This document shows positions 1-64,000 of a DNA stretch of 64,000 nucleotides, piece after piece (the stretch's first letter is position 1; every line of letters begins with the position of its first letter). This stretch comes from Escherichia coli (GTDB lineage: Bacteria > Pseudomonadota > Gammaproteobacteria > Enterobacterales > Enterobacteriaceae), in the NCBI RefSeq assembly GCF_024700885.2, contig NZ_CP117014.1. The stretch is one strand, 5' to 3'. Below the pieces are notes generated by a model that worked only from the letters and a program-made list of their open reading frames with translations, was not told where the DNA came from and made no database searches. The translations under genes and the position numbers were made by a program.

Positions 1-277
1 GTGGTGGACGACGAGTGATGGGAAAAGACTGTAGTTGTTCATAGTGTAGTGACTCCTTGCTTTCGGAGCCGCCATCGACTGTTCCACGGTCTGGTGGCGG
101 CGCAATAAAGGCTGGAACACCGTGAGTCAACGGGGGCTTTTCAGCCACCTATATTGCACCGCCATAGGTATGACGGCGGCAATAATACGAAAAACTAAAC
201 AGTTTGTCTCAAAAAGTTGACCGGTGTGCCAATCGGTAGTGAATGTACATCGGAGAAATTTACAATTCAACTTAAAA

Positions 278-291
278 TGTTAGAAAACTAA
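278..291 (+). promoter_or_regulatory. operator-like 14-mer, copy 1
   Basis: TGTTAGAAAACTAA; identical to copies at 3783 and 18510; abuts the ref stop codon. Confidence 0.5.
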
Positions 292-866
292 TTTATCGAT
301 TCAATCGCCATCTGATACAACGTCATTTCATCGGCATTGTGCCGTATGAAATCTGCTTTTCCGCCTATTTTTCCATCAGCATGAACAGGGACCAGCCAGG
401 GATATTGTTCTCGGACCTCGGCTGGCGCTGCGTACTGGTGGTGCCATTTACACAAAGGGAGGACATATTTATGCGCGTTCTCTGCCGTTCTCCCGAAGAT
501 ATGGTGCAGGGATACCACTGGGCTATGTTGCCCGTGAATATGGCAGGCAATGCAGGGGAGAGTACCTATAGCGGTCTGTATCCGGCGTTCATCGGCTGTG
601 AGTGATCTGCCTTTCAGGCCGCGTGACGTGCGTGTTTTTTTGGGCGGAGCGGATACAGCTTTATCTTTTCTCCGCTGTTCATATTGCTTTGCTTTTTCAT
701 TTTTCTTTTGCCGATATTCAGGCGATGCGGCCTTTTCTCTCGCTCGCTGCTGCTGGCGTTGAGCTTGTTGAAGGCGCTTTGCCCTTTGTTCCTCTCGCCA
801 GGCCGGGTCAGCCAATTTTTGCATGGCTTTTTGTCTCTGTTTCTCCCAATAACTCTGTTTCTGCAT
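288..866 (-). CDS. ref: Ref-like HNH endonuclease (recombination enhancement function)
   Basis: 192-aa ORF; K/R/Q-rich N-terminal half, then LPCIACH..VSLHHI.GRT..LPLC.WHHQ.AAPAEVRE.YPWLVPVHADG, which I recognise as the HNH core of phage P1 Ref. Confidence 0.85.
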   Translation of the reverse strand: MQKQSYWEKQRQKAMQKLADPAWREEQRAKRLQQAQRQQQRAREKAASPEYRQKKNEKAKQYEQRRKDKAVSAPPKKTRTSRGLKGRSLTADERRIQTAIGTLPCIACHIHGQHSPVVSLHHIFGRTAENAHKYVLPLCKWHHQYAAPAEVREQYPWLVPVHADGKIGGKADFIRHNADEMTLYQMAIESIN

Positions 867-930
867 GATGGCAGTCTCTTACTTTTCAACGATTTTTCTA
901 TGATTGATCAAAACGGTTAGATATTCAAAA

Positions 931-944
931 TTGATTTTCTAACA
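931..944 (-). promoter_or_regulatory. operator-like 14-mer, copy 2
   Basis: Minus strand reads TGTTAGAAAATCAA; lies in the divergent region between ref (minus) and the plus-strand operon starting at 1139. Confidence 0.5.
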
Positions 945-1138
945 CAAAACATTAATATCATCACTGATAAATGTTTGGAGGACATGATGCTTATAGCTTT
1001 AAGTGCGATCCACCAGCCATCTGTGAATGAGATTGGCCTGTTCTATGTGTTGTTTTTCGGGGCGTTGGCGCTACTTGAGCTTGGTATTGAGCTTTTCGCA
1101 GTGCTTATGTTTTGCGTCACGATTTTGGGGAAATTTTG

Positions 1139-1750
1139 ATGGTGAAACGTGTTTTGAAAATTTACATCGCGGGGCCGATGACTGGTTATCCAGATTACAA
1201 CCGTGCTGCGTTTAATGCGAAAGCGAGCGAGCTGATGGCTGAAGGGCATATCGTTCTGAATCCAGCTGTGTTACCTGGTGGCCTTTGTCAGAGTGAATAC
1301 ATGGATATTTGCCTGGCAATGGTGCGTTCTGCTGATGCGATCTACTTGCTCAATCGATGGGAGGAATCGATTGGTGCTCGTGCAGAGCACGCGCTGGCTG
1401 AAAAGCTGGGGCTGACTGTAATTTATGAGTCACCAACCAACATTGAATGCCAGGTTGCTCCGCATATTTACCGGGAACTGGTCAATGCACTGCGTGATAT
1501 CGCTGCTGTATATCACGGCACAGAACAGCTTCGTGAGCGTTTAGCCCATACCATTTCCTATTACCTGTCTTTATCTCATGAGCACAAGCTCCGCCAGAAG
1601 GTAATGATCAAATTTATCATGAGGTTATCGAAATCCCTGGCAAACGCCGATCCAAAGAATCCATTACCGAAAGAGGCAATGAATTACCTGAAGTCCTGCA
1701 ACGTTGTTTCTGAAGATGGCGTTCTTTTGGTTAGAAGGAGTTCTGCGTGA
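1139..1750 (+). CDS. DUF4406 (nucleoside 2-deoxyribosyltransferase-like) protein with extra C-terminal domain
   Basis: Start moved to the internal ATG after GGGG; KIYIAGPMTGYPDYNRAAF...ADAIYLLNRWEESIGARAE matches the DUF4406 signature from memory; C-terminal PHIYRELVN..GTEQLRERL module recurs in the 506-aa protein at 8866. Confidence 0.6.
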   Translation: MVKRVLKIYIAGPMTGYPDYNRAAFNAKASELMAEGHIVLNPAVLPGGLCQSEYMDICLAMVRSADAIYLLNRWEESIGARAEHALAEKLGLTVIYESPTNIECQVAPHIYRELVNALRDIAAVYHGTEQLRERLAHTISYYLSLSHEHKLRQKVMIKFIMRLSKSLANADPKNPLPKEAMNYLKSCNVVSEDGVLLVRRSSA

Positions 1751-2064
1751 GCTGGCGGGGATGGGGAAGGGCAGAAATCATGATACTCCGCCAGTGCGCC
1801 GGAACTATGACGGTCGAGAGTATTGGGAAGCTGATCGGTCGTACCGGTGATGCCGTCAGGACTAAAGCGCGGGAGTTGGGGATCAGCATGATTCTGAAAG
1901 GAGACTTTCATCCGTCAGCCAAATTCCGGCAGAGCGATATAGAACTGGCGCGGCAGCTTCATCAGTGTGGTGTTCCCCGCCGTGAGATCGCGGAAAAACT
2001 CGAAATGCCCCTGGGCATGATTAATCAGTACGTTTATTTCGAAAGGAGAGTACATGAAGTCTGA
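1747..2064 (+). CDS. hypothetical small protein with HTH-like segments
   Basis: 105 aa; GTGA overlap with the upstream stop; segments ESIGKLIGRTGDAVRTKAREL and REIAEKLEMPLGMINQY look helix-turn-helix-like. Confidence 0.4.
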   Translation: MSWRGWGRAEIMILRQCAGTMTVESIGKLIGRTGDAVRTKARELGISMILKGDFHPSAKFRQSDIELARQLHQCGVPRREIAEKLEMPLGMINQYVYFERRVHEV

Positions 2065-2557
2065 AGGTTTAACGCCAGCACAACTGGCAGAGCGTAACGC
2101 TGAGTATGTAACGGAAATTTCCCGACTTGAGAAAGCGTGTGCTGCGCTGGCGGCGGAGAATGCGAGACTGAATGCGATATGTGAGGATCGCCGCACGTTC
2201 ATTATGAATGGCGTGCAGCTTGGCTTTATCAAGGTGCCAACAGTGGAAATAGATCCAGCTCTCGAAACAATTCGTCTCGCCCTATCACCACAAAAAACCA
2301 CTCCTGCGACCGACACTTTCCTGGATGAAGTGAAGACTGAAGCACGCAAGGAGGGCGCTTACTTTGTGGCGAACAGGATGCTGGCTGCTTGGGAAGCTGG
2401 TTTTATTGATGATACTGCGAAGAACGCCGCGGATATTGCCCGGATGATTCTTACCTCTACTGAGTTTATGGCTAATGCGCGGGAAGGCGATTTTGACCGC
2501 TCATTCTCTGATGGCGTTCTCGAAGATATCGCCGAACAGCTTAGAAAAGGAAGGTAA
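2054..2557 (+). CDS. Ead/Ea22-like protein (short paralog)
   Basis: 167 aa; coiled-coil ALAAENARL plus C-terminal ATDTFLDEVKTEARKEG..AAW..GFID module shared with the ORF at 5766. Confidence 0.5.
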   Translation: MKSEGLTPAQLAERNAEYVTEISRLEKACAALAAENARLNAICEDRRTFIMNGVQLGFIKVPTVEIDPALETIRLALSPQKTTPATDTFLDEVKTEARKEGAYFVANRMLAAWEAGFIDDTAKNAADIARMILTSTEFMANAREGDFDRSFSDGVLEDIAEQLRKGR

Positions 2558-2560
2558 ACA

Positions 2561-2809
2561 GTGAGTAATACCGCACGACTACAGCTTGGTTTTTCACCGC
2601 TATCAAAAACCATCGTGTTGGCAAAAATGCGTGACTTAGGGGATGGAACAAAACGTCGTGTTGGCAATGATCGCGGTCGTGATGTAACCAACGAGGCCGC
2701 TCAACTCCTCTGGCATCTGGTCATGGCAGAAGGCGGTGAAATTAATTGGGAGCTGGATGATGGTTCTCGCATGGTATTGAAGGCAGAAAAGCAGGAACCA
2801 CCACAGTGA
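2561..2809 (+). CDS. hypothetical protein
   Basis: 82-aa ORF, GTG start, tightly packed in the plus-strand operon. Confidence 0.35.
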   Translation: MSNTARLQLGFSPLSKTIVLAKMRDLGDGTKRRVGNDRGRDVTNEAAQLLWHLVMAEGGEINWELDDGSRMVLKAEKQEPPQ

Positions 2810-3081
2810 ATATCGACACCACGATAACGCTCGATACGGCCCTAAATACCGGTCTGGCACTTCTTGGTTGGCTTTACATCATGTCCCGTACCTGGCGATG
2901 GCTGGGTTCCATTTTCCTAAAAGAGTGGAAAAAACGGCGCAAACAGGAACTACGCCAGAAGGCATTAGAAGCGTTCTATGACGCATTTGAACTTAGCCGC
3001 ATTGAACCAGGCACAACAGCCAGAATAGCGACAAAAGGCGACCTGATGATAGTGATGTTCAGACAGGAGAAAACCAAATGA
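2806..3081 (+). CDS. hypothetical small membrane protein
   Basis: 91 aa; 4-nt overlap with the upstream gene; hydrophobic segment GLALLGWLYIMS. Confidence 0.35.
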   Translation: MNIDTTITLDTALNTGLALLGWLYIMSRTWRWLGSIFLKEWKKRRKQELRQKALEAFYDAFELSRIEPGTTARIATKGDLMIVMFRQEKTK

Positions 3082-3302
3082 CAGAACAGACGATGACAAA
3101 TCGCGAACTTGTTGATGCCGCGATTGAACTTGCTGGCGATTTTTATTCCATGATGGGGTACACGCATCGCCCAGGCTTCAAATATTGGGAGTCTCCGCAC
3201 CCGCAAGAGCAACGGGTATTTCAAATGGCCTGCCGCGCTTTTGAAGTTATTCGCGGTTCTGATGTGATGGACGCGGTTGCTGATTTGGAGGATGAAGAGT
3301 GA
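3078..3302 (+). CDS. hypothetical acidic protein
   Basis: 74 aa; about 15 D/E versus 6 K/R by my count; ATGA overlap with the upstream gene. Confidence 0.4.
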   Translation: MTEQTMTNRELVDAAIELAGDFYSMMGYTHRPGFKYWESPHPQEQRVFQMACRAFEVIRGSDVMDAVADLEDEE

Positions 3303-3610
3303 ACACAATTAAAGAAATGCCGGTAGAACGTGATGAATATGGCTGCTGGACACATCCGGAGTATGAGAAGTTTTGCGCAGGTCGTGAATATATTTCCACT
3401 GAGGAATTTGACGCCTGGATGAAGGAAAATAATCTTCAGTGGACTATTCGCAGTATGGATGAAGATGATTTTGATCTGGACGCAGCTGGTCCCGATATTG
3501 CCGCCTGGGAACCGGAGCGACCAGAGGGTGAAGGCTGGTTTGTTGGCTCTATTCATGACACTGAAGATGGTCCGGTTTGTATCTGGCTGCGTGAGAAGGT
3601 TGCCGCATGA
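3299..3610 (+). CDS. hypothetical strongly acidic protein
   Basis: 103 aa; about 26 D/E versus 9 K/R by my count; GTGA overlap with the upstream gene. Confidence 0.4.
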   Translation: MNTIKEMPVERDEYGCWTHPEYEKFCAGREYISTEEFDAWMKENNLQWTIRSMDEDDFDLDAAGPDIAAWEPERPEGEGWFVGSIHDTEDGPVCIWLREKVAA

Positions 3611-3782
3611 CCCAGGCTCTGCATGAAGTGAATTTATATAGCCGTATTGATGGTTCTGGCTATAGAAACTAGACACGGGCGCGGTTTTTAGCGGAAATCT
3701 GACGCTAATGCAGGTGAAGGGAGGGCAGCTTAAAGTCTGATCAAATCATTTACGCACTCAAAATCACGTTAGAACATTGATT

Positions 3783-3796
3783 TTAGTTTTCTAACA
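3783..3796 (-). promoter_or_regulatory. operator-like 14-mer, copy 3
   Basis: Minus strand reads TGTTAGAAAACTAA; faces a weaker half CGTTAGAACATTGA at 3767-3780; 43 bp upstream of the ORF at 3839. Confidence 0.5.
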
Positions 3797-3838
3797 TATT
3801 ATTTTACCGATCGGAACAAAACAGAGTCGGTATGCATT

Positions 3839-4834
3839 ATGAGTGCAATAATCACCCCATATGTCGTAAATGAAACTGGTGTGGCTGTCTTTCCTGTAGA
3901 TAAGCCCACCAGCAATTACATCGGCGCAGGACGCCGTTTTCTTATATCCCCATTGCCGCGTGAACAGGCTGAAAACACCCCTGATGGTGTCGTTGACCTG
4001 AATTATTCACTGGTTGCCAACCAGTCACTGGCACCCTTTTTTCAAAGTGAGCGCGTATTTAACGCGTTAGGTGGTGAGGATTCTCTCGTTCACTGGGTTA
4101 GCACCAACATTCACGATTGCCAGGTGCATGATAAGCGCGATTGCAGCCACCAGCTAACCACCCATTTCTATAACGGTTCTGCCGTTCGCCTGTGCTGGAA
4201 GCATGATGCGGAATACATGATGAAGGGATACGGCAAGCTGGAAGACCAACTGTCACTGAATCGCGCCAACTGGATTATGAACTGGGCTGCCAGCGAGTTA
4301 AAACTTCCGCCAGATCGCGATCTGAGCATGGTTGAACTCACCTTTTGGGCCATTCGCCGGAATCTTAAAGACGAACTGCCTGATGAAGCTGGTCGCATTG
4401 CATTTTGTCAGCCAAAAACTGAAATCCCTACCGGCACTCTGAAAGAGTCGGATATTACTTGGGAGCATAGTACCCGCGAGCTGGTGGATATTTCCGCAGA
4501 GCAGATCGTCAATCTGTCCGTCGATGAAGATTCTGGCCTCCTATATATGCGCCGTCCAAAAACCTTACTCGGAAAAAGCCCGGCTTATCTCCGGTTTGTG
4601 GTGTCTCGCCCGTGTGTAGGCTGCGGCGGCAAGGTTAATCACCCATTCATGTACCGCGCCCGCTCGTTAAACGAACACGACCGCTGGACTGTTCCTCTTT
4701 GCGATGACTGCGCCAGAAGCGCAGAAAACGATGTCCGGGCATGGGAAAAAGCACATGGCATACGCCTTTACGTAGCCGCTAACCAGCTTTTCGACTTCGC
4801 CATTGAGCGCGGAGTGATCACGTTCAATAACTGA
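3839..4834 (+). CDS. DUF968-like protein
   Basis: 331 aa; C-terminal Cys cluster CVGCGG...PLCDDCA resembles the prophage DUF968 family (from memory). Confidence 0.45.
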   Translation: MSAIITPYVVNETGVAVFPVDKPTSNYIGAGRRFLISPLPREQAENTPDGVVDLNYSLVANQSLAPFFQSERVFNALGGEDSLVHWVSTNIHDCQVHDKRDCSHQLTTHFYNGSAVRLCWKHDAEYMMKGYGKLEDQLSLNRANWIMNWAASELKLPPDRDLSMVELTFWAIRRNLKDELPDEAGRIAFCQPKTEIPTGTLKESDITWEHSTRELVDISAEQIVNLSVDEDSGLLYMRRPKTLLGKSPAYLRFVVSRPCVGCGGKVNHPFMYRARSLNEHDRWTVPLCDDCARSAENDVRAWEKAHGIRLYVAANQLFDFAIERGVITFNN

Positions 4835-4847
4835 TGGGAGCAATGCA

Positions 4848-5141
4848 ATGAGTCAAGGTAATGGTGACGGAGCTGCAAAGTGCAGAATCTCCACTTGTTT
4901 GATTAATGACAAAAAAATAGAACCGTGCGCGGCGTTGGCACAATCTCTGGAGAAGGATGCTGAATACACGACGCGGAAAGGTCTGCTGAAATACAAAATC
5001 TATAACCATGAATTAATTCATTCACAAGACCTGATCATGCTGCGGTCTGGTGAATTTTCTAAATCGCCTATTCGAGTTTCATTTTGCCCATTCTGTGGTG
5101 AAAGTCTGAAAACGTGGGAAGCGGAGGCAACCAGTGAATAA
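4848..5141 (+). CDS. hypothetical protein with C-terminal CxxC
   Basis: 97-aa ORF; FCPFCGESL near the C-terminus. Confidence 0.35.
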   Translation: MSQGNGDGAAKCRISTCLINDKKIEPCAALAQSLEKDAEYTTRKGLLKYKIYNHELIHSQDLIMLRSGEFSKSPIRVSFCPFCGESLKTWEAEATSE

Positions 5142-5778
5142 CCGCTTTTACATGATGTGCTTGCGTGAAACTGTGGGTAATAACGCCTCATTCCATTGCC
5201 ATAACGGCAATGGTTACAGTTCTGATATCGATCGCGCTCATATTTACACGCTGGAAGAAGCCCAAAAAGCCTGGAATTGTGGGCGAGATATCGATCAGCC
5301 TGTTTGTGCCGATAGTGTGGATGCAATGGCTGTGTGGCACGTTGATTGCCAGTACATCCCTACAGAAAGCCTGATTGAGTCAGATTGCACTGAGTATGTG
5401 GCCTACAAAAAAGGTAGCTGGAACGGCAACGATGTTTACTGGCTTCAACACGGTGGATTGCCAACAGATGACTTCAGTAAAGCGACCATCTTTAGCTTCG
5501 CCAACAAAAACGAACCAGGAATAGTTTGGTTGCCATTTTCCATTGCTGATGCAGCAAAGCGCCGGACGTTCAATATCAATAACTTTAACCGCAGAACAAT
5601 GGTTCAGGGCGCAGGTTTGGTCATGCCTGACTGGTTGAAAGAGCAGAACAGAAGAAAGAAGTCGCGAAGCGGGAAGGTGCGTTGGAATTGTCCGCATTGC
5701 GGAAAAATAACCTGGCAGTACAGCCCATATGATTTTGAAGGCTGTCGTGATTACAACTGTGAAGGATGGCGAGAATGA
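5134..5778 (+). CDS. hypothetical protein with C-terminal zinc-ribbon-like motif
   Basis: 214 aa; WNCPHCGKITW...CRDYNCEGW. Confidence 0.4.
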   Translation: MNNRFYMMCLRETVGNNASFHCHNGNGYSSDIDRAHIYTLEEAQKAWNCGRDIDQPVCADSVDAMAVWHVDCQYIPTESLIESDCTEYVAYKKGSWNGNDVYWLQHGGLPTDDFSKATIFSFANKNEPGIVWLPFSIADAAKRRTFNINNFNRRTMVQGAGLVMPDWLKEQNRRKKSRSGKVRWNCPHCGKITWQYSPYDFEGCRDYNCEGWRE

Positions 5779-6488
5779 CAATTGACTATCAGGTACTGCG
5801 TGAGGCGGCAGAAAAGGCAACACCAGACGAATGGGTCGCATTTATTTCGACGGATACTGGTACTTATGCGGTGCACACGCCCGGTGATGAACGATGTGAA
5901 GACGTTATCAAATGGACCGGCTTTGATGGACAGAAAAATGCAGAGAACAACGCTCGTTATGTTGCCGCGTTCAACCCAAAGGTTGCACTGGAGCTTCTTG
6001 GTGAAATTAAGCGCCTGGAGGACACAAATATTGATGCTATGTGTCGAATTGCAGAGCTTGAGACTAATCTCGCGGCGCTGGCGGCGGAGAATGAACTGGC
6101 TCGTAAGGCAGTTCAGGCATTCTGCGATGTTGTTGGCGACAACACCGAGGTTATCGCTGAGGAGGTTGGGCGAGATGGCGTTCTGGTTATTTTGGAGGCC
6201 ATGAAGGCAACAGGAAATATGCCAGCCACCGATGCTTTTCTGGCTGAAATTCGTGCGGAAGCACGCAACGAGGGAGTTAACTATACCGCCAGCCGTCTTG
6301 CTGCTGCGTTCAATCACGGATTTATCAATAAGTCTTTGCGTGAAGTTTTCGACGTTACACGCATGATTTTGTCAGCGAAAGAAGAGTTGGCTAATGAAGC
6401 GCATCCGATTGATGGCCTGTCTGGTGAATATGCGGAGAAATCCCTTGAAGAATGGGCGGAACAGATTCGCAAAGGAGCTGACAAGTGA
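5766..6488 (+). CDS. Ead/Ea22-like protein
   Basis: 240 aa; N-terminal YQVLREAAEKAT..W module shared with 7423; central ALAAENELA; C-terminal ATDAFLAEIRAEARNEG module shared with 2054. Confidence 0.55.
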   Translation: MARMTIDYQVLREAAEKATPDEWVAFISTDTGTYAVHTPGDERCEDVIKWTGFDGQKNAENNARYVAAFNPKVALELLGEIKRLEDTNIDAMCRIAELETNLAALAAENELARKAVQAFCDVVGDNTEVIAEEVGRDGVLVILEAMKATGNMPATDAFLAEIRAEARNEGVNYTASRLAAAFNHGFINKSLREVFDVTRMILSAKEELANEAHPIDGLSGEYAEKSLEEWAEQIRKGADK

Positions 6489-6895
6489 AGAAGATGATTT
6501 TTATCGCGGCATTGTTGGTGAATATCCAACAAGTGCATGCTTCAGCAGCTATTGTAGCCTCTACCGCCGCGACTACGGCTGCTGTAGCTGCTGCGAACTC
6601 TGCGAATATCGCAAACCAACAGGCACAGCGTGCTGCTAATGCATCAGCCAGCGTTCACTCAATCACCATTAAGAGCAGTAAGCAAAATCTGGGATTCATA
6701 ACGTGCGGCACGCGTTCTAATGAAGCTGTAGGTTCACTTGGATGTACGGTATATGGGGGTAGTGAGAATAGAGAAATTCCATGGAAAACGTGGCCCGGAT
6801 ACGTTCTTGGCTCGAAGCTCCCGGCCAGTTATGAAGTAAACGCCGTATCGTTTGATCACTATAACGGCGTGGCAACGGTCTATTTTGCATATTGA
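6485..6895 (+). CDS. small secreted protein
   Basis: 136 aa; signal-peptide-like MKKMIFIAALLVNIQQVHA followed by an Ala/Thr-rich stretch. Confidence 0.45.
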   Translation: MKKMIFIAALLVNIQQVHASAAIVASTAATTAAVAAANSANIANQQAQRAANASASVHSITIKSSKQNLGFITCGTRSNEAVGSLGCTVYGGSENREIPWKTWPGYVLGSKLPASYEVNAVSFDHYNGVATVYFAY

Positions 6896-6902
6896 GGCCC
6901 GC

Positions 6903-7436
6903 ATGAAATTCTCCAAATTTTCTGAGTTGGTGAATCGTATTTTGTTGAATCGTATTTTGTCCAACAACCACAGCCATCGTCGCGATATGGATGTAACGAT
7001 CGTTGTTCATTCGCCTGGCAGCATTGGTTCAACACCCTCAGTTGAGGTTCAGTCAATTCACGCTGGTTTTGATTGGGATTCCGGGAAAGTGCTGATTTTC
7101 CCAGCACAGCCACTGACCACTCTAACACCAGAACAGATTACTGATATTACTGATAGTGTGCGCAAAGGTCAGTCCTGGCACGCATATCAGGAATACAAGA
7201 AGCATAAAGAGCAGTTGGAAAAATTATCGATTGAACTTGATACCGCAAAACAGCGCATTGCAGAGCTGGAGAGCAATCGCGCGGCGCTGGCGGCGGAGCA
7301 TGGTATTCAGATTGCAATAAATGAACTGCTTGCTCTGGCCCCGCGTCTGGATAAACGAGCGGTGGATGCACTCTCTGTGGCTGTGGAGCACCTGTGTAAA
7401 CTGATTAAGAAGGAGGCAGTCAGTGAGCAAAATTAA
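6903..7436 (+). CDS. hypothetical coiled-coil protein
   Basis: Start moved to MKFSKF; contains ELESNRAALAAEHG, the same junction motif as the Ea22-like paralogs. Confidence 0.4.
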   Translation: MKFSKFSELVNRILLNRILSNNHSHRRDMDVTIVVHSPGSIGSTPSVEVQSIHAGFDWDSGKVLIFPAQPLTTLTPEQITDITDSVRKGQSWHAYQEYKKHKEQLEKLSIELDTAKQRIAELESNRAALAAEHGIQIAINELLALAPRLDKRAVDALSVAVEHLCKLIKKEAVSEQN

Positions 7437-8178
7437 TTACCAGGCACTGCGTGAGGCGGCAGAGAAAGCAACGTGGGGAGACTGGGACTCATATAAACCA
7501 CACCGTGGCGCACGTGGTTATAAGGTCCGACTAAGTGGTCAGGCCATTGCGCAACACGTTCTGAAAAACAACGCTGAATTTATTGCTGCCTTTAATCCAA
7601 AGGTTGCTTTGGCATTACTGGATGAACTGGAAAGAAACCAGCAATACATCAAACGCCGCGACCAGAAGAACGAGGATATTGCTCTTACGGTTGGGAAGCT
7701 GAGAGTTGAGCTTGAGGAAGTAAAACAACACGCTGAAGAATTATCCGAAACCAAGGCTGTTCGTAACCAATGGCGGCCAGATATTTGCCCAATAACCGGA
7801 CGTGCATTTTTCATGTGGATTGAGCATCCAACATTGGGAAATGTGCCGACATATGGTGGCCCATTAGATAGTTACACCATTCCAACAAAGGACGGTGACG
7901 GTGAGTTTTCATGTGAGCGTTACGATCATGATTTTGGCGGTTGGGTAGAAAGCGAATGTCTTGGGTTATATCTGATTGATGATAGAGAACAATGCAGGGT
8001 CTACGAACTGGAGGAGCGCGTTAAGGAACTGGATGCTCGGGAAATATCGCTCCCGGAACGTAGCAGCATGCTTCATCGAACAGATTTTCACGATGATTAC
8101 CAAACGGTAATGGCATACAAAGTTTCTGAAGTCATCGATGCAATCCGCGCTACTGGCATTCGCATCAAAGGAGAGTGA
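7423..8178 (+). CDS. Ead/Ea22-like protein (N-terminal module)
   Basis: 251 aa; INYQALREAAEKATWGDW..NAEFIAAFNPKVALALLDELE parallels the ORF at 5766. Confidence 0.55.
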   Translation: MSKINYQALREAAEKATWGDWDSYKPHRGARGYKVRLSGQAIAQHVLKNNAEFIAAFNPKVALALLDELERNQQYIKRRDQKNEDIALTVGKLRVELEEVKQHAEELSETKAVRNQWRPDICPITGRAFFMWIEHPTLGNVPTYGGPLDSYTIPTKDGDGEFSCERYDHDFGGWVESECLGLYLIDDREQCRVYELEERVKELDAREISLPERSSMLHRTDFHDDYQTVMAYKVSEVIDAIRATGIRIKGE

Positions 8179-8179
8179 G

Positions 8180-8590
8180 ATGAACGCTATAACCAAAGAA
8201 CGTATCAAATTATTCATTAAAAATCCGCTTGATAACGGACTTACTCGTGGCGAACAAATGGAACTGGCACGAATTGCTCTGGCATCGCTGGAAGCAGAGG
8301 CAGTTATGTTCTGTATATCAGGACAAAATGTAGATTCAGAAGAACATGTATCAACCAGCAAAGCGGTTGTTGATGCCTGGGTTGAAGAATGGAATCAGGT
8401 TGACGGAAGTCCTGGCGAACCACTGTACAAAACTATGCCACTCTACTATCACGCTGCCTTGCCAGCGCCGGTAGTGCCGGATGAAATGTATTGGCAGGAT
8501 GCGCCAGTTGAAGGCAGCAGCAAAGCGGCTGCATACGCTACAGGCTGGAACGCCTGCCGCGCCGCTATGCTTCATGGGAAAGGAGAGTGA
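8180..8590 (+). CDS. hypothetical protein, paralogous N-terminus to 8866
   Basis: Start at ATG after GGAGAG; ITKERIKLFIKNPLDNGLTRGEQMELARIALASLEA is nearly identical to the first 40 aa of the 506-aa ORF. Confidence 0.5.
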   Translation: MNAITKERIKLFIKNPLDNGLTRGEQMELARIALASLEAEAVMFCISGQNVDSEEHVSTSKAVVDAWVEEWNQVDGSPGEPLYKTMPLYYHAALPAPVVPDEMYWQDAPVEGSSKAAAYATGWNACRAAMLHGKGE

Positions 8591-8591
8591 T

Positions 8592-8855
8592 ATGGCAACT
8601 TTAACAAAAAAAGAACGGGCATGGTTGAACGAATTACAGGACGTTCTTGATCGCTGTCCATCACCGAAAAAAATTGGTTTTTACACCATTGGCGATAAAA
8701 GCATTTACCTGTATGACCTGCGCCGCATGGATGAAATCATGGAGACTCTTGATAATCGTTCGTCGATGGATTGGTGTGTTGCTGTTCATGATATGAATGC
8801 AGGGTTTGATGAAAAGATTTTGTTCCCCTCATCAGTTGAAAGCACTGCGGGTTAA
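8592..8855 (+). CDS. hypothetical protein
   Basis: 87 aa from the ATG after GGAGAG; packed in the operon. Confidence 0.4.
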   Translation: MATLTKKERAWLNELQDVLDRCPSPKKIGFYTIGDKSIYLYDLRRMDEIMETLDNRSSMDWCVAVHDMNAGFDEKILFPSSVESTAG

Positions 8856-8865
8856 GGAGTAACAC

Positions 8866-10386
8866 ATGACCACTATTACCAAAGAACGTATTGAATTGTT
8901 CATTAAAAATCCGCTTGAAAACGGGCTTACCCGTGGTGAACAAATGGAACTGGCACGGATTGCGCTGGCATCGCTGGAAGCAGATCCAGTTAAACGAGTT
9001 AACTCAGATCAGATGCGCCGAGTCTGCTTAGAAGCTAATCGCCATTTAGATAAATATGACGCGATGGCGAAAGAGGTAAATAAGTTGCTTGGACGCATCG
9101 CCCCGCCAGCGCCGGTAGTGCCGGAAGAAGCAACTCCGGAAAACGTAGAAATGCTCTCTGGCTATGTTTCCACGTACAAATTAACCGATAGCGAGCGCGA
9201 TATTGCTGCCGAAATATGGAACGCCTGCCGCACCGCCATGCTTCAGTCCGGAAACTTTCGGGAAAGCAAGAATTCGTCAACCAATAATTTTCGGGAAATC
9301 GCGGAAACGTCAACCAACTATCCGGTAATTCCTAGTGAGGTGTTGTCAGCAATCCTGAAGTTTGCCAGAGTTCGTGCCGATTTCGATGATTTTGACGGTG
9401 ACAGGCGAGGTATCGGTGATTGTCTGGATGAGGCCGAGCAAGAGCTTATCGTTACCATTAACAAATATGCCAGTCAGTTGGCAGCAGAACCGATAGCGAC
9501 TAATGACGTTCGAGAGCAAACAGCCGTTCCGCCAATACAGGCTGATGTCGCGCAAGCAATTGAAAATCTCAAGCAGAAGTTAGTGGAATGCAATCGCTAT
9601 AACTACTGCGCAGATGCAGTTAAAGGCGTAGAGGATGCCAGCCGCGTCTTGGCACTCCAAAATCAAAATATGTCAGCACCGGTAACGCCGGAGGCCATTG
9701 AAAACGCAATTGAATATATCCGCAGTATCGCTTTTCACATCGATGAAGACGATTACCACGGCAAGCATATTGCGTATTTCATGCGACAAGCATTGGCCTG
9801 GCTGGAAGGGCATTCATGCAGCGACGACAGGCTGGGTAAGGCCGACAATCAACCCGCATCTGGTAACCAGTCTGCCGAATCCAATCGCGGTAATGAGTGG
9901 ACCGGCAATCCTGATATTGATAACGCCATCATCATGCTCGACCGCATAGATACGGCGGAAAGTTGCGATGATGACCGTATTGAGGCCGTTAAGGCTGTGT
10001 TGCGTAGACTGGCAGGCAACTATCCGGATATTCCGGATAGTTCGGTGCCAGCGCCAGGAAAGGGCGTCACCGGTGAACGTATCCGCATTAAGCCGCATGT
10101 TTATCGCGAACTGGTTAACCGTCTCCACGATACAGCGATCAAGTGTGCTGGCACCCAGCAATTACGAGAAAGAATTAGCCGTGTTTTGGGCGACGTTATT
10201 ACACCAGATCATCATAAACAAGCCGAGAAAAGTGGCCTGGAAAGGTGTCGCCTTGAGGCGGCATTAAACATTAAGCCGGGGCATACGCTTGGCATTATTG
10301 ATGCACTATTGGTTCATAAGATGGCCAGGGCTTTATTGCCGCTGGTGGCTGAAAAGCATGAGGTGGACCATGCCAACGAAAGCTGA
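8866..10386 (+). CDS. multi-module hypothetical protein
   Basis: 506 aa; N-terminus paralogous to 8180; C-terminal PHVYRELVNRLHD..GTQQLRERI module paralogous to the tail of the DUF4406 protein. Confidence 0.5.
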   Translation: MTTITKERIELFIKNPLENGLTRGEQMELARIALASLEADPVKRVNSDQMRRVCLEANRHLDKYDAMAKEVNKLLGRIAPPAPVVPEEATPENVEMLSGYVSTYKLTDSERDIAAEIWNACRTAMLQSGNFRESKNSSTNNFREIAETSTNYPVIPSEVLSAILKFARVRADFDDFDGDRRGIGDCLDEAEQELIVTINKYASQLAAEPIATNDVREQTAVPPIQADVAQAIENLKQKLVECNRYNYCADAVKGVEDASRVLALQNQNMSAPVTPEAIENAIEYIRSIAFHIDEDDYHGKHIAYFMRQALAWLEGHSCSDDRLGKADNQPASGNQSAESNRGNEWTGNPDIDNAIIMLDRIDTAESCDDDRIEAVKAVLRRLAGNYPDIPDSSVPAPGKGVTGERIRIKPHVYRELVNRLHDTAIKCAGTQQLRERISRVLGDVITPDHHKQAEKSGLERCRLEAALNIKPGHTLGIIDALLVHKMARALLPLVAEKHEVDHANES

Positions 10387-10654
10387 ATTACAGGTGCGCG
10401 TAGATGAGCTTGAAAAAGAGAACGCGAGCCTCAAAAAAATGCTGTCGCGGGCGGAAAGGGAATTATCAGGCAAATTATTGCCAGAAGAACTGCCACCAGC
10501 AGATATACCTGATCGAGTGTCCTGGTGGATGAAGTATTTCCGTGCACCGTGGGAGGCGTTTTGGTGCTACGACCATCGCAGATGGTGTGATGAGCTTGAT
10601 AGCAGTTTCCCCTATTTTGCAGAAGGGAACTCTTGCCCTGAATGTAGGCGTTAA
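10370..10654 (+). CDS. coiled-coil/CxxC small protein (paralog A)
   Basis: Start at ATG after GAGGTGG; ends W..ELD.SFPYFAEGNSCPECRR. Confidence 0.45.
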   Translation: MPTKAELQVRVDELEKENASLKKMLSRAERELSGKLLPEELPPADIPDRVSWWMKYFRAPWEAFWCYDHRRWCDELDSSFPYFAEGNSCPECRR

Positions 10655-10959
10655 TGATGACCGGCGAGCTTTATTTTAAAATGGCACGGGAGCGGCGTGT
10701 GCATCTGGATCGGATATTTCATCTCCAGAAGAGAGTAGAAGAACTGGAACGTCGTCTGAACTGTTATCCTGTTGATATGGTGTCTGCAATACCGCCGATT
10801 CCAATAGAAATGCAGATCCGCCTATGGATGGAAGAATATGGAATGCCGTGGGAGATATTTTTCTGCTTCGACCATAAACAGTGGGTAGATGAGCTGGATA
10901 ATAGTTTCCCATATTTCACAGAGAACACATGCCCAGTATGCAGGAAGAACGGAATATGA
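10654..10959 (+). CDS. coiled-coil/CxxC small protein (paralog B)
   Basis: 101 aa; ends WVDELDNSFPYFTENTCPVCRKNG; paralog of the preceding gene. Confidence 0.45.
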   Translation: MMTGELYFKMARERRVHLDRIFHLQKRVEELERRLNCYPVDMVSAIPPIPIEMQIRLWMEEYGMPWEIFFCFDHKQWVDELDNSFPYFTENTCPVCRKNGI

Positions 10960-11480
10960 CAAAATTTGGAAAGCTGGAAGCTCATTTGCTAACTCGCAAC
11001 TACCGCCATGATATACACCCATATAGACAGTGGATCGATGAAAGCGAAGGAGTAGTTACATTCCCTCTCTACAGGTTTGATGGGATGTTGGCTGGGTATC
11101 AGACATATAGACCAGGTGCACCTAAGCAGCATAGCAATCCGAAGATGGCCCGGTATTTCACGCGATCACACGGCAGACAGTTACTTTGGGGAACCTATCT
11201 TCCTTTAAAAGATGGCCCAATATGGATAACTGAGTCTATTTTTAAGAGCGCAGCTGTACACAACGCGGGCGGCAATTCGTGGGCGCTGTTAGGTTCAACT
11301 TTCTCCGCAGGATTACGCCGTCAACTTGCGATGCTGCCGTATGACTTTCGCGTAATAGGTGACAATGATGCGGCTGGTGAATCACTTGTGAAGTCTTTCG
11401 GAAAAGGTTTTGTGGCCCCGGATCTTGACGAGCTACAACCACATGAAGTGTCTCATTTGATTTTTAGCCATAGCCAATAA
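10956..11480 (+). CDS. small Toprim-domain protein
   Basis: ATGA overlap start; WITESIFKS (Toprim Glu) and VIGDNDAAGE (DxD) motifs. Confidence 0.5.
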   Translation: MTKFGKLEAHLLTRNYRHDIHPYRQWIDESEGVVTFPLYRFDGMLAGYQTYRPGAPKQHSNPKMARYFTRSHGRQLLWGTYLPLKDGPIWITESIFKSAAVHNAGGNSWALLGSTFSAGLRRQLAMLPYDFRVIGDNDAAGESLVKSFGKGFVAPDLDELQPHEVSHLIFSHSQ

Positions 11481-11688
11481 GCATCTCTCCCCTTTGAGGT
11501 CACAATTAGTGGCCTTAAACAATGTGTTTTCTACCTCGATTTAGCCTTTATTATCGTTTTGCATTTCTCTAATCCGGGCAACGAGGTTACGCTGATTCGT
11601 TGGTGATGAATAGTAGCAAAGCGCACAAAATCATCTGCGGTGGTTGATGTACGTAACGCGTTTGCACCAAATGTGTCTCTTTAATGTA

Positions 11689-11708
11689 TACTGTATAAAT
11701 GAACAGTA
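11689..11708. promoter_or_regulatory. LexA (SOS) box
   Basis: TACTGTATAAATGAACAGTA fits CTG-N10-CAG; 20 bp upstream of humD. Confidence 0.75.
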
Positions 11709-11727
11709 TTATTGAGGTGAAAACGCT

Positions 11728-12117
11728 ATGGGCTTCCCTTCTCCTGCGGCGGACTATGTTGAAAGCCGAATTTCTCTTGATCAGCAACTAATCAGGCATC
11801 CATCAGCGACATACTTCATGCGGGCGGCAGACAGCCATCACCGTGAGGGAATATTGCAGGGTGCTTTGCTGGTGGTTGATTCTTCGCTTACTCCAGTTGA
11901 TGGTTCGCTGCTTGTGTGCGCTATGGAGGGAGAATATCGCGTAAAAAGATACCGGAAGTATCCGCGCCAGCACCTGGAGGATTTAAGCACCGGGAAGAAA
12001 GAGGCGTTACCAGTAGATGACGATGGTTACACGGGTAGTAATGCTGTTTTTGGTGTGATCACCCACATTATCAATGACGCCAGGGGCGGTGAATTTGATG
12101 ATAGTCCTGCTATATGA
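11728..12117 (+). CDS. humD: UmuD'-like protein HumD
   Basis: 129 aa; begins GFPSPAADY like processed UmuD'; LVVDSS..P..G.L....EGEY.VKR core; same position before phd as in P1. Confidence 0.8.
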   Translation: MGFPSPAADYVESRISLDQQLIRHPSATYFMRAADSHHREGILQGALLVVDSSLTPVDGSLLVCAMEGEYRVKRYRKYPRQHLEDLSTGKKEALPVDDDGYTGSNAVFGVITHIINDARGGEFDDSPAI

Positions 12118-12251
12118 TTTGTTTTCAGAGAAACCATAGAGAGGCATGACTGGATCTATATCGCCCTGGCCATTTAAATGATTCCTCCCATTAGACGCGG
12201 TTACTCACTTGAAGATAAGATGAGGTTATAATTCTCTTTTTAGGTACGCGA

Positions 12252-12674
12252 ATGAGTTCGTCTGCTTTTGTCACTGTTGTCACTGGAGTAAGCGTTTTTG
12301 TCCTAGGTCGACTCATCATCAAGGGGGTTGAGTCTTACATTTCATTCAAGGAACAGTTGGGGGAAATATCGCATCTGTTATTGTCTAACCAAGCAAAGCT
12401 ATCGAATCCCCGCTCTGACTTAAAACAAGAAATCATCCATGATTTGAAAGATGCGGCAGCACAGTTACGGGTGAAGTACGAACTATTACCTTTCTATATC
12501 AAAATGTTACACATCGGTTTTCGCCTTGTTCCATCAGAAACTGAAATTCGTAAAGCGGCGCAAGAATTGAATCTGATAGCCTCGATACATGATGGTAAAA
12601 CCGGAGAGCTGCCATATGAGCACATAGCCAAGATTGGATTACTGCTCAGAATTCCAACCACTTATTCTGCTTAA
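12252..12674 (+). CDS. orphan AT-rich gene, N-terminal TM protein
   Basis: 140 aa; hydrophobic N-terminus SSAFVTVVTGVSVFVLGRLII; visibly AT-richer than its flanks; sits between humD and phd. Confidence 0.45.
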   Translation: MSSSAFVTVVTGVSVFVLGRLIIKGVESYISFKEQLGEISHLLLSNQAKLSNPRSDLKQEIIHDLKDAAAQLRVKYELLPFYIKMLHIGFRLVPSETEIRKAAQELNLIASIHDGKTGELPYEHIAKIGLLLRIPTTYSA

Positions 12675-12782
12675 TCCCAGCAATTGCAAGACTGCATCTC
12701 GAGGATTTAAGGCACCAAGAAGTGGTATTCAGCATCATTAAAACCTATAATTGCGTACACATAACGAGCACACGAGGTGTTT

Positions 12783-13004
12783 ATGCAATCCATTAACTTC
12801 CGTACCGCGCGCGGCAACCTTTCTGAAGTGCTCAACAATGTTGAAGCCGGGGAAGAGGTTGAAATCACCCGCAGAGGCCGTGAGCCAGCAGTAATTGTCA
12901 GCAAGGCTACTTTTGAAGCCTACAAAAAAGCGGCGCTGGATGCCGAATTTGCATCCCTGTTTGACACCCTGGACTCCACCAACAAGGAACTGGTTAACCG
13001 ATAA
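12783..13004 (+). CDS. phd: Phd antitoxin
   Basis: [49 protein letters not shown]... matches P1 Phd (73 aa) as I remember it; start trimmed from ORF 12777. Confidence 0.95.
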
Positions 13005-13384
13005 TGAGGCATATATCACCGGAAGAACTTATTGCGCTTCATGATGCGAATATAAGCCGCTACGGCGGCCTGCCGGGAATGTCAGATCCGGGTAGGGCAG
13101 AGGCCATTATCGGGAGAGTTCAGGCCAGAGTTGCCTACGAAGAGATCACCGACCTTTTCGAAGTCTCCGCCACCTACCTGGTGGCTACGGCGAGAGGGCA
13201 TATATTCAATGATGCCAATAAGCGTACCGCGCTAAACAGTGCGCTGCTATTTCTACGCCGTAACGGTATACAGGTATATGATGATCCCGTGCTGGTGGAG
13301 CTTGCAGTGGGGGCTGCAACTGGTGAAATCCCCGTATCTTCAGTAGCGAAAAAACTACGTGAACTATATGGTTCCAATATTTGA
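13004..13384 (+). CDS. doc: Doc toxin (Fic-fold kinase)
   Basis: 126 aa; [11 protein letters not shown] Fic-like motif; ATGA-coupled to phd as in P1. Confidence 0.95.
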
Positions 13385-13386
13385 AA

Positions 13387-13414
13387 AGAAGCCCGCTCAA
13401 CCAGGCGGGCTTCT
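13387..13414. terminator. bidirectional stem-loop terminator
   Basis: AGAAGCCCGC-tcaaccag-GCGGGCTTCT between convergent doc and the 364-aa gene. Confidence 0.6.
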
Positions 13415-13419
13415 TACTA

Positions 13420-14514
13420 TCACTCAATGATTTTTTCTGCTGTCAGCCAGCTAATTTCTTGCCTGTCTTTCGGCGGTTTTAGCATGTGGGCGTATTCAGC
13501 GACATTCTCCCACGGAATTGTTTTTGCCCACTCAACGATAGCATTGTGATCTGCAGTGAAGAGTGGAATGGTGTGCGATTTCAACCATTCTAATGTCGTG
13601 ACGCCATGTTTTTTGGCGTGGTGCTGCGCATGATGCCGGGCTATCACTCGTAATGGTATTGTCCATTCACTACCATCAGGCATCGAAAAGCGCATTGTCT
13701 TCGGCATATCTGATTCAAGAACAGCCTCCCTAATACCAGGGAACTCACCAAGAATCATACGACGATAGTCATCACTATTTCGCCCGCCATACCTTTCGGC
13801 AAAATGATCAAGATATTCTTGGGTAATAAATGGTGAATCCTCCGCACTCAGCTTAATGGCTTTATATACACCACTCGGATTATCTTCAGCTAAAGCACGT
13901 CCATGATGTGAATCATAAAAAAAGCCTATTTCCTCTGGTGACGGAATTGAAGTGAGCAATATGCGTGAATCACCACTAGTCATGCTTGCCCACACAATGC
14001 TGTATGCCCGATCGCTGATATGTGCGGAATCCACAATAATGAATAAAAGATGGTCGGCGTAGTGACCTGCAATGCTATCTTCATAGTTAAGGCGGAAGTT
14101 ACAAAAGCACATTCCCCAAAATTCATTGAACATCAGACCGCTATCACCGACCTTAAAATACTCAATGATAAAAGGTTGTTTTTTCAGCAATGCCTCCCAA
14201 CATTGCCACACATATGCAACAATTCCTCTTTTGCAAACATTTGATTTTGGATAAACAATTACTGTCCGGGAATCAGGATACATAATCGTATAAAGGGTAC
14301 TAATAACAGCAAGCACTTGCGGTCGTCCGATCCCATACGGAGTGGTGACAGTAGCTTTTGCATTATTGGGCTGTATAGCTTCAACAATTTGTTGTTGCTG
14401 GTGGCTTAAATCAATATCAAACAATTCTTTTGCTGCCAGTACCCAATTGTCTTTATATTTCTCCACCAGCGACAGCCAGCGCGGATCTTTATAAATATTG
14501 CTCTTAGTCGCCAT
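13420..14514 (-). CDS. PacB-like terminase ATPase-domain paralog with degenerate Walker motifs
   Basis: Start set to MATKSNIYKDPRW (overlaps the upstream stop: ATGGCGACTAA). Aligns by eye to PacB residues ~10-265 (DPRW, SHQQQQI, YFYDSHH, SPF.T, YGGR). Walker A GHGTGKS becomes PYGIGRP and Walker B LDEAS becomes VDSAH. The C-terminal ~100 aa is unrelated to the PacB nuclease half. Confidence 0.6.
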   Translation of the reverse strand: MATKSNIYKDPRWLSLVEKYKDNWVLAAKELFDIDLSHQQQQIVEAIQPNNAKATVTTPYGIGRPQVLAVISTLYTIMYPDSRTVIVYPKSNVCKRGIVAYVWQCWEALLKKQPFIIEYFKVGDSGLMFNEFWGMCFCNFRLNYEDSIAGHYADHLLFIIVDSAHISDRAYSIVWASMTSGDSRILLTSIPSPEEIGFFYDSHHGRALAEDNPSGVYKAIKLSAEDSPFITQEYLDHFAERYGGRNSDDYRRMILGEFPGIREAVLESDMPKTMRFSMPDGSEWTIPLRVIARHHAQHHAKKHGVTTLEWLKSHTIPLFTADHNAIVEWAKTIPWENVAEYAHMLKPPKDRQEISWLTAEKIIE

Positions 14515-15271
14515 CTGCCACTTCCTTAACTTCTTCTTTGGCCTGTTCTGCAATCGCCGCACGGCATTTCGCCCTGGCTGTAGCGATTGCTTCAGCTCGC
14601 ACATCGTCTGGAATCGTTGACGTGATATACATATCCAGTTCTTCGGCACGGAATACTGTTTGGTCCAGATATTCGCGTAGCATCCAGGTAAATTCGAAAT
14701 CACACGCGATAATCTCTGCGCTACCTTCTGCACCATTTGGGAAATGAATAAATGCCTGTTTAGCCAAACCGATAACACGACATGCGGTTGCCAAAACAGC
14801 GACAACTAGGTTTACATTTTCACACGCTACGGGCTGGTTAACGCCGGAGATTACTCCATTTAACTGTCGGTTATATGGAAGGTAGTTTGAGATGCGTTCT
14901 ACGCGCCATGTGCCAGTCAGGCTGCCATTTTTAAATATAATTGGTGTAACGGATAGCCCAAGCTCGCGTATAAGTCGTTGCGCTATAGCAGGATCATTAA
15001 ACAGGTCTAATGCTACACATTCGAAAGACTGCGCAAGGGCAAACAGTTCTTCCAGAGAGTAGTCTTTGCCCCTGGCGGTGATGTAACGACGAACGCCGCT
15101 GTCTGCATCACTCCATATAGCTACGCCATGCTCTTCATTCAGCTCTTCATTAAAGCCGAGATACGTCATGATAGTGCGTTCAATCGTGTCAAACGGCAGT
15201 GACATGTCGGCGTTAACAGCCACCAGCAGGCCATTACGCAAGCGGTATTGAATTGTTTTAGTGCTTTCCAT
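14504..15271 (-). CDS. hypothetical protein coupled to the PacB paralog
   Basis: 255-aa ORF; no motif recognised; its stop overlaps the start of the downstream gene. Confidence 0.5.
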   Translation of the reverse strand: MESTKTIQYRLRNGLLVAVNADMSLPFDTIERTIMTYLGFNEELNEEHGVAIWSDADSGVRRYITARGKDYSLEELFALAQSFECVALDLFNDPAIAQRLIRELGLSVTPIIFKNGSLTGTWRVERISNYLPYNRQLNGVISGVNQPVACENVNLVVAVLATACRVIGLAKQAFIHFPNGAEGSAEIIACDFEFTWMLREYLDQTVFRAEELDMYITSTIPDDVRAEAIATARAKCRAAIAEQAKEEVKEVADGD

Positions 15272-15277
15272 GTCAAA

Positions 15278-15718
15278 TCACTCCACAACAAACCAGTCAC
15301 AGGCCAGCAGGTCGCCAACTGAAGGCACCCACGGAACAACTACACCTTGTGCATTTTTTAAGGCGAAATAAGCACCATACGGAACGAGGTCGCCGGGGAA
15401 ATATCCCTTAATGGCTTCCATTCGTGCCGGGTACTGTCCTTCAGGAACCAGCCAGCAGAATTGGTTTTCGCCGTTCCACCCGCGTCGAGCAACTTTCTTG
15501 CCTTCCTTCAGCCACATCAGCGCGTCTGAAAAGTCGGCTGCTTCAAGGTCGATTTCTTCTTGCTGGGTGGTGATGCCACCAGCAGAAATAGTTACGCTCC
15601 CGGTAAGATTAATCATCACGCCGTTGTCATCCGTAATGATGACCGTGGTTCCATTTTTTTTGTGAGCTTTGTATTTGGGACGGAACTTAAAAAGCTCTTT
15701 CGTTGCCATGTTATTCAT
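15278..15718 (-). CDS. DUF2829 (Tad2-like) domain protein
   Basis: C-terminal 85 aa FSDALMWLKEGKKVARRGWNG...VPWVPSVGDLLACDWFVVE fits the DUF2829 signature (A..LK.GKKV.R.GW ... D.LA.DW.V) from memory; extra ~60-aa N-terminus. Confidence 0.65.
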   Translation of the reverse strand: MNNMATKELFKFRPKYKAHKKNGTTVIITDDNGVMINLTGSVTISAGGITTQQEEIDLEAADFSDALMWLKEGKKVARRGWNGENQFCWLVPEGQYPARMEAIKGYFPGDLVPYGAYFALKNAQGVVVPWVPSVGDLLACDWFVVE

Positions 15719-15732
15719 AGTCTTTTCTCTGC

Positions 15733-16227
15733 TTATAACTTTTCGTACTGAAGCGGTGAACGCTTAATTTCAAAGTGGCCTTCCGATGTGCTACCAAAGC
15801 CACCAGCACCACGCTCCGTTTCGTTGAGTTCCTCAACCTCGACTAGTGAGACTTGTTCAACACGCTCAAAAATTCCTTGCATGACAGCCATTCCAGGCTT
15901 GAGACAAACGCCTTCCCCGCCGGGATCAGTAATCAGTTTTGCCATGATTTCGCCGCGATAATCGGAGTCGATAATTCCTACGCAGTTAGCCAGGCGAGTA
16001 TGTTTTTTGCAGCCCAATCCTGATCGCGGATAGAGTTTCAGACACCAGCCGGGCGGGATCTCCATAGCCAGTCCGGTATACACCCACCAGCTTGAGGAAA
16101 TTGCACCATTGCTATCGACGCATGGTTTTATTTCAACAGCCTCAAAATCCATCGCCGCCGATCCGGAGGTGGCATAAGCTGGAAGTTTTGCTGCCGGATG
16201 TAGGCGTTTCACTTTTACGTAAATCAT
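15733..16227 (-). CDS. dut: dUTPase
   Basis: 164 aa; GIIDSDYRGEI and RGAGGFGSTS trimeric dUTPase motifs. Confidence 0.8.
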   Translation of the reverse strand: MIYVKVKRLHPAAKLPAYATSGSAAMDFEAVEIKPCVDSNGAISSSWWVYTGLAMEIPPGWCLKLYPRSGLGCKKHTRLANCVGIIDSDYRGEIMAKLITDPGGEGVCLKPGMAVMQGIFERVEQVSLVEVEELNETERGAGGFGSTSEGHFEIKRSPLQYEKL

Positions 16228-16706
16228 TGTTTTTTAGCTCTCTGCGTGAAGGTGTAAACCCGACGTTTGATATGTGGAACGGTAGGAACAGGAAGACAGG
16301 AACTTTCAATAACTCCTTGCTCATCCAGCGATCGCACCGCCCGCAAGAACTGCGACGTGTCGCCGCCAAACTGGCGGGCATAGGTGCTGCCGTTATGAAG
16401 TATTTGAGCTATTACCCGAGTTTTTGTCTGGCTGTCACGATATGCGAATAGCCGCACGGCCTCTTCTGGCGCAATCGCTAACTGATAGCCTTTCCCGGCA
16501 CGGTGTCGAATGAATCCATGCGCCAGTAGGTTTTTGAGTTCGTTACGAGTGCGAACAGATCCGTAACCCAGGAAGTGTGGATTGATAACGACTGGCTTAA
16601 ACCATTCCGTAGGTGCTTTAGCTAATAGAGCTAACAGCTTCCCGGATAATTCTGGATAGGAAGACGGGTAACAATTCAGAGATGGGTAATAAGTTTTCAC
16701 CGACAC
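16224..16706 (-). CDS. hypothetical protein with two winged-helix-like segments
   Basis: 160 aa; NELKNLLAHGFIRHRAGKGYQL and FLRAVRSLDEQGVIES. Confidence 0.45.
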   Translation of the reverse strand: MSVKTYYPSLNCYPSSYPELSGKLLALLAKAPTEWFKPVVINPHFLGYGSVRTRNELKNLLAHGFIRHRAGKGYQLAIAPEEAVRLFAYRDSQTKTRVIAQILHNGSTYARQFGGDTSQFLRAVRSLDEQGVIESSCLPVPTVPHIKRRVYTFTQRAKKQ

Positions 16707-17041
16707 CCCCTTGCAGGATATCGACCGGCATTAGTATCCGGTGCAATAAAGCCGGTAGTGGGGCGAGTGAAAGCGAGATTAATCTTCTCGACCATAGTGC
16801 GATAATTTTCCTGATAGTGGGCCAGGAGTTTTTCGGCGGCAATGATGGTTACTTTCCGGACGTAGCTTTCTGCTTCCTCCAGATTTCGCCAGTTTTTTTC
16901 GAGGGTAAACACAGGGACGGCCTCAAGCCCGGTCATGATGCCGAACACAACGACAGCATGACTGTTCTTAACACCAGCGGCGAAGGTTACGGTGTAACCA
17001 TCCACCTTGAAGCGTCTTGATTCCGTGATTTGACTCTGCAA
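16697..17041 (-). CDS. hypothetical protein, first gene of the operon downstream of dre
   Basis: 114-aa ORF overlapping the next gene by 10 nt; operator copy 4 lies upstream. Confidence 0.4.
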   Translation of the reverse strand: MQSQITESRRFKVDGYTVTFAAGVKNSHAVVVFGIMTGLEAVPVFTLEKNWRNLEEAESYVRKVTIIAAEKLLAHYQENYRTMVEKINLAFTRPTTGFIAPDTNAGRYPARGCR

Positions 17042-17099
17042 AGCACCCTCCTAAATAGGCGAGGGTACTTTACAGCAAAGGCGTTAATCTAAAAAGATG

Positions 17100-17113
17100 T
17101 GTTAGAAATTTAA
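17100..17113 (+). promoter_or_regulatory. operator-like 14-mer, copy 4
   Basis: TGTTAGAAATTTAA between the dre stop (17115) and the 114-aa gene start (17041). Confidence 0.5.
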
Positions 17114-17114
17114 T

Positions 17115-18143
17115 TTACGAATCCATCAGGCGGCTATTAGCCCCCACAGACACGCCGCCACGGCGAAGATACCGCATAAGTGTTTCCGGTTTCTTCCAGG
17201 TTCCTTCCTGCATGATCTCCACCATAGACACCTGCTTTTCAGCCATATCAATAGCGGCCCCGACGCGTGCACTATGCCCGGTCCACGTCCGGTATCTTCC
17301 TTTGTTTGGCGTAGCATCTCTTTTATTCAGCAACACCCAGGCGTCGCTGAATATTTTCTCCATTGCAGGTGCAGTAAGGGGCGTTGTCGTGATCCTGGCC
17401 TTATTGCTACGGTGTATCGGCGGGAACAGCACTGCGTCAGGATGTTCGCGAAGCCCGGAAACATCCAGCCAGTCATTCAGCACAGCGGTAGTGCGACGGG
17501 AAAGCACCTTATCAAGCCCGGCGGCGGTCGTTATTGTCTTCGTGTGTGAAATATGTAGCGTGACAGTGTCACCTGTTTGATCCAGATCTCCTACACGAAT
17601 ACGCGAGATTTCCGACATACGCATCAGCGTATTGTATGCAACAAAGAGAAAAGCCCGGTTGCGCAGGTCCACCAGCCGTTCTGACCTGGACAACAGGACG
17701 TCGAGCAGTTTCAGATCGTCCCACCGAAGCGGTATAGCCTGGCCTGTTCGTTCGCCTTTTTCAGTTGCCGCTTCGCGCCGGATGCGCCGCATAGCCAGAG
17801 AAACACTTTTATCATCCGAAAGTGGCGGAAGGCCACAATGCGAAAGCAGCATATTCAGCATGGCGTAGTGCTTATCAATGGTGGTCGAAGCCAGATCGGC
17901 ATCATGCAGCTGAAGAAAATACTCGCGGGCCATTTCTGGTGAGATCGGAAACCAGGCAAGCTGGCGAGCGTGACACCAGCGCGCCCATGAATGAAACACC
18001 AACCGGAGGTCGCGCAGAGTATTCGGCGCATAAGCCCCCTGGTCATTCATGAACCGCATAAAGTTTTCTGCAGCCTCCTGGTACTCTTTGCCAATGTTGC
18101 GCAGAAAACCACCGGAGCTGCCAGAGATAATTAATTCACTCAT
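17115..18143 (-). CDS. dre: Dre tyrosine recombinase (Cre homolog of phage D6)
   Basis: 342 aa; aligns along its length to P1 Cre (WFP..PE....Y, VSL.MRRIR.E, AYNTL.R..EI.RIRV.D, GHSARVGAA.DMA); begins MSELIISGSSGGFLRN as I recall for Dre; cognate rox site 150 bp upstream. Confidence 0.9.
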   Translation of the reverse strand: MSELIISGSSGGFLRNIGKEYQEAAENFMRFMNDQGAYAPNTLRDLRLVFHSWARWCHARQLAWFPISPEMAREYFLQLHDADLASTTIDKHYAMLNMLLSHCGLPPLSDDKSVSLAMRRIRREAATEKGERTGQAIPLRWDDLKLLDVLLSRSERLVDLRNRAFLFVAYNTLMRMSEISRIRVGDLDQTGDTVTLHISHTKTITTAAGLDKVLSRRTTAVLNDWLDVSGLREHPDAVLFPPIHRSNKARITTTPLTAPAMEKIFSDAWVLLNKRDATPNKGRYRTWTGHSARVGAAIDMAEKQVSMVEIMQEGTWKKPETLMRYLRRGGVSVGANSRLMDS

Positions 18144-18295
18144 GAAACTATTTAACCTCTATATACAGATAACGCTACGCGAAAAATATAAAAATGACAG
18201 GGTAGCTATAAGTTAATTTTCAAGATTCAAGCCTTTGATTCGAGGCGCGTATTTTCAGTGATGTCAATACTGATCATCTACCCATAATTATAGCC

Positions 18296-18327
18296 TAACT
18301 TTAAATAATGCCAATTATTTAAAGTTA
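18296..18327. other. rox recombination site
   Basis: TAACTTTAAATAAT-GCCA-ATTATTTAAAGTTA: perfect 14-bp inverted arms around a 4-bp spacer, identical to the published rox site as I remember it. Confidence 0.9.
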
Positions 18328-18422
18328 TAAAATGCCGATTTTTTTTAATCCATCATAGATTGATGATGACCAGTAACACGTTGCCTTCATGGTCTTTAAT
18401 TTGCGAAGTGTGGTTTCTACGG

Positions 18423-18436
18423 TTGGTTTTCTAAAA
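18423..18436 (-). promoter_or_regulatory. operator-like 14-mer, copy 5 (degenerate)
   Basis: Minus strand reads TTTTAGAAAACCAA; between rox and the ORF at 18538. Confidence 0.3.
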
Positions 18437-18509
18437 TTGATGACAAAAAATCACAGTTCGATCCTTTACTCACTCTGTTATTCGACATAAATTTGTCATA
18501 GTAATTTTA

Positions 18510-18523
18510 TGTTAGAAAACTAA
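18510..18523 (+). promoter_or_regulatory. operator-like 14-mer, copy 6
   Basis: TGTTAGAAAACTAA, 15 bp upstream of the ATG at 18538. Confidence 0.5.
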
Positions 18524-18537
18524 ATCGAGTAGGAATA

Positions 18538-19575
18538 ATGAGTAAGAAGTCGATCGAGAAAGAGTACAAACGGTTCCTGCAAACCGCTGAACGGTGGAAA
18601 GAGCTGGTGGTCGCAAACTCTGTTTTCCATGATACCAGTTATGCTGGCGAGGAATTCCGCCATGTTGCATTAACGCATGACCAAAACATATTAGAAGAAG
18701 CTGAAAAATGTCTTGCTGAATGGAAAGCCTTCGTTGACATGTGCCGCGATGCCGACGGCAAAGCGTCGAACATTGTTGAGTCTGTATATTCTCCGATCCC
18801 ATTCATCATTGAGGACACCAATCAAAGCACGCATGTCGTTGTGCAAAGCGCTACAACAACACGTACATTTACACGTGAACAATTGCTAAAAAAATACGAC
18901 AAAATCATAAAGAAAAGCCTTAAAAATAGGGTTTTTTCTCAAATCGTAGGTGATCTTGAAGAAGAACAGCGCTTCTTTGAAGCTGAGCCTGAAGGCGAGA
19001 TCTACCGGGCGCGTAAAGAGGCATATACAGATGTTGTGCTGACAACAAACATCGAAGGCAGCAATGCCCTTTCTCGCTTTAGAGTTGGCGCACATGGTGC
19101 ATTGGTTTTCGCAAGACTACCGAAGACAACGATCCCCGTTGTCAATAATGTTGGTGAACGCCGGAGCATTACAATTTATTCTGGCGTCGAATCGGTACCT
19201 TGCAGCCTTCTCGGCGATTTTAACTTATATCGTGTTCGTGACCTGGAAAAACACCAGCCAAGCTATGTTGCGAAGTCGTACATCTTAAGGAACATCGATA
19301 TTCGCAATGAAAGCCTTAAGCAGAAATCCGCTAAGATGCTGGAGGATGCCGATCCGGCTATTCGCCATATCATTGAGCGTAAGATACGTACATCACGTGA
19401 AGCAATGGCAAGGCTGGATAAAATGGATCTGGAATTGTTAGACGTAATGATGGCCTCTGGAGACGACCTGACCGGCATTAAACTGAATGAAGCTCGTAAA
19501 AAATACGGCAAAGCAATCGAAGAACGTTACGGATACACATTCCCCCAAACGCAGTACGCCGCGAAGCTCTGGTAA
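18538..19575 (+). CDS. hypothetical protein at the c1-equivalent position
   Basis: 345 aa; sits between rox and the 3' end of pacB, where P1 has c1; two operator copies upstream; no sequence similarity to P1 C1 visible to me. Confidence 0.5.
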   Translation: MSKKSIEKEYKRFLQTAERWKELVVANSVFHDTSYAGEEFRHVALTHDQNILEEAEKCLAEWKAFVDMCRDADGKASNIVESVYSPIPFIIEDTNQSTHVVVQSATTTRTFTREQLLKKYDKIIKKSLKNRVFSQIVGDLEEEQRFFEAEPEGEIYRARKEAYTDVVLTTNIEGSNALSRFRVGAHGALVFARLPKTTIPVVNNVGERRSITIYSGVESVPCSLLGDFNLYRVRDLEKHQPSYVAKSYILRNIDIRNESLKQKSAKMLEDADPAIRHIIERKIRTSREAMARLDKMDLELLDVMMASGDDLTGIKLNEARKKYGKAIEERYGYTFPQTQYAAKLW

Positions 19576-19584
19576 TCACAACCG

Positions 19585-19605
19585 GCCCCGCATCGCGGGG
19601 CTTTA
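19585..19605 (+). terminator. stem-loop terminator
   Basis: GCCCCGC-atc-GCGGGGC followed by TTT; between convergent genes. Confidence 0.6.
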
Positions 19606-21111
19606 TATATCCAGATCCGGCATTTCGATATCCGCCAGAACCTGATCTCGGAAAGTTGCCATTTCGGCACCAATATCTTCATTAGCAGGCACATAGTCCA
19701 CCAGCATAGTGAAGCAGTAGGTATCCCATCGGTCAGGCGATTTGATGTTTAGCTTTTGCCGCATGTGCTCTTTGCGCATCATCGCCATTTTCCCTTCTTC
19801 ATTCAGTAAAAAGGGGATTTTTGACGCTTGCTCTGCCGTTTTAGGGTCACTGTCTATCCGCATACGCCCTGACTTTATGGCATCACGCGCCATAATGTTT
19901 GCGTAGGCACGCTGATTAACAAATCGCTCCCTGTCTTTGTTCGCAAACATGGGTTTTCCCCACCGAATACGTACCGGGTTCGCACCACGACGCACCAACT
20001 GCGCACACGTATCAGAACCAAAACCATCAGCATCAACCGCGATTGTTATATTCGGGTATTTTTCCGGCGTACATTCGTTATATATGAAGTCAGCAAAGGC
20101 CAATGGGTCCATAGTGCCAGGCATCTCCATTACCTTAAAGTTAACAACGCGCCGCTTATCCCTGTGACCTGATACCTTGCAGATGTTGAGGACCGACTTA
20201 TCTCGCCCATTACCAACGTCAGCCGTTGCCACCCATCCCCAGTTTTTCTCCAACAACACCTTGCGGCGAGCAGAGCGATCGCATTCATCACGACCAAGCA
20301 AATAGCCGTTAATTTCTCGTGGGAACTGACCAAGCACCTTGACCATGTACTCAATAGAATCGCGCCCACCATATTCCAGAAGCTTCTCCTTGATGAATTG
20401 TGGTGTGACGAACGGTGATTCTTCCGAGTTAAGAACAATTGCTGTCCAGATCCCTTTCGGGTTGTCTGGGGTTTTTGCTCGAGAATGGTGCGAATCGTAG
20501 AAATAACCACTTGGCCTTGTTGGCTGGGATAGCATCAACATCCGGTTATCTTCTTCAGTAAGAGCACCGGTCATTACGCCGATCGCCTTATCAGATATAC
20601 CAGATGCTTCATCCAGAATTAGAAGCAAATGTGCCGCGTGTTCCCCCGCCAGCGCTTCTTCGTTGCCGAGTCGATAACCTTTGCAGAGAACTTCCCAAAT
20701 CCCCTTACGGGAGCGCTCATAAAACATGGTGTCAGAGAGGACAAAATAGGTCTGCAACCACCCATGACGCTTAACTGCATTCGCCCAATACTGTTTAACG
20801 TATTTGAATACGCCTGTTTTTACCTGGCCTATCTTGTTAGCAACAATGATGACACGGGCATCGGGGAACAGGATCATAAAAATCAACAGCAACATCGCGG
20901 TAAGGGACGACTTCCCCGTTCCGTGTCCGGACGTGACGGTCGTCCTACTCCCCGTTTCCTGCACTGACTGAATGATCTGCTGCTGCTGGTGGGAGGGGAA
21001 CATCCCAAAAATATCGACTACAGCCTGGGTAAAGTTGTAGCGGTATTTGATTACCATATCGCGCCAGCGTGGATCGCTGGTGACGCATTTAATCTTGCGC
21101 CCGCCAGCCAT
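19603..21111 (-). CDS. pacB: terminase large subunit PacB
   Basis: 502 aa; Walker A GHGTGKS, Walker B LLILDEAS; follows pacA with an ATGA-type overlap as in P1. Confidence 0.85.
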   Translation of the reverse strand: MAGGRKIKCVTSDPRWRDMVIKYRYNFTQAVVDIFGMFPSHQQQQIIQSVQETGSRTTVTSGHGTGKSSLTAMLLLIFMILFPDARVIIVANKIGQVKTGVFKYVKQYWANAVKRHGWLQTYFVLSDTMFYERSRKGIWEVLCKGYRLGNEEALAGEHAAHLLLILDEASGISDKAIGVMTGALTEEDNRMLMLSQPTRPSGYFYDSHHSRAKTPDNPKGIWTAIVLNSEESPFVTPQFIKEKLLEYGGRDSIEYMVKVLGQFPREINGYLLGRDECDRSARRKVLLEKNWGWVATADVGNGRDKSVLNICKVSGHRDKRRVVNFKVMEMPGTMDPLAFADFIYNECTPEKYPNITIAVDADGFGSDTCAQLVRRGANPVRIRWGKPMFANKDRERFVNQRAYANIMARDAIKSGRMRIDSDPKTAEQASKIPFLLNEEGKMAMMRKEHMRQKLNIKSPDRWDTYCFTMLVDYVPANEDIGAEMATFRDQVLADIEMPDLDI

Positions 21112-22475
21112 TAATCATCCTCCGGCGGTTCTATCGCGATATCATCATCTCCGGCGTCATACCCTGCATCAGATGCATCATAATCACCGTAAATTTCAGC
21201 CGTTGCCGAAGGGTCAATATCCAGCTCTTCGTCGTTGGCCTCGAATTCTCCAGCTTTACGCTCGCCATTGCGGTCGTAATCTCCGCACCCCAATTCTTCA
21301 ACAATGGTTGCCACATCCGCCCGGCGCTCTGCCAGCCATTGCGGATGGTTAGCCTGAAGCGTTGCAAACTCCCTTGCCTCTTTGTCCAGCTGTTCATCAT
21401 CAACATCATTGACGTCAGAAACAGGTGGTTCGAGAAGAGTGATAGCTTTCGCCGCGCGCGCCGCGAGGATAGCCGGGACGCTGACACCCTGGCGCTCGAT
21501 GTATTCAGCAACACCGATATCATCCAGTTCCTCGCGCTCACGCATACGTATAGCGGCGGCGATAACTCTGGCTGCGCGTGCGTCAGCGCCAATGCGATAT
21601 TCAATCTCTTTGCCACGCTGTTCGGCCTGTAGGCGTGCTAATTCGAGTTTTTCTCTGGCCTCAGCCTCTTTGAATGCTTGCTGGCGAGCGCTCTGACGAA
21701 GCTTTTCATCCCCCTGTCGCAGCTTTTGTTCGGACTGATATATAGCTGCCAACCTACTGATAAAATCATTCATGTAGTAGGCCGCGTCACTGATTAGACC
21801 GAGAAGGCGCTGCCCAGGGTGCATTCCTTCTGGCTCTTTATCGCCCAAGGCGTCTATTTCCGCCTGTAGACGTTCGGCCTCCTGATCAACAATGCTTTGA
21901 TACTGAAGTGCGCGCTCTTGCGCCATTTGAATTGCTAACCGCAGGTGTTCTTCTGCGCCGTTCTTCATCATATCGCGAGCCACATTCGTAGTTGGCAATG
22001 TGGCACGCTGCACAGCACCGTCAGGGATCATTGCAGAAGATCCCTCAATTTTTGGGGCGTTTTTATCTTCTTCGGGGATCATTTTCGCCATTTTTTCGCG
22101 CAATGATCTCCTGACAGATTCTTTTATCTCATTGTTATTATTTGAATTATTTTCATGATCCGAAGTTTTCTTTCTCGGCATACTTCGGAAAGAACCTGCG
22201 CCCTGCGAATTGTCAATTTCTGTAAATTTTGTTTTTTCTGCACCCTCTTCCAGCTTTTTTGTTGCTCTTCCCGCCCGTTTTTTTTCAGGTGATTTGGTGC
22301 TTTTTTTTGTTGTCTTTACCTGCGACCGCACCTCATTTTTTTTCATATTGAGATGCTTTCTGGCTGTATTGAAGCTAAGGCCATGCTCCTCACAGTATTC
22401 CTTTACAGTGATCCCTTTTTCTTCACGCAACGCTATAAAGCGGGCGCGGTGCTCCTCCCAATTAACCAGACTCAT
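21111..22475 (-). CDS. pacA: terminase small/pac-recognition subunit PacA
   Basis: 454 aa; N-terminal HTH-like EYCEEHGLSFNTARKHL, charged middle, acidic C-terminus; immediately upstream of pacB. Confidence 0.7.
   Translation of the reverse strand: MSLVNWEEHRARFIALREEKGITVKEYCEEHGLSFNTARKHLNMKKNEVRSQVKTTKKSTKSPEKKRAGRATKKLEEGAEKTKFTEIDNSQGAGSFRSMPRKKTSDHENNSNNNNEIKESVRRSLREKMAKMIPEEDKNAPKIEGSSAMIPDGAVQRATLPTTNVARDMMKNGAEEHLRLAIQMAQERALQYQSIVDQEAERLQAEIDALGDKEPEGMHPGQRLLGLISDAAYYMNDFISRLAAIYQSEQKLRQGDEKLRQSARQQAFKEAEAREKLELARLQAEQRGKEIEYRIGADARAARVIAAAIRMREREELDDIGVAEYIERQGVSVPAILAARAAKAITLLEPPVSDVNDVDDEQLDKEAREFATLQANHPQWLAERRADVATIVEELGCGDYDRNGERKAGEFEANDEELDIDPSATAEIYGDYDASDAGYDAGDDDIAIEPPEDD
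22026..22160. other. candidate pac site (GATC cluster inside pacA)
   Basis: Five GATC within 135 bp (22026, 22039, 22077, 22105, 22157), mostly as TGATC(N) hexamers; P1 pac is a Dam-regulated TGATC(A/G) cluster inside pacA. Confidence 0.3.
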
Positions 22476-22864
22476 AAAGCAACACCACGCTTTTTAACGG
22501 CGGCATTCCACAGCTTATTCGCCATGTCCACCAGCTCTCGTTGCTCTTTTCGCGCCTGTTCGACTGATTTCCTGCTACAGTTTTTAACCAGTAAACTGCC
22601 ATATTCAGGGGTTCGCCCACGCACCTTGAACTGATATCCGTTCAGGCCATGCAACCAGTATTTTCGTGGGTAAACACGATCATCAAGCTCACAGATTGCC
22701 CTGCTTGAACGAACAAAATGACGAATGATGTTAGTTACACTTACTCGTGAAACATGGAGATGAGGGTATTTTTCTTTGGCGAGAGTGGTAATTTCAGTGA
22801 CTGTCAGATAGCAGTCAGCCCTGATCATGATATCCGCAATTTCTGCGCTGCTGATTTGTTCCAT
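22472..22864 (-). CDS. lpa: late promoter activator (Lpa)-position protein
   Basis: 130 aa; overlaps the pacA start; operator copy 7 upstream, as expected for C1-controlled lpa in P1; assignment is positional. Confidence 0.45.
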   Translation of the reverse strand: MEQISSAEIADIMIRADCYLTVTEITTLAKEKYPHLHVSRVSVTNIIRHFVRSSRAICELDDRVYPRKYWLHGLNGYQFKVRGRTPEYGSLLVKNCSRKSVEQARKEQRELVDMANKLWNAAVKKRGVAL

Positions 22865-22942
22865 TAATCCCCCGGGCAGGAAATGACCGAGGGGATGATA
22901 ATGAGAATGTTAAAACTGTATAGACTGGTAAAAAGATGAATG

Positions 22943-22956
22943 TATTAGAAAATTAA
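22943..22956 (+). promoter_or_regulatory. operator-like 14-mer, copy 7 (variant)
   Basis: TATTAGAAAATTAA, about 80 bp upstream of the lpa-position gene. Confidence 0.4.
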
Positions 22957-22972
22957 TACTAAATATCTAATG

Positions 22973-23365
22973 CTACCAGCTAGACAAACGAACAACATGT
23001 TTCACTTTTGCGATCCACTGTCCGCGATAACTATTGATTACGGCCTGTGCCAGCTTCAAATTGGCTTCAAAATCAGCCTTACTACCATCAGACTCCACCA
23101 GCATTCCTCCATCTATTTCTGGTAAACATAGATAATCCTGCTCAACCTGCAGCGGCATTGATGGCTCTCTGAATGGGGTTACTTGCTCTGCTTTCCAGCG
23201 AAATCTAACCCTTATCCCCCTGGTGGTCATTACTAGATAGCCTGTTATAGTGCTTTTATGGCCCACATCAGTACGCGTGGCATTGCATGACTCGATCTTA
23301 CAGTTAGCGATAGACCACTCCATATTGGTGGCCTGTTGAGTGCTTAATTTGGTAGTCCCGTACAT
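22973..23365 (-). CDS. hypothetical protein (pdcA position)
   Basis: 130-aa ORF, ATGA-type overlap with the upstream gene. Confidence 0.4.
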   Translation of the reverse strand: MYGTTKLSTQQATNMEWSIANCKIESCNATRTDVGHKSTITGYLVMTTRGIRVRFRWKAEQVTPFREPSMPLQVEQDYLCLPEIDGGMLVESDGSKADFEANLKLAQAVINSYRGQWIAKVKHVVRLSSW

Positions 23366-23940
23366 CAGAAAGCCTCCCAGTCAGTCGCGATAATATCCAC
23401 ACCAGTTGCAAACCAGTCTGTCTGCGCCTGTAAATCCCCATTCATCATTACCAGGCGAGGCATCACCATCACATCGCACCCTTCCACAATATCGAATGCC
23501 TCTTCCGGCAAGAATTCGAAGAGCTTTTCTTTGCTGCCAATACTGCCACGGAACATCGATATATAGCTCCCTTTGGGCCATGATGTCCGCCGGGCATCAA
23601 GCCCTTTCATCATCCAGTAAAAAGCCGAGGAAAAAGGGATATTCTTTTTGCCAATGATTACATTATTCGCTTCTGTGTATTTCAGGAACTTAACTAACCT
23701 TACCATTGACTCGGATAACGCAACGTATGGCTCATGATTGATTGCTGACACGCTTACACCGTGCAATCCAACGCTTACCACTGTCATATCGCCGCTCTGT
23801 GCGGTTTCGATATTGACGCCTTTGCGAACTAATGAGGCGTAAATTTCCTCTCGCTTTTGGGTCCAGCGTTCACGCTTCCCTATGAAGTCACTCAAAATGA
23901 GATCTTCTTCTGTATATGCGTTATCGTTCGCCATTAACAT
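23365..23940 (-). CDS. protein with C-terminal DUF2829-like domain (pdcB position)
   Basis: 191 aa; FSSAFYWMMKGLDARRTSWPKGSYI...DWFATGVDIIATDWEAF follows the DUF2829 pattern. Confidence 0.5.
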   Translation of the reverse strand: MLMANDNAYTEEDLILSDFIGKRERWTQKREEIYASLVRKGVNIETAQSGDMTVVSVGLHGVSVSAINHEPYVALSESMVRLVKFLKYTEANNVIIGKKNIPFSSAFYWMMKGLDARRTSWPKGSYISMFRGSIGSKEKLFEFLPEEAFDIVEGCDVMVMPRLVMMNGDLQAQTDWFATGVDIIATDWEAF

Positions 23941-24162
23941 AACGTTTCCTTTTTTACACGCGCGACTATCCCCCGGAAGTACCGGTAGTGATGTCGTAAC
24001 TTCGTATTAATTAAGGGGTACAGCCTGAGCGGCTATATGATGAATTGAAAGGAGTTGTGGCGGTGGTGCCTCCACCTGCCAGGTTAGCCACTCCTGGCGA
24101 CGTCACTTATCAGAACGTAGTGAATGAAAATGGCTTCGTCACGAGCGCATAGCCGCAATTAC

Positions 24163-24210
24163 CACAACGGAAACGGCGCTCACGCTAATTAAACGCCTTT
24201 TCCTGTTGTG
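24163..24210. repeat. hairpin H1
   Basis: CACAACGGAAACGGCG / CGCCTTTTCCTGTTGTG, 15-nt loop, one mismatch and one bulged T. Confidence 0.6.
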
Positions 24211-24392
24211 CGCCGTGCTCTTCCGGCTGTCACACCGAATCGCCAGGATGGTGAATCCGCAGTCCGACGCTATGAACGGGGCTTGCACATTCCGGCTACC
24301 TGGTGTGCCCATGCAGTGTTAGTAAAAGGTACCTAACAGCTACACCAGACCGCTAACGACGCATGTGCCATACGCCGTGTTACAACCAAATG

Positions 24393-24468
24393 TGGTGGCC
24401 CCTACCGGACTTGAACCGGTGACCGTGCGATTATGAGTCGCCCGCTCTAACCACTGAGCTAAAGGGCC
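24393..24468 (-). tRNA. tRNA-Ile2/Met (anticodon CAT, ileX-like)
   Basis: Reverse complement GGCCCTTTAGCTCAGTGGTTAGAGC..GACTCATAATC..GGTTCAAGTCC..GGGGCCACCA folds as a cloverleaf and closely resembles E. coli ileX. Confidence 0.85.
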
Positions 24469-24477
24469 AGATTACTG

Positions 24478-24606
24478 TTAATTACGCTTACGCTTTTTGC
24501 CAGAACCGCGTAAGGCTTTTGCCGCTTGCTCTACCCCGTATGCAACCACCAGCAGAAACAATAATGTCCACTCCGGGTTTTTATCGGCAAACGCCCAAAA
24601 ATCCAT
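24478..24606 (-). CDS. possible 42-aa membrane peptide
   Basis: Hand translation MDFWAFADKNPEWTLLFLLVVAYGVEQAAKALRGSGKKRKRN; AGGTGG 9 nt upstream; below the ORF-track cutoff. Confidence 0.25.
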   Translation of the reverse strand: MDFWAFADKNPEWTLLFLLVVAYGVEQAAKALRGSGKKRKRN

Positions 24607-24785
24607 CACTTGCAGCCACCTTTTAAGACAAAACGCCATTGCTGTTAGGTTGCGGTGCCGGGCGCCTCCCGGTGACGTTAACCAGTTAACAATTAACGCC
24701 GGATCACTTATGGATTCTCGTTACGCCAGTAAAAAGACCACCTTTACTGTTTTAACTGTTCCGCGTGCGCTTAGCCGCATTCACC

Positions 24786-24895
24786 GCAATGGTAAGAGCA
24801 TTTGGCTGACTGGGCGGCGATGACGCCTGTACGCATTTGGTGATCCGGTTCTGCTTCCGGCATTCGCTTAATTAGCCAAATACCCTTAATGTTGC
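24786..24895. repeat. hairpin H2
   Basis: GCAATGGTAAGAGCATTTGGC / GCCAAATACCCTTAATGTTGC (21 positions, 16 Watson-Crick); ends 2 nt from the CCA end of tRNA-Ser. Confidence 0.5.
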
Positions 24896-24897
24896 AC

Positions 24898-24984
24898 TGG
24901 CGGAGAGTAATGGAATCGAACCATCATCGCTTGCGCAATGGGACGGTTTTCAAGACCGCTTGAGCACCATGCTCCCTACTCTCC
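24898..24984 (-). tRNA. tRNA-Ser (anticodon TGA)
   Basis: 87 nt; acceptor GGAGAGT/ACTCTCC, anticodon loop CTTGAAA, long variable arm (6 bp plus GCAA loop), T-loop TTCGATT, encoded CCA. Confidence 0.85.
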
Positions 24985-25114
24985 CGTTATTGTGGCGACC
25001 GGTGCTGATCTCCGGCTTGCGGTTATTTCAGACTCTCACGGGCGTTTAATTGCCCCGCCGAACAGCTCTTTTCCGCAATAGCTGCAATGTCTTTCGCGCA
25101 TCAGCCTGCGCATT

Positions 25115-25214
25115 CACCACAATGTTGAGAACACTGGTTGTCACGCTGCAACGCAACATTTATTCGTAGATTGGGATATGACCCCGTTACGCCAGTGTTC
25201 TCAACGTTGTAGTG
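25115..25214. repeat. hairpin H3
   Basis: CACCACAATGTTGAGAACACTGG / CCAGTGTTCTCAACGTTGTAGTG: 23 positions, 21 Watson-Crick, 1 G-T, 1 mismatch; 54-nt loop. Confidence 0.65.
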
Positions 25215-25350
25215 CCGGTTACGGTTCCGGCCAGACCTCTTCCTCAACGGGGTGTTCTCCATACGGACTACCGTTTATTGGTCGTTCCTGCGGTTTATGT
25301 TGTGAAGCCAGATGCTTATCTTCTGGTTGCTTCAAAGAGCTGCACTTCAT
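25215..25350 (-). pseudogene. decayed tRNA-Thr-like copy
   Basis: CCGGTTACGGTTCCGGCCAGACC aligns with the 3' third of the intact tRNA-Thr (GCCGGTTAACGGGATCGAACCGCTGACC); T-arm destroyed, no CCA; the 5' part is only weakly alignable. Confidence 0.4.
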
Positions 25351-25437
25351 CACAACGGTAAGAGCATTTATGGCTCGCATCGCGGGAAAAAGCCCACGGT
25401 AGAGAGTCGAACTCTACAAATGCTCTTACCTGTTGTG
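25351..25437 (-). ncRNA. hairpin H4: tRNA-like junction with a T-arm
   Basis: 19-bp basal stem CACAACGGTAAGAGCATTT / AAATGCTCTTACC(T)GTTGTG. On the minus strand it encloses GTAGAG-TTCGACT-CTCTAC (25399-25417, canonical T-loop) and CGTGGG-CTTTTT-CCCGCG. It starts 1 nt after the CCA of tRNA-Thr. Confidence 0.5.
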
Positions 25438-25438
25438 T

Positions 25439-25514
25439 TGGTGCCGGTTAACGGGATCGAACCGCTGACCATTCGCTTACAAAGCGACTGCTCTACCAAC
25501 TGAGCTAAACCGGC
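25439..25514 (-). tRNA. tRNA-Thr (anticodon TGT)
   Basis: 76 nt; acceptor GCCGGTT/AACCGGC, D-arm GCTCAGTTGGTAGAGC, anticodon loop TTTGTAA, T-loop TTCGATC, encoded CCA. Confidence 0.85.
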
Positions 25515-25518
25515 AATT

Positions 25519-25605
25519 TGGTGGGGAGTGATGGAGTCGAACCACCCGAGTCGCAATGACAGTAGATTTACAGTCTACCCCGCTACCCCTACGGACTAAC
25601 TCCCC
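25519..25605 (-). tRNA. tRNA-Tyr (anticodon GTA)
   Basis: 87 nt; acceptor GGGGAGT/ACTCCCC, anticodon arm GTAGA-CTGTAAA-TCTAC, long variable arm, T-loop TTCGACT, encoded CCA. Confidence 0.85.
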
Positions 25606-25610
25606 TAAAT

Positions 25611-25687
25611 TGGCGATGGTGGGTGGATTCGAACCACCTACCGAAAGCTTAGAAGGCTGCTGTTCTATCCTACTGAGCTACACCATC
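25611..25687 (-). tRNA. tRNA-Arg (anticodon TCT)
   Basis: 77 nt; acceptor GATGGTG/CACCATC, anticodon loop CTTCTAA, T-arm GGTGG-TTCGAAT-CCACC, encoded CCA; the anticodon stem has one mismatch. Confidence 0.8.
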
Positions 25688-25887
25688 ACTTGCCGGGTAC
25701 GTCTCCGGCGAGGGCTTCCACCTCCGTATGCTTTTCGGCGCACCGCGCCCTGGCTGCAATTCGGTAACAGGGGATGCACAACCCTGGCTTCCAGCGTGAT
25801 TAGCGCCTTCAGCATGACGGGATATACCCGTTACAAGAAGTTCTCCCAGGATGCCATTAAGCAATGGCTGTTACGCGGGAAGGACGC

Positions 25888-25964
25888 AACAGGTAAGGGC
25901 GCTGACCAGAAAGACCTGACCCTTCTCATTCATCTGGTTAATCACACCAGCGCCCTTGCCTGTT
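25888..25964. repeat. hairpin H5
   Basis: AACAGGTAAGGGCGCTG / CAGCGCCCTTGCC(T)GTT with inner stem ACCAGA/TCTGGT; same bulged T as H1 and H4. Confidence 0.6.
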
Positions 25965-26148
25965 ATGCCTCCCCGTTCCCTAATACACAGACGGGGACAC
26001 TCTGCGGTCGATTTTTTTGACGGGGGACGACTCATACCCCGTGGCGTCTGGCTTCTTAGGCCGCTACCATCATCAGATCATCGTTTGCATTTACTTTAAT
26101 GGTCAGTTTCTAAACCGCCGCAAAGTCGCTAACCATGACGAAAACCCT

Positions 26149-26172
26149 AAAAAAGCCCACCCGAAGATGGGC
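26149..26172 (-). terminator. rho-independent terminator (minus strand)
   Basis: Minus strand reads GCCCA-TCTTCGGG-TGGGC followed by TTTTTT. Confidence 0.55.
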
Positions 26173-26191
26173 AAATACGCTACATCTCACA

Positions 26192-26270
26192 CAAGAAAGA
26201 AGCCGACTGCCTGAGCTGGATTCACTTTCAAATGCCCGCTGAAAGGGATCACAAGTCGGCTTCTTTCTTG
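26192..26270. repeat. hairpin H6
   Basis: CAAGAAAGAAGCCGACT / AGTCGGCTTCTTTCTTG: 17-bp perfect stem, 45-nt loop with inner stem CTTTCA/TGAAAG. Confidence 0.7.
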
Positions 26271-26486
26271 ATGCGGCACTCTCTCCGCCCGTCACCGCTC
26301 TGTCTCGGTTGTCGCGTTTGCCACGCCAGCCGTAACGAGGTTTAAAGTCTTTACACGTTTCCATCACTCGACTGCCGTCTGTGGCTGTTCGTTGCAGCGG
26401 GGGTGCCTCCCCCTGGGGATATCCCCGGCCTTACCCCATTCTTTCAAGACACAATGCAAGGCCACATCCGCATAGGTGCATTACCG

Positions 26487-26551
26487 CAACATTAAGGAGA
26501 CTCAGGGCAAAAGGTAACCGCCACAAAAATCCCTATGCCTCCTTAATGTTG
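26487..26551. repeat. hairpin H7
   Basis: CAACATTAAGGAG / CTCCTTAATGTTG: 13-bp perfect stem. Confidence 0.65.
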
Positions 26552-26559
26552 AAGATGTG

Positions 26560-26614
26560 CATTGATGATTAGATGCAGCATGTACCGTTACTCTCTGCCG
26601 GACCATCATCAATG
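26560..26614. repeat. hairpin H8
   Basis: CATTGATGAT / ATCATCAATG: 10-bp perfect stem, 35-nt loop. Confidence 0.55.
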
Positions 26615-26750
26615 AACACCTTAAAAAGACCTTCCGTGGCTCAACATGTATTGTCGTTTACTCCGCAAAGTGCTCTCTCTGAAACCACTTTCCGCACTAA
26701 ACCTGCTGAACTTTGGCCTGCACGGTGCCAAAGCGTGCTCTTGCATTACT

Positions 26751-26764
26751 ATACATTTCTAACA
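26751..26764 (-). promoter_or_regulatory. operator-like 14-mer, copy 8
   Basis: Minus strand reads TGTTAGAAATGTAT and overlaps a TATAGT -10-like hexamer pointing into the non-coding island. Confidence 0.45.
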
Positions 26765-26906
26765 CTTTAATTTGTTAAATGCTGGTGGGCGAACAATAAC
26801 CAATAAGTGACTATCAAGCCCAGCAAGCGAAACGTGGGTACCGCCCACCAGCAAGGAAAATTCTATGTTAAGTTATCTTCACAATCAATACATTCGAATT
26901 GTGATT

Positions 26907-26920
26907 TTAGATTTCTAACA
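26907..26920 (-). promoter_or_regulatory. operator-like 14-mer, copy 9
   Basis: Minus strand reads TGTTAGAAATCTAA, followed by TAAAAT; directly after the stop of the 402-aa gene. Confidence 0.45.
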
Positions 26921-26922
26921 CA

Positions 26923-28131
26923 TTATTTCCCATAAAGATCTTCTACACCCCCATTCTTCTTATCCCATTCGTTCGCCCATACCCGGCAAGCGTCAATGAT
27001 TTCCTGACGACGATCTCCTTGCATGAACGGGATGCTTTCATGGAAACAGCTTGGAATGCAGGCCACACTGAATACAGTATCAAACTCCGTCTGCTTGATT
27101 GCCTCCAGCGTCTCCGGACGCATTTTTAATTCATCGATTGGCGCATCCTTAGAGTCCATAATCCGGCGATATAAGCGCGGAAAATCCGTCTCCAGATACG
27201 CCATAATTTTATCTGCGAGACATTCGTCTATGTCGGTATTCCAGTCCTTTTCGAAGCCCGGCAGGCGATAGTAAAGCGGCGTTCCCCATACCGATGGGAT
27301 CACATCCATCGTTAACAGGCGATTGGTTCTGATTTGTTGATGGTAATTAGCCGTCAGCAGTGCTTCGCCACGCTGCCCAGTTTCCGCAACCAGGCCGTGC
27401 GGATACTCATGGATGTAGGCAATGGCATCCCTTCCATCATACATAAGTGGAAATGTCTCTGGTCTTTGTCCCATGCCACAAGCACGGTTCAGATCGTGAC
27501 CAAGCTGTGAGCACTCTCGCTTTAATGTTTCGATAATGCTCTGCGCTGTAGCCAACTTTTTACGCAGTGTGACGCCTTCGCCTTGATAATCAATGCATTG
27601 CTGATTGAGCTTGGTTAAACGCTCTTTTAGTTCCCGGCGCTCTCTTTTCAGCGTGCGGTTATCCTTCTCCGCAACATCCAGCCGCTTTGTCAGGCTTGGC
27701 GGATAGTCTTTTTTGTAACGGTTCAAATCGGCTTCGGCAGATTTACGCAGTGTATTTGCCTGTTCAAGACGCGCTTCCAGATTGCCGATCTCATTACGCA
27801 TATTCGCGGCAAATTGATTAACTGCATCACCCAGGCTTTCAACTGTCGCTGATACGCCTGTGACTTGTGAAAAACGGATCAAGCCATCATTAACTGCTTG
27901 TTGGTATTCCTCAAACTGATCCACCAGCTTATTGTAATCAACTGCCCCATCATCAAGCAGCTTGTTGATTTCCGCCACCAGGTTATCTGTAGTGGCAATG
28001 ACACTCTCGTGCAGTCGCTTTGACAGGTCATCACCCGGATTCCGTTTCTGTATAAGAGCGATTTGTGTGCGCAGCGTTTCAATTGCTGTCGAGATAATTT
28101 CCAGATTAGAAGTATCAGTGTGTTGACTCAT
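26923..28131 (-). CDS. coiled-coil protein of unknown function
   Basis: 402 aa; N-terminal ~215 aa heptad-rich, globular C-terminal half; operator copy 10 lies 25 bp upstream. Confidence 0.55.
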   Translation of the reverse strand: MSQHTDTSNLEIISTAIETLRTQIALIQKRNPGDDLSKRLHESVIATTDNLVAEINKLLDDGAVDYNKLVDQFEEYQQAVNDGLIRFSQVTGVSATVESLGDAVNQFAANMRNEIGNLEARLEQANTLRKSAEADLNRYKKDYPPSLTKRLDVAEKDNRTLKRERRELKERLTKLNQQCIDYQGEGVTLRKKLATAQSIIETLKRECSQLGHDLNRACGMGQRPETFPLMYDGRDAIAYIHEYPHGLVAETGQRGEALLTANYHQQIRTNRLLTMDVIPSVWGTPLYYRLPGFEKDWNTDIDECLADKIMAYLETDFPRLYRRIMDSKDAPIDELKMRPETLEAIKQTEFDTVFSVACIPSCFHESIPFMQGDRRQEIIDACRVWANEWDKKNGGVEDLYGK

Positions 28132-28155
28132 TGCTATTCCCGTTACTTTGTTAAA

Positions 28156-28169
28156 TTATTTTTCTAACA
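28156..28169 (-). promoter_or_regulatory. operator-like 14-mer, copy 10
   Basis: Minus strand reads TGTTAGAAAAATAA. Confidence 0.5.
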
Positions 28170-28212
28170 TATTTTATTAGTTTGATGACAGTATCGAAAG
28201 ATGCAATAAACA

Positions 28213-28238
28213 AAAAACCCGCTAATTGGCGGGTTTTT
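28213..28238 (-). terminator. stem-loop terminator
   Basis: AAAAACCCGC-taattg-GCGGGTTTTT, symmetric A/T runs. Confidence 0.6.
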
Positions 28239-28244
28239 ATGCAA

Positions 28245-28559
28245 TTACTGTGTTGCAGCCTGATAAATAAGATACGCGATAAATACAGGTACGATGGCCC
28301 ATTGCAGCAATGAAAGTAGCCTCATTACTGTTATTGGGGTAACTCCATCCACGTATTGTTTCTCTGACATTTTCCCGAACCAACTAACCGACAACAGTGC
28401 CGAGTTTTCCCCCAATTCCAGCTCTCTGAGAGCTTCACGGATTAACGGCGCTGTCACAGCCTTAACCGGTGTGCTCAACGTGATACTCCGCGTCCTCCCC
28501 GCATCGTCAGCGAACGCCAGACTCACATAATATTTTTTGCTCAATGTACAAACTCCCAA
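28245..28559 (-). CDS. hypothetical protein with C-terminal TM segment
   Basis: 104-aa ORF; LLSLLQWAIVPVFIAYLIY near the C-terminus; start uncertain. Confidence 0.35.
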   Translation of the reverse strand: MGVCTLSKKYYVSLAFADDAGRTRSITLSTPVKAVTAPLIREALRELELGENSALLSVSWFGKMSEKQYVDGVTPITVMRLLSLLQWAIVPVFIAYLIYQAATQ

Positions 28560-28741
28560 TCATCAGCGCTTGCACTTTCCGGGGTTATGTGAACCTTATC
28601 GCCAGTAACAATATTGCGAGCTTCAAAACTTCCATTGATACGTTTCGAGATCTCAATACATAGAGCCTGCTGCCATGAGCGACGACGAGCGATAGCATTA
28701 GTTCCTGCAGGGATAAGTTCTGCCACGTTAAGTAACCGCAA
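28541..28741 (-). CDS. 66-aa protein, weakly DUF2829-like
   Basis: AIARRRSW near the N-terminus and SASADDWEFV at the C-terminus echo the DUF2829 end motifs. Confidence 0.35.
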   Translation of the reverse strand: MRLLNVAELIPAGTNAIARRRSWQQALCIEISKRINGSFEARNIVTGDKVHITPESASADDWEFVH

Positions 28742-28755
28742 AACGATTTCTCCGT

Positions 28756-29250
28756 TTAATCAAGACAAACATACTCCGTGATAGCTTTTATGGCTTCAGC
28801 GGCACTGCGCGCCTCAAAGCAGTAGTAACCGGCTTCTGTGAGGCGAGTCATCCAGACGAGTTGTTCGGGAGTCAGGCGATTTCTCCCATGTTTCATCTCA
28901 ATGCGCATTCCGTGGTATCCCCCACAAGCAAGGTCTATAGAAAGATCGGGATATCCCTTCTTTTGGCCCTCTGCCACCATTTTTATTGCCGTCCTTATGC
29001 CTCGCAGGCCACCGTTTGGAGTGGCGTGAGTATGCTCATACACATAACGCATATTGCGATACATCCAGTCCAGGACGCGAACCTGCTCGTAATGCTCATG
29101 GTTCCTTTTGATTAGATCTGGGTTTTTCTCCAGTTCTCTAAGAGCTGCGGCATGTGGGGATGTTTCAGAATATTCACTGCGACGCCTTCTCTTTCGCGCT
29201 ATTTTTCTAACACACCCATTGATAGTAAATATGCGAAATAATAACAACAA
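28756..29250 (-). CDS. VRR-NUC domain nuclease
   Basis: YPDLSIDLACGGYHGMRIEMKHG (D...ExK) followed by LTPEQ..W; start uncertain because operator copy 11 lies inside the annotated 5' end. Confidence 0.6.
   Translation of the reverse strand: MLLLFRIFTINGCVRKIARKRRRRSEYSETSPHAAALRELEKNPDLIKRNHEHYEQVRVLDWMYRNMRYVYEHTHATPNGGLRGIRTAIKMVAEGQKKGYPDLSIDLACGGYHGMRIEMKHGRNRLTPEQLVWMTRLTEAGYYCFEARSAAEAIKAITEYVCLD
29199..29212 (-). promoter_or_regulatory. operator-like 14-mer, copy 11
   Basis: Minus strand reads TGTTAGAAAAATAG. Confidence 0.4.
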
Positions 29251-29386
29251 CGTTAGATTTGTAAAACAAGAGAGATACTACTCAAGGATGGTCTATATGC
29301 AACAGGTCGGATTTGCTTTTAGAGTAAAGAGTGACCTTAATCAACAAGGAGGGTAAATCGCATGGCATTTACCCAACCTGTTATTT

Positions 29387-29647
29387 TTAAAGGGTTATTT
29401 TATCCTGTTCGGATAATTCTTTGATTGTCTTGTCGATTGCGATCAACCAACCTTCATAGGTTAAATCATCAACAAGTTCTACCAACTTATCATCGGTGTG
29501 AGGAAAGTATATCCAGCTCCAGTTCGCAGGGTTTTCTGCTTTTCGCAGCGTAAAAACCTTCTTGTATCGGTGGAACTCAAGGATATACCCCTTCGATATG
29601 GAATATTCCTTTAGGTCTTCGACCGTAAACCTACGATTCTTTCGCAT
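29387..29647 (-). CDS. hypothetical protein
   Basis: 86-aa ORF, 2 nt after the upstream stop. Confidence 0.4.
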   Translation of the reverse strand: MRKNRRFTVEDLKEYSISKGYILEFHRYKKVFTLRKAENPANWSWIYFPHTDDKLVELVDDLTYEGWLIAIDKTIKELSEQDKITL

Positions 29648-29649
29648 GG

Positions 29650-30084
29650 CTACCCCATAATTCGATATTTCTCTATAGACTCGTCGTAACTTGTGTACAC
29701 GTATGGCTCTGTATCATCGGCATAAGGTGCGACTTCCAGAGCATGAACAGGATTGTATACCGCGTCATTTTCCAGGCGATCGCTCGAATACAGATGCCCA
29801 GCCAAAACCGTAAGCGCCGGGCGACTCATTTTGTAGATCTCTGCCACATCACTATCTACAACTTGTCCAAATGATATGTCGCCGCGCTCCAGCAATAACG
29901 TTTTAAGCGCAGGCCACCACGGCCCATAAAGGTGATAAAGCTGTGGATCTCGTTTCAGCCTTTCCACCATGCCATTCAGATATGCATCCAGAAACGCCTC
30001 TTCACTCCTGCCATTGAGCGCCTGCGGCAAAATGTCCTCAAGGTAGGATTCCGTCGGTTTTACAGTGTCAATTAATGTCGTCAT
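29650..30084 (-). CDS. hypothetical protein downstream of darB
   Basis: 144-aa ORF; no motif recognised. Confidence 0.45.
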   Translation of the reverse strand: MTTLIDTVKPTESYLEDILPQALNGRSEEAFLDAYLNGMVERLKRDPQLYHLYGPWWPALKTLLLERGDISFGQVVDSDVAEIYKMSRPALTVLAGHLYSSDRLENDAVYNPVHALEVAPYADDTEPYVYTSYDESIEKYRIMG

Positions 30085-30120
30085 TCAAATTCGGCCCCAG
30101 TTGGGGCCGCTCCTTATCTG

Positions 30121-33100
30121 TTAGGCCGCATCGGCGATTATTTTACGCAGTTCATCTACCGAGTAACGCGTAGATACCATCCATGCAGGACGGTCAAAGT
30201 TCACATCAGCAACCGGGTTTGCTTCAAAATTCCAGAAACGTCCGCCAATCTTCTTAATCGCGTCTTTGGCGTTCCGTATTGTCGAGGAACCTGGTTGGTC
30301 GGCAATGAGATAAACCGCGCCAACGTCCTCGCTGACGCTCCACCAGCGCCCGCGAACACGCGCCTTAGCGCGAATCGGCTTATCATTAACCACAATGATA
30401 TAGTCATCATTCGCCGCTTCATCAGCTCTGGCTTCAGCCACTGCCGCCTGCTCTTCTCTTTTGCTTTCAGCCTGCTCAAGCCTTTCCGCGATCTCTGATT
30501 CAGTGGCCCCGCCGTTTTTCAGCGATACATAGTCCTGCCACGTTGCCGATTTGAGCGTATCCGGCAACTCATTCACATAGTCGCCGTCTTTCAACTCACG
30601 GGCGCGGCGGGTAGCCATTTCTACCAGGCGATTAACAGAAACAGCATCAGCAAAATCGTCCTTACTAATGTGTTTTTCATCAAATGCATTGATGACAGCC
30701 CCCACCTTAATCCACTGTGCTGCCGGTGATTCCAGGGGGTTATCAGCCTGAACAATGGCGAGTTTCGCTCCATCTACCCCATTATTCGCCAGCTGTTCCA
30801 ATGCCGCCCATCCATCTGCATCACTGAGTGATTTATATTGCTCAAACAATGCATCGCGCCAGGCCACCAGCGCAGAACGTGTTTTTTCGATCTTCGCCTT
30901 AATTTTCGCGATCTTGACCTGATTAAACATCCGTTCAATATCATCGATATTGCTAAAGGCTTTCATCCTGCCCTGGAATAAACGGTATGCCAGCACGGTC
31001 CTCCAGAATGATTCCAGACCTTCTCCGGACGGTTTGCGGAACAAGCTAAGAATATCTTCAGAAGTGACTTTATTAAGCGAACGACCTGACAGACCACGCC
31101 CAGCCATCCAGTTTTCGAACTCATGGGCAACATCATCCATCGTTGCCTGTGCGCCCCATGCCTGCATTCCCTGGGTGTAATCATACCCATACAATGCCTG
31201 GAGGAATCCCTCGCCGTCCACGATATTCAGCGGGTTATCACTGGCTTGTATTTTTGCCACTTCACGCTTCAGCGCCTCGTCGTTGCCATCAGGATATATC
31301 CATCGCTCAGGTGCTATATCCGATGCTCGCCCGATTTTTTGGCCTATCACGCCATCATAGGCCGATGACAGCGCGATCTGACCATCATCTGTGCGATATG
31401 CCCAGTATTTAATAGCTGACCCACCGCCCCATGCATTACCAGGTTTACCAGCAATAACATTCATTACCCCATTGCGAATAGCATCATAGAACTGATCGCG
31501 AGTAAGTATTGTTGATAGCTGGTGGCACTGAACACCACGCGCAGCCGTTGCGCGCGATTCAGCTACCCCCTCTTCAAAAGTTACCGCTTCAATCACAGAG
31601 TCAAACGGCAATGTAACGATTGACCCCGGTGCTCGAGCGTAACGACTTGCTCTATCCAGCCAGGCGATACGGCAGAGGTATTGTGCTTTTTCACCGTCAA
31701 TTTTTTCCACCCGGACAATCGCTGTTGTTTCGCGATCATCAATGACTGCACGGTAATAACTACCTTTATGCAACAGGATATTCTTGTCAGTGCGCATATA
31801 TTCCTGTGGGTTCTGAATAACATCGATACTGATATCCAGCACACCAGACTTAATAGCGCGCTCCACCTCACCACGAGAGCGTTTCATTATGGTATCCGCG
31901 TCTTTTGCCCTGGTGATCGCAAACCGCAGCACCCGCGCACGTTTTCTGTAGCTACTCAACTGCTCAAGCGCGTATTTTTGCCCATTCCTGTTCGTACCCG
32001 CTTTTATCAGGTCGTCAAGATTGCGCTGGTAATACTCTATCTGTTCCATCGCGCTTTTCAGTTCTGTCTCCATCATGCCGATATCTTTTCCGGCGGCGTT
32101 TGCCGCTTTCAGGTAGATATCGAGAGCATTGTTGGCCTCGCGCTGTGCTTTCAGTTTCAGACGTTCTTCACGCTCTTGCGCCTGGCGAGCCATGATTGCG
32201 CGGCGTTCTTCCGGGTTTGCCGCCAGCATAATGGCGCGTTCATCAGCATCATCCGCATCACCATTGGCGATCTCTGACATGTCGGATGTCATCACCATCT
32301 TGATCCAGTCTTTCTTACGTTTCAGCGTATCCAGACGGAAGTCGTCGAATGTGCCTTTGCCACAATAGTAGTGAACATTGACCTTTTCTTGCGGTGAACC
32401 TACGCGCGCACCGCGCCCATTTCGTTGGTCGATACTGGCTGGTGTCCAGGGTAGTGTCAGGTGGTGGATATCGGTTGTCCCGATGTGCAGGTTAATACCT
32501 ACTTCAGCCTTCTTGTTACAGATTATGATGCGCGTGCGACCTTCGTTATAGTCGGCGGCAATACCTTCCATGCCCTCAAGGCCAGCATCATTTTTAGCGG
32601 AGAGATAATCCTCATATTGGGCAAGTTTGCTGTAGTAGGTTTCCCATGCCCCTTCTTTGTATTCACCGTTTTTGTTTGGAGTAGGTTCGGTCGGCTTATT
32701 CACCTTCTTCAGCTTGATGCCACCAGCCTGGCTAACTGTCGTCGCATTGATAATGCCAATCTCCTGCTCCGGCATTTGCAGTGCACTGGCGATAATACGG
32801 CGCAGCTTCTGGTGCTGGGCTTTTTCATCAATAAAGACGATCTGCTTACCGTTCTTCAGACCTTCACGAAGATTTTCGATCAGCGCGGCATACTTCGGCG
32901 GGATGGGGTGCGACACCTGCTGCATATCAATGCCGGCAGCCGCAATGGCCTTCAGTATTTCAGCTTCCAGTTCAATGCTGGCACGTATTTCAACATGCGT
33001 CGGATGTTCACTAAAAGCGGTCTTCACTACCTTGCTGGTACGCGTACTGACCAGCCCGCCAGCGCCGTCTTCCTCGGCCTCATCAACATCATCTGCCACT

Positions 33101-36100
33101 TTACCGCCAGCTACTTTTGGCAAGGCATCAGCAATAGCTTTTACCTGGTCTGCAAGCTCAACGGGGAACTGGAATGTAATCGCACTGGCATACAGATCCG
33201 GGTCTATAGCAACCTTATCCATGTCACGGATGATGGAGAAGATGAAATCATCCGGTTTGTCGTTAGTGATATGCCCGTTTTCATCGACTGTCAGCTCATC
33301 ATTGCGACTTAACTCCTGAGCACGCTTACGAAGCTCTTCATAAGCAGTCTCCTGCTCCCCTGTCATCGGGATCTGCAAGGTGTTCTCGATGATGTCGGGA
33401 ATTTTAACCGTCGCTCCGACATCTGCAGCAGTCTTCAGAGTGGTCCAACGATGGAAAATACCACGCAGGCCGTCAAGGTTCTGGAAGCCCACCAGCCCCT
33501 GCTTCTCTTCCACTTCCCCGGAAATTTTCTGGACCTGAACTGTGGCTGTTTTGCCAAACACACGAACGAAATCATCAGGCGTAATGATGCCCATGCGCAT
33601 CCACTCTTCCTGCGGAATGACAGTAGACAGCATGTTGAAGGCATCAATCGGACTGTTCACCAGCGGTGTTGCCGTCAGCATGACTACACCACGCCCGTTG
33701 TTGCGTTTCATCATGTACGCAGCTTTTACAGCCATGTCGCGGGCCATCTTGGATACTGCCGGGTTAGGCAAATATGCCAGTTGTCCCGCTTCACGCCCGG
33801 CATTAAAGGAGTTGCGGTAGTTATGCCCCTCGTCGGCAATCACGCTATCGAAGTTCATATCCTCAAAGTACGGGATATTCTGCTTCTTCGTTGTACCGGT
33901 ATTCGCGGCCTGATCCTTAATCTTGTTCTTCTTCTGCGCATCACGGTGTTTACCGGACGCCAGGTCAAGACGCCCCATTTCCACAGCATTAAAGACAGCT
34001 TGCTGTGAGTTCTCCTCGATGGTTTTTTCTCGTAGCGGGATAGACGCGAATTGTTCTTTTGTCATGATGACCGTTCGCCAATTTGACGACGGGATCATGT
34101 TCATGCGCTGAACGATAACGGCGCTGGCGGACTCTTTCACAACATTTCTGGTAAGAGGCTGCCCGTTACTGTCGAGGCGTGGTTCGCCATTTTCATCAAG
34201 CACCGGCGCGGTCAGAATATTTCCGCTGTCATCACGAACTTCATCCAAACCGATAAACATCATATTGGCGAAGGCATCAGCACTGTAGAAACTCTGTGCC
34301 TCGTGATACCAGTTCTGATAAACCGCCTTCGGAACAACAATACACGTGCGTTTAGTGCGACCTGTTTCGAAGTTATACGCCTCAAGCGCAAGCGCGGTCG
34401 TGGTTTTACCCAGCCCGGTACCAAATCCCATGATGCCGCGCCCATCTTCTGACAAGCTACGAACTTCTTCATTCTGATAAGTCAGAGGAATGCGCTTTCC
34501 ACTAATCCCTTCCAGGCCAAGCGGTGCGTTAGAGTGCGTGAACGGAATGAAGCCATTGAATGCGTCGTTATAGTCACGGGCTATCTGATCCGCCTGCGGG
34601 TGGGTGCGTAACCAGTCGTTAAAGCTAACTTCCAGTTGAGCAATTTTATCCAAGTACTCGTTAGCGTTCTGCCCACGCGGTTTAACACCGTTCAGGTAGT
34701 TTTCTAACTGGTTCAGGAAGCCGTCTTTATTGTTGGCCTTCTTGAACTCATTCCCGTTTTTGCCGTTTACGGTTCGTAGTTGATAGCCGGTAAATACCCC
34801 GTCCTTACCTTCGTAATCGTCCGGAGATACCAGAATGCCATCGACGACCTTCAGATCAGGTTCAGTGTACTTAAACTCGTCATAGCCCTGCTCTGCCAGG
34901 AACTCTTTTATCAAGCGGCGATCCAGCCAGCGGGCATTCAGATTAACGGTGACTTTATTTAGTGGCGTGAAAATGCGTTTCTCTTCGATTTTCGCCAACT
35001 GACGCTCAAAGTTCGCTTTCTGCTCACCTGTTGACGCATCACGCCAGCCCACCAGCAGTGCTGTTTTGGTTGCAACATCGCCGCTGGTGGCGCGGTCCAT
35101 CGGCAGCAGACAGCCATACCCATCAATAGCGATATCATCAAATTTCGCCAGGTATTCAAGGACCGCGTCGTCGTCCTCTGGCAGTTCACCAGCAAACGCC
35201 TCACGAAAGTCGCCCAGCGTTATAGGATTAAGGGCTACATCACTAAAAAGATGTGCTATCACTTGTTCAGGACGCGTAAAGTCAATACCGGCAGCACCAT
35301 CCGTTACATCAAGTCGCCCTGCCAGAAGGTCAGAAGTGGAACCATCCTGTTTCACATTGCCAGTGAACGTCATCCAGTTTTTAGCGCCAGCTTCAGCAAG
35401 CCCATTCAGCTTAATCGCGTGCGGTGGTCCATACTTCGCAACTTCTGCTGCCGCCAGGCGGGATGCATCTGCCAGTTTGTCATCAACGTTCACCCCCAGG
35501 TTACGCAAATCAAGTGCCTTGTTGATCAACTGACCTATCAGTGCACCGCGCATAACGCGCTCCCTGTCTTTTTCTCGCTGCTTGCCAGCAAAGCGAATCA
35601 TTGCTGCCACTTCATCACTGACAACCGATGGATAGTCGGACGCGATCGCCGATATCTGGTCCCATGACAAAGCCAGAATCCCGTTTGTTGACTGGAACGC
35701 GATCTGCAGATCGCCAAACGTCGAAACACCATATCGACTTACATCAAGCGCGGAGGATTTGGTTGTCGTGTCCTTAACCCATTTCAGACCATCAAACTCA
35801 TGCCAGATACCGCCTACAAGGCGTTTATCGCCCACTTTCGCGCCCTGCCATGCCTGAGTAGTTACGCCGAGCAAATCCCAATTGATGCGACTATCAAAGC
35901 GACGAGATAGCGCGGTTTTCATCGACTCATTGGATACACGACCGTCTTTTTTCACCACCAGGGTATTGCGGAAGCTGGTACGTTCCATGTCGCCGTAAAC
36001 AAATCGCTTCCCTTCGGTTGTAAACCATTTCCCTTTGAGGAAGGTATCCCAAAGGACGTTTGCCGATTTGAGCGTCGAATCATCCGTATCGGGGATCATC

Positions 36101-36957
36101 ACCAGGAAGGCTTCCGGGTGTTTACGCAATACCCATACGTCCACCACGGTATCTGTACCTGATTCACTGAACGTACCGGAAGGCATACGATGCGCGCCCA
36201 AAAATTCCGCTTTACGGCTGACTTTATCGCGCAATTTTTTGTATTTCGTACCATCAGTCATGCCATTCGGCACCACCAATACGATAAGCCCACCAGGTTT
36301 AACCTTGTCGATCGTGCGCAGCACAAAGTAATTGCCAACGTTCTTCTCGTTTGCATATGCCGGATCAAGCCCTGCAACGCCGGAACGGCCTTCGCCAAAC
36401 GGTACGTTACCAACAGCGTGGTCATACATTGCGTCTTTCGCCGCCAGCGCCTCAAACGCCCCGATATTCACATCGTCTTCCGGGTGCAAAAGCTGGTTTA
36501 TTCGACCGGAAATCGGAGACAGCTCGGCGCTGGTCATTATCATTCCCTGCCGTTTTGTCTCCTGGAAAATACCCGTGCCAGCTGATGGTTCCAGTACGTG
36601 ACCGCCATCAATACCGTAGTCAGCAAACAGCTCCCATATACCTTCAGCCATAAACTGTGGCGTGTAGTATTCGTATTGGCTGCCCTCACCATCTGTCAGG
36701 CCGCCTTCACCGGTATACCCAGCAAGAATCTGACGTTGTTCGTCAGTTAATTTCGCCCCATCGAAGCCGGGCGGAAGGGAATTAAGAAGATTTACTGCGG
36801 CATTGTTTGCTGCCCGGCGTGTTTTCTGAATACTGACGCCATCGGCTTTCCTGACGCCAAAGGTCGCAACAGCACGTAATTTATGCAACCGACTAACAAT
36901 TTCAATCAGTTCGCCTAAGCTGGAGGCTTCACTGATTGAATGAAGTAGTTTGTCCAA
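30121..36957 (-). CDS. darB: DarB-like methyltransferase-helicase (capsid-packaged anti-restriction protein)
   Basis: 2278 aa (P1 DarB is about 2255 aa); MTase motifs EPSAGTG and NVPF; helicase motifs GTGLGKT, DEGH, TATPL, QRNGRGARVG. Confidence 0.85.
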   Translation of the reverse strand: MDKLLHSISEASSLGELIEIVSRLHKLRAVATFGVRKADGVSIQKTRRAANNAAVNLLNSLPPGFDGAKLTDEQRQILAGYTGEGGLTDGEGSQYEYYTPQFMAEGIWELFADYGIDGGHVLEPSAGTGIFQETKRQGMIMTSAELSPISGRINQLLHPEDDVNIGAFEALAAKDAMYDHAVGNVPFGEGRSGVAGLDPAYANEKNVGNYFVLRTIDKVKPGGLIVLVVPNGMTDGTKYKKLRDKVSRKAEFLGAHRMPSGTFSESGTDTVVDVWVLRKHPEAFLVMIPDTDDSTLKSANVLWDTFLKGKWFTTEGKRFVYGDMERTSFRNTLVVKKDGRVSNESMKTALSRRFDSRINWDLLGVTTQAWQGAKVGDKRLVGGIWHEFDGLKWVKDTTTKSSALDVSRYGVSTFGDLQIAFQSTNGILALSWDQISAIASDYPSVVSDEVAAMIRFAGKQREKDRERVMRGALIGQLINKALDLRNLGVNVDDKLADASRLAAAEVAKYGPPHAIKLNGLAEAGAKNWMTFTGNVKQDGSTSDLLAGRLDVTDGAAGIDFTRPEQVIAHLFSDVALNPITLGDFREAFAGELPEDDDAVLEYLAKFDDIAIDGYGCLLPMDRATSGDVATKTALLVGWRDASTGEQKANFERQLAKIEEKRIFTPLNKVTVNLNARWLDRRLIKEFLAEQGYDEFKYTEPDLKVVDGILVSPDDYEGKDGVFTGYQLRTVNGKNGNEFKKANNKDGFLNQLENYLNGVKPRGQNANEYLDKIAQLEVSFNDWLRTHPQADQIARDYNDAFNGFIPFTHSNAPLGLEGISGKRIPLTYQNEEVRSLSEDGRGIMGFGTGLGKTTTALALEAYNFETGRTKRTCIVVPKAVYQNWYHEAQSFYSADAFANMMFIGLDEVRDDSGNILTAPVLDENGEPRLDSNGQPLTRNVVKESASAVIVQRMNMIPSSNWRTVIMTKEQFASIPLREKTIEENSQQAVFNAVEMGRLDLASGKHRDAQKKNKIKDQAANTGTTKKQNIPYFEDMNFDSVIADEGHNYRNSFNAGREAGQLAYLPNPAVSKMARDMAVKAAYMMKRNNGRGVVMLTATPLVNSPIDAFNMLSTVIPQEEWMRMGIITPDDFVRVFGKTATVQVQKISGEVEEKQGLVGFQNLDGLRGIFHRWTTLKTAADVGATVKIPDIIENTLQIPMTGEQETAYEELRKRAQELSRNDELTVDENGHITNDKPDDFIFSIIRDMDKVAIDPDLYASAITFQFPVELADQVKAIADALPKVAGGKVADDVDEAEEDGAGGLVSTRTSKVVKTAFSEHPTHVEIRASIELEAEILKAIAAAGIDMQQVSHPIPPKYAALIENLREGLKNGKQIVFIDEKAQHQKLRRIIASALQMPEQEIGIINATTVSQAGGIKLKKVNKPTEPTPNKNGEYKEGAWETYYSKLAQYEDYLSAKNDAGLEGMEGIAADYNEGRTRIIICNKKAEVGINLHIGTTDIHHLTLPWTPASIDQRNGRGARVGSPQEKVNVHYYCGKGTFDDFRLDTLKRKKDWIKMVMTSDMSEIANGDADDADERAIMLAANPEERRAIMARQAQEREERLKLKAQREANNALDIYLKAANAAGKDIGMMETELKSAMEQIEYYQRNLDDLIKAGTNRNGQKYALEQLSSYRKRARVLRFAITRAKDADTIMKRSRGEVERAIKSGVLDISIDVIQNPQEYMRTDKNILLHKGSYYRAVIDDRETTAIVRVEKIDGEKAQYLCRIAWLDRASRYARAPGSIVTLPFDSVIEAVTFEEGVAESRATAARGVQCHQLSTILTRDQFYDAIRNGVMNVIAGKPGNAWGGGSAIKYWAYRTDDGQIALSSAYDGVIGQKIGRASDIAPERWIYPDGNDEALKREVAKIQASDNPLNIVDGEGFLQALYGYDYTQGMQAWGAQATMDDVAHEFENWMAGRGLSGRSLNKVTSEDILSLFRKPSGEGLESFWRTVLAYRLFQGRMKAFSNIDDIERMFNQVKIAKIKAKIEKTRSALVAWRDALFEQYKSLSDADGWAALEQLANNGVDGAKLAIVQADNPLESPAAQWIKVGAVINAFDEKHISKDDFADAVSVNRLVEMATRRARELKDGDYVNELPDTLKSATWQDYVSLKNGGATESEIAERLEQAESKREEQAAVAEARADEAANDDYIIVVNDKPIRAKARVRGRWWSVSEDVGAVYLIADQPGSSTIRNAKDAIKKIGGRFWNFEANPVADVNFDRPAWMVSTRYSVDELRKIIADAA

Positions 36958-37108
36958 AGGATTTCCCCCTCTAAACCGTAAAAAATTCCGCTATGCGGTA
37001 CGGTTGAGAGGGTATGGAGAATGTTATTTTCAGGGGGACGATACTACCGTCAAAATCACATACTCCCCATAGTTTGCCTACTTATTAACCCATGACCGGG
37101 AGAAAAAT

Positions 37109-37594
37109 ATGGCAAACATTGAACCTCGCTGGCTAATTGAAGCCCGTAAGCACATTGGCTTGACTGAAATAAAAGGCGCTAAACACAACCCTGAAATCGT
37201 TCAGTTCTGGCGCGACATCAAGCGCGGCGGAATTAAAGACGATGAAACGCCGTGGTGCGCAGCATTTGTCGGTGCAATGCTGGAACGTGTAGGCATTCGC
37301 TCAACAAGATTTGAGTCGGCAAAATCCTATCTGGATTGGGGCGAGAAATTAGATACACCGGCATACGGATGTATCGTTGTATTTACCCGCGTAGGCGGTG
37401 GGCACGTAGGCTTCGTTGTCGGACGCCGCGCCAATGGCGATCTGCTTGTCCTGGGTGGGAACCAGGGGGATGCGGTTAATATTCGCGCATTCCCAACATC
37501 AAGAGTGTCTGGCTATCGCTGGCCTGCTGGCGAACCACGCAATACCGCCCTGTTACCAGTCGGAGACGCAGCAACCTCAACTAATGAGGCATGA
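37109..37594 (+). CDS. TIGR02594-type (NlpC/P60-CHAP-like) peptidoglycan hydrolase
   Basis: 161 aa; TEIKGAKHNPEIVQFW..TPWCAAFV..GGHVGFVVG pattern of that family (from memory). Confidence 0.6.
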   Translation: MANIEPRWLIEARKHIGLTEIKGAKHNPEIVQFWRDIKRGGIKDDETPWCAAFVGAMLERVGIRSTRFESAKSYLDWGEKLDTPAYGCIVVFTRVGGGHVGFVVGRRANGDLLVLGGNQGDAVNIRAFPTSRVSGYRWPAGEPRNTALLPVGDAATSTNEA

Positions 37595-37599
37595 AAAAA

Positions 37600-37618
37600 G
37601 CCCCGGCCAGGCCGGGGC
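37600..37618 (-). terminator. stem-loop terminator
   Basis: GCCCCGGC-cag-GCCGGGGC with a T-run on the minus strand. Confidence 0.55.
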
Positions 37619-37626
37619 ATCACGCT

Positions 37627-37827
37627 TCAAGTCACGATCCAATCATTACCGACTATATCAGCCGTCGATAAATCAACTTCCCGGATCTGGAGTCCATTAA
37701 TACAAAACCATCCGGTAGTAGAGTAATTATCAGGCCAGGCCCATACACCAACACTCCATGCTTTACGGCGGCACACTTCAGCCTGTCCTTCCCTGATTTT
37801 TTTTACCGCCTGCATGATGTCCATCAC
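37627..37827 (-). CDS. 66-aa protein, DUF2829-like
   Basis: MQAVKKIREGQAEVCRRKAW...STADIVGNDWIVT mirrors the N- and C-terminal DUF2829 motifs in a shortened form. Confidence 0.4.
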   Translation of the reverse strand: MMDIMQAVKKIREGQAEVCRRKAWSVGVWAWPDNYSTTGWFCINGLQIREVDLSTADIVGNDWIVT

Positions 37828-38531
37828 TCACCTCCCCAACCGATCACCTGGAATTGCCCCATTTTGGGGTGATACCAGCGTTTTCCTCGGTGTTCAGCCT
37901 CCGACATCATCCGGTTAAAAGCATTCATGAAGGGAGATAAGGCCACGATGGAACGACGCGACAATACCCCCTCTGGAGTCAAAAACTCATGTGTATCGGT
38001 GGGAATCCGGTAAGCGTTGACAAGGTTTCGGCATTTGGCTTCAGTCAGGCCGCATTTCGCCGCCAGCTGGCGGTAGCCAATGTAGCCTTCCGGAATATTG
38101 CCTTTCTTTATTTGCTCGACGGTTTCAGCGACCTGGCTAACCTTTGACTCAACAGCATGAATCAGCTTTTGCTGCTGAACTGCATTCGCAGCCATTGCAG
38201 CGATCATCTCTATTTCGGTCAACGGCTGGCGTACTTGTTCTTCCAGTTCGCGCCAGCGGTCCACCAGCCGGGCGGTGAATTCGGGAGAGAGCTGCGCGAC
38301 GACAATGATGCTGTCTCGTTTGCCTTGCTCGCCTTCGAAGACGTAAGCCTCAACGCCACGACGCAATCCTAAGTTATTGATTTTTTCGAAAACAGCCATT
38401 GGCGGTTTTCGGATAATGCTTCGAGCAACCATACGCTCAATACTACGTTTAACGTCAGAGTGTTGGCTTCCCACCAGCTCCGCAATCTCAATGCTGGTCA
38501 TTGATAGTTTTTCGAGAATGCAGATACCCAT
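37824..38531 (-). CDS. Rha-family regulatory protein (antirepressor position)
   Basis: 235 aa; MTSIEIAELVGSQHSDVKRSIERM is the typical Rha N-terminus; follows an icd-sized ORF as ant does in P1 immI. Confidence 0.6.
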   Translation of the reverse strand: MGICILEKLSMTSIEIAELVGSQHSDVKRSIERMVARSIIRKPPMAVFEKINNLGLRRGVEAYVFEGEQGKRDSIIVVAQLSPEFTARLVDRWRELEEQVRQPLTEIEMIAAMAANAVQQQKLIHAVESKVSQVAETVEQIKKGNIPEGYIGYRQLAAKCGLTEAKCRNLVNAYRIPTDTHEFLTPEGVLSRRSIVALSPFMNAFNRMMSEAEHRGKRWYHPKMGQFQVIGWGGE

Positions 38532-38755
38532 CAGTGTGCCTCCGCAATTCCGGGATTGGTAATATTGCGATACCAGGGATTAGTGTTTGGTTGTGGGGAA
38601 GTAGAGAAACGACCAGTAAGAACACCATGCTGATCAGGGATCAGAGAACGGGCTTCTTTTTCGGTTGCGGCAATTGCGAAGTGATCGCAGCGTTTTTGCA
38701 GGGAGTGGAAACGCCAGATGAATTCTGGACGTGAGCAAGGATTGGCATTAACCAT
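38531..38755 (-). CDS. Icd-position small protein
   Basis: 74 aa (P1 Icd is 73 aa); 1-nt ATGA overlap with the downstream Rha gene; positional call only. Confidence 0.35.
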   Translation of the reverse strand: MVNANPCSRPEFIWRFHSLQKRCDHFAIAATEKEARSLIPDQHGVLTGRFSTSPQPNTNPWYRNITNPGIAEAH

Positions 38756-38759
38756 AGTT

Positions 38760-38990
38760 ACGGCCTCACTAACAGGTTTAACAACCTGCCACCCGCTGTC
38801 AAACAGGTGGCAGGACGTGACAGGGTTGACAGACTGGCGTTAGTGAAACCAGCAGGCCGAAGCCTCCCCATCACGCCCCACCATAATTCGGGCGTAACGC
38901 GGTTTACGGACACAAAAATACCGCAATATCGGAAATCTGCGGTTGTCCGCACTAACATTCAGGCTGTCAAACCCGGTCGCAGAATTTGCT
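38760..38990 (-). ncRNA. candidate c4-like antisense RNA region
   Basis: Non-coding leader between operator copy 12 and the icd-position ORF. The minus strand carries GTTTGACAGC twice (38972-38963, 38804-38795) flanking the complementary CTGTCAAC (38832-38825), plus hairpin CCTGCCACC/GGTGGCAGG. Confidence 0.25.
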
Positions 38991-39100
38991 ACGACGGCAT
39001 GAATATAAGCCTGAAAACATGGAAGATCAACTAAAAATTTCAGCAATGGATGACTTCAGTCGATGATGCAGATCATACATTCCGTTTTAGAAACAGCAAA

Positions 39101-39114
39101 TTAATTTTCTAACA
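39101..39114 (-). promoter_or_regulatory. operator-like 14-mer, copy 12
   Basis: Minus strand reads TGTTAGAAAATTAA; faces the weak half TTTTAGAAACAGCA. Confidence 0.5.
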
Positions 39115-39168
39115 TAAATAATCGGCCGAGCATTTTCCGATCATTGGGATGTTTTGTAGACACACAGG

Positions 39169-40131
39169 TCATCCCCTAAATCCCGCAGGGATTGACCAAT
39201 CCTCACGGTCAAATTCAGACCGATAGCCACGCTGTTTCATCAGGTCAAAGGCTTCACCAATGGTTGCACACCCCTGGGAGCCAGAATAATCCATTGAGAA
39301 ATCTAGGGCACTGGATTGTTTAGGCTTATTCACTGCGGTAGCGGCACTACGTATCCATGCAAATTTTTTTGCCAGCTTTTCAGCGGTACGATACAGAGCC
39401 TGCCGTTTTGCGTGCCCCTCGTCTGAACGACGCTTTGCAGCTCTCGCTTTTGCCGCCGCCAGGCAGTGGTTGGTATGTTCTTCCCTGATTACTGGTTTTT
39501 TATCCAGTACCCCGTTATCCGTTTGAGAACTATCTGCAGGTGAAGCCTTTGGCTGAACCGCGCATGATCTTTCTCTTCTTTTGGCTATAGAGTGACTCTT
39601 ATTTTCTATTGGCTGTTCATTTTGAACATGGGGGGACTTGTTCAATTTGAACAGGGGGTTCCCAGTTTCAAAAAAATAACGAACCTTTGAAATCAACTGC
39701 TTAACCAGTTTTGTGGCGTTGGCAAATTTGATGCCCTGCTTACCCCCTATCTCCATTGCTACATGAATGAAGTGGAGAAATTGTGTCGTAAACCGATATA
39801 CGTTACACACCTGGGCATTGTTATTCGCTACCTGATGTTGCTTAACAAGCATTCCGCACTTCGTCGCTTCAGCAAATGCCCGGCGCACAGTAGAAATACT
39901 GCGTCCTGTAATCTCGGACATATCAGCATATGAGCGACGGATCATGTATTCATCGGTAGACCCTGCCAGGTTGGCGAACTCGGCAATAATGGCGCTATGT
40001 GAAGGGGAAAGAAGACCGCTATGACGAGCAAAAAAACTCAACTGATGACCTTTGATTTTTTTGTGGTATTCAGTGTTGTTTTTATACTCAGAAGTGTTGA
40101 AAGTTACTGAAACTGAATTTAAAATACTCAC
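39169..40131 (-). CDS. wHTH protein, possible RepL-like lytic replication initiator
   Basis: 320 aa, GTG start; MSEITGRSISTVRRAFAEATKCGMLVK winged-helix segment; operator copy 13 upstream, as for C1-controlled kilA-repL in P1; functional call is weak. Confidence 0.35.
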   Translation of the reverse strand: MSILNSVSVTFNTSEYKNNTEYHKKIKGHQLSFFARHSGLLSPSHSAIIAEFANLAGSTDEYMIRRSYADMSEITGRSISTVRRAFAEATKCGMLVKQHQVANNNAQVCNVYRFTTQFLHFIHVAMEIGGKQGIKFANATKLVKQLISKVRYFFETGNPLFKLNKSPHVQNEQPIENKSHSIAKRRERSCAVQPKASPADSSQTDNGVLDKKPVIREEHTNHCLAAAKARAAKRRSDEGHAKRQALYRTAEKLAKKFAWIRSAATAVNKPKQSSALDFSMDYSGSQGCATIGEAFDLMKQRGYRSEFDREDWSIPAGFRG

Positions 40132-40194
40132 CAGATAGTTCCGTGAAAAAATCTATCTACCGTATAAATCTATGGCAGTGGATTTATACACCCA

Positions 40195-40226
40195 AAAAGC
40201 CGCTTCTCAGCGGCTTTTGCTTTTTT
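40195..40226 (-). terminator. stem-loop terminator after the pro-position gene
   Basis: AAAAGCCGC-ttctca-GCGGCTTTT with T-runs on both strands. Confidence 0.6.
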
Positions 40227-40304
40227 GGCAGTCGCTACCGGAGCAGTGACCGCGATCCTACTCGATCCCATCCACCAGGATCAACAGTGTATATAAATAC
40301 ACTA

Positions 40305-40318
40305 TGTTAGAAATTTAA
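40305..40318 (+). promoter_or_regulatory. operator-like 14-mer, copy 13
   Basis: TGTTAGAAATTTAA, preceded by the palindrome AGTGTATATAAATACACT (40286-40303). Confidence 0.45.
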
Positions 40319-40331
40319 CTTAACAAGGCGA

Positions 40332-41330
40332 TTACCCCCTTCTGGAAACGAAGAGTAACGGGGTAGTGTTTTTGTTCTCCTTCGGTGATAACTCTGGTTC
40401 TTTCTTGCCTGATACCGGTAAGCCATAAGTAGCATTTGCCCCAAGAGATTCAAGCATCGCAGCCACTATGCGGGCATCATCTTCAGACTGCATACGGCAG
40501 AGCGCCCGGCGCTGTTCTGCGCTGATAAAAACAGGCATTTCCTGGATAGCTTCACGCAAAATCCGGCGGCATTGCTTTGCATTTTCCCCCTGGCTTTCCA
40601 TCATCGCTGTTTGAGCGCGCAGCTTATCTCGAAGCTGTATGTTTTCCACTTCAAGGAGCATCAATTCTGATTCCAGGGCTTCACGATGTGCAGATTCGAG
40701 CATGGCTTGCTGATTTTTCATTGCTGAAAAGTGGTGAACCAGATCCGTAGCAGCGTTATCGGTAAAACCTTGTTCGATAAGTGCTGCATGAATAGCCGCA
40801 TCGCGCTCTTCTGCTGATTCAAGCATCAGGCTTTTCTTGTCGAGGCTGATATAGTTAGGCACAGTTACGTAATCAAAGCCGTGGAAAGACTTTACCAGGG
40901 ATACCGATGAATCTGGACCAGATGTAGCCCACGACCAACCACCAGCACCAGAATTAATCATGCCCTGAACAATACGCCCGGTGTCTGTATTCAGTATTTC
41001 CTGCGTATGAGTAACAATGCCGTTGTCGTCAATCGAAATGTCGATAGTCCTGTTTGACGGCACGTTCTCCAATACAACAGGCTTCCCATCTACCATCACA
41101 ACAGAGACTTCCGGCAAGTTCAGGCTTTTCGTTTTGTTATAGTGCATCGCCCGGCGACCATGACCGTAATAACCATACATCTCACCCAGCGCGATACGCT
41201 CTTTTGTTTCTGGCGAGTTGAATGTGTCTCGTACCGACTGAATGACGTAATTTCGGTTGTTCTGCGGTGTGTGTTTGCGGATTTTCTCTACCAGGGAGAA
41301 GCGATCCGTAACAGTATTCAGTGATTGCAT
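40332..41330 (-). CDS. pro: head processing protease/scaffold-like protein (pro position)
   Basis: 332 aa directly after the portal-position gene; C-terminal coiled coil; positional analogy to P1 prt-pro. Confidence 0.45.
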   Translation of the reverse strand: MQSLNTVTDRFSLVEKIRKHTPQNNRNYVIQSVRDTFNSPETKERIALGEMYGYYGHGRRAMHYNKTKSLNLPEVSVVMVDGKPVVLENVPSNRTIDISIDDNGIVTHTQEILNTDTGRIVQGMINSGAGGWSWATSGPDSSVSLVKSFHGFDYVTVPNYISLDKKSLMLESAEERDAAIHAALIEQGFTDNAATDLVHHFSAMKNQQAMLESAHREALESELMLLEVENIQLRDKLRAQTAMMESQGENAKQCRRILREAIQEMPVFISAEQRRALCRMQSEDDARIVAAMLESLGANATYGLPVSGKKEPELSPKENKNTTPLLFVSRRG

Positions 41331-41343
41331 TATTTCCCTCCGG

Positions 41344-43026
41344 TTAATTGCTCATCACAAATTTTGCAAAGTTTATTAACTGTTCTGGCGTCCAGTTTTC
41401 CGGATCGTCACCGGACGACAACGGCGCGGATTCGTACATACCATGCTCGTTGTTTTGCTCTGATTCATTCGCCTTAAACTCTTTGATCATGGTGTTGAGA
41501 GTGTCATCGTCGATGTGCAACTGCTCAGTGAACAGATAACGCATAAACGCGTCGCTACCAGCCAGTTTCGGGTTGTTCTGGATCTGGTCCATAATTTGGG
41601 AGATGACAGCAACAAAGTTGGCGCGTGCATCCAGTTCTCGGTTTTCCTCTTCCTGGATAGCTGTGTTCATTGAGTTGAATTGCACGTCATAAGGGCGGTT
41701 TGTTTCGGTGTAAACCTTGCCGTATTTATAAGCGAGGTGAATGTCCAGAAGCCGATAAATAGTTCGCTGGGCGGCCTGTCTGATCCAGTTCGCACGCAAT
41801 GCAGCCTGGATAGCAGTTTGCTGCCAGCCGCCTTCTCCAAGCCCTCCGCTCATCTGATCAGCCCAGCCAAGCATTGTTGCGTCAATGCCGAGGCTTGCAG
41901 CAAGCTGCCGGAGGTGAAACATAACGTCTTCGATACCACTGATATCTGCGGGTATGGATTGCGTATCAATGGTGATGCCGTTCTTCCCGTCTCCCATAAC
42001 AGGTATCAGATGGTTAAGCACAGTCGGAATAGCGTTGGCATTAATCGACCTTTGCGCCACCAGGTCACTATGACGCTTCAATGCCTGGCTGACGCCACGC
42101 GTATAGTTCGCCGCATTAACCGGGTCCAGTGTGTTCGTCGTAAGAGCAATCAGGCGGTCAATTTTGGCTGCATTATTTCGCGTTGATTTCAGCGCGGCGA
42201 GCGAAGCACATAAATTAAGGTAAGGTTCATAGCTGTATTCCAGGAATGAAGTTCCGTAATTCTGCGTCTCCATTAACGGCTTATCAGCCTGATCACTTAA
42301 CAGTGAGTACCCTTTTGTGCCGTAGCTAACCGGAATAACTTTATGCTGTGGCGTCCAATAGGGATTTTTCATGGAAACCAGATTCCACGGTTCGGTTATT
42401 ACTCTGCGCAAACTATGCGTATCCAGAATGTAATCACCACTGAAACCTACCAGCTGGCTACCACGATAAAACTCCTGGACGAAGTGTGGCAGAGTGTAAT
42501 AACTGGACTCAATGCCTGTTATCCCCCTGCCCTGTTCAGCATAAGGTCGGACATAAGACACCCCAAAGATCGCCATAATCATGGCCCATGAAGGAAGTCC
42601 GTCATTAATCACCGTCCCCAAATCAGCGGTTAACTCTTCACATCTACTTACTGCCTCGGCATCGGAACCATCCTTTGGCGAAAGGATGAATGCTTGTCCG
42701 GTTTTTTTTGAAGGCGCAAGCGCATGTGCAATGTGAATATTTAAAGCCGTCGAGATAGTCGGGCTTTTAGCCATCGTTTCCAGGATGTTGTACTTTTGCA
42801 GGCGGTCGCCGGGCAGTTCTGCCGAAATTGATACTGTATCTGCCGCGCTTGTCATGCCATCGCTATTGCCACCCAGTATCCCCGGACGTAAAGCGGACAG
42901 ACCAGAACGCGCAACGACACTATGACCGCTCGTAAAAACGACCGGATCGGCAGGCGTGACATCGCCACTGTTGAAGGCTTTCTTCAATGCCGACAGAAAG
43001 CCTTTGTTTTTGTCTTTCGTTGCCAT
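41344..43026 (-). CDS. prt: portal-position protein
   Basis: 560 aa; size and position upstream of the pro-position gene as in P1; no motif verified. Confidence 0.5.
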   Translation of the reverse strand: MATKDKNKGFLSALKKAFNSGDVTPADPVVFTSGHSVVARSGLSALRPGILGGNSDGMTSAADTVSISAELPGDRLQKYNILETMAKSPTISTALNIHIAHALAPSKKTGQAFILSPKDGSDAEAVSRCEELTADLGTVINDGLPSWAMIMAIFGVSYVRPYAEQGRGITGIESSYYTLPHFVQEFYRGSQLVGFSGDYILDTHSLRRVITEPWNLVSMKNPYWTPQHKVIPVSYGTKGYSLLSDQADKPLMETQNYGTSFLEYSYEPYLNLCASLAALKSTRNNAAKIDRLIALTTNTLDPVNAANYTRGVSQALKRHSDLVAQRSINANAIPTVLNHLIPVMGDGKNGITIDTQSIPADISGIEDVMFHLRQLAASLGIDATMLGWADQMSGGLGEGGWQQTAIQAALRANWIRQAAQRTIYRLLDIHLAYKYGKVYTETNRPYDVQFNSMNTAIQEEENRELDARANFVAVISQIMDQIQNNPKLAGSDAFMRYLFTEQLHIDDDTLNTMIKEFKANESEQNNEHGMYESAPLSSGDDPENWTPEQLINFAKFVMSN

Positions 43027-43209
43027 GAGTCACCGCGAAATGTTTTCAGTTTGCGGCAGCATAATCAGTATGTGATTTTTGATGATGGATCTTTTCAACT
43101 AGAAATATTGGCTGGCCCCTCTCGTAACAAAGTGAAGAATAAAACTTGAATATGCACATTGTGCGCATTAAGATTGAAAAAGTTGACCACTTTGCTGCGG
43201 AGAAATCCC

Positions 43210-43512
43210 ATGAAAAGCTCTTTAATTAATTCCAAATTACACCAACTTGCTATCAAAAATCGAGTTCCTGCATGGTCGGTTTACATGCATATCAGCCGCG
43301 CATGTCTGAGCAATGAAAACATTTACAATCTGCAAATTCTAAGCCGGGAAGGCAGGACTTTGTTTAGCGTTGCAGAGGATTCCTATAAGGCCTGGGATAT
43401 GCTGGATGACGCGTTAAGCCAATACGCGCAAACAGAAGAATGCCAAAAAGAATGGGCCAGGTACTGTGATGAAGGGATGCCATGCTGCGGTCTATTCGGC
43501 GCAGCTCTGTGA
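43210..43512 (+). CDS. hypothetical protein
   Basis: 100 aa from the first ATG (the ORF-track start at 43159 is TTG). Confidence 0.3.
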   Translation: MKSSLINSKLHQLAIKNRVPAWSVYMHISRACLSNENIYNLQILSREGRTLFSVAEDSYKAWDMLDDALSQYAQTEECQKEWARYCDEGMPCCGLFGAAL

Positions 43513-43524
43513 ATCGATTCAACG

Positions 43525-43788
43525 ATGATATACTTCGTTGCGAATCACAGCATTGGCAAAGGGCATATTGTGAAACAACTCCCACCAAACACCCCGGAAA
43601 CTATAATTGAAATCCGCCAGCGAATGGGGCTAACGCAAACGGAGTTAGCCCACAAAATGGGGTATCAACTCCGGGCTTGGCAATTCAAAGAAGATAGAAA
43701 TAAACCGAGACGCCTTATGGCTGGTGAATTTGAGTACCTGTTATTGCTTGCTGGAGAGCATCCTGAATTTATTCTTACACCACGCTAA
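43525..43788 (+). CDS. hxr: XRE-family HTH protein
   Basis: IIEIRQRMGLTQTELAHKMGY is a classic Xre HTH; P1 has hxr next to the dar operon; start uncertain. Confidence 0.5.
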   Translation: MIYFVANHSIGKGHIVKQLPPNTPETIIEIRQRMGLTQTELAHKMGYQLRAWQFKEDRNKPRRLMAGEFEYLLLLAGEHPEFILTPR

Positions 43789-43793
43789 AAAAA

Positions 43794-43809
43794 CCCGCCT
43801 GACGGCGGG
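43794..43809. terminator. bidirectional stem-loop
   Basis: CCCGCC-tgac-GGCGGG with A-run before and a T-run on the minus strand. Confidence 0.5.
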
Positions 43810-43822
43810 ATTATCAATCATA

Positions 43823-44116
43823 TCAATTCACATCAATGTCTTGATATGATTCGCCAGTATCGTCTTCGTCGTCAGGATCTCCTTCCACCTCTGGCCACTC
43901 AACCTCCCAGCCAACAGTTTCCAGGCTCCGCAGAACAAACACCCCATCGGCATGAATGGTATTCACGATCCCCATTGCGGAATTTGAGTTGATAAAGCGT
44001 AAATCTTGCGCAATATTTTCTTCCGAAATATCGCCTTCAAATATACGCAATGTGCCGTCATCAGAGCATTCAACAATCCCTCTAATCCCAGCGGGACTCA
44101 CAATGCTATACTTCAT
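43823..44116 (-). CDS. hypothetical protein with acidic tail
   Basis: 97 aa; overlaps the end of the ddrB-position gene by 11 nt; C-terminus EGDPDDEDDTGESYQDIDVN. Confidence 0.4.
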   Translation of the reverse strand: MKYSIVSPAGIRGIVECSDDGTLRIFEGDISEENIAQDLRFINSNSAMGIVNTIHADGVFVLRSLETVGWEVEWPEVEGDPDDEDDTGESYQDIDVN

Positions 44117-47100
44117 TTTGCAACTCCTTCATACATCCCAAGAAAAATTCCAGCACGCCGTCATTGTTTAATACAGAGTTAGTCGCCTGCTCCGGATCGG
44201 CATACATCTGCAAGGCCATAGAAAAAATCTCAGTCGCCCTGCAATTGCTTAATGCAGGTGGCTTTGATATAAATCTGCCGCTGACAGAACTTACCGTATT
44301 TTCCATATAAATTTTAGACATATATCCATGACTTAGGTCGGTTCGCACCAAATACTCAGCACTGCCACGGCTACCAATATTATGATAAGAAACTTTACCG
44401 TTAGTTTTTGATTTAATGAAGGCTTTGGCCCTCTCCAATAGATGGGGATTTGAATGTTCTATATGGTGACCTATTTCATGCCATAATACACGCTCGTGAT
44501 CACTATTAGCATCAATTGTTATATTCCCATTTCGACTTGCAAAAGCACGAACATTGTTCTTGTGGTTAATATTTTTTAATGTAGATAAAGTCCCTCCTGA
44601 AATAATATAGGCTTTTTCAATCGTCTCGCGAATACTGTATGCTTTACGGGAGAAAGTTTCATTATCGTGACCACTTAACTGCTCTGCTTCATCAGAAATA
44701 GCAATCCCACGACTCCATTCCTTAGACTGGTCATGTGACACATTTGACGATTCAAGAATCATGTCAAATGCGGCTCTGACTTTTTTATGTACTACATTTT
44801 CAAGCGCATTAGGATAGGCTTTTTGTCCACGTGTTAATGAAGCTATTTCATATAGTTCTGCTTGCAAGTCTTCCGGTATGTCCAGATTAAAAACAAGCAT
44901 TTTTTTCAGATCATATCCAATCCCATGATCATTCTGGTGCAAAACCTCAGCAAGGTAGTCAGTGAGTTTTTCCTTATTTGACCTAACTTTATTGATTTGT
45001 TCTATAGTAAAGTCAACACGCTCCTTGATTCCGTAATATGAGGAATGCTCTGCTAATTCCACTATCTCCTTAAGCCTGACAAGTGTCTCAATATACGCAT
45101 CAGCGATCTCCTCTGCCGTTAGTTCAGAGCTAACTCCGACACTGGCTGTTATTTTCCTACCAGCCGCCATAATATCGTCGATATTATGCAAGCTCTTTTT
45201 GAATAACTTCAAAGTATTTTGGATTATGCACACCATCTCTTCTGCGCTTCCAGCTTTATTCATTTCCTTTCTAAATCTTAAAGCTGTTTTCTCTGCAATA
45301 GACGCTGGAGATTTTAAATAGTTACCTAACCAAACAAGACAACCATTGCGCAATTCATCAATACTAAAGTCATCAGGAATATGTTTTGCTGCATTATGTA
45401 AAACACGTATAAATTGTTCAGCGGGCACGCCTTCTTCTGATATGTTGCAAAACGTTTCAATATCACAATCAATATTTCTTTCATCTGCGAGCGAAGGAGC
45501 TTCATCTCCTTTTTCAATCGCGTCACGCAGTGCGTTAGCATAAAAATTGCTGCGTTGATAAGACAATAACATCGTTGTTAACACAGCGTCGCTGTATCCA
45601 TAACGTTTAGCCCACTCCTTAATCTCATTAACGGTGACATTGCGAATATAAAAACCAAGTTCCAAAAATACATTGCGCTTTATTTTTTTTGCGGACTCCT
45701 TAATTTTTTCTGACACCTTCACGATTCGGATCAAGTCCTCCACGCTGGTCGCATCAGCAATTAGCTTTGAAATGTATGGTTCGACATCTCCTGAAACCGA
45801 TTCAAACATGGCGAAATTAAGCCCTTTACCTTCGCCATACTCAGCCTCAATTTCATCAGAAACGGCAGATAAAATGCTACGCAGATCGACATCTCCGCCG
45901 CCGAACATATCGCCTAACGCTTGTTGCTGGTGAATAAGTTCATCGTTAATTTTTTGCGCCAGTTTCTTGAAAGCTGCCCCCATTCGCTTAGCGCTTCGGT
46001 TGTTGGCAACAATAAACAGAGCAAGCGCTTCTGCTTCCGGAGTGCTATCTCCAAACAATCCACGCTGTGCGATCACCTCTTCTACTGCCTGACCGTTATC
46101 TTTTGCTTCACGAACAAGGTTAATTGCTTCCTGTAGCGCGGCAATAGCCTGTTTATCCAGACCATTCAATTGCTCTATACCGTCTACCAGTCCGGTTACC
46201 GTGTCATGGTGAACATCACCTGAAAGCGACTGCATTTGCGCAAAATCGCTGGCTGCCGTATTTAATGCGGTAAGAATGTTACGCATTTCCGGATCTGGCT
46301 CTTCCGCCACCAGCCGAACAAGCCTTTCATCCTTGTACGCTTTGGCAAAAATTGCATTCTGGATGCGGTCGATAAGTTGTTTCGTTGGACGCCCATCGGC
46401 AGTAAGCAAACCTGCCGTCGCCGTATCACCTATTTCGCGCAAAAACGCACGAATAAACGCATCATTGGACCGCGCCAGTAGATTTCCATCATCTGAAGGA
46501 TTAAATAGCGCCATGACGCTCTCAGTGAGAAATTGCGCATCCGCATACGCTTTTTCACTTGCAGCCATCTCTTGCAGATCGCTGATGTTTGAATCGCGGG
46601 CAAATTGTGCGCGGTCTACATCTGTGAGTCTTTCTCGCACCAATACGGGCATAGACATTTGTGAAATGTCGTCAGGATTCAGACCAAACTCTTTTGCATG
46701 ATCGATCAGGTACTGGCGATATTCATCCGCCTGCCCTTGCTCATAGGCACGCCAGATACCCATGCTCCTTCCGTTGCCGGATTCAACAACGTTGTCCGGA
46801 CCAACTATCGGCGCTCCGTGGCTGCTCATGCCGGAATCCGTTAATTGTGCCGGGCGTAAATTGGAGGCAATACGGTTAACCTGGAGTTTGCTTGATAGCC
46901 GTGTACGGTCACGTGGCTGGAGTTCTTCCGGGAAGGCCGGATTAATCGTACCGTCAAGGTTGTTCGAAATGATCAGACTGCTGGCATCAACGACCTTAAA
47001 AGCCGTCTTTACCTCTGCCCCTTTACTGGTGACTACGTAACTACTGCGCCCCTGGCGTGTTTCTCGCCTCTCTAATGAAGAAACCAGCGCAATAACACTG

Positions 47101-47147
47101 TTAATGTCTGCTGCTTCGGATAGCGCGGAAGTAACTGACTTGTTCAA
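44106..47147 (-). CDS. ddrB: DdrB-position large protein with C-terminal HEXXH module
   Basis: 1013 aa after the ddrA-position gene (P1 order darA-ddrA-ddrB); WHEIGHHIEH encoded at about 44466-44480; the C-terminal half is visibly AT-richer. Confidence 0.5.
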   Translation of the reverse strand: MNKSVTSALSEAADINSVIALVSSLERRETRQGRSSYVVTSKGAEVKTAFKVVDASSLIISNNLDGTINPAFPEELQPRDRTRLSSKLQVNRIASNLRPAQLTDSGMSSHGAPIVGPDNVVESGNGRSMGIWRAYEQGQADEYRQYLIDHAKEFGLNPDDISQMSMPVLVRERLTDVDRAQFARDSNISDLQEMAASEKAYADAQFLTESVMALFNPSDDGNLLARSNDAFIRAFLREIGDTATAGLLTADGRPTKQLIDRIQNAIFAKAYKDERLVRLVAEEPDPEMRNILTALNTAASDFAQMQSLSGDVHHDTVTGLVDGIEQLNGLDKQAIAALQEAINLVREAKDNGQAVEEVIAQRGLFGDSTPEAEALALFIVANNRSAKRMGAAFKKLAQKINDELIHQQQALGDMFGGGDVDLRSILSAVSDEIEAEYGEGKGLNFAMFESVSGDVEPYISKLIADATSVEDLIRIVKVSEKIKESAKKIKRNVFLELGFYIRNVTVNEIKEWAKRYGYSDAVLTTMLLSYQRSNFYANALRDAIEKGDEAPSLADERNIDCDIETFCNISEEGVPAEQFIRVLHNAAKHIPDDFSIDELRNGCLVWLGNYLKSPASIAEKTALRFRKEMNKAGSAEEMVCIIQNTLKLFKKSLHNIDDIMAAGRKITASVGVSSELTAEEIADAYIETLVRLKEIVELAEHSSYYGIKERVDFTIEQINKVRSNKEKLTDYLAEVLHQNDHGIGYDLKKMLVFNLDIPEDLQAELYEIASLTRGQKAYPNALENVVHKKVRAAFDMILESSNVSHDQSKEWSRGIAISDEAEQLSGHDNETFSRKAYSIRETIEKAYIISGGTLSTLKNINHKNNVRAFASRNGNITIDANSDHERVLWHEIGHHIEHSNPHLLERAKAFIKSKTNGKVSYHNIGSRGSAEYLVRTDLSHGYMSKIYMENTVSSVSGRFISKPPALSNCRATEIFSMALQMYADPEQATNSVLNNDGVLEFFLGCMKELQNEV

Positions 47148-47240
47148 AATACACTCCCCTTACATAGAAAGCAGGAAGTGTAAAAAGTGTGTGATTTATG
47201 GACTTACAGGAAAGTGAAAGGGGCATTTCAGCCCCTTTGA

Positions 47241-47609
47241 TTACCCTGCATAACCGTTGGCTTTCACCCAGCTTATGGTCTGCTCTTTTGCCTGTTCCAA
47301 CGTAAGGAACTCGCCAACATAGTTTGAGATCCCACGCAGCGCATCAATAAATTCCATTTGTGTGGACTTTGTGAACACACCGCCCAGGAAGTCAGTCACT
47401 ATCTTAGGAACTTCATCTACAACAGGATCAGTCTGTTGTTGCGGTTCCGCTGCCGGTTGCGCGGCAGTCCCCAAGCCCAATTTCAGCATCACATCAACAA
47501 TCTGCTTACCAATGGTGACGCGTTGCAATACTGGCGCCGTTTTCTGCGCCTGCATTAGATCTGATAGCTCTTTACCTAATTTCAGGCGGTCTAAAACAGA
47601 GATGGTCAT
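47241..47609 (-). CDS. ddrA: DdrA-position protein
   Basis: 122 aa; ATGA-type overlap with the darA stop; positional. Confidence 0.4.
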   Translation of the reverse strand: MTISVLDRLKLGKELSDLMQAQKTAPVLQRVTIGKQIVDVMLKLGLGTAAQPAAEPQQQTDPVVDEVPKIVTDFLGGVFTKSTQMEFIDALRGISNYVGEFLTLEQAKEQTISWVKANGYAG

Positions 47610-49534
47610 TAAGCACCTCCCTGCTGAATTTCAGCCAGAATGTTGATCAGGTAGTCAACTGCTGCACCAACAGTGGCTTCGTTCTCGTCGTATCGACCTG
47701 CGCTGATTAGAGCGTTTGCTGCTTCCTGCACATGATCAAGTTCAGCACTGATGACCGTCAGATCGCGGGATGTAAACTGCTCCGGCACGGATTTCAGGTA
47801 CTCCAGTGCTTTATCTGCCTCCTGATCAGCTTCACTTGCTGATTCACCAGCTTCTTCTGGCTCCGGCTCCTGTTCTGGTGCTGGTTGTGGTTGTGATTCC
47901 GGCTCAACCACATGCTCTGCTTTTACTTCGCTTGAATGATTTTGAAGGGCGTTATACACGTCCATAATGAAAAGGTTCTCCCCATCACCAAGTGGATACG
48001 CCACGTTTGGAAACGCTTTGCGGAAAAGAATTTTCACTTGCGCCTTGAATGTTTTCAGGTCACTGCCAAACAGGTCTACATAGCCATCAATATGTTTCGA
48101 CATGCTGGACACAACCAATTGGCCTGCAAAATCTTTCAGCTCATCTTCATCAGGAAGATAGAGCAACTCGTACTGGCTGACTTCTTCATCTGTCAGTTTA
48201 CGGTCATACGTAATGATACCGTGACGAGCATATTCGTAATACTGATCAGCCTGGTCAGGACGATCAAGCACGGCTTTATTTCCATCCGGCACAGCACCAA
48301 CACCAGCCGGGCGAGATTGAAGTGCATAGTGGTATTTACCTACATCCTGGCTCTCTGGTTGTGATACTGGGTTCGTCTCGGGGTCTGTCTGTGGTGGTTC
48401 GGGGTCTTCCTGCTGGCCTGGTAACACATCAACTTTATATTTATCTGCGTTATGCTCTCGGTAGGCTTTAAGTAATTTGGTTGCAGCATCTGCCAAACTG
48501 CCTCCTTTGACAGCACTGGCATCAATACTGAATTTACCTTCAGGTGCTACTATCGTAACGAAATTGTCACTGCCGGACGTGATATAATTAACTTCAGCGC
48601 CATTATCCAGCACTGTTTTTCCGTCAATGGCAAGATTATGTTTTACATGTCGCAGCTGGTCACTAAACGCTCGTTCCTTCGTTTTTTCACCTTTAGCAGA
48701 CAACAATTTATCGCGTTTTTCTTGTAATTCCTCGTTGATGGCTTTCTGGGCATCAAGTTTTTTTTGCATCTCCGTAAGAGCAGCACGCTTTTCAGTCAGC
48801 CCACGTTGCGCAACGTCCACCTGATCAATCATTATTGACCGTTCTTCTGCCAGTTTATCTGCTTCATTGAGATAACTCTCAATATCTGCCTTCATTTTGT
48901 CCTGGCGCTCTTTTGCTTTCTTAAATTTTTCGCTGTTACGCTCAATCAAATTAGATAGCGCCTGGCATACCTGGCTTAAAGAAACATCTCTCCCACCAAT
49001 CGGGGCGACAACGTGAGTTACGTTACGCTTATTAAGTAAAAACTGAAATGCAACAAGCTCGTCGTTACTCTTTATTTTTGCCCCGTCAGCTGTTGGAGAG
49101 TGGAAAATTATGCTTGTACTCTGCCCGTCAGTAAGTGGTATCTGCGCGGTCAAAACAGGGATATTAGCTACCCGACGTACACGACCGATAATCGCACCAC
49201 CAATACAATTACGTCCATTTTCATCGGTCCCGGCTTCATCAGTCCCTGCCATAATATTCGTACCATTCAGGCCACGATTCAGCGCACGGACGAAAGCTCG
49301 CATTGTTTGGGCTAACCGAATTCTGGTTGTAGTTATGGACTCAAACATAGCTTCGTCAGACACAACCAGAATTTCATTGCCCATATAGGCAAGCTCAATA
49401 TCTTCTAAGGTCGCCGCCTCAAAAATCAGGTCATCTTCGCTTAATTCTTCTGAAGACCAGCGACTTGGCACATAGCCGGGGATCGTATCAGCAAAAGTAG
49501 ACTGAATATTAATTCGTAAAGGATTGTTAATCAT
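47609..49534 (-). CDS. darA: DarA-like capsid-packaged anti-restriction protein
   Basis: 641 aa from the ATG 6 nt after GGAGG (P1 DarA is about 639 aa); overlaps the hdf-position stop (ATGATTAA); acidic Pro/Glu-rich linker. Confidence 0.55.
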   Translation of the reverse strand: MINNPLRINIQSTFADTIPGYVPSRWSSEELSEDDLIFEAATLEDIELAYMGNEILVVSDEAMFESITTTRIRLAQTMRAFVRALNRGLNGTNIMAGTDEAGTDENGRNCIGGAIIGRVRRVANIPVLTAQIPLTDGQSTSIIFHSPTADGAKIKSNDELVAFQFLLNKRNVTHVVAPIGGRDVSLSQVCQALSNLIERNSEKFKKAKERQDKMKADIESYLNEADKLAEERSIMIDQVDVAQRGLTEKRAALTEMQKKLDAQKAINEELQEKRDKLLSAKGEKTKERAFSDQLRHVKHNLAIDGKTVLDNGAEVNYITSGSDNFVTIVAPEGKFSIDASAVKGGSLADAATKLLKAYREHNADKYKVDVLPGQQEDPEPPQTDPETNPVSQPESQDVGKYHYALQSRPAGVGAVPDGNKAVLDRPDQADQYYEYARHGIITYDRKLTDEEVSQYELLYLPDEDELKDFAGQLVVSSMSKHIDGYVDLFGSDLKTFKAQVKILFRKAFPNVAYPLGDGENLFIMDVYNALQNHSSEVKAEHVVEPESQPQPAPEQEPEPEEAGESASEADQEADKALEYLKSVPEQFTSRDLTVISAELDHVQEAANALISAGRYDENEATVGAAVDYLINILAEIQQGGA

Positions 49535-50147
49535 GCTCATCCTCCAGGCGCGCGATTTCTTCTTTAAGAGCACGTGTCTTAGCTACTTCCTGAGACAAGG
49601 CAGCTTTAACGTTACCCGTATCTTGCATTACTTTGTCTGACTTGCTCTGGAGTTTAGACAGTTTGTCGTTAGCATTAGCGATATCTTCACGGAGTGCATC
49701 ACGTGATTCTTTCGCTTCAGCTAATTTCTGAGCGTTAGATTTAACTCCCTGCCGCTTCTTATTTCCGTCATCAATATTTTTTGCTGCACGAGCAAGTTTT
49801 CGAGCTAATGACTTCTGGAAAGAAGTTGCTCCGCGATTAAATAAAGCCGCAAGAGATTGCCCCAAAGCCGACATTGTTTTTACTGGCTTGAACGGTACTG
49901 TTTTACCATTCAGTTTGATCCCAGATATATCACCGGTATCGTTAACCTGAACTTCCATTGTCTGTTCATCAATACCAATAAGGGTAAATGTGCGCGTCAT
50001 GATCCCATCTTTCTTCCTGCCATTACTTGCAGGGATCACCCTCGCTATCTTGTAACCACCTTTGCTGATTTCTTTGACGAGTTTTGCCAGCCCCTTTTCG
50101 TTTAACTCATCATAATTAAGAAGAACATAATTATTCTTATTTGACAT
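49527..50147 (-). CDS. hdf: Hdf-position protein
   Basis: 206 aa from the ATG after AAGGAG; immediately upstream of darA, as hdf is in P1. Confidence 0.4.
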   Translation of the reverse strand: MSNKNNYVLLNYDELNEKGLAKLVKEISKGGYKIARVIPASNGRKKDGIMTRTFTLIGIDEQTMEVQVNDTGDISGIKLNGKTVPFKPVKTMSALGQSLAALFNRGATSFQKSLARKLARAAKNIDDGNKKRQGVKSNAQKLAEAKESRDALREDIANANDKLSKLQSKSDKVMQDTGNVKAALSQEVAKTRALKEEIARLEDEHD

Positions 50148-50583
50148 CCCAGTCTCCTTCACGCTTTTCGATCGTAAACTGGCGCTCTATGCAGTCATTG
50201 ATAGGGAAAATGCGATAAAGCGGATTCAGTCGGCAGTTACCGTTAGTCAATGTGACTTTCAGATCCCACTTCGTTGGCTCAAGATATTTCGTATCGATGA
50301 GCAAATACTCTTCTCTCTCACCGCGTTTTGAGGCGTCAACTGGTCGCGTTTTCCCTGAAATAACCACAGATGGATTTTTCAGGTCTTGCAACCAATATTC
50401 GATTTGAGCATTGCTGACCCAGCTTCGCTTAACACGTAGCGAAACAGGAAATGCTATAGCGGATTCTTTCACTACAGCGTCACCAATACTCAAAATCTCA
50501 ACACTCTTGCGACGAAAAATGAAACGGTCAATGATGGCAACAAATGCCATGATAAAAATGAAATAATTTCCAAAGTTACCCAT
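50137..50583 (-). CDS. lydB: LydB-like antiholin
   Basis: 148 aa (P1 LydB is 147 aa); N-terminal TM; ATGA overlap with lydA. Confidence 0.5.
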   Translation of the reverse strand: MGNFGNYFIFIMAFVAIIDRFIFRRKSVEILSIGDAVVKESAIAFPVSLRVKRSWVSNAQIEYWLQDLKNPSVVISGKTRPVDASKRGEREEYLLIDTKYLEPTKWDLKVTLTNGNCRLNPLYRIFPINDCIERQFTIEKREGDWDVK

Positions 50584-50909
50584 TATTTCTCTCCACCTTT
50601 TCCCCCATTCGCTATTACGCTTAAGAGATTCAAGACGTAACTAGCTCTGGACTTCAAGCCCTGTAAAATTTCACTACCGTTGTTACTGGCAATCAGAACA
50701 ACGCAGAAAATGATACCTTCAGGCCATTCTTGGCTAACCGCCACCCCATACCCCGCAAGCCCGGCTGTTACCGCAGTAAACAATTCACTCGCAAGATTGA
50801 GCAGGGACGCAGAAATGCGCCCGTCTCTAACTCCGAGAAGGAATACGCCGGTTCCACTTAGTAGGGATGTTATGACTACTACAGCCAGATTTTCATAATC
50901 TGCAAACAT
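50583..50909 (-). CDS. lydA: LydA-like holin
   Basis: 108 aa (P1 LydA is 109 aa); three hydrophobic segments; next to cin as in P1. Confidence 0.55.
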   Translation of the reverse strand: MFADYENLAVVVITSLLSGTGVFLLGVRDGRISASLLNLASELFTAVTAGLAGYGVAVSQEWPEGIIFCVVLIASNNGSEILQGLKSRASYVLNLLSVIANGGKGGEK

Positions 50910-51012
50910 ACCCCTCCAGAAATAACATCTAATGCGCCACTAACTTAGTCAGTTTGTTATTTCCTTACAGGACATCTTCTAGGATCGTATCCTTAGCATA
51001 CAAGGGAGACAT

Positions 51013-51048
51013 ATGCTTATTGGATACATTCGCATATCAACAAATGAT
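51013..51048 (+). pseudogene. orphan N-terminal fragment of a serine recombinase
   Basis: ATG CTT ATT GGA TAC ATT CGC ATA TCA ACA AAT GAT = MLIGYIRISTND, matching the first 12 aa of Cin, then unrelated sequence to a stop after 52 codons; convergent with cin. Confidence 0.5.
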
Positions 51049-51125
51049 GATGCGCCGCGCGATAAATGCACTCTATCTTGTGCGATAAATGGCATCCACG
51101 CGGCGTTTCATTATTTGAAAAAGAA

Positions 51126-51698
51126 TTACATTTCAGGTTGCGTTATGACAGTCCCAACAGGGTGATAGCGGTAGATCGTTGACAGTCCAATATCATAGAT
51201 AATTGCCAGCCGCTTTCTGTCATACCCTTTCTGGAGCAATCTTGCGATCTGCTCATGCTGCTCCTTCGTCAGTTTCGGGCGACGTCCTCCAACTCTTCCT
51301 TGTGCTCGCGCAGCAGCCAGTCCTGCCAGCGTGCGCTCAACTATCAGTTCACGCTCCATTTCTGCCAGTGCACCCATCATATGAAAAAAGAACCTTCCCA
51401 TCGGAGTGCTGGTATCGATTGAATCCGTCAGACTGCGAAAATTGACACCTTTTGCGCGTAACTCTTCTGTGAGAGCAATGAGGTGTTTCATTCTTCTACC
51501 CAACCGATCCAGCTTCCAGACCACCAATGTATCCCCTCTTTTAAGGCACTTTAAAGCGCGTTTCAGGCCTGGTCGTTCCGACTTGGTTCCGCTCATTTTG
51601 TCCTCAAAAATCTGTTCACATCCTGCGCACATTAATGCATTGCGTTGCAAATCTGTGTTTTGGTCATTTGTTGACACACGTATGTAGCCAATCAGCAT
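51126..51698 (-). CDS. cin: Cin-type serine DNA invertase
   Basis: 190 aa from MLIGYIRVSTNDQNTDLQ (catalytic Ser); C-terminal HTH GLSTIYRY; the 45-codon N-terminal extension in the ORF track runs into cixL and is rejected. Confidence 0.9.
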   Translation of the reverse strand: MLIGYIRVSTNDQNTDLQRNALMCAGCEQIFEDKMSGTKSERPGLKRALKCLKRGDTLVVWKLDRLGRRMKHLIALTEELRAKGVNFRSLTDSIDTSTPMGRFFFHMMGALAEMERELIVERTLAGLAAARAQGRVGGRRPKLTKEQHEQIARLLQKGYDRKRLAIIYDIGLSTIYRYHPVGTVITQPEM

Positions 51699-51752
51699 TA
51701 AAAATACTCCCTTTTGAGTGGTTAAAGTACTGAGATAATGTGGGGAGGATTT

Positions 51753-51778
51753 GAGAGATAAACGTTGGTTTGGGAGAA
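51753..51778. other. cixL crossover site
   Basis: Reverse complement TTCTCCCAAACCAACGTTTATCTCTC; the first 14 nt are identical to the site at 53584, in inverted orientation. Confidence 0.8.
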
Positions 51779-52123
51779 GCGGCAAAACGGAATGTGGGCA
51801 CAGGAGATAATCAGATACCGGATATGGGAGCATTCGCTTCTGGTTCGGGATGGTTCAGGCTACCAGGTGGATATATTGTTCAGTTTGGCACTTTTTCAGG
51901 AAACACGACCCGCTTTATCAGTGGACACTTCCCTATACCATTCCCTAATCGGCCGATGGTTTCAGTCAGTGTTATGTCTGATGCCGTTCAGTCAGACCCG
52001 TCGAATCCTGCCCCGCATGTTTTGTCTGTAAATTTTGAACATATCAGTAATTCAGCGTGGCGTGTGGCAACCAGTGATATCTCACAGCAATACAGATTCA
52101 GTTATATTTCGATAGGATGGTAG
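51770..52123 (+). CDS. alternative tail-fibre C-terminal segment Sv' (silent orientation)
   Basis: Reading frame continues from cixL as [21 protein letters not shown]...; it has no start of its own and would fuse to Sc after inversion. Confidence 0.7.
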
Positions 52124-52125
52124 AA

Positions 52126-52566
52126 ATGCAGAAATATATTTTCAGTGCCGATAAAAATGCGTTTTTCCCTGTGGAGCTTAAAATCGCTTATCAGGAATCC
52201 GGCGAATGGCCCGATGATGGAATCGAAATTGACGACACTGTTGCTGCCGAATTTATGAAGGAAGCACCAGAAGGAAAATACAGAGGTGTCATCGACGGAA
52301 TGCCTGCATGGATTGATATTCCACCGCCAACTCATGAGGAACAAATTGCCGCAGCCGAACTGAAAAAGCAGCAATTGATTAATCAGGTCAACGAATACAT
52401 AAACAGTAAGCAATGGCCTGGTAAAGCGGCGATTGGTCGCCTGAAAGGTGAGGAACTGGTGCAATATAATTTGTGGCTGGATTATCTGGACGCACTGGAA
52501 CTGGTCGATACTTCCAGTGCGCCAGATATTGAATGGCCTACGCCTCCGGCAGTTCAGGCCAGATGA
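52126..52566 (+). CDS. tail-fibre assembly protein U' (silent orientation)
   Basis: 146 aa; MQKYIFSADKNAFFP and C-terminal W..YLDAL..VDTS.AP.I.WP are typical Tfa motifs. Confidence 0.75.
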   Translation: MQKYIFSADKNAFFPVELKIAYQESGEWPDDGIEIDDTVAAEFMKEAPEGKYRGVIDGMPAWIDIPPPTHEEQIAAAELKKQQLINQVNEYINSKQWPGKAAIGRLKGEELVQYNLWLDYLDALELVDTSSAPDIEWPTPPAVQAR

Positions 52567-53131
52567 CATCAGGCGCGGTGCTGGTATCTGTTGCCTCCAC
52601 CGCGTCAATGTAATCCAGCACAGCGTTAAGTCGGGTGGTTTCTGCCTGCGTCAGCTTCCGCCCGGCCCGTAATTTCAGCTGAATCAGACTGATGGAAGCC
52701 ATTGCAGCATCAATCAGCGACTGGCGCTTTACTTCTGCCGCGTCTAGTGCGGCGCTATGCTGTGCCTCGGTATCCGTCACCCATTTCTCACCATCCCATT
52801 TATCGTATGGCGTTAACGGTGAAAGCGTGACATAACCGTCTTTGATGGCACCGATATAATCCACTGTAACAGCTGCGCCATTTTCTGTTGAGTAAACAGT
52901 CTCATTGCGATGGTCTTCTTCATGGCTCCATCCCTTACCCGTAAATACTGCCACTCTTCCCGGAATGTATTCGCCCGGGTCAATACCAGTGGAACAGGCG
53001 GGCATACTTACGCCAGTATTAATATATTCATCAGACCAGCCAGTATATTCATACGTAACTGCCTCATAATAAAAACAACGCATATTACCCGGTACTGTAG
53101 CCAGCCCATTTTCATCAAAAACAGGTTTCAT
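52538..53131 (-). CDS. U: tail-fibre assembly protein U
   Basis: 197 aa; C-terminal LNAVLDYIDAVEATDTSTAPDVIWPELP Tfa motif; ATGA overlap with the S stop. Confidence 0.75.
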   Translation of the reverse strand: MKPVFDENGLATVPGNMRCFYYEAVTYEYTGWSDEYINTGVSMPACSTGIDPGEYIPGRVAVFTGKGWSHEEDHRNETVYSTENGAAVTVDYIGAIKDGYVTLSPLTPYDKWDGEKWVTDTEAQHSAALDAAEVKRQSLIDAAMASISLIQLKLRAGRKLTQAETTRLNAVLDYIDAVEATDTSTAPDVIWPELPEA

Positions 53132-55740
53132 TATGCAGCCCTCACAATATAATTAAAGGCGATGTTACGTGGACGGTTTTCATTAGCTGTTGGCACGACA
53201 CGAGAGGCGTCGAATCCAAGGTCATCGGTTTTGCCTATATCAGTTGTGTTATTCGGCATTCTCGCTGATCGTGTTCCTGCATCGTAAAAAGCCCCTCTGA
53301 TTGCATCAAAAGACATACCGATCCCGCCATCTGCGAATCCCTCAATATTTCTTATTGCATCCCCCTGTGAAGATAATAATTGTCGCCCGGCATCCACTCC
53401 ACGTCCGTCATCCCAGCCACGAATAAATTCACCGCGTAAATCAGGCAATTTATTTGTCGGATAAACCTTTGCCAGTTCCGGGTATTCTTCAGCAGAAAAA
53501 GCCGCACCGTTGCATTTCAGCCAGCCTGTTGGCGGAGTGGCGGAAGGCCACGGAACAGGCACACCAACGGGTAATGCCGAACCTTCTCCCAAACCAAGGT
53601 AATTGAGGACATCTTTTATACTGCCCTTAGCGATAATAGCGCGACCAATAGCTGTAAGGGTTGTCAGCGCTGCGCGGTCTGCTCCGGTAAAATAAGGCAA
53701 CCGATCTGCTGCAGTGGCAAGTCCTGCCAGAGCAGTGAGCGTGGCATCTGCCGGTTGTTTTCCGTTTGCCAGATCGTATGCAGCCTTGACAGCTTTCGGT
53801 GTAGCGGCCAGCACTTCAGACGTGCTGTTAGTGGCACTACTGAGCTGAGTGATGCCTTTCGCTGTCAATGAAGCTGTTGGCACACCAGTGATCTGATTCC
53901 AGGGATGTATATGATTGGATGGTGCCTTTCCGGCTGCTAGATCGTATGCAGCTTTAACCGCTTTTGGAGTTGCAGCTAATGTTTCAGAAGTGCTGTTGGT
54001 GTCGCTACTGAGCTGAACTATCCCTTTTTGTGTCGTGGTTGCATCCTGGGCTGTGTACTTCCCGTTAGCCAGGTCATATGCAGCCTTGACAGCTTTCGGT
54101 GTAGCGGCCAGCACTTCAGACGTGCTGTTAGTGGCACTACTGAGCTGAGTGATGCCTTTCGCTGTCAATGAAGCTGTTGGCACACCAGTGATCTGATTCC
54201 AGGGATGTATATGATTGGATGGTGCCTTTCCGGCTGCTAGATCGTATGCAGCTTTAACCGCTTTTGGAGTTGCAGCTAATGTTTCAGAAGTGCTGTTGGT
54301 GTCGCTACTGAGCTGAACTATCCCTTTTTGTGTCGTGGTTGCATCCTGGGCTGTGTACTTCCCGTTAGCCAGGTCATATGCAGCCTTGACAGCTTTCGGT
54401 GTAGCGGCCAGCACTTCAGACGTGCTGTTAGTGGCACTACTGAGCTGAGTGATGCCTTTCGCTGTCAATGAAGCTGTTGGCACACCAGTGATCTGATTCC
54501 AGGGATGTATATGATTGGATGGTGCCTTTCCGGCTGCTAGATCGTATGCAGCTTTAACCGCTTTTGGAGTTGCAGCTAATGTTTCAGAAGTGCTGTTGGT
54601 GTCGCTACTGAGCTGAACTATCCCTTTTTGTGTCGTGGTTGCATCCTGGGCTGTGTACTTCCCGTTAGCCAGGTCATATGCAGCCTTGACAGCTTTCGGT
54701 GTAGCGGCCAGCACTTCAGACGTGCTGTTAGTGGCACTACTGAGCTGAGTGATGCCTTTCGCTGTCAATGAAGCTGTTGGCACACCAGTGATCTGATTCC
54801 AGGGATGTATATGATTGGATGGTGCCTTTCCGGCTGCTAGATCGTATGCAGCTTTAACCGCTTTTGGAGTTGCAGCTAATGTTTCAGAAGTGCTGTTGGT
54901 GTCGCTACTGAGCTGAACTATCCCTTTTTGTGTCGTGGTTGCATCCTGGGCTGTGTACTTCCCGTTAGCCAGGTCATATGCAGCCTTGACAGCTTTCGGT
55001 GTAGCGGCCAGCACTTCAGACGTGCTGTTAGTGGCACTACTGAGCTGAGTGATGCCTTTCGCTGTCAATGAAGCTGTTGGCACACCAGTGATCTGATTCC
55101 AGGGATGTATATGATTGGATGGTGCCTTTCCGGCTGCTAGATCGTATGCAGCCTTGACAGCTTTCGGTGTAGCCGCTTTTCTTTCTTCTGTACTGCTTAT
55201 TTCATTAGAGAATTCGACACCAACAGCCCGGTTAACCCGGTATTTAAGCACAATCATTTCTTTAGTCACAGCCGTTGCGCCGCTAGGCACGATAACTCGA
55301 CATAATTCAATTTGATTCTGCCCAATAGTATTGTCCGTACGCGCGTAAATTCTTGCAGCACTGACAGAAGATGCGCTATCTACCTGTGTCGTTTTTACAC
55401 CATGTTCAAAATTGGCTTCCAGCACAATAATGTTGGTAGCCCCTGCCTTTACCGAGACAGTCACATCTTCTATTTGCTGAACGGATATCTGAACATTATT
55501 TACATCTACTGAAGCAGCCCCTTTACCTTCGGAGTTTTCAGAAGTTATGCGGACACTCAACCCTGTGCCGGGAACCGGTTCAAATCCACAGTAAAAGCCA
55601 GGCAAAACAATATTTTTTAGTTTTCTGTTAAGAGCCAGACTACTATAGAGTTCGAAATATTGAACATCAGCAAGCAACGACTGTGAGACACCAGAGGATA
55701 GTGTCATTATGTTGTTCGTTTTATCAGCCCCCATAATCAA
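53131..55740 (-). CDS. S: tail fibre protein S (Sc plus currently expressed Sv)
   Basis: 869 aa; repeated AATPKAVKAAYDLA / LSS.TNSTSE fibre motifs; cixR is embedded at the YLGLGEG junction. Confidence 0.85.
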   Translation of the reverse strand: MIMGADKTNNIMTLSSGVSQSLLADVQYFELYSSLALNRKLKNIVLPGFYCGFEPVPGTGLSVRITSENSEGKGAASVDVNNVQISVQQIEDVTVSVKAGATNIIVLEANFEHGVKTTQVDSASSVSAARIYARTDNTIGQNQIELCRVIVPSGATAVTKEMIVLKYRVNRAVGVEFSNEISSTEERKAATPKAVKAAYDLAAGKAPSNHIHPWNQITGVPTASLTAKGITQLSSATNSTSEVLAATPKAVKAAYDLANGKYTAQDATTTQKGIVQLSSDTNSTSETLAATPKAVKAAYDLAAGKAPSNHIHPWNQITGVPTASLTAKGITQLSSATNSTSEVLAATPKAVKAAYDLANGKYTAQDATTTQKGIVQLSSDTNSTSETLAATPKAVKAAYDLAAGKAPSNHIHPWNQITGVPTASLTAKGITQLSSATNSTSEVLAATPKAVKAAYDLANGKYTAQDATTTQKGIVQLSSDTNSTSETLAATPKAVKAAYDLAAGKAPSNHIHPWNQITGVPTASLTAKGITQLSSATNSTSEVLAATPKAVKAAYDLANGKYTAQDATTTQKGIVQLSSDTNSTSETLAATPKAVKAAYDLAAGKAPSNHIHPWNQITGVPTASLTAKGITQLSSATNSTSEVLAATPKAVKAAYDLANGKQPADATLTALAGLATAADRLPYFTGADRAALTTLTAIGRAIIAKGSIKDVLNYLGLGEGSALPVGVPVPWPSATPPTGWLKCNGAAFSAEEYPELAKVYPTNKLPDLRGEFIRGWDDGRGVDAGRQLLSSQGDAIRNIEGFADGGIGMSFDAIRGAFYDAGTRSARMPNNTTDIGKTDDLGFDASRVVPTANENRPRNIAFNYIVRAA
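53584..53609. other. cixR crossover site
   Basis: TTCTCCCAAACCAAGGTAATTGAGGA inside S. Confidence 0.75.
53781..55151. repeat. perfect 300-bp tandem repeat, about 4.6 copies, inside S
   Basis: 60-nt sequence lines at 53821/54121/54421/54721/55021 (and the following lines) are letter-identical; each unit encodes 100 aa made of two diverged sub-repeats of 56 and 44 aa. Confidence 0.95.
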
Positions 55741-56183
55741 CCCTCAACTTGCTCGATTGTCATGAGAATACTGTAACGTTTACCTTTATAGAGGGTATCT
55801 TGCTGGGTGCAAAGCACACCAAAAGCCTGTTCCTCAGCATCAACAAGCACAAGCGTGTTAAAGTCGTAAGGCGTGTTATCCGGCATTCTTTCTTGAGGGA
55901 AGGCTGCATTGATCGTGATAATCCCATCCACGCTGGACAATATCAGATCGGACACAGCAAACTGTTGAGCGCCACTCAATTTAAAATCGAGCGGAATGTC
56001 CGCTATATTCCAGCCTCCTGCACCATTAGCAGTTACCAGACTAGATTTGCACCAATACGCCTTAGAGATAACAAAACGCGCACCTTTGCCGATCGCCGAC
56101 TCTGCGCGGCGTGAATAATAGTAGGAAAGTAATTGCGCCTTATACAGGCGGTTACCATCTCTTGCCTTTAAATTTTCAGCCAT
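55737..56183 (-). CDS. R: tail-fibre-associated protein R
   Basis: 148 aa; overlaps the S start; P1 order S-R-16. Confidence 0.5.
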   Translation of the reverse strand: MAENLKARDGNRLYKAQLLSYYYSRRAESAIGKGARFVISKAYWCKSSLVTANGAGGWNIADIPLDFKLSGAQQFAVSDLILSSVDGIITINAAFPQERMPDNTPYDFNTLVLVDAEEQAFGVLCTQQDTLYKGKRYSILMTIEQVEG

Positions 56184-56277
56184 ACGAACATAGCCCCTTC
56201 ATAAGCAATGAACCAAAGGAGAGTATGCTCAGTTTGTGATTTCCGTTGTTCTTCCCCCAAATGCGGGGGAAGAATTA

Positions 56278-57123
56278 TTAAACAGATTGAAGGTGGTAAT
56301 CCAAAGGCCACGCATCGAGTGGGGTTACATCAAGATGTAATTGCTTTTCTGCCGTTCGGTTCGGTATGGCATTAAGAGAAATATTGTCTGCCTGGCAGGA
56401 GGTATCACTACGGGATAGCATATCAGCCATACTCTCAGTAACATAAACACCTTCAATTACCGAAACATCCGTAGACAGGTAATTTAATATTTCTGCCACT
56501 TCAGGGAATACAGCACTAAGCCGAAACGAGACGCCATCAAAAACAATATGCAATGGCAACAAAGGGGCTATTACTGTTTCGAAGTCAGATAACAATTTCT
56601 GCACAGCGGCTTCTTTATCCTGCTCTCCATATGAGCGATATAGCTTGTTCTGATCAACAACGACCAGCCCCCTTGATGTCAGGAAGAGCTCACCGAATTG
56701 AGCCTGTGCCGTAGGTATTTCTATTTCGGTCGCAAAATATGAACCATAGGGGTGTTTTTCTATATTTACAGGTGCATACAGCGGTTCCCAACTAACAGGA
56801 ATACAACCGAATTCACGCCAGAATGTCTGCTCAATAGGCAAGATAGTACCTTTAAAGTGCACTTCATCTAAACGCTGCGCCAGAAGCATTGGCCTACGGG
56901 CATTATCTTTTTCAGTGATAACGAAAAAACGCCCGTATTCAGCAATGCGGGCATCCATATCCTCACTGTCCATAGTGAAGAAGGATTTTCTGTTACTTAT
57001 TCTTGTTAATATTGGTTCTACTGCCTCATTCCAGACATCCTGTAAAGCGTCTATAAATGCACTCCAGAGATGTGAATCCTGTTTTACTTTAGTTAATCGT
57101 TCCTTAAGCCAATTATCTTTCAT
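56278..57123 (-). CDS. 16: baseplate/tail-fibre attachment protein (gp16 position)
   Basis: 281 aa; positional match to P1 gene 16. Confidence 0.45.
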   Translation of the reverse strand: MKDNWLKERLTKVKQDSHLWSAFIDALQDVWNEAVEPILTRISNRKSFFTMDSEDMDARIAEYGRFFVITEKDNARRPMLLAQRLDEVHFKGTILPIEQTFWREFGCIPVSWEPLYAPVNIEKHPYGSYFATEIEIPTAQAQFGELFLTSRGLVVVDQNKLYRSYGEQDKEAAVQKLLSDFETVIAPLLPLHIVFDGVSFRLSAVFPEVAEILNYLSTDVSVIEGVYVTESMADMLSRSDTSCQADNISLNAIPNRTAEKQLHLDVTPLDAWPLDYHLQSV

Positions 57124-57133
57124 GCTAACCTCA

Positions 57134-58564
57134 TTACGGGTAAGAAATGCTGAACGTTGAAGATTTTACGTTAAGATAAATGAAGTCATTAAAGTAAACA
57201 GCATCTTTCATATTTTGTATTGTTATGTCGTAAGACAGAAACATATCCAGAGACTCTATTACTCGCCAAATATCTTTAACTTTTACCTGTGCATAACATT
57301 GCTGGGAATCATCATCACTCTGTAGTAATAAACTGAATGATGACGAATCACGGCCAAAATTATCTTCCAACGCTGCTTTAATAGCATTTTGAGCATCGTC
57401 TATCAGAACATTTTTACGTGCAATACCTATAAATTTTATAGTAAATGGCTGTTCATTTGTATCTACATACTCGAACCGCTTGTTCAACTCATTTGGAACA
57501 TTCTCTAGAGCTTTCAGTATTTCTGATTTTAGCTGAGCCTGGCTTACACCCGGCTTATGTCCGCAAAAGAAAATTTTGTTGATGTTTCGAACGTCAAACC
57601 CAGTTATTTTCTCTTGTAACGCTTCGCCCCAAACGTTCAACCATGAAGTTCCATGAACAACATTCTGAATGAATTGGCGATAATCACCGCCCCATACCAC
57701 TTGTTCATCGTATGCAACATAATACTGAGCACGATTTCGAGTTTCTTCTGTAGTTTCCATACCACTACCACCGGTAATGATCGAATCAGTTTTAAACTCT
57801 AGTGACTCCGCATATTGAGCGATATTTCCAGCCGGTTCTAACTTTTGTCCTTCAGCCAAAGTATAGTCGCCAAGGCTAGCCATAACATCGATTCGAACCT
57901 GACAGCCTGCTGGAGGCATCATACCCATAGAACCATCACCAAACTTGACTCCAAGTTGTTCTGTAGGTTTATATGCCAATGAATAGTGCTTACTCTTGTC
58001 TCTGGACATTCTAAATAATGGGTTATATGTCCATTTTTCTTCTACTCCATCTGTAATAACATAAACATCCAGGCTAGAGACTTCTTTTGTTAACTCTCTG
58101 GAAAGCAACAATGTCAGAAATAAAGTTTCCTTCTCAATATCAAATGTAATGCTAACAGCTTCATGCTGTTTAGTTTCTACGCCAGAAACAGTTCCTCCAG
58201 CAGGAATTACAACACTGTTAATAATTGCCAAAGGTGTTTGGTCATTGGCAAGCAATTCAGCCCCGGCTGGTAACGTAATATCCCGATCAGTTTTATTGGT
58301 TATAGACGTTGTTCCGTATGAAGCACTAACAAATCGCCCTACGTAGCTACGGTCTTCAGCAACCGCTAAAATACTTGAGCGACGCGTTGCCGTTGAAATA
58401 AGTCCCTCAGTGAGGCCGCGGCTTGCAAATGTACGGGCAATATAAATAAGCTGCGCTCCGAATATAGCGTGCATCTGCACAAACTGACTATTTACAAATC
58501 GTGACCACCATGTGTTTTCGTTTAACTTGGCGTTAAATTTGTCCAGTAATTCTGTAATCGTCAC
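57134..58564 (-). CDS. bplA: baseplate protein (BplA position, gpJ-like)
   Basis: 476 aa; overlaps the upstream gene by 4 nt; positional. Confidence 0.5.
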   Translation of the reverse strand: MTITELLDKFNAKLNENTWWSRFVNSQFVQMHAIFGAQLIYIARTFASRGLTEGLISTATRRSSILAVAEDRSYVGRFVSASYGTTSITNKTDRDITLPAGAELLANDQTPLAIINSVVIPAGGTVSGVETKQHEAVSITFDIEKETLFLTLLLSRELTKEVSSLDVYVITDGVEEKWTYNPLFRMSRDKSKHYSLAYKPTEQLGVKFGDGSMGMMPPAGCQVRIDVMASLGDYTLAEGQKLEPAGNIAQYAESLEFKTDSIITGGSGMETTEETRNRAQYYVAYDEQVVWGGDYRQFIQNVVHGTSWLNVWGEALQEKITGFDVRNINKIFFCGHKPGVSQAQLKSEILKALENVPNELNKRFEYVDTNEQPFTIKFIGIARKNVLIDDAQNAIKAALEDNFGRDSSSFSLLLQSDDDSQQCYAQVKVKDIWRVIESLDMFLSYDITIQNMKDAVYFNDFIYLNVKSSTFSISYP

Positions 58565-58935
58565 GCGCCCACCCCACTTGATTTCTGCATAACAATATCC
58601 ATGCTCCCACCTTTCGCATAAAAACTAATTAATAAAGAATCTTCAGAAATTGATGTGCAACGAATCCCCTGCACATCCAAACCTGGCAAGTCTTGTCGTA
58701 GTTTTTTCATCATTCTCCCTTCAATAGCCACTTCAACTATGTGCGAAGTTTCAGAGCCGAATGGTTCATGCTTAAATTCTTCCATTGGACTCCCCCAAGA
58801 GGGTAAACCATAAACACTCCCTTCAGGGGTTCGTAGCCACTCGTCAAGTCGGGCCATCCATGCTGCGGTACTTCCTTCTGCAATAATGACACCGCTCTCA
58901 TTCGTTTGAAGTCTTGCGTCTATTTCGTAAAGCAT
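58561..58935 (-). CDS. pmgA: small baseplate protein (PmgA position, gp25/GPW-like)
   Basis: 124 aa directly after the sit-position gene; size typical of a baseplate wedge subunit. Confidence 0.4.
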   Translation of the reverse strand: MLYEIDARLQTNESGVIIAEGSTAAWMARLDEWLRTPEGSVYGLPSWGSPMEEFKHEPFGSETSHIVEVAIEGRMMKKLRQDLPGLDVQGIRCTSISEDSLLISFYAKGGSMDIVMQKSSGVGA

Positions 58936-58940
58936 CAGTA

Positions 58941-61900
58941 TTAATCCTCAAGCAGAGCATCCAGCGACTGGTCATTAATAGTTGTGCTCGCACGTGGTCG
59001 CGGCTGCGGCTGCGATGTTTTGACAACATTATCCGGATCGCCTTTTGTATTGTTCTTGTTCACATTCAGCAGATCGTTCAGGATAGAGCAGATGTTATCC
59101 AGCGCCTTCAACATAGCAGGATCGTTATTTATAGTGTCAGTAGTTAATGGTTGTCTTATTCCGCTTCGTGCGAGATCGGTTACAGTAGGGAGTTGTGGCG
59201 GCATAGCAAGAAAAGGTTCTTGCACAGCTGAAGCAGAGCCAAATATGGCGTTATTGGCACCAGTTGCTATTCCCCTAATGCTATTAGCGGTTTGTTGAAT
59301 CCCCCCATTCAGCCAGTCTCCAACATTTCTTGTTAATGGGCTAATAGCTCGCGCAATCGCACTATTCTGCCCAGTAGACTGCATTACAAGATCGTTCAAT
59401 ATCCCTGTACTATCAATCCCCCCAACAAGTCGTGAAAGGTTATCGCCAACGGCAGGAATTACTGCGGTTCCTGTCTGTTTAAGCCCTGACACCGTGGAAT
59501 CAAATAGCGAACCAAAGAAGCTCTTATCCTCACCTGTAACCACCTTGTAGCCGTTGTCATAAATCTGCACATCACTTGGTGCCGTGATAGTTCGTTTTCC
59601 AGAGGTAACTACTGGCGCAGCTCCCGCCATAGCCTGGCTGATTGCTAGAGCCTGCTCCTGCTGTGGAGTTTTCGGAGTAGAAGGGGATACTTGATCTCCC
59701 GGAAGTAGATCAATGATTTCTGTATCGTGATTAACAGTGCGTTTTTGTTGTATGGCTGTTGCGATATCAGCCACTTGAGAAGCTTTTTTAAATCCAAAAG
59801 ATTTACCGGTTAAGCCGGATATCTTTTCAGTAAGAGCCTGATCCATTCCTTTCGCTTTTTCGGAAAGCGAAGATATAGAACCAAACGAAGTAGCCAACGC
59901 AAAATCCTTTACCAGGTCCAGACTTGTTCCAGCAAGGCTGGTAGCCGCGCCGCCAAATAAATTACTTGCACCACTGATTCCGCTTTCATTTATTGCGATT
60001 AACCGCTCAAGCAAACTCGATGGAGAGCCGGTATTAACATCAGCGTTCTCTGGATTAATCGGTTGTGGTTGGTTACCTGTTTTTTGTGGCTTTTTGACTG
60101 CCTGGGCATGTTGTGCAACCTCAATTGGCTGTTGTGTTGCTGTCGGAACGGCATTCAAAACTGGTTGAGCTGGAGATTTTCCATTAGCATATTTTACCTT
60201 GCGACCAACACTATATTGCGAATCGCGGGCAATTAGCTGACCACCATTTTCTTTCTGAATTTTATTAATCCGCGCCAAGGTTTCGTCAGAGAATTGCCCC
60301 TCCCATCGACCAGTGTTTGTGTTAAATGCTCCAAGTGCGTTCTTAATGAACTCATTATTAACTGCCGGATTTCCGCCTTCTTTCGTCGCAATTGCACGAA
60401 CTAATTGCGTCATAACCTCTGGTTTGCTGACATCTATTTTTTCATTAGGCGATACACCAAGATATTTACTGACGTTATCAATATATTGGTTAGTATTGTT
60501 CTCATTTGGCGGTGCCCATTTTGAAATGATGCTGGATACCGTCTGTAACTTCTGATATCCCGCTGCGGCACTGGTGCCGTTGTAATAGCTGGAAACCTGG
60601 TTTGCCAGTGCCCTGATCCCTTCTTCAGGTGTGTTAAATCGCGCAAAACGTTGTTCACCTTTTGCATTTGGCGATTCCAGCGTCGCCCCTTCCTGGTTGG
60701 CAAAAACAAGATTGCCGAGATTATTATTTCGGTAATTGCGGTTTTTAGCGTTGCTGCCGCCAATATTCAGATCCGCTGCAATGGTGTTGTTGGCAGGTGC
60801 ACTAAATTCAGTTGGAGAAGTATACCCGTGCTCACCAACTCCATCCTCGCCATTACGCCCACCTTGTAATTGTTCACCTAGAGAATGAATCGCATCGACA
60901 GTTTTTTTGGTGCCGTCTTCAACAGCTTTTTTTACTTGTTTCGTGTTTTCGTCAGTGGATAAAAATGTATCCTTAAGGCTACCAAAAACAGATTTGGTGA
61001 TATCTACCGCGCCGTTAACACCACGAGCAATATCTCCGGTATCAAAATTCTGAAGTTTTTCACCTGCTCTTTCAAATCCTAGCGCAGAAATTCCTTTCCC
61101 TATCAAGTTCGTTGCGCCCGACACCAAGCCCCCCATATCGAGCACATTAGCTGTTGCGTAAGCCGTTTTTTGCTGTTCGGATACAGCATTATCGTCACTT
61201 AATCCAAAGGCTGCCTTTTGCGCCTCTGTATCTGTGTAACCATCTATGGCGTCATATCCAGCCATTGCCAGCGAACCGATGATAGGGACCGCTCTTGCCG
61301 CTGTGGATGCTGCTGATTTAACACCTATTTTTGCAGCACTTTTGAGGGCTACAGATTCAGTTTTTTTCTTTGCAATGGCTTCGCCGGTTTTAATGGTGGC
61401 ATCTTCAGCCACAACACCAGCTGACTTCACGGCCTTAGCAGTATTTTTTGTTTCCTTTGCAATCCCCTTTGATGTATCGCTGATAGTGCTTACATCTTTG
61501 GGTTTGCTGATCTTATTTTTAACTACTTTTGCTGCTCCGACACCAGTGCCAGCCGCAGCGCTACCGGCAGCAACTTTTTCGCCAGCGGAGAGTGCTTTTT
61601 TCCCAAGATTGCGTCCTTTCCTTTTCGATTTGTTCCGTTTATTTTTTCCCGTCTGATCACCAATATTGATTTTATTTCTTCTGCTTGCTCGATTTTTCCA
61701 GAGATCACTTAAGCCGAACTTATTTCCAGAAGACACTGATTTCCGAAGCTTAACTATCTCGTCAGAAACATTTTCCAGACCATCAATTATTTCGTTGTCA
61801 TTGGTCTGAAGGATTTTGGTTTGCTCTTCTACTGCTTGTGCGGATTTTGTCTCAACAGCGTTATTGAACGCTTTTGCAGATGTTGCTTTTTGAGAATTCA

Positions 61901-62810
61901 CCGCCGCCGGATAAGTAATTACTGGTGATATTGCTTTCGAGGTTGATGTTTCTTTTTTCCCCTTTTCTACCCATTCTTTAAGAGATTCTGCTTTACCTGT
62001 GATCTCTTTAGTTATATCGTACATGCCACGAGCCGCCATCCAGAACGGCCCACCAGCACCGACACCAGCTGCATTTGTTAAAGACTCTTCACTGGAAGAC
62101 CGATTGCCATCTACCCCCATAATGGAACCTAGCTTTCTGAGAAAGCCAGCTTGTAATTTTGCGTCGGCTTTACGTGCGTTCTGCAATTCTTTTTTTCTGG
62201 CTACATCCTCATTGCTTTTTTGGGATACAAAACGTCCATTACTATCCCGCAGCGGGCCTTTTAGACTTTGGGGGGATTGTGGTTCAAGAGGGGCTGAATT
62301 AGCAGCTACCGGTATAAAACCGTCCGATTTTCGGATGGTCTGACGTGATTGCACGGAGCGAACACTTTCTGGTGTGTTCGTTGCAACGATAGAGCGGTCC
62401 ACGGTTTGGTTTATCGGTGCCCTCTCCTTTTTAGCAGGGAGACGTTTTTTATATGGGTTAGTTTGGACATCTCTAACGCTATCAGATGTACTTTGCTCGT
62501 ACTCTTTACGCCTGCGTGATAGTCTGTTGCTAACTCTGCCTTGCCTTTCGTCCTGTTGAGTTATGGTGCTTGCCCCAGAAAGAATGGCGTCTTTTACCTC
62601 AGCAAGAGCTTTAAGTTCGTTTGTGCTCGCTTCCTGAATAGCGTCAATTATTGCGATACGGTCTTTATTCTCTTTCAAAATAACCTCTCTTTTACCAGCG
62701 CGATCAACGTTTCCCGGCTTGAGCTTTGTATTTTTCTTCCAGGGCTTTTGACATATGGAGTGCTCGCCATTGCGGTAATTGTTCAGCGTCACTAACGGGC
62801 TGATATCCAT
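58941..62810 (-). CDS. sit: Sit-like tape-measure / injection transglycosylase protein
   Basis: 1289 aa (P1 Sit is about 1140 aa); Ala/Gly/Ser/Lys-rich low-complexity regions; position between the pmgB and pmgA equivalents. Confidence 0.65.
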   Translation of the reverse strand: MDISPLVTLNNYRNGEHSICQKPWKKNTKLKPGNVDRAGKREVILKENKDRIAIIDAIQEASTNELKALAEVKDAILSGASTITQQDERQGRVSNRLSRRRKEYEQSTSDSVRDVQTNPYKKRLPAKKERAPINQTVDRSIVATNTPESVRSVQSRQTIRKSDGFIPVAANSAPLEPQSPQSLKGPLRDSNGRFVSQKSNEDVARKKELQNARKADAKLQAGFLRKLGSIMGVDGNRSSSEESLTNAAGVGAGGPFWMAARGMYDITKEITGKAESLKEWVEKGKKETSTSKAISPVITYPAAVNSQKATSAKAFNNAVETKSAQAVEEQTKILQTNDNEIIDGLENVSDEIVKLRKSVSSGNKFGLSDLWKNRASRRNKINIGDQTGKNKRNKSKRKGRNLGKKALSAGEKVAAGSAAAGTGVGAAKVVKNKISKPKDVSTISDTSKGIAKETKNTAKAVKSAGVVAEDATIKTGEAIAKKKTESVALKSAAKIGVKSAASTAARAVPIIGSLAMAGYDAIDGYTDTEAQKAAFGLSDDNAVSEQQKTAYATANVLDMGGLVSGATNLIGKGISALGFERAGEKLQNFDTGDIARGVNGAVDITKSVFGSLKDTFLSTDENTKQVKKAVEDGTKKTVDAIHSLGEQLQGGRNGEDGVGEHGYTSPTEFSAPANNTIAADLNIGGSNAKNRNYRNNNLGNLVFANQEGATLESPNAKGEQRFARFNTPEEGIRALANQVSSYYNGTSAAAGYQKLQTVSSIISKWAPPNENNTNQYIDNVSKYLGVSPNEKIDVSKPEVMTQLVRAIATKEGGNPAVNNEFIKNALGAFNTNTGRWEGQFSDETLARINKIQKENGGQLIARDSQYSVGRKVKYANGKSPAQPVLNAVPTATQQPIEVAQHAQAVKKPQKTGNQPQPINPENADVNTGSPSSLLERLIAINESGISGASNLFGGAATSLAGTSLDLVKDFALATSFGSISSLSEKAKGMDQALTEKISGLTGKSFGFKKASQVADIATAIQQKRTVNHDTEIIDLLPGDQVSPSTPKTPQQEQALAISQAMAGAAPVVTSGKRTITAPSDVQIYDNGYKVVTGEDKSFFGSLFDSTVSGLKQTGTAVIPAVGDNLSRLVGGIDSTGILNDLVMQSTGQNSAIARAISPLTRNVGDWLNGGIQQTANSIRGIATGANNAIFGSASAVQEPFLAMPPQLPTVTDLARSGIRQPLTTDTINNDPAMLKALDNICSILNDLLNVNKNNTKGDPDNVVKTSQPQPRPRASTTINDQSLDALLED

Positions 62811-62824
62811 ACAGAGTCAGGTTG

Positions 62825-63646
62825 TTAATAATGGTTAGCCATCCATTCAGATCTAATTGATGGGATAAACTCTCTATTGAGAAAGGGGACGTACAGTGTG
62901 GTTGTCACATCTGCACCCTCCTTAGCGTTTTTGCAATGTTGCGGAGGCAGGATCAGTCGGCTTGAGCCTCTCTCAATAGACATTTTCAGGCCGTGACGTA
63001 GGTCTTTTTGCATAAGCTGTATGCGAGCCACAAGCGGAGTAAATTCGGTTTCAAGCGCCATGCTTTCAATGATGTCAAAGCGTCGGTTAGCGGCCTGCGT
63101 GAAGTCCTCCGGATCGTCTTCAAGCGCCGTGCATAAAGCGAGTTCAGCAATTCGCATCCGTGCTACGCCAGCACTGTATTCGGGACTTTTCATATCAGGA
63201 AGTGACGCTCGCATTCGTTCAAGGAGTTCCGCACCTTTCCCGGTTAATGGTTTAAGTATCCAGTCAGTTGGTACTCCATTTACTGGTACGTTGGTTTTCA
63301 CGTAAGGAGGTACAGTGAGTATTTCTACTGTTTGGGCCAGGTCGCTCAGGTTAATATCTGCATGATGCGTATTACCGCAGTGACTGCACTCATAGGAGTA
63401 GGTCATTACTGCATCGGGGCGCGAATTAACAAATATCCACCAAAGGGCAGTTCTGCGATCCTGGACTGTCCAGTAAGCACTGTCGTTAATTTCACCATCC
63501 TGCATAGAGTTAAGGTACTCTGTAGTAGTTGCCTCATCTTCTGCCGGGTTCAGGTCAGAATATTTCAGCGCATCCTTCACGGTAGGGGCGTGGAACTGAA
63601 TTTCTGTCTCAGGACGGGAAGGCAATGGGAATTTTGGAATGTTCAA
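62825..63646 (-). CDS. hypothetical structural-module protein (PmgB position)
   Basis: 273-aa ORF, first gene of the minus-strand tail block next to oriR. Confidence 0.4.
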   Translation of the reverse strand: MNIPKFPLPSRPETEIQFHAPTVKDALKYSDLNPAEDEATTTEYLNSMQDGEINDSAYWTVQDRRTALWWIFVNSRPDAVMTYSYECSHCGNTHHADINLSDLAQTVEILTVPPYVKTNVPVNGVPTDWILKPLTGKGAELLERMRASLPDMKSPEYSAGVARMRIAELALCTALEDDPEDFTQAANRRFDIIESMALETEFTPLVARIQLMQKDLRHGLKMSIERGSSRLILPPQHCKNAKEGADVTTTLYVPFLNREFIPSIRSEWMANHY

Positions 63647-63732
63647 GTATTCCTCCGATAAGCAGATGTCTGTTTATTCGTTGGAGGATAGGTAGTGTGT
63701 GAAATTGGGTGGAGCTTTGTAATTCTTCTTTT

Positions 63733-63741
63733 TTATCCACA
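63733..63741 (+). promoter_or_regulatory. DnaA box
   Basis: TTATCCACA consensus. Confidence 0.7.
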
Positions 63742-63744
63742 GGA

Positions 63745-63795
63745 TAGATCCAATATATAGATCCTGATTAGATCCATATAGTACCAAATAGATCC
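63745..63795. repeat. four TAGATCC heptamers (Dam GATC sites) of oriR
   Basis: TAGATCC at 63745, 63758, 63769 and 63789, as in the AT-rich half of P1 oriR. Confidence 0.7.
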
Positions 63796-63840
63796 CGTAG
63801 CTCTTCAGGCCGCGCCACATAAGGCTTTAACCACTATTCA

Positions 63841-63944
63841 GATGTGTGCTGGAGGGAGAACGATGTGTGCTGACGGGAAAAATATGTGTGCTGGAGGGTT
63901 TTACATGTGTGCTGACGGGATGTAGGATGTGTGCTGACGGGAAA
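63841..63944 (+). repeat. five RepA iterons (incC/oriR)
   Basis: (G/T/C)ATGTGTGCTG(G/A)(A/C)GGG... at 63841, 63862, 63883, 63904 and 63926, with 21-22 bp spacing; matches the P1 19-bp iteron ATGTGTGCTGGAGGGAAA. Confidence 0.85.
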
Positions 63945-64000
63945 AAAAGCCGGATATCCACTGTCGTAAACTTTATTCACAACATGACGGTAACTTATTG

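Follow-up and report, generated by a model that had tools for sequence, protein, structure and literature searches.

A conserved, hairpin-rich and operator-flanked non-coding element upstream of the tRNA genes of D6-like phage-plasmids

What is the role of an interval that is rich in hairpins, conserved among D6-like phage-plasmids and without a conserved protein gene, placed on the minus strand between a pmgS-like gene and a tRNA array? The DNA in which it was found, a stretch of 64,000 nucleotides from Escherichia coli (hereafter the window), is a D6-like phage-plasmid with 99% identity to phage D6. In the records examined, the conserved and structured sequence of over 1 kb that precedes the tRNA genes of P1-family phage-plasmids is without any annotated feature, and the region is not discussed in a P1vir transcriptome preprint; the element is new and unannotated, and its function is unproven. 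An earlier note on this DNA had described it as a self-contained, protein-free unit of about 590 nt under operator control, and as a possible analogue of the large ornate RNAs GOLLD and ROOL.

The element was found in 98 of 5426 E. coli genomes, in D6-like plasmids only and in no chromosome, and every D6-like plasmid examined keeps it. Roughly 200 plasmid copies are on record (120 in PLSDB and 98 in RefSeq), among them the 97,453-bp plasmid NZ_CP066033.1 of E. coli FDAARGOS_1059, which matches the leader at 100% identity. When 26176-26860 was compared with 50,697 phage records in a distant blastn search, D6 was the sole match, and species-representative genomes, scanned twice, gave no genuine match, the six matches of the second scan being chance hits in GC-rich genomes. 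A second IMG/VR motif scan added copies of 98.5% identity and nothing else, leaving a distribution confined to a single plasmid lineage.

The coding potential of the interval is low in comparative terms. All six-frame ORFs of at least 30 aa are broken in close homologs, with the exception of one of 31 aa, and the ORFs of the interval have no match in Pfam. The only ORFs had been called compositionally odd, among them the one at 26110-26367 on the minus strand; this ORF is indeed present, and is interrupted in close homologs by TGA at codon 5 or a stop at codon 35.

Folded as RNA, the interval (593 nt) reaches -230.6 kcal/mol, against -194 +/- 8 for 100 dinucleotide-preserving shuffles (z = -4.5), and the consensus structure of 40 unique homologs comprises 148 pairs in which 97.9% of cells are paired, a share that falls to about 40% when the partners are slid. 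At least five true compensatory pairs occur among these homologs and the observed covariation score was reached by none of 500 shuffles, a signal that derives from about 6-9 partly recombinant lineages and lies mostly in long inverted repeats. Several of the structure controls are partly circular, resting on a structure that had been derived from those very sequences. With that qualification, the claim of a structured interval stands, as do the individual stems that had been listed (H6, H7 and H8, with 17, 13 and 10 bp, and two GC hairpins), all of which lie where they had been placed.

The consensus energy is -168.8 for the minus strand vs -138.0 for the plus strand, and in strand-neutral helices G.U columns outnumber A.C columns by 15 to 5, favouring the transcribed (minus) strand. 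These helices replaced a first strand test, made with separate alifold runs, in which G.U columns numbered 22 for minus-only and 17 for plus-only pairs and which was circular and uninformative. The consensus consists mostly of serial hairpins with one weak 6-bp long-range helix (26640-26635 / 26325-26320) that shows only wobble changes, and hairpin modules are gained and lost between lineages, giving a mosaic architecture; the "ornate" fold of the earlier description is a mosaic string of hairpins instead.

Read along the minus strand, the first hairpin is a 5'-terminal stem-loop at 26780-26853 (inverted repeat I5) with a perfect 12-bp stem (TGCTGGTGGGCG / CGCCCACCAGCA), which begins at the predicted first transcribed base and shows compensatory changes in the L003 lineage (GGGCG/CGCCC to GGGGA/TCCCC); the segment 26740-26853 folds at -39 kcal/mol (z -3.9). 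The hairpin at 26659-26699 (RNAalifold helix 2) has a 10-pair consensus with the core CGGAAAGTG / CACTTTGCG, 100% of cells paired and G-C to G.U changes, and its central G/G mismatch in the window is T-A in L006 and G-C in L033. H8 (26557-26617) has an outer stem of 12 pairs and an inner helix of six, with a perfect 10-bp core within 26605-26625 / 26549-26569, and its one-sided changes preserve pairing (U-A to U.G, G.U to A-U, C-G to U.G). H7 (26484-26554) comprises 21 pairs, including a perfect 13-bp core within 26531-26551 / 26487-26507, with TAAGGAGG (26545-26538) in its 5' arm and CTCCTTAA in its 3' arm, and three of its pairs are changed on both sides (A-U/G-C; U-A/U.G/C-G; G-C/A-U).

The loop of H7 is inverted in L010, L021 and L044. 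It was considered as an invertible switch and this was rejected, as the private substitutions common to the three carriers suggest a single clade and a single event. Long inverted repeats can also stay matched through template switching at the DNA level, and the H7 loop inversion is such an event at this locus.

The most conserved part of the interval according to the identity profile is a core at 26391-26500, composed of helices at 26479-26464 and 26463-26427 and the two GC hairpins (GGGGATATCCCC at 26426-26415 and GGGGGAGGCACCCCC at 26413-26399). Identity between lineage representatives is 97-98% over 26500-26411 and 90% by 26381, with flanks of 70-83% that include the end of the pmgS-like gene. 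Adjoining the core is an insertion/deletion unit defined by the alignment, module 2 (26265-26390), which is absent from the Shigella dysenteriae and E. fergusonii plasmids, and which contains the start of the decaying ORF 26110-26367 and a 72-nt, 78% match to Klebsiella phage Kp4865-1. H6 (26192-26270) has a stem with 17 of 17 bp matched (26254-26270 / 26192-26208) and an inner helix, and carries compensatory pairs (A-U to U-A, G-C to A-U), with a third compensated version in L004 and L005. It was considered as a terminator and rejected, its U-rich run lying inside the stem and not after it.

The mosaic modules, the decaying ORF and the resemblance of module 2 to a Klebsiella phage piece would fit an interval with no RNA-level function, in which DNA palindromes and remnants of genes make up a spacer between two operons that recombines readily and whose hairpins are kept or homogenised by template switching at the DNA level. 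The loop inversion between 13-bp repeats, a DNA-level event, agrees with such a spacer, and so does the simple alifold strand comparison, which did not separate the strands. A spacer of this kind would not be expected to hold a core so nearly identical across lineages whose flanks diverge, to favour the transcribed strand in both G.U to A.C columns and folding energy, or to be kept in every D6-like plasmid examined, and this explanation is considered improbable.

The operator motif GTGTTAGAAATNTA is enriched in the window, with 13 matches at two or fewer mismatches vs 1.6 expected (0 of 100 shuffles reach 13), and its two exact matches on the minus strand, 156 bp apart, flank a conserved promoter. 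Copy 1 (GTGTTAGAAATCTA, 26908-26921) lies directly 3' of the pmgS-like stop codon, some 20 nt before the -35 hexamer, and every aligned lineage has it conserved; copy 2 (26752-26765), likewise conserved in all lineages, overlaps a TATAGT hexamer with which it spans 26748-26765. Between them, a sigma-70-like promoter is predicted at 26860-26888 (minus strand), with TTGATT as the -35 (26888-26883), a 17-nt spacer and TAGAAT as the -10 (26865-26860). Both hexamers are kept in 10 of 10 aligned D6-like lineages, in which the spacer varies, and this is the sole promoter-like site that a promoter scan found in 24000-28500; the stretch from the terminator to the tRNAs has no promoter-like site in that scan.

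The earlier note was correct that an exact operator copy adjoins TATAGT (26753-26748), and mistaken in its choice of that hexamer as the promoter: TATAGT varies between lineages, being replaced by non-promoter sequence in L006, L008 and L003, and the promoter that is conserved sits some 105 nt upstream of it, between the operator copies. Because of this upstream position, with a predicted transcription start near 26853, the RNA is probably about 705 nt long.

The other end of the interval is marked by an intrinsic terminator at 26149-26172 on the minus strand (GCCCATC-TTCG-GGTGGGC, then TTTTTT), with a 7-bp stem containing five G-C pairs, a UUCG tetraloop and six U, matching the clean rho-independent terminator originally described. 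All homologs retain it, as does P1, and the homologs show changes from G-C to G.U and from U.G to C-G. The conserved non-coding sequence does not end there, as it runs 460 nt beyond the terminator and is better conserved in that part. The interval lies in the slot of the P1 ban/tRNA operon leader, and its proposed standing as a self-contained unit of about 590 nt is not supported. This second structured domain (25691-26148, minus strand), between the terminator and the first tRNA, has about 91% identity to P1 and 95-100% identity among D6-like representatives over 26140-25931, and folds at -180.7 kcal/mol (z -4.1) with four compensatory pairs. A tmRNA was considered for this domain, which has a tag-like sequence, and rejected, with none found by ARAGORN and Rfam tmRNA models scoring 15.6-23.8 bits against gathering thresholds of 47-50; comparison with E. 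coli ssrA showed nothing beyond words of 8 and 11 nt.

Downstream of this domain lie five co-oriented tRNA genes (Arg, Tyr, Thr, Ser and Met; 24393-25687, minus strand) detected with ARAGORN and Rfam, and the tRNAs are co-oriented with the leader also in D6, P1 and the S. dysenteriae plasmid. The proposed operator control beside a tRNA array is matched by the operator copies and by the five-tRNA array downstream of them.

In P1 the same slot is annotated as the leader of the ban operon, with a C1 operator and promoters (Oban/Op72, P1ban and P2ban), a 'dicF-like region', the tRNAs and tci genes (trnA-trnT, tciABC, trnI) and ban, and the P1 record gives ban, which lies beyond the terminator, as controlled from the upstream operator. 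The window resembles this arrangement in the position of the slot relative to the tRNAs, in the repressor operator at a promoter directly upstream, in the untranslated leader, in an identical terminator, which in P1 ends the annotated 'dicF-like region', and in the 91%-identical 460-nt non-coding domain and co-oriented tRNAs that follow; homology to P1 starts at the terminator, at window position 26175. The two differ in the body of the leader, which in the window (26176-26745) has no P1 counterpart and no homology to P1, whereas the P1 leader is only about 180 nt long. The window and D6 both lack its 'dicF-like' body of about 120 nt, of which the terminator alone is left in the window. This P1-type module of about 120 nt is present in the D6-like L003, L008, L009, L004 and L005. 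The gene upstream is dmt in P1 and pmgS-like in the window, and the D6 operator sequence differs from the operator in the P1 annotation.

The DicF sRNA/dicB operon of the Qin prophage is also repressor-controlled, and contains an untranslated stretch that is processed to a terminator-ended RNA. The likeness to the present locus is that the homologous slot of P1 is annotated as dicF-like; the DicF family of Rfam gave no match up to E = 10 in 25600-26950.

Synteny with P1, together with the conserved promoter, operator and terminator motifs, suggests that the interval serves as an untranslated, strongly structured 5' leader to an early operon under repressor control, corresponding in D6 to the ban/tRNA leader of P1, an interpretation that is given about an even chance of being right. 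Transcription of the minus strand would start from the sigma-70 promoter at 26888-26860, and in the D6 subgroup perhaps also from TATAGT, and because two C1-type operators bracket this promoter the RNA would be made only after derepression. The RNA would begin with the 12-bp 5' stem-loop, followed by about eight conserved hairpins. Some transcripts would stop at the UUCG-loop terminator common to P1, giving an RNA of about 0.6-0.7 kb, and the remainder would read through into the second structured domain, the five tRNAs and the downstream genes. The hairpins would most likely stabilise the RNA, act as processing sites for RNase III or RNase E, and protect a transcript whose 5' part is untranslated for about 2.4 kb (26853 to 24393) against premature termination by Rho.

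Three observations sit uneasily with a leader. The terminator looks strong, and read-through is inferred only from the P1 annotation. The near-invariant core at 26500-26411 suggests a sequence-specific role, which a leader serving for stabilisation or processing does not explain. The small ORF preceded by a Shine-Dalgarno sequence is also left unaccounted for.

A strong terminator, a discrete promoter with its operator and a size of about 590-705 nt would suit a free-standing, trans-acting large structured ncRNA ended by that terminator, a positional analogue of GOLLD and ROOL or of the stable RNAs of the T4 tRNA cluster. Its structure (z -4.5), its covariation and the near-invariant core of about 110 nt would be in keeping with such an RNA. 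Rfam cmscan, run as the earlier note had proposed on the whole window at gathering thresholds and on 25600-26950 at E<=10, assigned the interval to no family and gave no match to GOLLD or ROOL; the scans returned only tRNAs, C4 and c4-a1b1 elsewhere in the window and sub-threshold noise in the interval. GOLLD and ROOL are encoded by phages and prophages, often near tRNA islands (PMC12286853), and the present element shares with them a length of several hundred nt, the non-coding character, the phage-borne location and the adjoining tRNAs, the array here beginning 460 nt downstream of the terminator.

Beyond position, nothing ties the element to these RNAs, and the proposed analogy goes no further. 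GOLLD and ROOL are multi-junction, pseudoknotted RNAs; the consensus predicted here, mostly a string of hairpins with one weak long-range helix, gave no evidence of such an architecture. The element differs from them in its narrow distribution, its different host phylum and the gain and loss of modules. The modules vary even between close relatives (module 2, which L004 and L005 lack, and the P1-type module of about 120 nt), the element belongs to a single plasmid lineage, and conserved non-coding sequence continues beyond the terminator. A free-standing ncRNA is regarded as unlikely.

The one ORF that escapes the general decay raises a different possibility. The candidate encodes 31 aa (MWRLPFALSLLNVAVMHLCGCGLALCLERMG; 26431-26526, minus strand), is hydrophobic and has a TTG start 12 nt after a perfect Shine-Dalgarno sequence, TAAGGAGG, which is locked inside the 13-bp stem of H7. 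Of the 40 unique homologs, 33 keep the frame open with a start close by and the rest have lost or altered it, so that the description of the interval as protein-free holds for the comparative coding test and Pfam and is qualified by this ORF. Type I toxin mRNAs (hok, tisB, zorO) are long and structured, sequester their Shine-Dalgarno sequence and encode a short hydrophobic peptide, and the hydrophobic ORF and stem-locked TAAGGAGG of the window have the same features. The interval might be the structured mRNA of a hydrophobic membrane peptide (26526-26431), like those of type I toxins or of small phage membrane or cell-division-inhibitor peptides, with the rest of the RNA controlling the opening of the H7-locked ribosome-binding site.

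The Shine-Dalgarno sequence is invariant in all aligned homologs, and TTG follows AAGGAG at 12 nt in nine homologs and at 14 nt in another nine. The same TTG is an in-frame internal codon in four L004-type sequences, and the divergent L003-type loop, with a length difference of 3 nt, still encodes a hydrophobic N-terminus in frame, its TTG lying 8 nt beyond the Shine-Dalgarno sequence. Five synonymous and three conservative substitutions in the ORF, counted by eye from alignments, would also agree with translation, but each of the 'synonymous' changes is equally explained as preserving pairs in RNA helices. The start or frame is lost in L005, in L008 and in the three sequences of the inversion clade, losses that recur among close relatives and set the ORF apart from type I toxins, and a frameshift in a G-run extends the C-terminus in about 11 homologs.

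The peptide matches no toxin family, with nothing in Pfam, one irrelevant match in NCBIfam (E = 0.17) and a single partial, weak match among 5.8 billion protein clusters. An antitoxin gene was looked for through plus-strand promoter-like sites in 24000-28500 and none was found, although a consensus scan is a weak test; the nucleotide invariance moreover extends beyond the stop codon. A peptide mRNA is rather doubtful as the explanation of the interval.

A broader proposal takes the whole 1.2-kb stretch from the pmgS-like gene to the tRNAs as the source of a large structured phage RNA of a new class, linked to the tRNA islands of enterobacterial P1- and D6-type phage-plasmids and acting in trans at induction, and is put forward as a long shot. 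This RNA may comprise the leader specific to D6, including the near-invariant core (about 110 nt), and the 460-nt domain shared with P1, and during induction it may, for example, handle tRNAs, interact with ribosomes or act in counter-defence.

Phage-plasmids of the P1 family occur commonly in E. coli, Shigella and Salmonella and lend themselves easily to manipulation. A leader whose sole task is to stabilise and meter a tRNA precursor would illustrate how phages can shield a long transcript that is not translated. With a trans-acting core or P1-shared domain, or with production of the 31-aa peptide, the locus would hold a new regulator in a classic model system, and a tractable system for why phages place large RNAs beside tRNA islands. 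Should the 1.2-kb RNA class prove true, it would provide an RNA comparable in function to GOLLD and ROOL in a host amenable to genetics.

The leader at window 26149-26764 (minus strand) lies between a pmgS-like head gene upstream (26923-28131) and, downstream, five tRNA genes oriented as it is (25687-24393). Window 25700-27000 shares 99% identity with Escherichia phage D6, and several E. coli plasmids of ~90-97 kb match the leader at 100% identity. Among PLSDB plasmids, 120 carry it (96 from Escherichia, 16 from Salmonella, 7 from Shigella and 1 from Pantoea), 118 of them non-mobilizable, and so do 98 of 5,426 complete E. coli genomes, where all 101 places are plasmid-borne and none chromosomal. 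D6 alone carries it among 50,697 phage records, and it was not found in species-representative genomes. The homolog set comprises 40 unique sequences, including IMG/VR and metagenome matches, with 75-100% identity to the window over module 1.

The minus-strand architecture is modular. Module 1 (about 26745-26391) occurs in every D6-like element, and module 2 (26390-26265) is lacking in the plasmids of S. dysenteriae and E. fergusonii. Every element has hairpin H6 (26270-26192), which comes in three mutually compensated versions. Several lineages also carry a P1-type 'dicF-like' body of ~120 nt, which was deleted from the window and D6, leaving the terminator alone. Conservation among lineage representatives peaks in a core at ~26500-26391, with 97-98% identity across 26500-26411 and 90% by 26381, while the flanks of the core and the end of the pmgS-like gene show 70-83%. 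Part of module 2 (26296-26366, minus strand) resembles 72 nt of the unrelated Klebsiella phage Kp4865-1 (OK490417 16129-16200; 1201-1272 of homolog L056; 78% identity, E 3e-5), a similarity that spans the stop codon of a Kp4865-1 ORF and includes the short aligned peptides MMETCKDFKPR and MMQTAKVVKTR.

The window contains 13 matches, with two mismatches or fewer, to the operator-like motif GTGTTAGAAATNTA, compared with 1.6 in shuffled sequence, none of 100 shuffles reaching 13. The motif scan places exact minus-strand copies at 26908-26921 and at 26752-26765, the latter being the operator copy that the earlier note had put at 26751-26764. Further copies occur before an lpa-like gene (22942-22955, plus strand), upstream of the pmgS-like operon (28157-28170, 29200-29213 and 29254-29267, minus strand) and at 39102-39115 beside the C4 RNA locus. 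Window 38803-39008 is a P1-type immI immunity region, containing the C4 antisense RNA (38803-38888; Rfam, 68.8 bits) and its a1/b1 target element (Rfam, 55.2 bits), both on the minus strand. P1, too, carries C1 operators before its lpa gene and beside its C4 locus. The copies at the lpa-like gene and pmgS-like operon suggest that the same repressor would also gate the late activator and neighbouring operons.

The TATAGT hexamer (26748-26753) proposed as a -10 element is present, but it is not kept in lineages L003, L006 and L008, whereas the overlapping operator is, so it does not stand as a conserved promoter. The sole promoter-like site from a consensus scan of 24000-28500 is TTGATT-17-TAGAAT at 26888-26860, both hexamers of which are retained in all ten D6-like lineages, and which is bracketed by the two operator copies, 156 bp apart centre to centre. 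Transcription from it is predicted to begin at ~26853, exactly where a 12-bp perfect stem opens (26853-26842 / 26791-26780). The region folds at -39 kcal/mol (z -3.9), and the stem has compensatory changes in lineage L003. Given this conserved upstream promoter, the RNA probably starts with a hairpin and measures ~705 nt as far as the terminator.

The 17-, 13- and 10-bp perfect stems noted earlier (H6; H7, 26554-26484; H8, 26617-26557) and the two adjacent GC hairpins are all present, and the 593-nt RNA folds at -230.6 kcal/mol compared with -194 +/- 8 for shuffles (z -4.5). From 34 unique homologs of full length, RNAalifold derived 148 pairs, with spurious counts from the partly misaligned rows of L004 (the S. 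dysenteriae plasmid) and L005 discounted. Paired cells make up 97.9% of the consensus, a share that falls to 36-46% on sliding the partners by 1-3 columns, and none of 500 shuffles reached the covariation score or the double-sided change count. These controls are partly circular, since the sequences tested had also supplied the structure. Clear compensatory pairs occur in H7 (A-U/G-C; U-A/U.G/C-G; G-C/A-U) and H6 (A-U/U-A; G-C/A-U), and inspection of the alignments by eye adds others in the 5' stem and hairpin 26699-26659. Running alifold separately on each strand and simply comparing the results was uninformative. The consensus energy (-168.8 minus, -138.0 plus), the window minimum free energy (-233.6 minus, -196.0 plus) and the strand-neutral helices (15 G.U columns versus 5 A.C columns, three of the five supplied by an inversion clade) favour an RNA on the minus strand. 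Covariation of the kind called for by the earlier note is seen, and the support is real but modest, since it comes from perhaps only 6-9 independent, partly recombinant lineages.

In the inversion clade (L010, L021 and L044), the 13-bp arms of H7 enclose their 39-nt loop in inverted orientation (window 26500-26538; L010 1750-1814), with an additional 12-nt deletion in L044. An invertible switch was considered and rejected because the three carriers share private substitutions, and the inversion looks like one event of template switching or recombination. It shows that such processes act on the leader palindromes, and they could generate 'compensatory' changes without selection.

A Pfam search of ORFs in the leader region found nothing, and no feature is annotated over the leader by PGAP or GenBank in the plasmid, phage and E. 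coli records examined. In several lineages ORF 26110-26367, singled out earlier as compositionally odd, meets a TGA at codon 5; in others it is stopped at codon 35. All ORFs of at least 30 aa on both strands of 26110-26770 were initially scored as stop- or frameshift-interrupted in close homologs, but ORF 26431-26526 proved an exception, which leaves the description of the interval as protein-free not entirely secure. The 5' arm of H7 carries a perfect Shine-Dalgarno, TAAGGAGG (26545-26538), paired with CTCCTTAA in the 3' arm, and a TTG at 26526 opens a hydrophobic 31-aa ORF, MWRLPFALSLLNVAVMHLCGCGLALCLERMG, with its stop at 26431. That the leader conceals such a peptide is an unlikely rival reading. 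The ORF and a nearby start occur in 33 of 40 unique homologs, among them the L003 type, whose divergent loop still yields an in-frame hydrophobic N-terminus. A frameshift destroys the ORF in L005 and a TTG-to-TTA change in L008; the inversion clade has lost it too, and in about 11 sequences a frameshift in a G run lengthens it. The peptide has no Pfam or NCBIfam match and next to no relatives in a collection of 5.8 billion protein clusters, each apparently synonymous change is equally pair-preserving, and the likeness to type I toxins fails on family membership and, by the consensus promoter scan, on the antisense partner.

The rho-independent terminator (26172-26149) is present, with a 7-bp stem, UUCG loop and six T, but it does not close a ~590-nt unit as had been supposed, since conserved non-coding sequence continues for 460 nt to the first tRNA (26148-25691, minus strand). 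This domain, which lacks conserved ORFs, is better conserved than the leader (95-100% identity among D6-like lineages, ~91% to P1), folds at -180.7 kcal/mol (z -4.1) with four compensatory pairs, and has a counterpart at about NC_005856 68893-69347, where the P1 record annotates nothing. Within it, 26100-26056 (TAAAGTAAAT GCA AAC GAT GAT CTG ATG ATG GTA GCG GCC TAA) reads A-N-D-D-L-M-M-V-A-A-stop without a start codon, resembling a tmRNA (SsrA) tag frame, and is invariant in P1 and nearly all aligned D6-like plasmids, with one change in L033. Rfam scores there are far below gathering (tmRNA_permuted, E 0.016; alpha_tmRNA, E 0.028), ARAGORN detects no tmRNA, and only words of 8 and 11 nt are shared with E. 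coli ssrA.

The P1 ban-operon leader is the closest known system in function and position. In the P1 record, the equivalent slot opens with Oban, a bivalent C1 operator, and the promoters P1ban and P2ban, followed by the 'dicF-like region', trnA, trnT, tciABC, trnI and ban; by the annotation, ban is under the control of this operator, which lies 2.6 kb upstream of it. The two leaders have in common their slot, type of control, terminator and downstream domain, and differ in that the D6-like body is unrelated to P1; homology starts exactly at the terminator (window 26175) and continues at ~91% identity to the tRNAs. The promoter scan found no promoter-like site between terminator and tRNAs, which, together with the annotation of the P1 operator for ban, would make the terminator a partial stop inside one operon. 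The tRNA array is variable cargo behind a constant leader; by ARAGORN, the window encodes Arg(TCT), Tyr, Thr, Ser and Met, D6 encodes Asn, Thr, Ser and Met, and P1 and the S. dysenteriae plasmid encode Asn, Thr and Met. ARAGORN places the D6 genes (4313-6079 of its homolog sequence, L001; MF356679 about 6084-7850) on the strand of the flanking genes, the fourth being tRNA-Met (CAT), while the GenBank record lacks the fourth and has three on the opposite strand, a strand assignment that is probably wrong.

The leader sequence is real, unannotated and absent from Rfam: the proposed cmscan returned no family, and by covariance model, in a gathering-threshold scan of the window and a scan of 25600-26950 up to E = 10, it does not belong to DicF, GOLLD, ROOL or tmRNA. 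GOLLD and ROOL are phage-borne RNAs often found near tRNA islands (PMC12286853), a setting that is all they share with the leader. The candidate large structured RNA beside the tRNA array is upheld as real, structured and outside Rfam. It is best read as an expanded, structured leader, specific to its lineage, of an operon of a known kind; that it is a free-standing RNA of a categorically new sort is less likely. The 460-nt domain may be the more important RNA of the two, and the parts most deserving experiment are this downstream domain shared with P1, the small ORF concealed in the leader and the near-invariant core.

Follow-up and report, generated by a model that had tools for sequence, protein, structure and literature searches.

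The question raised by this locus is whether the long gene at the ddrB position, in the 64,000-nucleotide stretch of Escherichia coli DNA that was analyzed (hereafter the window), encodes a DdrB protein into which a metallopeptidase has been newly introduced. The initial annotation had described a 1013-residue protein following the darA and ddrA equivalents, with an AT-rich 3′ half suggesting a domain swap and a HEXXH motif in a metallopeptidase-type context. The placement was borne out by Pfam and PHROGs matches: genes for Hdf, DarA, and DdrA precede the gene, and the late dar operon order lydA-lydB-hdf-darA-ddrA-ddrB-hxr, as in the P1 DdrB family, is present, with the genes upstream of ddrB spanning positions 47241 to 50909 on the minus strand (Table 1). 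The coordinates of RefSeq WP_032323249.1 are those of the open reading frame (44106-47147), the TTG start is annotated identically in RefSeq and in the D6 record, and a Shine-Dalgarno sequence (AAGGGGAG) lies 6 nt 5′ of this start. The product matched phrog_2299 over residues 12 to 1012 (profile positions 10-994 of 995), and residues 42 to 173 matched the Pfam ddrB-ParB family PF18763 (E = 1e-41, profile positions 2-120 of 121). At the other end of the gene, the first 11 nt of hxr overlap the end of ddrB; the Hxr homolog is 45% identical to P1 Hxr and 47% identical to JK004 gp115, and an overlapping hxr follows full-length ddrB in P1, JK004, Leclercia, and probably Serratia. The late operon is probably ended by the hairpin at 43794-43809. 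We conclude that the open reading frame encodes the DdrB ortholog of a D6-like phage-plasmid belonging to the P1 family; by orthology with P1, its product would serve the Dar anti-restriction system as an internal protein of the phage head.

Table 1. Positions of the features discussed, numbered from the first nucleotide of the window.
Feature	Position	Strand	Description or basis
Exchanged cassette, 2.72 kb	43079-45798		ddrB 3′ 1.69 kb, hxr, 87-aa ORF, 117-aa ORF
117-aa ORF	43159-43512	+	ORF list
87-aa HTH ORF	43525-43788	+	HTH_3 and phrog_7950 matches
Intrinsic terminator-like hairpin	43794-43809	-	CCCGCC-GTCA-GGCGGG then T7; consensus scan only
hxr homolog	43823-44116	-	97 aa, acidic C-terminal tail, phrog_2292
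ddrB ortholog	44106-47147	-	1013 aa, 112 kDa, TTG start; ORF and translation
Zincin-like metallopeptidase domain, aa 786-1013, AT-rich	44109-44792	-	
E973 in TEIFSMA, inferred third zinc ligand	44229-44231	-	Starts helix at model residues 195-201
HEIGH (H890, E891, H894), predicted zinc ligands and catalytic base	44466-44480	-	aa 890-894, translation
Hypervariable all-alpha middle region, aa 450-785, AT-rich	44793-45800	-	9-32% identity to other DdrB alleles
Conserved N-terminal half, aa 1-449	45801-47147	-	95-98% nt identity to D6 and D6-like phage-plasmids (megablast)
ddrB-like ParB superfamily domain	46629-47024	-	aa 42-173, PF18763
ddrA	47241-47609	-	phrog_1855 (DdrA-like)
darA	47609-49573	-	PF18788 and PF18789 (DarA_N, DarA_C)
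hdf	49527-50162	-	phrog_1620 (Hdf-like)
lydB	50137-50583	-	D6 annotation, 96% nt identity
lydA	50583-50909	-	D6 annotation, 96% nt identity

P1 DdrB (YP_006491.1, 995 aa) occupies the same operon slot, after darA and ddrA and before an overlapping hxr, and has the same three-part architecture with the ddrB-ParB domain and the HEXXH and TEvFSMALQ motifs; gp116 of Cronobacter phage JK004 shows the same ParB/helical middle/HEXXH layout over its full length. A three-way alignment of these proteins ran end to end over 1033 columns at 45 to 47% identity, and the HEXXH module, whose presence in P1 DdrB had been left as a point to check, is found there as the same motif (LWHELGHHLEYSNP). The stretches LWHExGHHxExSNP and TE(V/I)FSMALQ were invariant among the three proteins, and identity elsewhere was distributed unevenly. 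Between the protein encoded here and P1 DdrB it was 65% in the N-terminal half, 19% in the middle, and 41% in the peptidase domain; the corresponding values for P1 and JK004 were 90.5%, 28.5%, and 46.2%. Across all proteins compared, identity in the N-terminal half ranged from 42 to 78%, and from 61 to 78% when only full-length DdrB homologs were counted, values far exceeding those of the middle region; nucleotide identity with P1 ddrB (∼66%) was confined to the 5′ half, the 3′ part being far more AT-rich here. The layout of a ParB-containing N-terminal half, a helical middle, and a C-terminal zincin-like domain is ordinary DdrB architecture, that of P1 included. A new domain fused to DdrB was thus rejected, since P1 DdrB and JK004 gp116 align over their full lengths and carry HEXXH. 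The AF2 model of the middle region shows helices throughout, with pLDDT values of 45 to 60 for residues 450 to 560 and mostly 70 to 90 for residues 560 to 700, i.e., low to moderate confidence. No Pfam family was found in residues 450 to 785, and an SRP19 match at residues 661 to 738 (24.4 bits, below the cut-off of 25) was discarded as a chance match to a helical region.

The difference in base composition was confirmed, with a GC content of 0.39 in the 3′ part compared to 0.49 in the 5′ part. For ddrB nucleotides 1 to 1346, GC was 0.494 and GC3 0.459; for nucleotides 1347 to 3042, the 3′ 1.7 kb, these values were 0.390 and 0.349. Positions 44200 to 45700 form the lowest-GC 1.5 kb of the window (mean 0.473, SD 0.029), and the best GC change point, at ∼45713, lies ∼90 nt from the point at which similarity to the related plasmids is lost. 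Comparison with D6-type genomes placed that point precisely. D6 orf25 and the DdrB genes of most D6-like phage-plasmids are 95 to 98% identical in nucleotides over the N-terminal 449 codons and have the same flanking genes; collinearity with D6 and pLD93-1 runs down to 45802/45799, and in junction alignments the D6-like identity of 95 to 98% ends at ddrB nucleotides 1346 to 1349 and restarts at 43078. The AT-rich cassette so delimited extends from ddrB codon 450 to ∼50 nt upstream of the start of the portal gene (ATG at 43026); its flanks are 96 to 98% identical to D6 and pLD93-1, and no identity was detected inside it using blastn. Its D6 counterpart is 1.11 kb long, with a DUF4145 gene and a small ORF where the cassette stands here, and D6-type DdrB ends at 454 residues, without the middle region and the peptidase domain; hxr is also absent from these genomes.

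The AT-rich half therefore coincides with a real recombination breakpoint. A GC drop is partly intrinsic to ddrB, since P1 ddrB (0.521 to 0.474) and JK004 ddrB (0.565 to 0.531) show smaller drops from 5′ to 3′, and this fall of 3 to 5 points could be taken to mean that the AT-rich half reflects amino acid composition or relaxed codon use under vertical inheritance, with no recombination. The fall here is 2 to 3 times as large, amounting to 10 points and including third codon positions, the stretch has the lowest GC of its length in the window, and the drop coincides with the abrupt loss of 95 to 98% nucleotide identity to ∼115 related plasmids, which resumes 2.7 kb on. A purely compositional origin was accordingly rejected as extremely improbable, being effectively refuted by the GC and GC3 data together with the identity breakpoints. 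The cassette was most likely acquired by homologous recombination with a P1-like element of lower GC, probably with a crossover just after the conserved N-terminal half. The nearest relatives of the peptidase domain, among the matches listed, were 50 to 54% identical to it, and the AT-rich ddrB allele occurs in 5 of 5426 complete E. coli genomes. Of the proposed domain swap, the recombination breakpoint is real, but no new module was grafted, the architecture being shared with P1 DdrB and JK004 gp116: one allele of the same module was replaced by another in an allelic cassette replacement. The only unusual feature of the gene is this rare, AT-rich, recombined version of its C-terminal half.

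The HEIGH sequence was found exactly where the initial annotation had placed it, within the longer WHEIGHHIEH (44454-44483), and it lies inside an alpha-helix (model residues 106-120) of the predicted structure. The core of residues 786 to 1013 is folded in the model as in zincins, with an N-terminal helix and the two active-site helices flanking a mixed beta-sheet, so the C-terminal domain is predicted to have a zincin metallopeptidase fold, in agreement with the metallopeptidase-type context proposed for the motif. Taken as one joint claim, the identity of the protein as DdrB and the fold of this domain are close to certain. The likely zinc ligands are H890, H894, and E973, with E891 as the likely catalytic base; E973, at the start of a helix, is assigned as the putative third ligand by analogy with the zincins described in PMC5512222. 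Conservation was counted for the homologous domains in the best 150 of 164 clusters matching at E < 1e-3 in an exhaustive search of representatives. The HEXXH was retained in 97 to 99% of ∼160 domains, with H890 kept in 157/159, E891 in 155/159, H894 in 157/160, E897 in 159/161, and E973 in 159/160, and the domain follows the pattern R...HExxHxxE...E...Y..K.Y...TE. A lone HEXXH could arise by chance at a rate of ∼0.03 per protein of this size, a rough rather than computed estimate; retention in 155 to 157 of 159 to 160 homologous domains, which also answers the question of motif conservation, indicates that this one is not due to chance.

The best structural matches of the domain were active endopeptidases. 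With the MEROPS M34-type zincins (anthrax lethal factor, PPEP-2, and PPEP-3) it has in common the HExxH and a distal Glu, but sequence identity to them is only 9 to 13%, and R867, E897, E931, and K945 are conserved extras that are specific to the phage clade. No Pfam peptidase, MEROPS M34/Pfam ATLF included, matched at E ≤ 1, no Pfam model covers the clade of the C-terminal domain, and phmmer and profile hmmsearch of all PDB chains returned no peptidase. A word-indexed protein search gave 0 matches for residues 470 to 1013, 3 for residues 840 to 1013, and 7 with a 17-sequence profile. The relationship to M34/ATLF is one of fold resemblance, not of family membership; matches to lethal factor have been reported for other peptidases of polyvalent proteins. 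The closer comparison is with the zincins of polyvalent proteins (Iyer, Burroughs, Anand, de Souza and Aravind 2017, PMC5512222), which likewise have a HEXXH helix and a downstream Glu helix separated by a variable insert, an acidic residue three positions past the HEXXH (E897 here), and a DdrB-ParB domain on the N-terminal side within a late-operon virion protein; P1 DdrB is among the examples given there. The domain encoded here belongs to the same clade and is divergent in sequence, with no difference in kind.

A peptidase accompanying the Dar proteins had been thought not to have been described, but precedents exist. The P1 GenBank record flagged DdrB as a "possible metallopeptidase" in 2004, phage JL22 is annotated with "ddrB: putative metallopeptidase", and Iyer et al. 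described P1 DdrB as an N-terminal DdrB-ParB domain joined to a C-terminal zincin-like peptidase (PMC5512222). The same authors described peptidase domains for virion-packaged, injected polyvalent proteins generally, predicted self-processing of DdrB by autoproteolysis, and also considered action of such peptidases after injection (PMC5512222). P1 DdrB is reportedly processed to ∼76 kDa (∼700 aa) before packaging (PMC5512222), and in P1 virions peptides covering 59.5% of the protein were detected (PMC9024508), a figure silent on which fragment is packaged. DdrB is reported to function in the addition of DarB to the capsid (PMC9024508) and to be nonessential, and, for P1 only, its packaging into the head is DarA/Hdf-dependent and it has an anti-restriction role (PMC12810830, PMC9024508). 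The literature searched contained no experiment on zinc binding or peptide-bond hydrolysis by any DdrB. Since both the annotation of P1 and the literature on polyvalent proteins already include the HEXXH domain, its occurrence here has little discovery value.

From sequence conservation, the domain is probably a catalytically active peptidase. The contrary proposal, that the zincin-like domain is in practice a structural or packaging module retaining the motif or a metal-dependent hydrolase of nonprotein substrates (compare YbeY, which acts on RNA), draws on the N4 virion RNA polymerase, in which the peptidase-domain region is needed for encapsidation and the protein stays unprocessed (PMC5512222). 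The near-absolute conservation of the HExxH...E set, E897, Y942, and Y947 over ∼160 domains argues for catalysis instead, as does the nature of the best structural matches, and we consider a noncatalytic or nonpeptidase role improbable. As an active peptidase, the domain would act in cis or on nearby cargo, cutting DdrB within the variable middle region and freeing a ParB-containing fragment that may have roles both inside the head and once the DNA has been ejected. That self-processing is the domain's main role is a tentative suggestion, somewhat short of an even prospect, and the N-terminal half does not strictly need it, since D6-type DdrB ends at 454 residues without peptidase or hxr. The statement as a whole, comprising the DdrB ortholog, the cassette exchange, and this peptidase mechanism, is one that we marginally favor.

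The domain might instead be an injected effector protease, packaged with the Dar proteins, that cleaves host restriction or defense proteins, with the variable middle and peptidase domain setting allele-specific targets and Hxr serving as a cognate partner or inhibitor. Such a role would fit the occurrence of the domain family in virion-associated phage polyvalent proteins (PMC5512222; fold matches to these were weak), the far faster divergence of the C-terminal two-thirds than of the N-terminal half, as in an arms race, the swapping of alleles as cassettes, the presence of DdrB in P1 virions, and the post-injection action considered by Iyer et al. (PMC5512222). It is at odds with the reported cleavage of P1 DdrB to ∼76 kDa before packaging (PMC5512222), with the nonessential nature of ddrB and its reported role in adding DarB to the capsid rather than a separate protease phenotype, and with D6-type phages managing without the module; no host target is known. 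We regard an injected effector as unlikely, though deserving of consideration. Still less credence is given to the more specific proposal that the cassette is a mobile, fast-evolving effector unit, made up of a helical region for target specificity, the metallopeptidase, and Hxr, whose peptidase would enter with the DNA and cleave particular host defense proteins. Equally doubtful is its corollary that Hxr, acidic and translationally coupled, would be a cognate inhibitor or chaperone and not an Xre-type repressor. Were that proposal true, the turnover of alleles among P1-like phage-plasmids would reflect an arms race with host defenses.

For the DdrB family, these results extend near-invariance of the catalytic set to ∼160 domains from the representatives of the best 150 of 164 clusters, and they depict a protein whose N-terminal half is conserved and whose C-terminal part, quickly exchanged in the manner of a cassette, moves with hxr. 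The full-length P1-type alleles, the rare AT-rich allele, and the D6-type truncations lacking peptidase and hxr form a natural comparison set, one that may bear on whether DdrB undergoes the predicted self-processing or acts as an injected protease.

Downstream of genes matching Hdf (phrog_1620), DarA (Pfam DarA_N and DarA_C), and DdrA (phrog_1855) lies the 1013-residue ORF that the initial annotation had assigned to the DdrB position after the darA and ddrA equivalents; the label is therefore correct, and the HEIGH motif had been located exactly. The start codon is TTG, with AAGGGGAG upstream at a spacing of 6 nt, in agreement with RefSeq WP_032323249.1 and the D6 record. A DarB-like gene, matching DarB-like anti-restriction, methyltransferase, and helicase PHROGs, is also present, so that the Dar system of this element includes its DarB arm too. 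DdrB contains a ddrB-like ParB domain at residues 42-173 (Pfam, E = 1e-41), its residues 12-1012 align with positions 10-994 of the 995 in the PHROG 2299 profile, and it aligns end to end with the DdrB proteins of P1 (995 aa) and Cronobacter phage JK004 (gp116, 998 aa), LWHExGHHxExSNP and TE(V/I)FSMALQ being invariant in all three. The HEXXH module is present in P1 and therefore belongs to DdrB; that it is an addition to the protein is ruled out by these full-length alignments. Separately, the gap from the ddrA stop to the ddrB TTG, only 12 nt in P1, contains a perfect hairpin lacking a clear U-tract. An antisense ORF inside the N-terminal half, roughly where P1 annotates iddB, matched no PHROG and is unlikely to be a gene.

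Coordinates of ddrB and associated features in the window and in comparison loci
Feature	Sequence	Coordinates	Strand	Remarks
ddrB ORF	window	44106-47147	-	1013 aa
WHEIGHHIEH	window	44454-44483		ddrB translation
HEIGH	window	44466-44480		ddrB aa 890-894
ddrA-ddrB hairpin	window	47217-47238	-	8 bp, AAAGGGGC / GCCCCTTT, loop 6 nt
Antisense ORF	window	46276-46701	+	141 aa
DarB-like gene	window	30121-36957	-	2278-aa ORF
hxr homolog	window	43823-44116	-	small, acidic
hxr homolog	L002	6248-6553		small, acidic
hxr homolog	L003	7532-7819		small, acidic
hxr homolog	L006	4674-4961		small, acidic
hxr homolog	L007	4596-4907		small, acidic
Terminator-like hairpin	window	43794-43809	-	six G-C pairs, then T7
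Cassette ORFs	window	43159-43788	+	117 aa, then 87 aa
Slot after truncated ddrB	L004 (D6 type)	6491-7425		DUF4145 gene, small ORF
Slot after truncated ddrB	L005 (D6 type)	6491-7425		DUF4145 gene, small ORF

The C-terminal domain, in which the initial annotation had noted a metallopeptidase-like motif, is predicted to adopt a zincin fold, and its catalytic set appears complete and strongly conserved. In the AlphaFold2 model (17-sequence alignment, pLDDT 93.2, pTM 0.90), HEXXH lies within a helix and E973 at the start of a later one. Structural matches were to the Certhrax lethal-factor-like domain (6.7), MtfA (6.5), and anthrax lethal factor (6.5 and 6.3), followed by M1 aminopeptidases, Wss1, SprT, astacin, collagenases, and thermolysin; the domain is alike in fold to M34 enzymes but by sequence falls outside that family. 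Foldseek of the model against the PDB gave nothing significant, PDB chains gave no match by sequence or profile, and no Pfam peptidase model matched DdrB. Against viral models, Foldseek returned five uncharacterised phage proteins (E 2e-9 to 5e-6), with weaker, non-significant matches carrying head-morphogenesis, polyvalent-protein, and "lethal factor" names. When residues 780-1013 were searched exhaustively with HMMER against 1.84 billion representatives, 164 clusters matched at E < 1e-3; among the aligned domains found in 150 proteins listed for these clusters, the motif was conserved (H890, 157/159; E891, 155/159; H894, 157/160), as were R867 (150/155), E897 (159/161), E931 (151/158), Y942 (156/158), Y947 (151/159), and E973 (159/160). 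This domain probably functions as an active zinc peptidase. A second common architecture, seen in many distant homologs, carries this peptidase clade mid-protein in about 620-660 aa and has no ParB domain; examples (P0021, P0030, P0041, P0055, P0075, and P0100, about 600-690 aa) match phrog_20397 (function unknown), and for some there is also a match to a "minor head protein" PHROG. A model of residues 450-1013 (AlphaFold, 10 sequences, mean pLDDT 74) reproduced the peptidase domain and predicted an all-alpha middle region, with low confidence for residues 450-560 and moderate for 560-700; Pfam and PHROG searches gave no family match for this region.

The 3' half of ddrB is AT-richer than the 5' half, as originally noted: split at nt 1346, GC is 0.494 (GC3 0.459) in the 5' part and 0.390 (GC3 0.349) in the 3' part, with the best change point at ~45713, and 44200-45700 is the 1.5-kb stretch with the lowest GC in the 64-kb window (mean 0.473, SD 0.029). 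The corresponding values, split at nt 1350, are 0.521 and 0.474 for P1 and 0.565 and 0.531 for JK004; part of the fall is intrinsic to the gene and most is not. The stretch with the next lowest GC in the window (~0.39) is ~56700-58400, with genes matching tail tube (phrog_2015) and baseplate (phrog_1369) families.

The window is collinear with D6 and pLD93-1 at 96-98% identity from 50986 to ~45800 and from 43078 to 40000, and no similarity to either was found between ~45800 and 43078. This 2.72-kb segment comprises 1.69 kb of ddrB 3' sequence, an hxr homolog, and 87-aa HTH and 117-aa ORFs, whereas D6-type genomes have 1.11 kb in the same slot, where DdrB ends at 454 aa and a DUF4145 gene plus a small ORF come next. 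The breakpoint directly follows the conserved MFE motif closing the N-terminal half. Identities for the N-terminal half, middle region, and peptidase domain were 65%, 19%, and 41% between the window and P1, 78%, 32%, and 54% against the nearest representative (P0004), and 90.5%, 28.5%, and 46.2% between P1 and JK004; on these alignments, the discordance between N- and C-terminal parts extends across the family. The sharp breakpoints together with this discordance indicate that the "domain swap" suggested at first was a real recombination event, but one that exchanged alleles of the same module. By megablast, ddrB nt 1-1346 are 95-98% identical to D6 and many of 117 matching P1/D6-like plasmids, and just 3 of 72,556 plasmids carry the gene in full, as do just 5 of 5,426 complete E. 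coli genomes, plasmid-borne every time. Peptidase-domain homologs were found in 513 plasmids of the plasmid collection, most of the P1 type (~41% identity); at the DNA level, plasmids of Enterobacter, Citrobacter, Klebsiella, and Leclercia carry relatives of the cassette with 66-71% identity.

In each full-length allele examined (P1, JK004, Leclercia, and probably Serratia), hxr starts within the final ddrB codons, and it is absent where DdrB is truncated (D6 type). Hxr may act as a partner to the peptidase domain. The window homolog had no Pfam HTH match, so the label "Xre-like repressor" looks weak. A strong intrinsic-terminator-like hairpin 14 nt past the hxr stop, within the cassette, probably ends the late dar operon. 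On the opposite strand, the 117-aa ORF has no family and the 87-aa ORF a weak HTH_3/transcriptional-repressor match; with an unknown small protein preceding an XRE-like one, the arrangement is reminiscent of toxin-antitoxin or regulatory pairs.

The initial annotation took an injected peptidase-like effector packaged with the Dar proteins to be undescribed; the peptidase domain, however, is not new. The P1 reference record gives DdrB as "unknown protein function; possible metallopeptidase", phage JL22 is annotated "ddrB: putative metallopeptidase", and Iyer et al. 2017 named the DdrB-ParB domain and recognised a C-terminal zincin-like peptidase in P1 DdrB (PMC5512222). Those authors found zincin-like peptidases to be the most frequent domain in "polyvalent proteins" delivered by virions or conjugation, such as N4 virion RNA polymerase, ArdC, and TraC1 (PMC5512222). 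DdrB is counted among the six Dar proteins (PMC12810830; PMC12707154), is non-essential (PMC10695390), and was detected in the P1 virion proteome at 59.5% coverage, with the entry "aids DarB addition to capsid" (PMC9024508). Among the papers searched, none reported an experiment testing this peptidase. We conclude that the window encodes a rare and divergent DdrB allele, and that both the protein and its predicted peptidase domain were already known.

P1 DdrB is processed to ~76 kDa before packaging, and autoproteolysis by the zincin-like domain has been predicted (PMC5512222). Following Iyer et al., the most likely job of the domain would be to cut DdrB itself, inside the variable middle region; 700 aa of P1 DdrB correspond to a computed 76.3 kDa, which puts the cleavage site upstream of the peptidase domain. 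The initial proposal, in which an injected effector acts on proteins of the host, is the main rival; the fast divergence and cassette behavior of the C-terminal part would fit it, but it presupposes packaging of the C-terminal fragment. Whether it serves self-processing or as an effector, the module is accessory, since D6-type phages do without it. In D6-like elements the slot holds different genes, and the interval from the N-terminal half of ddrB to the portal gene thus behaves like a hotspot at which accessory cargo is exchanged.
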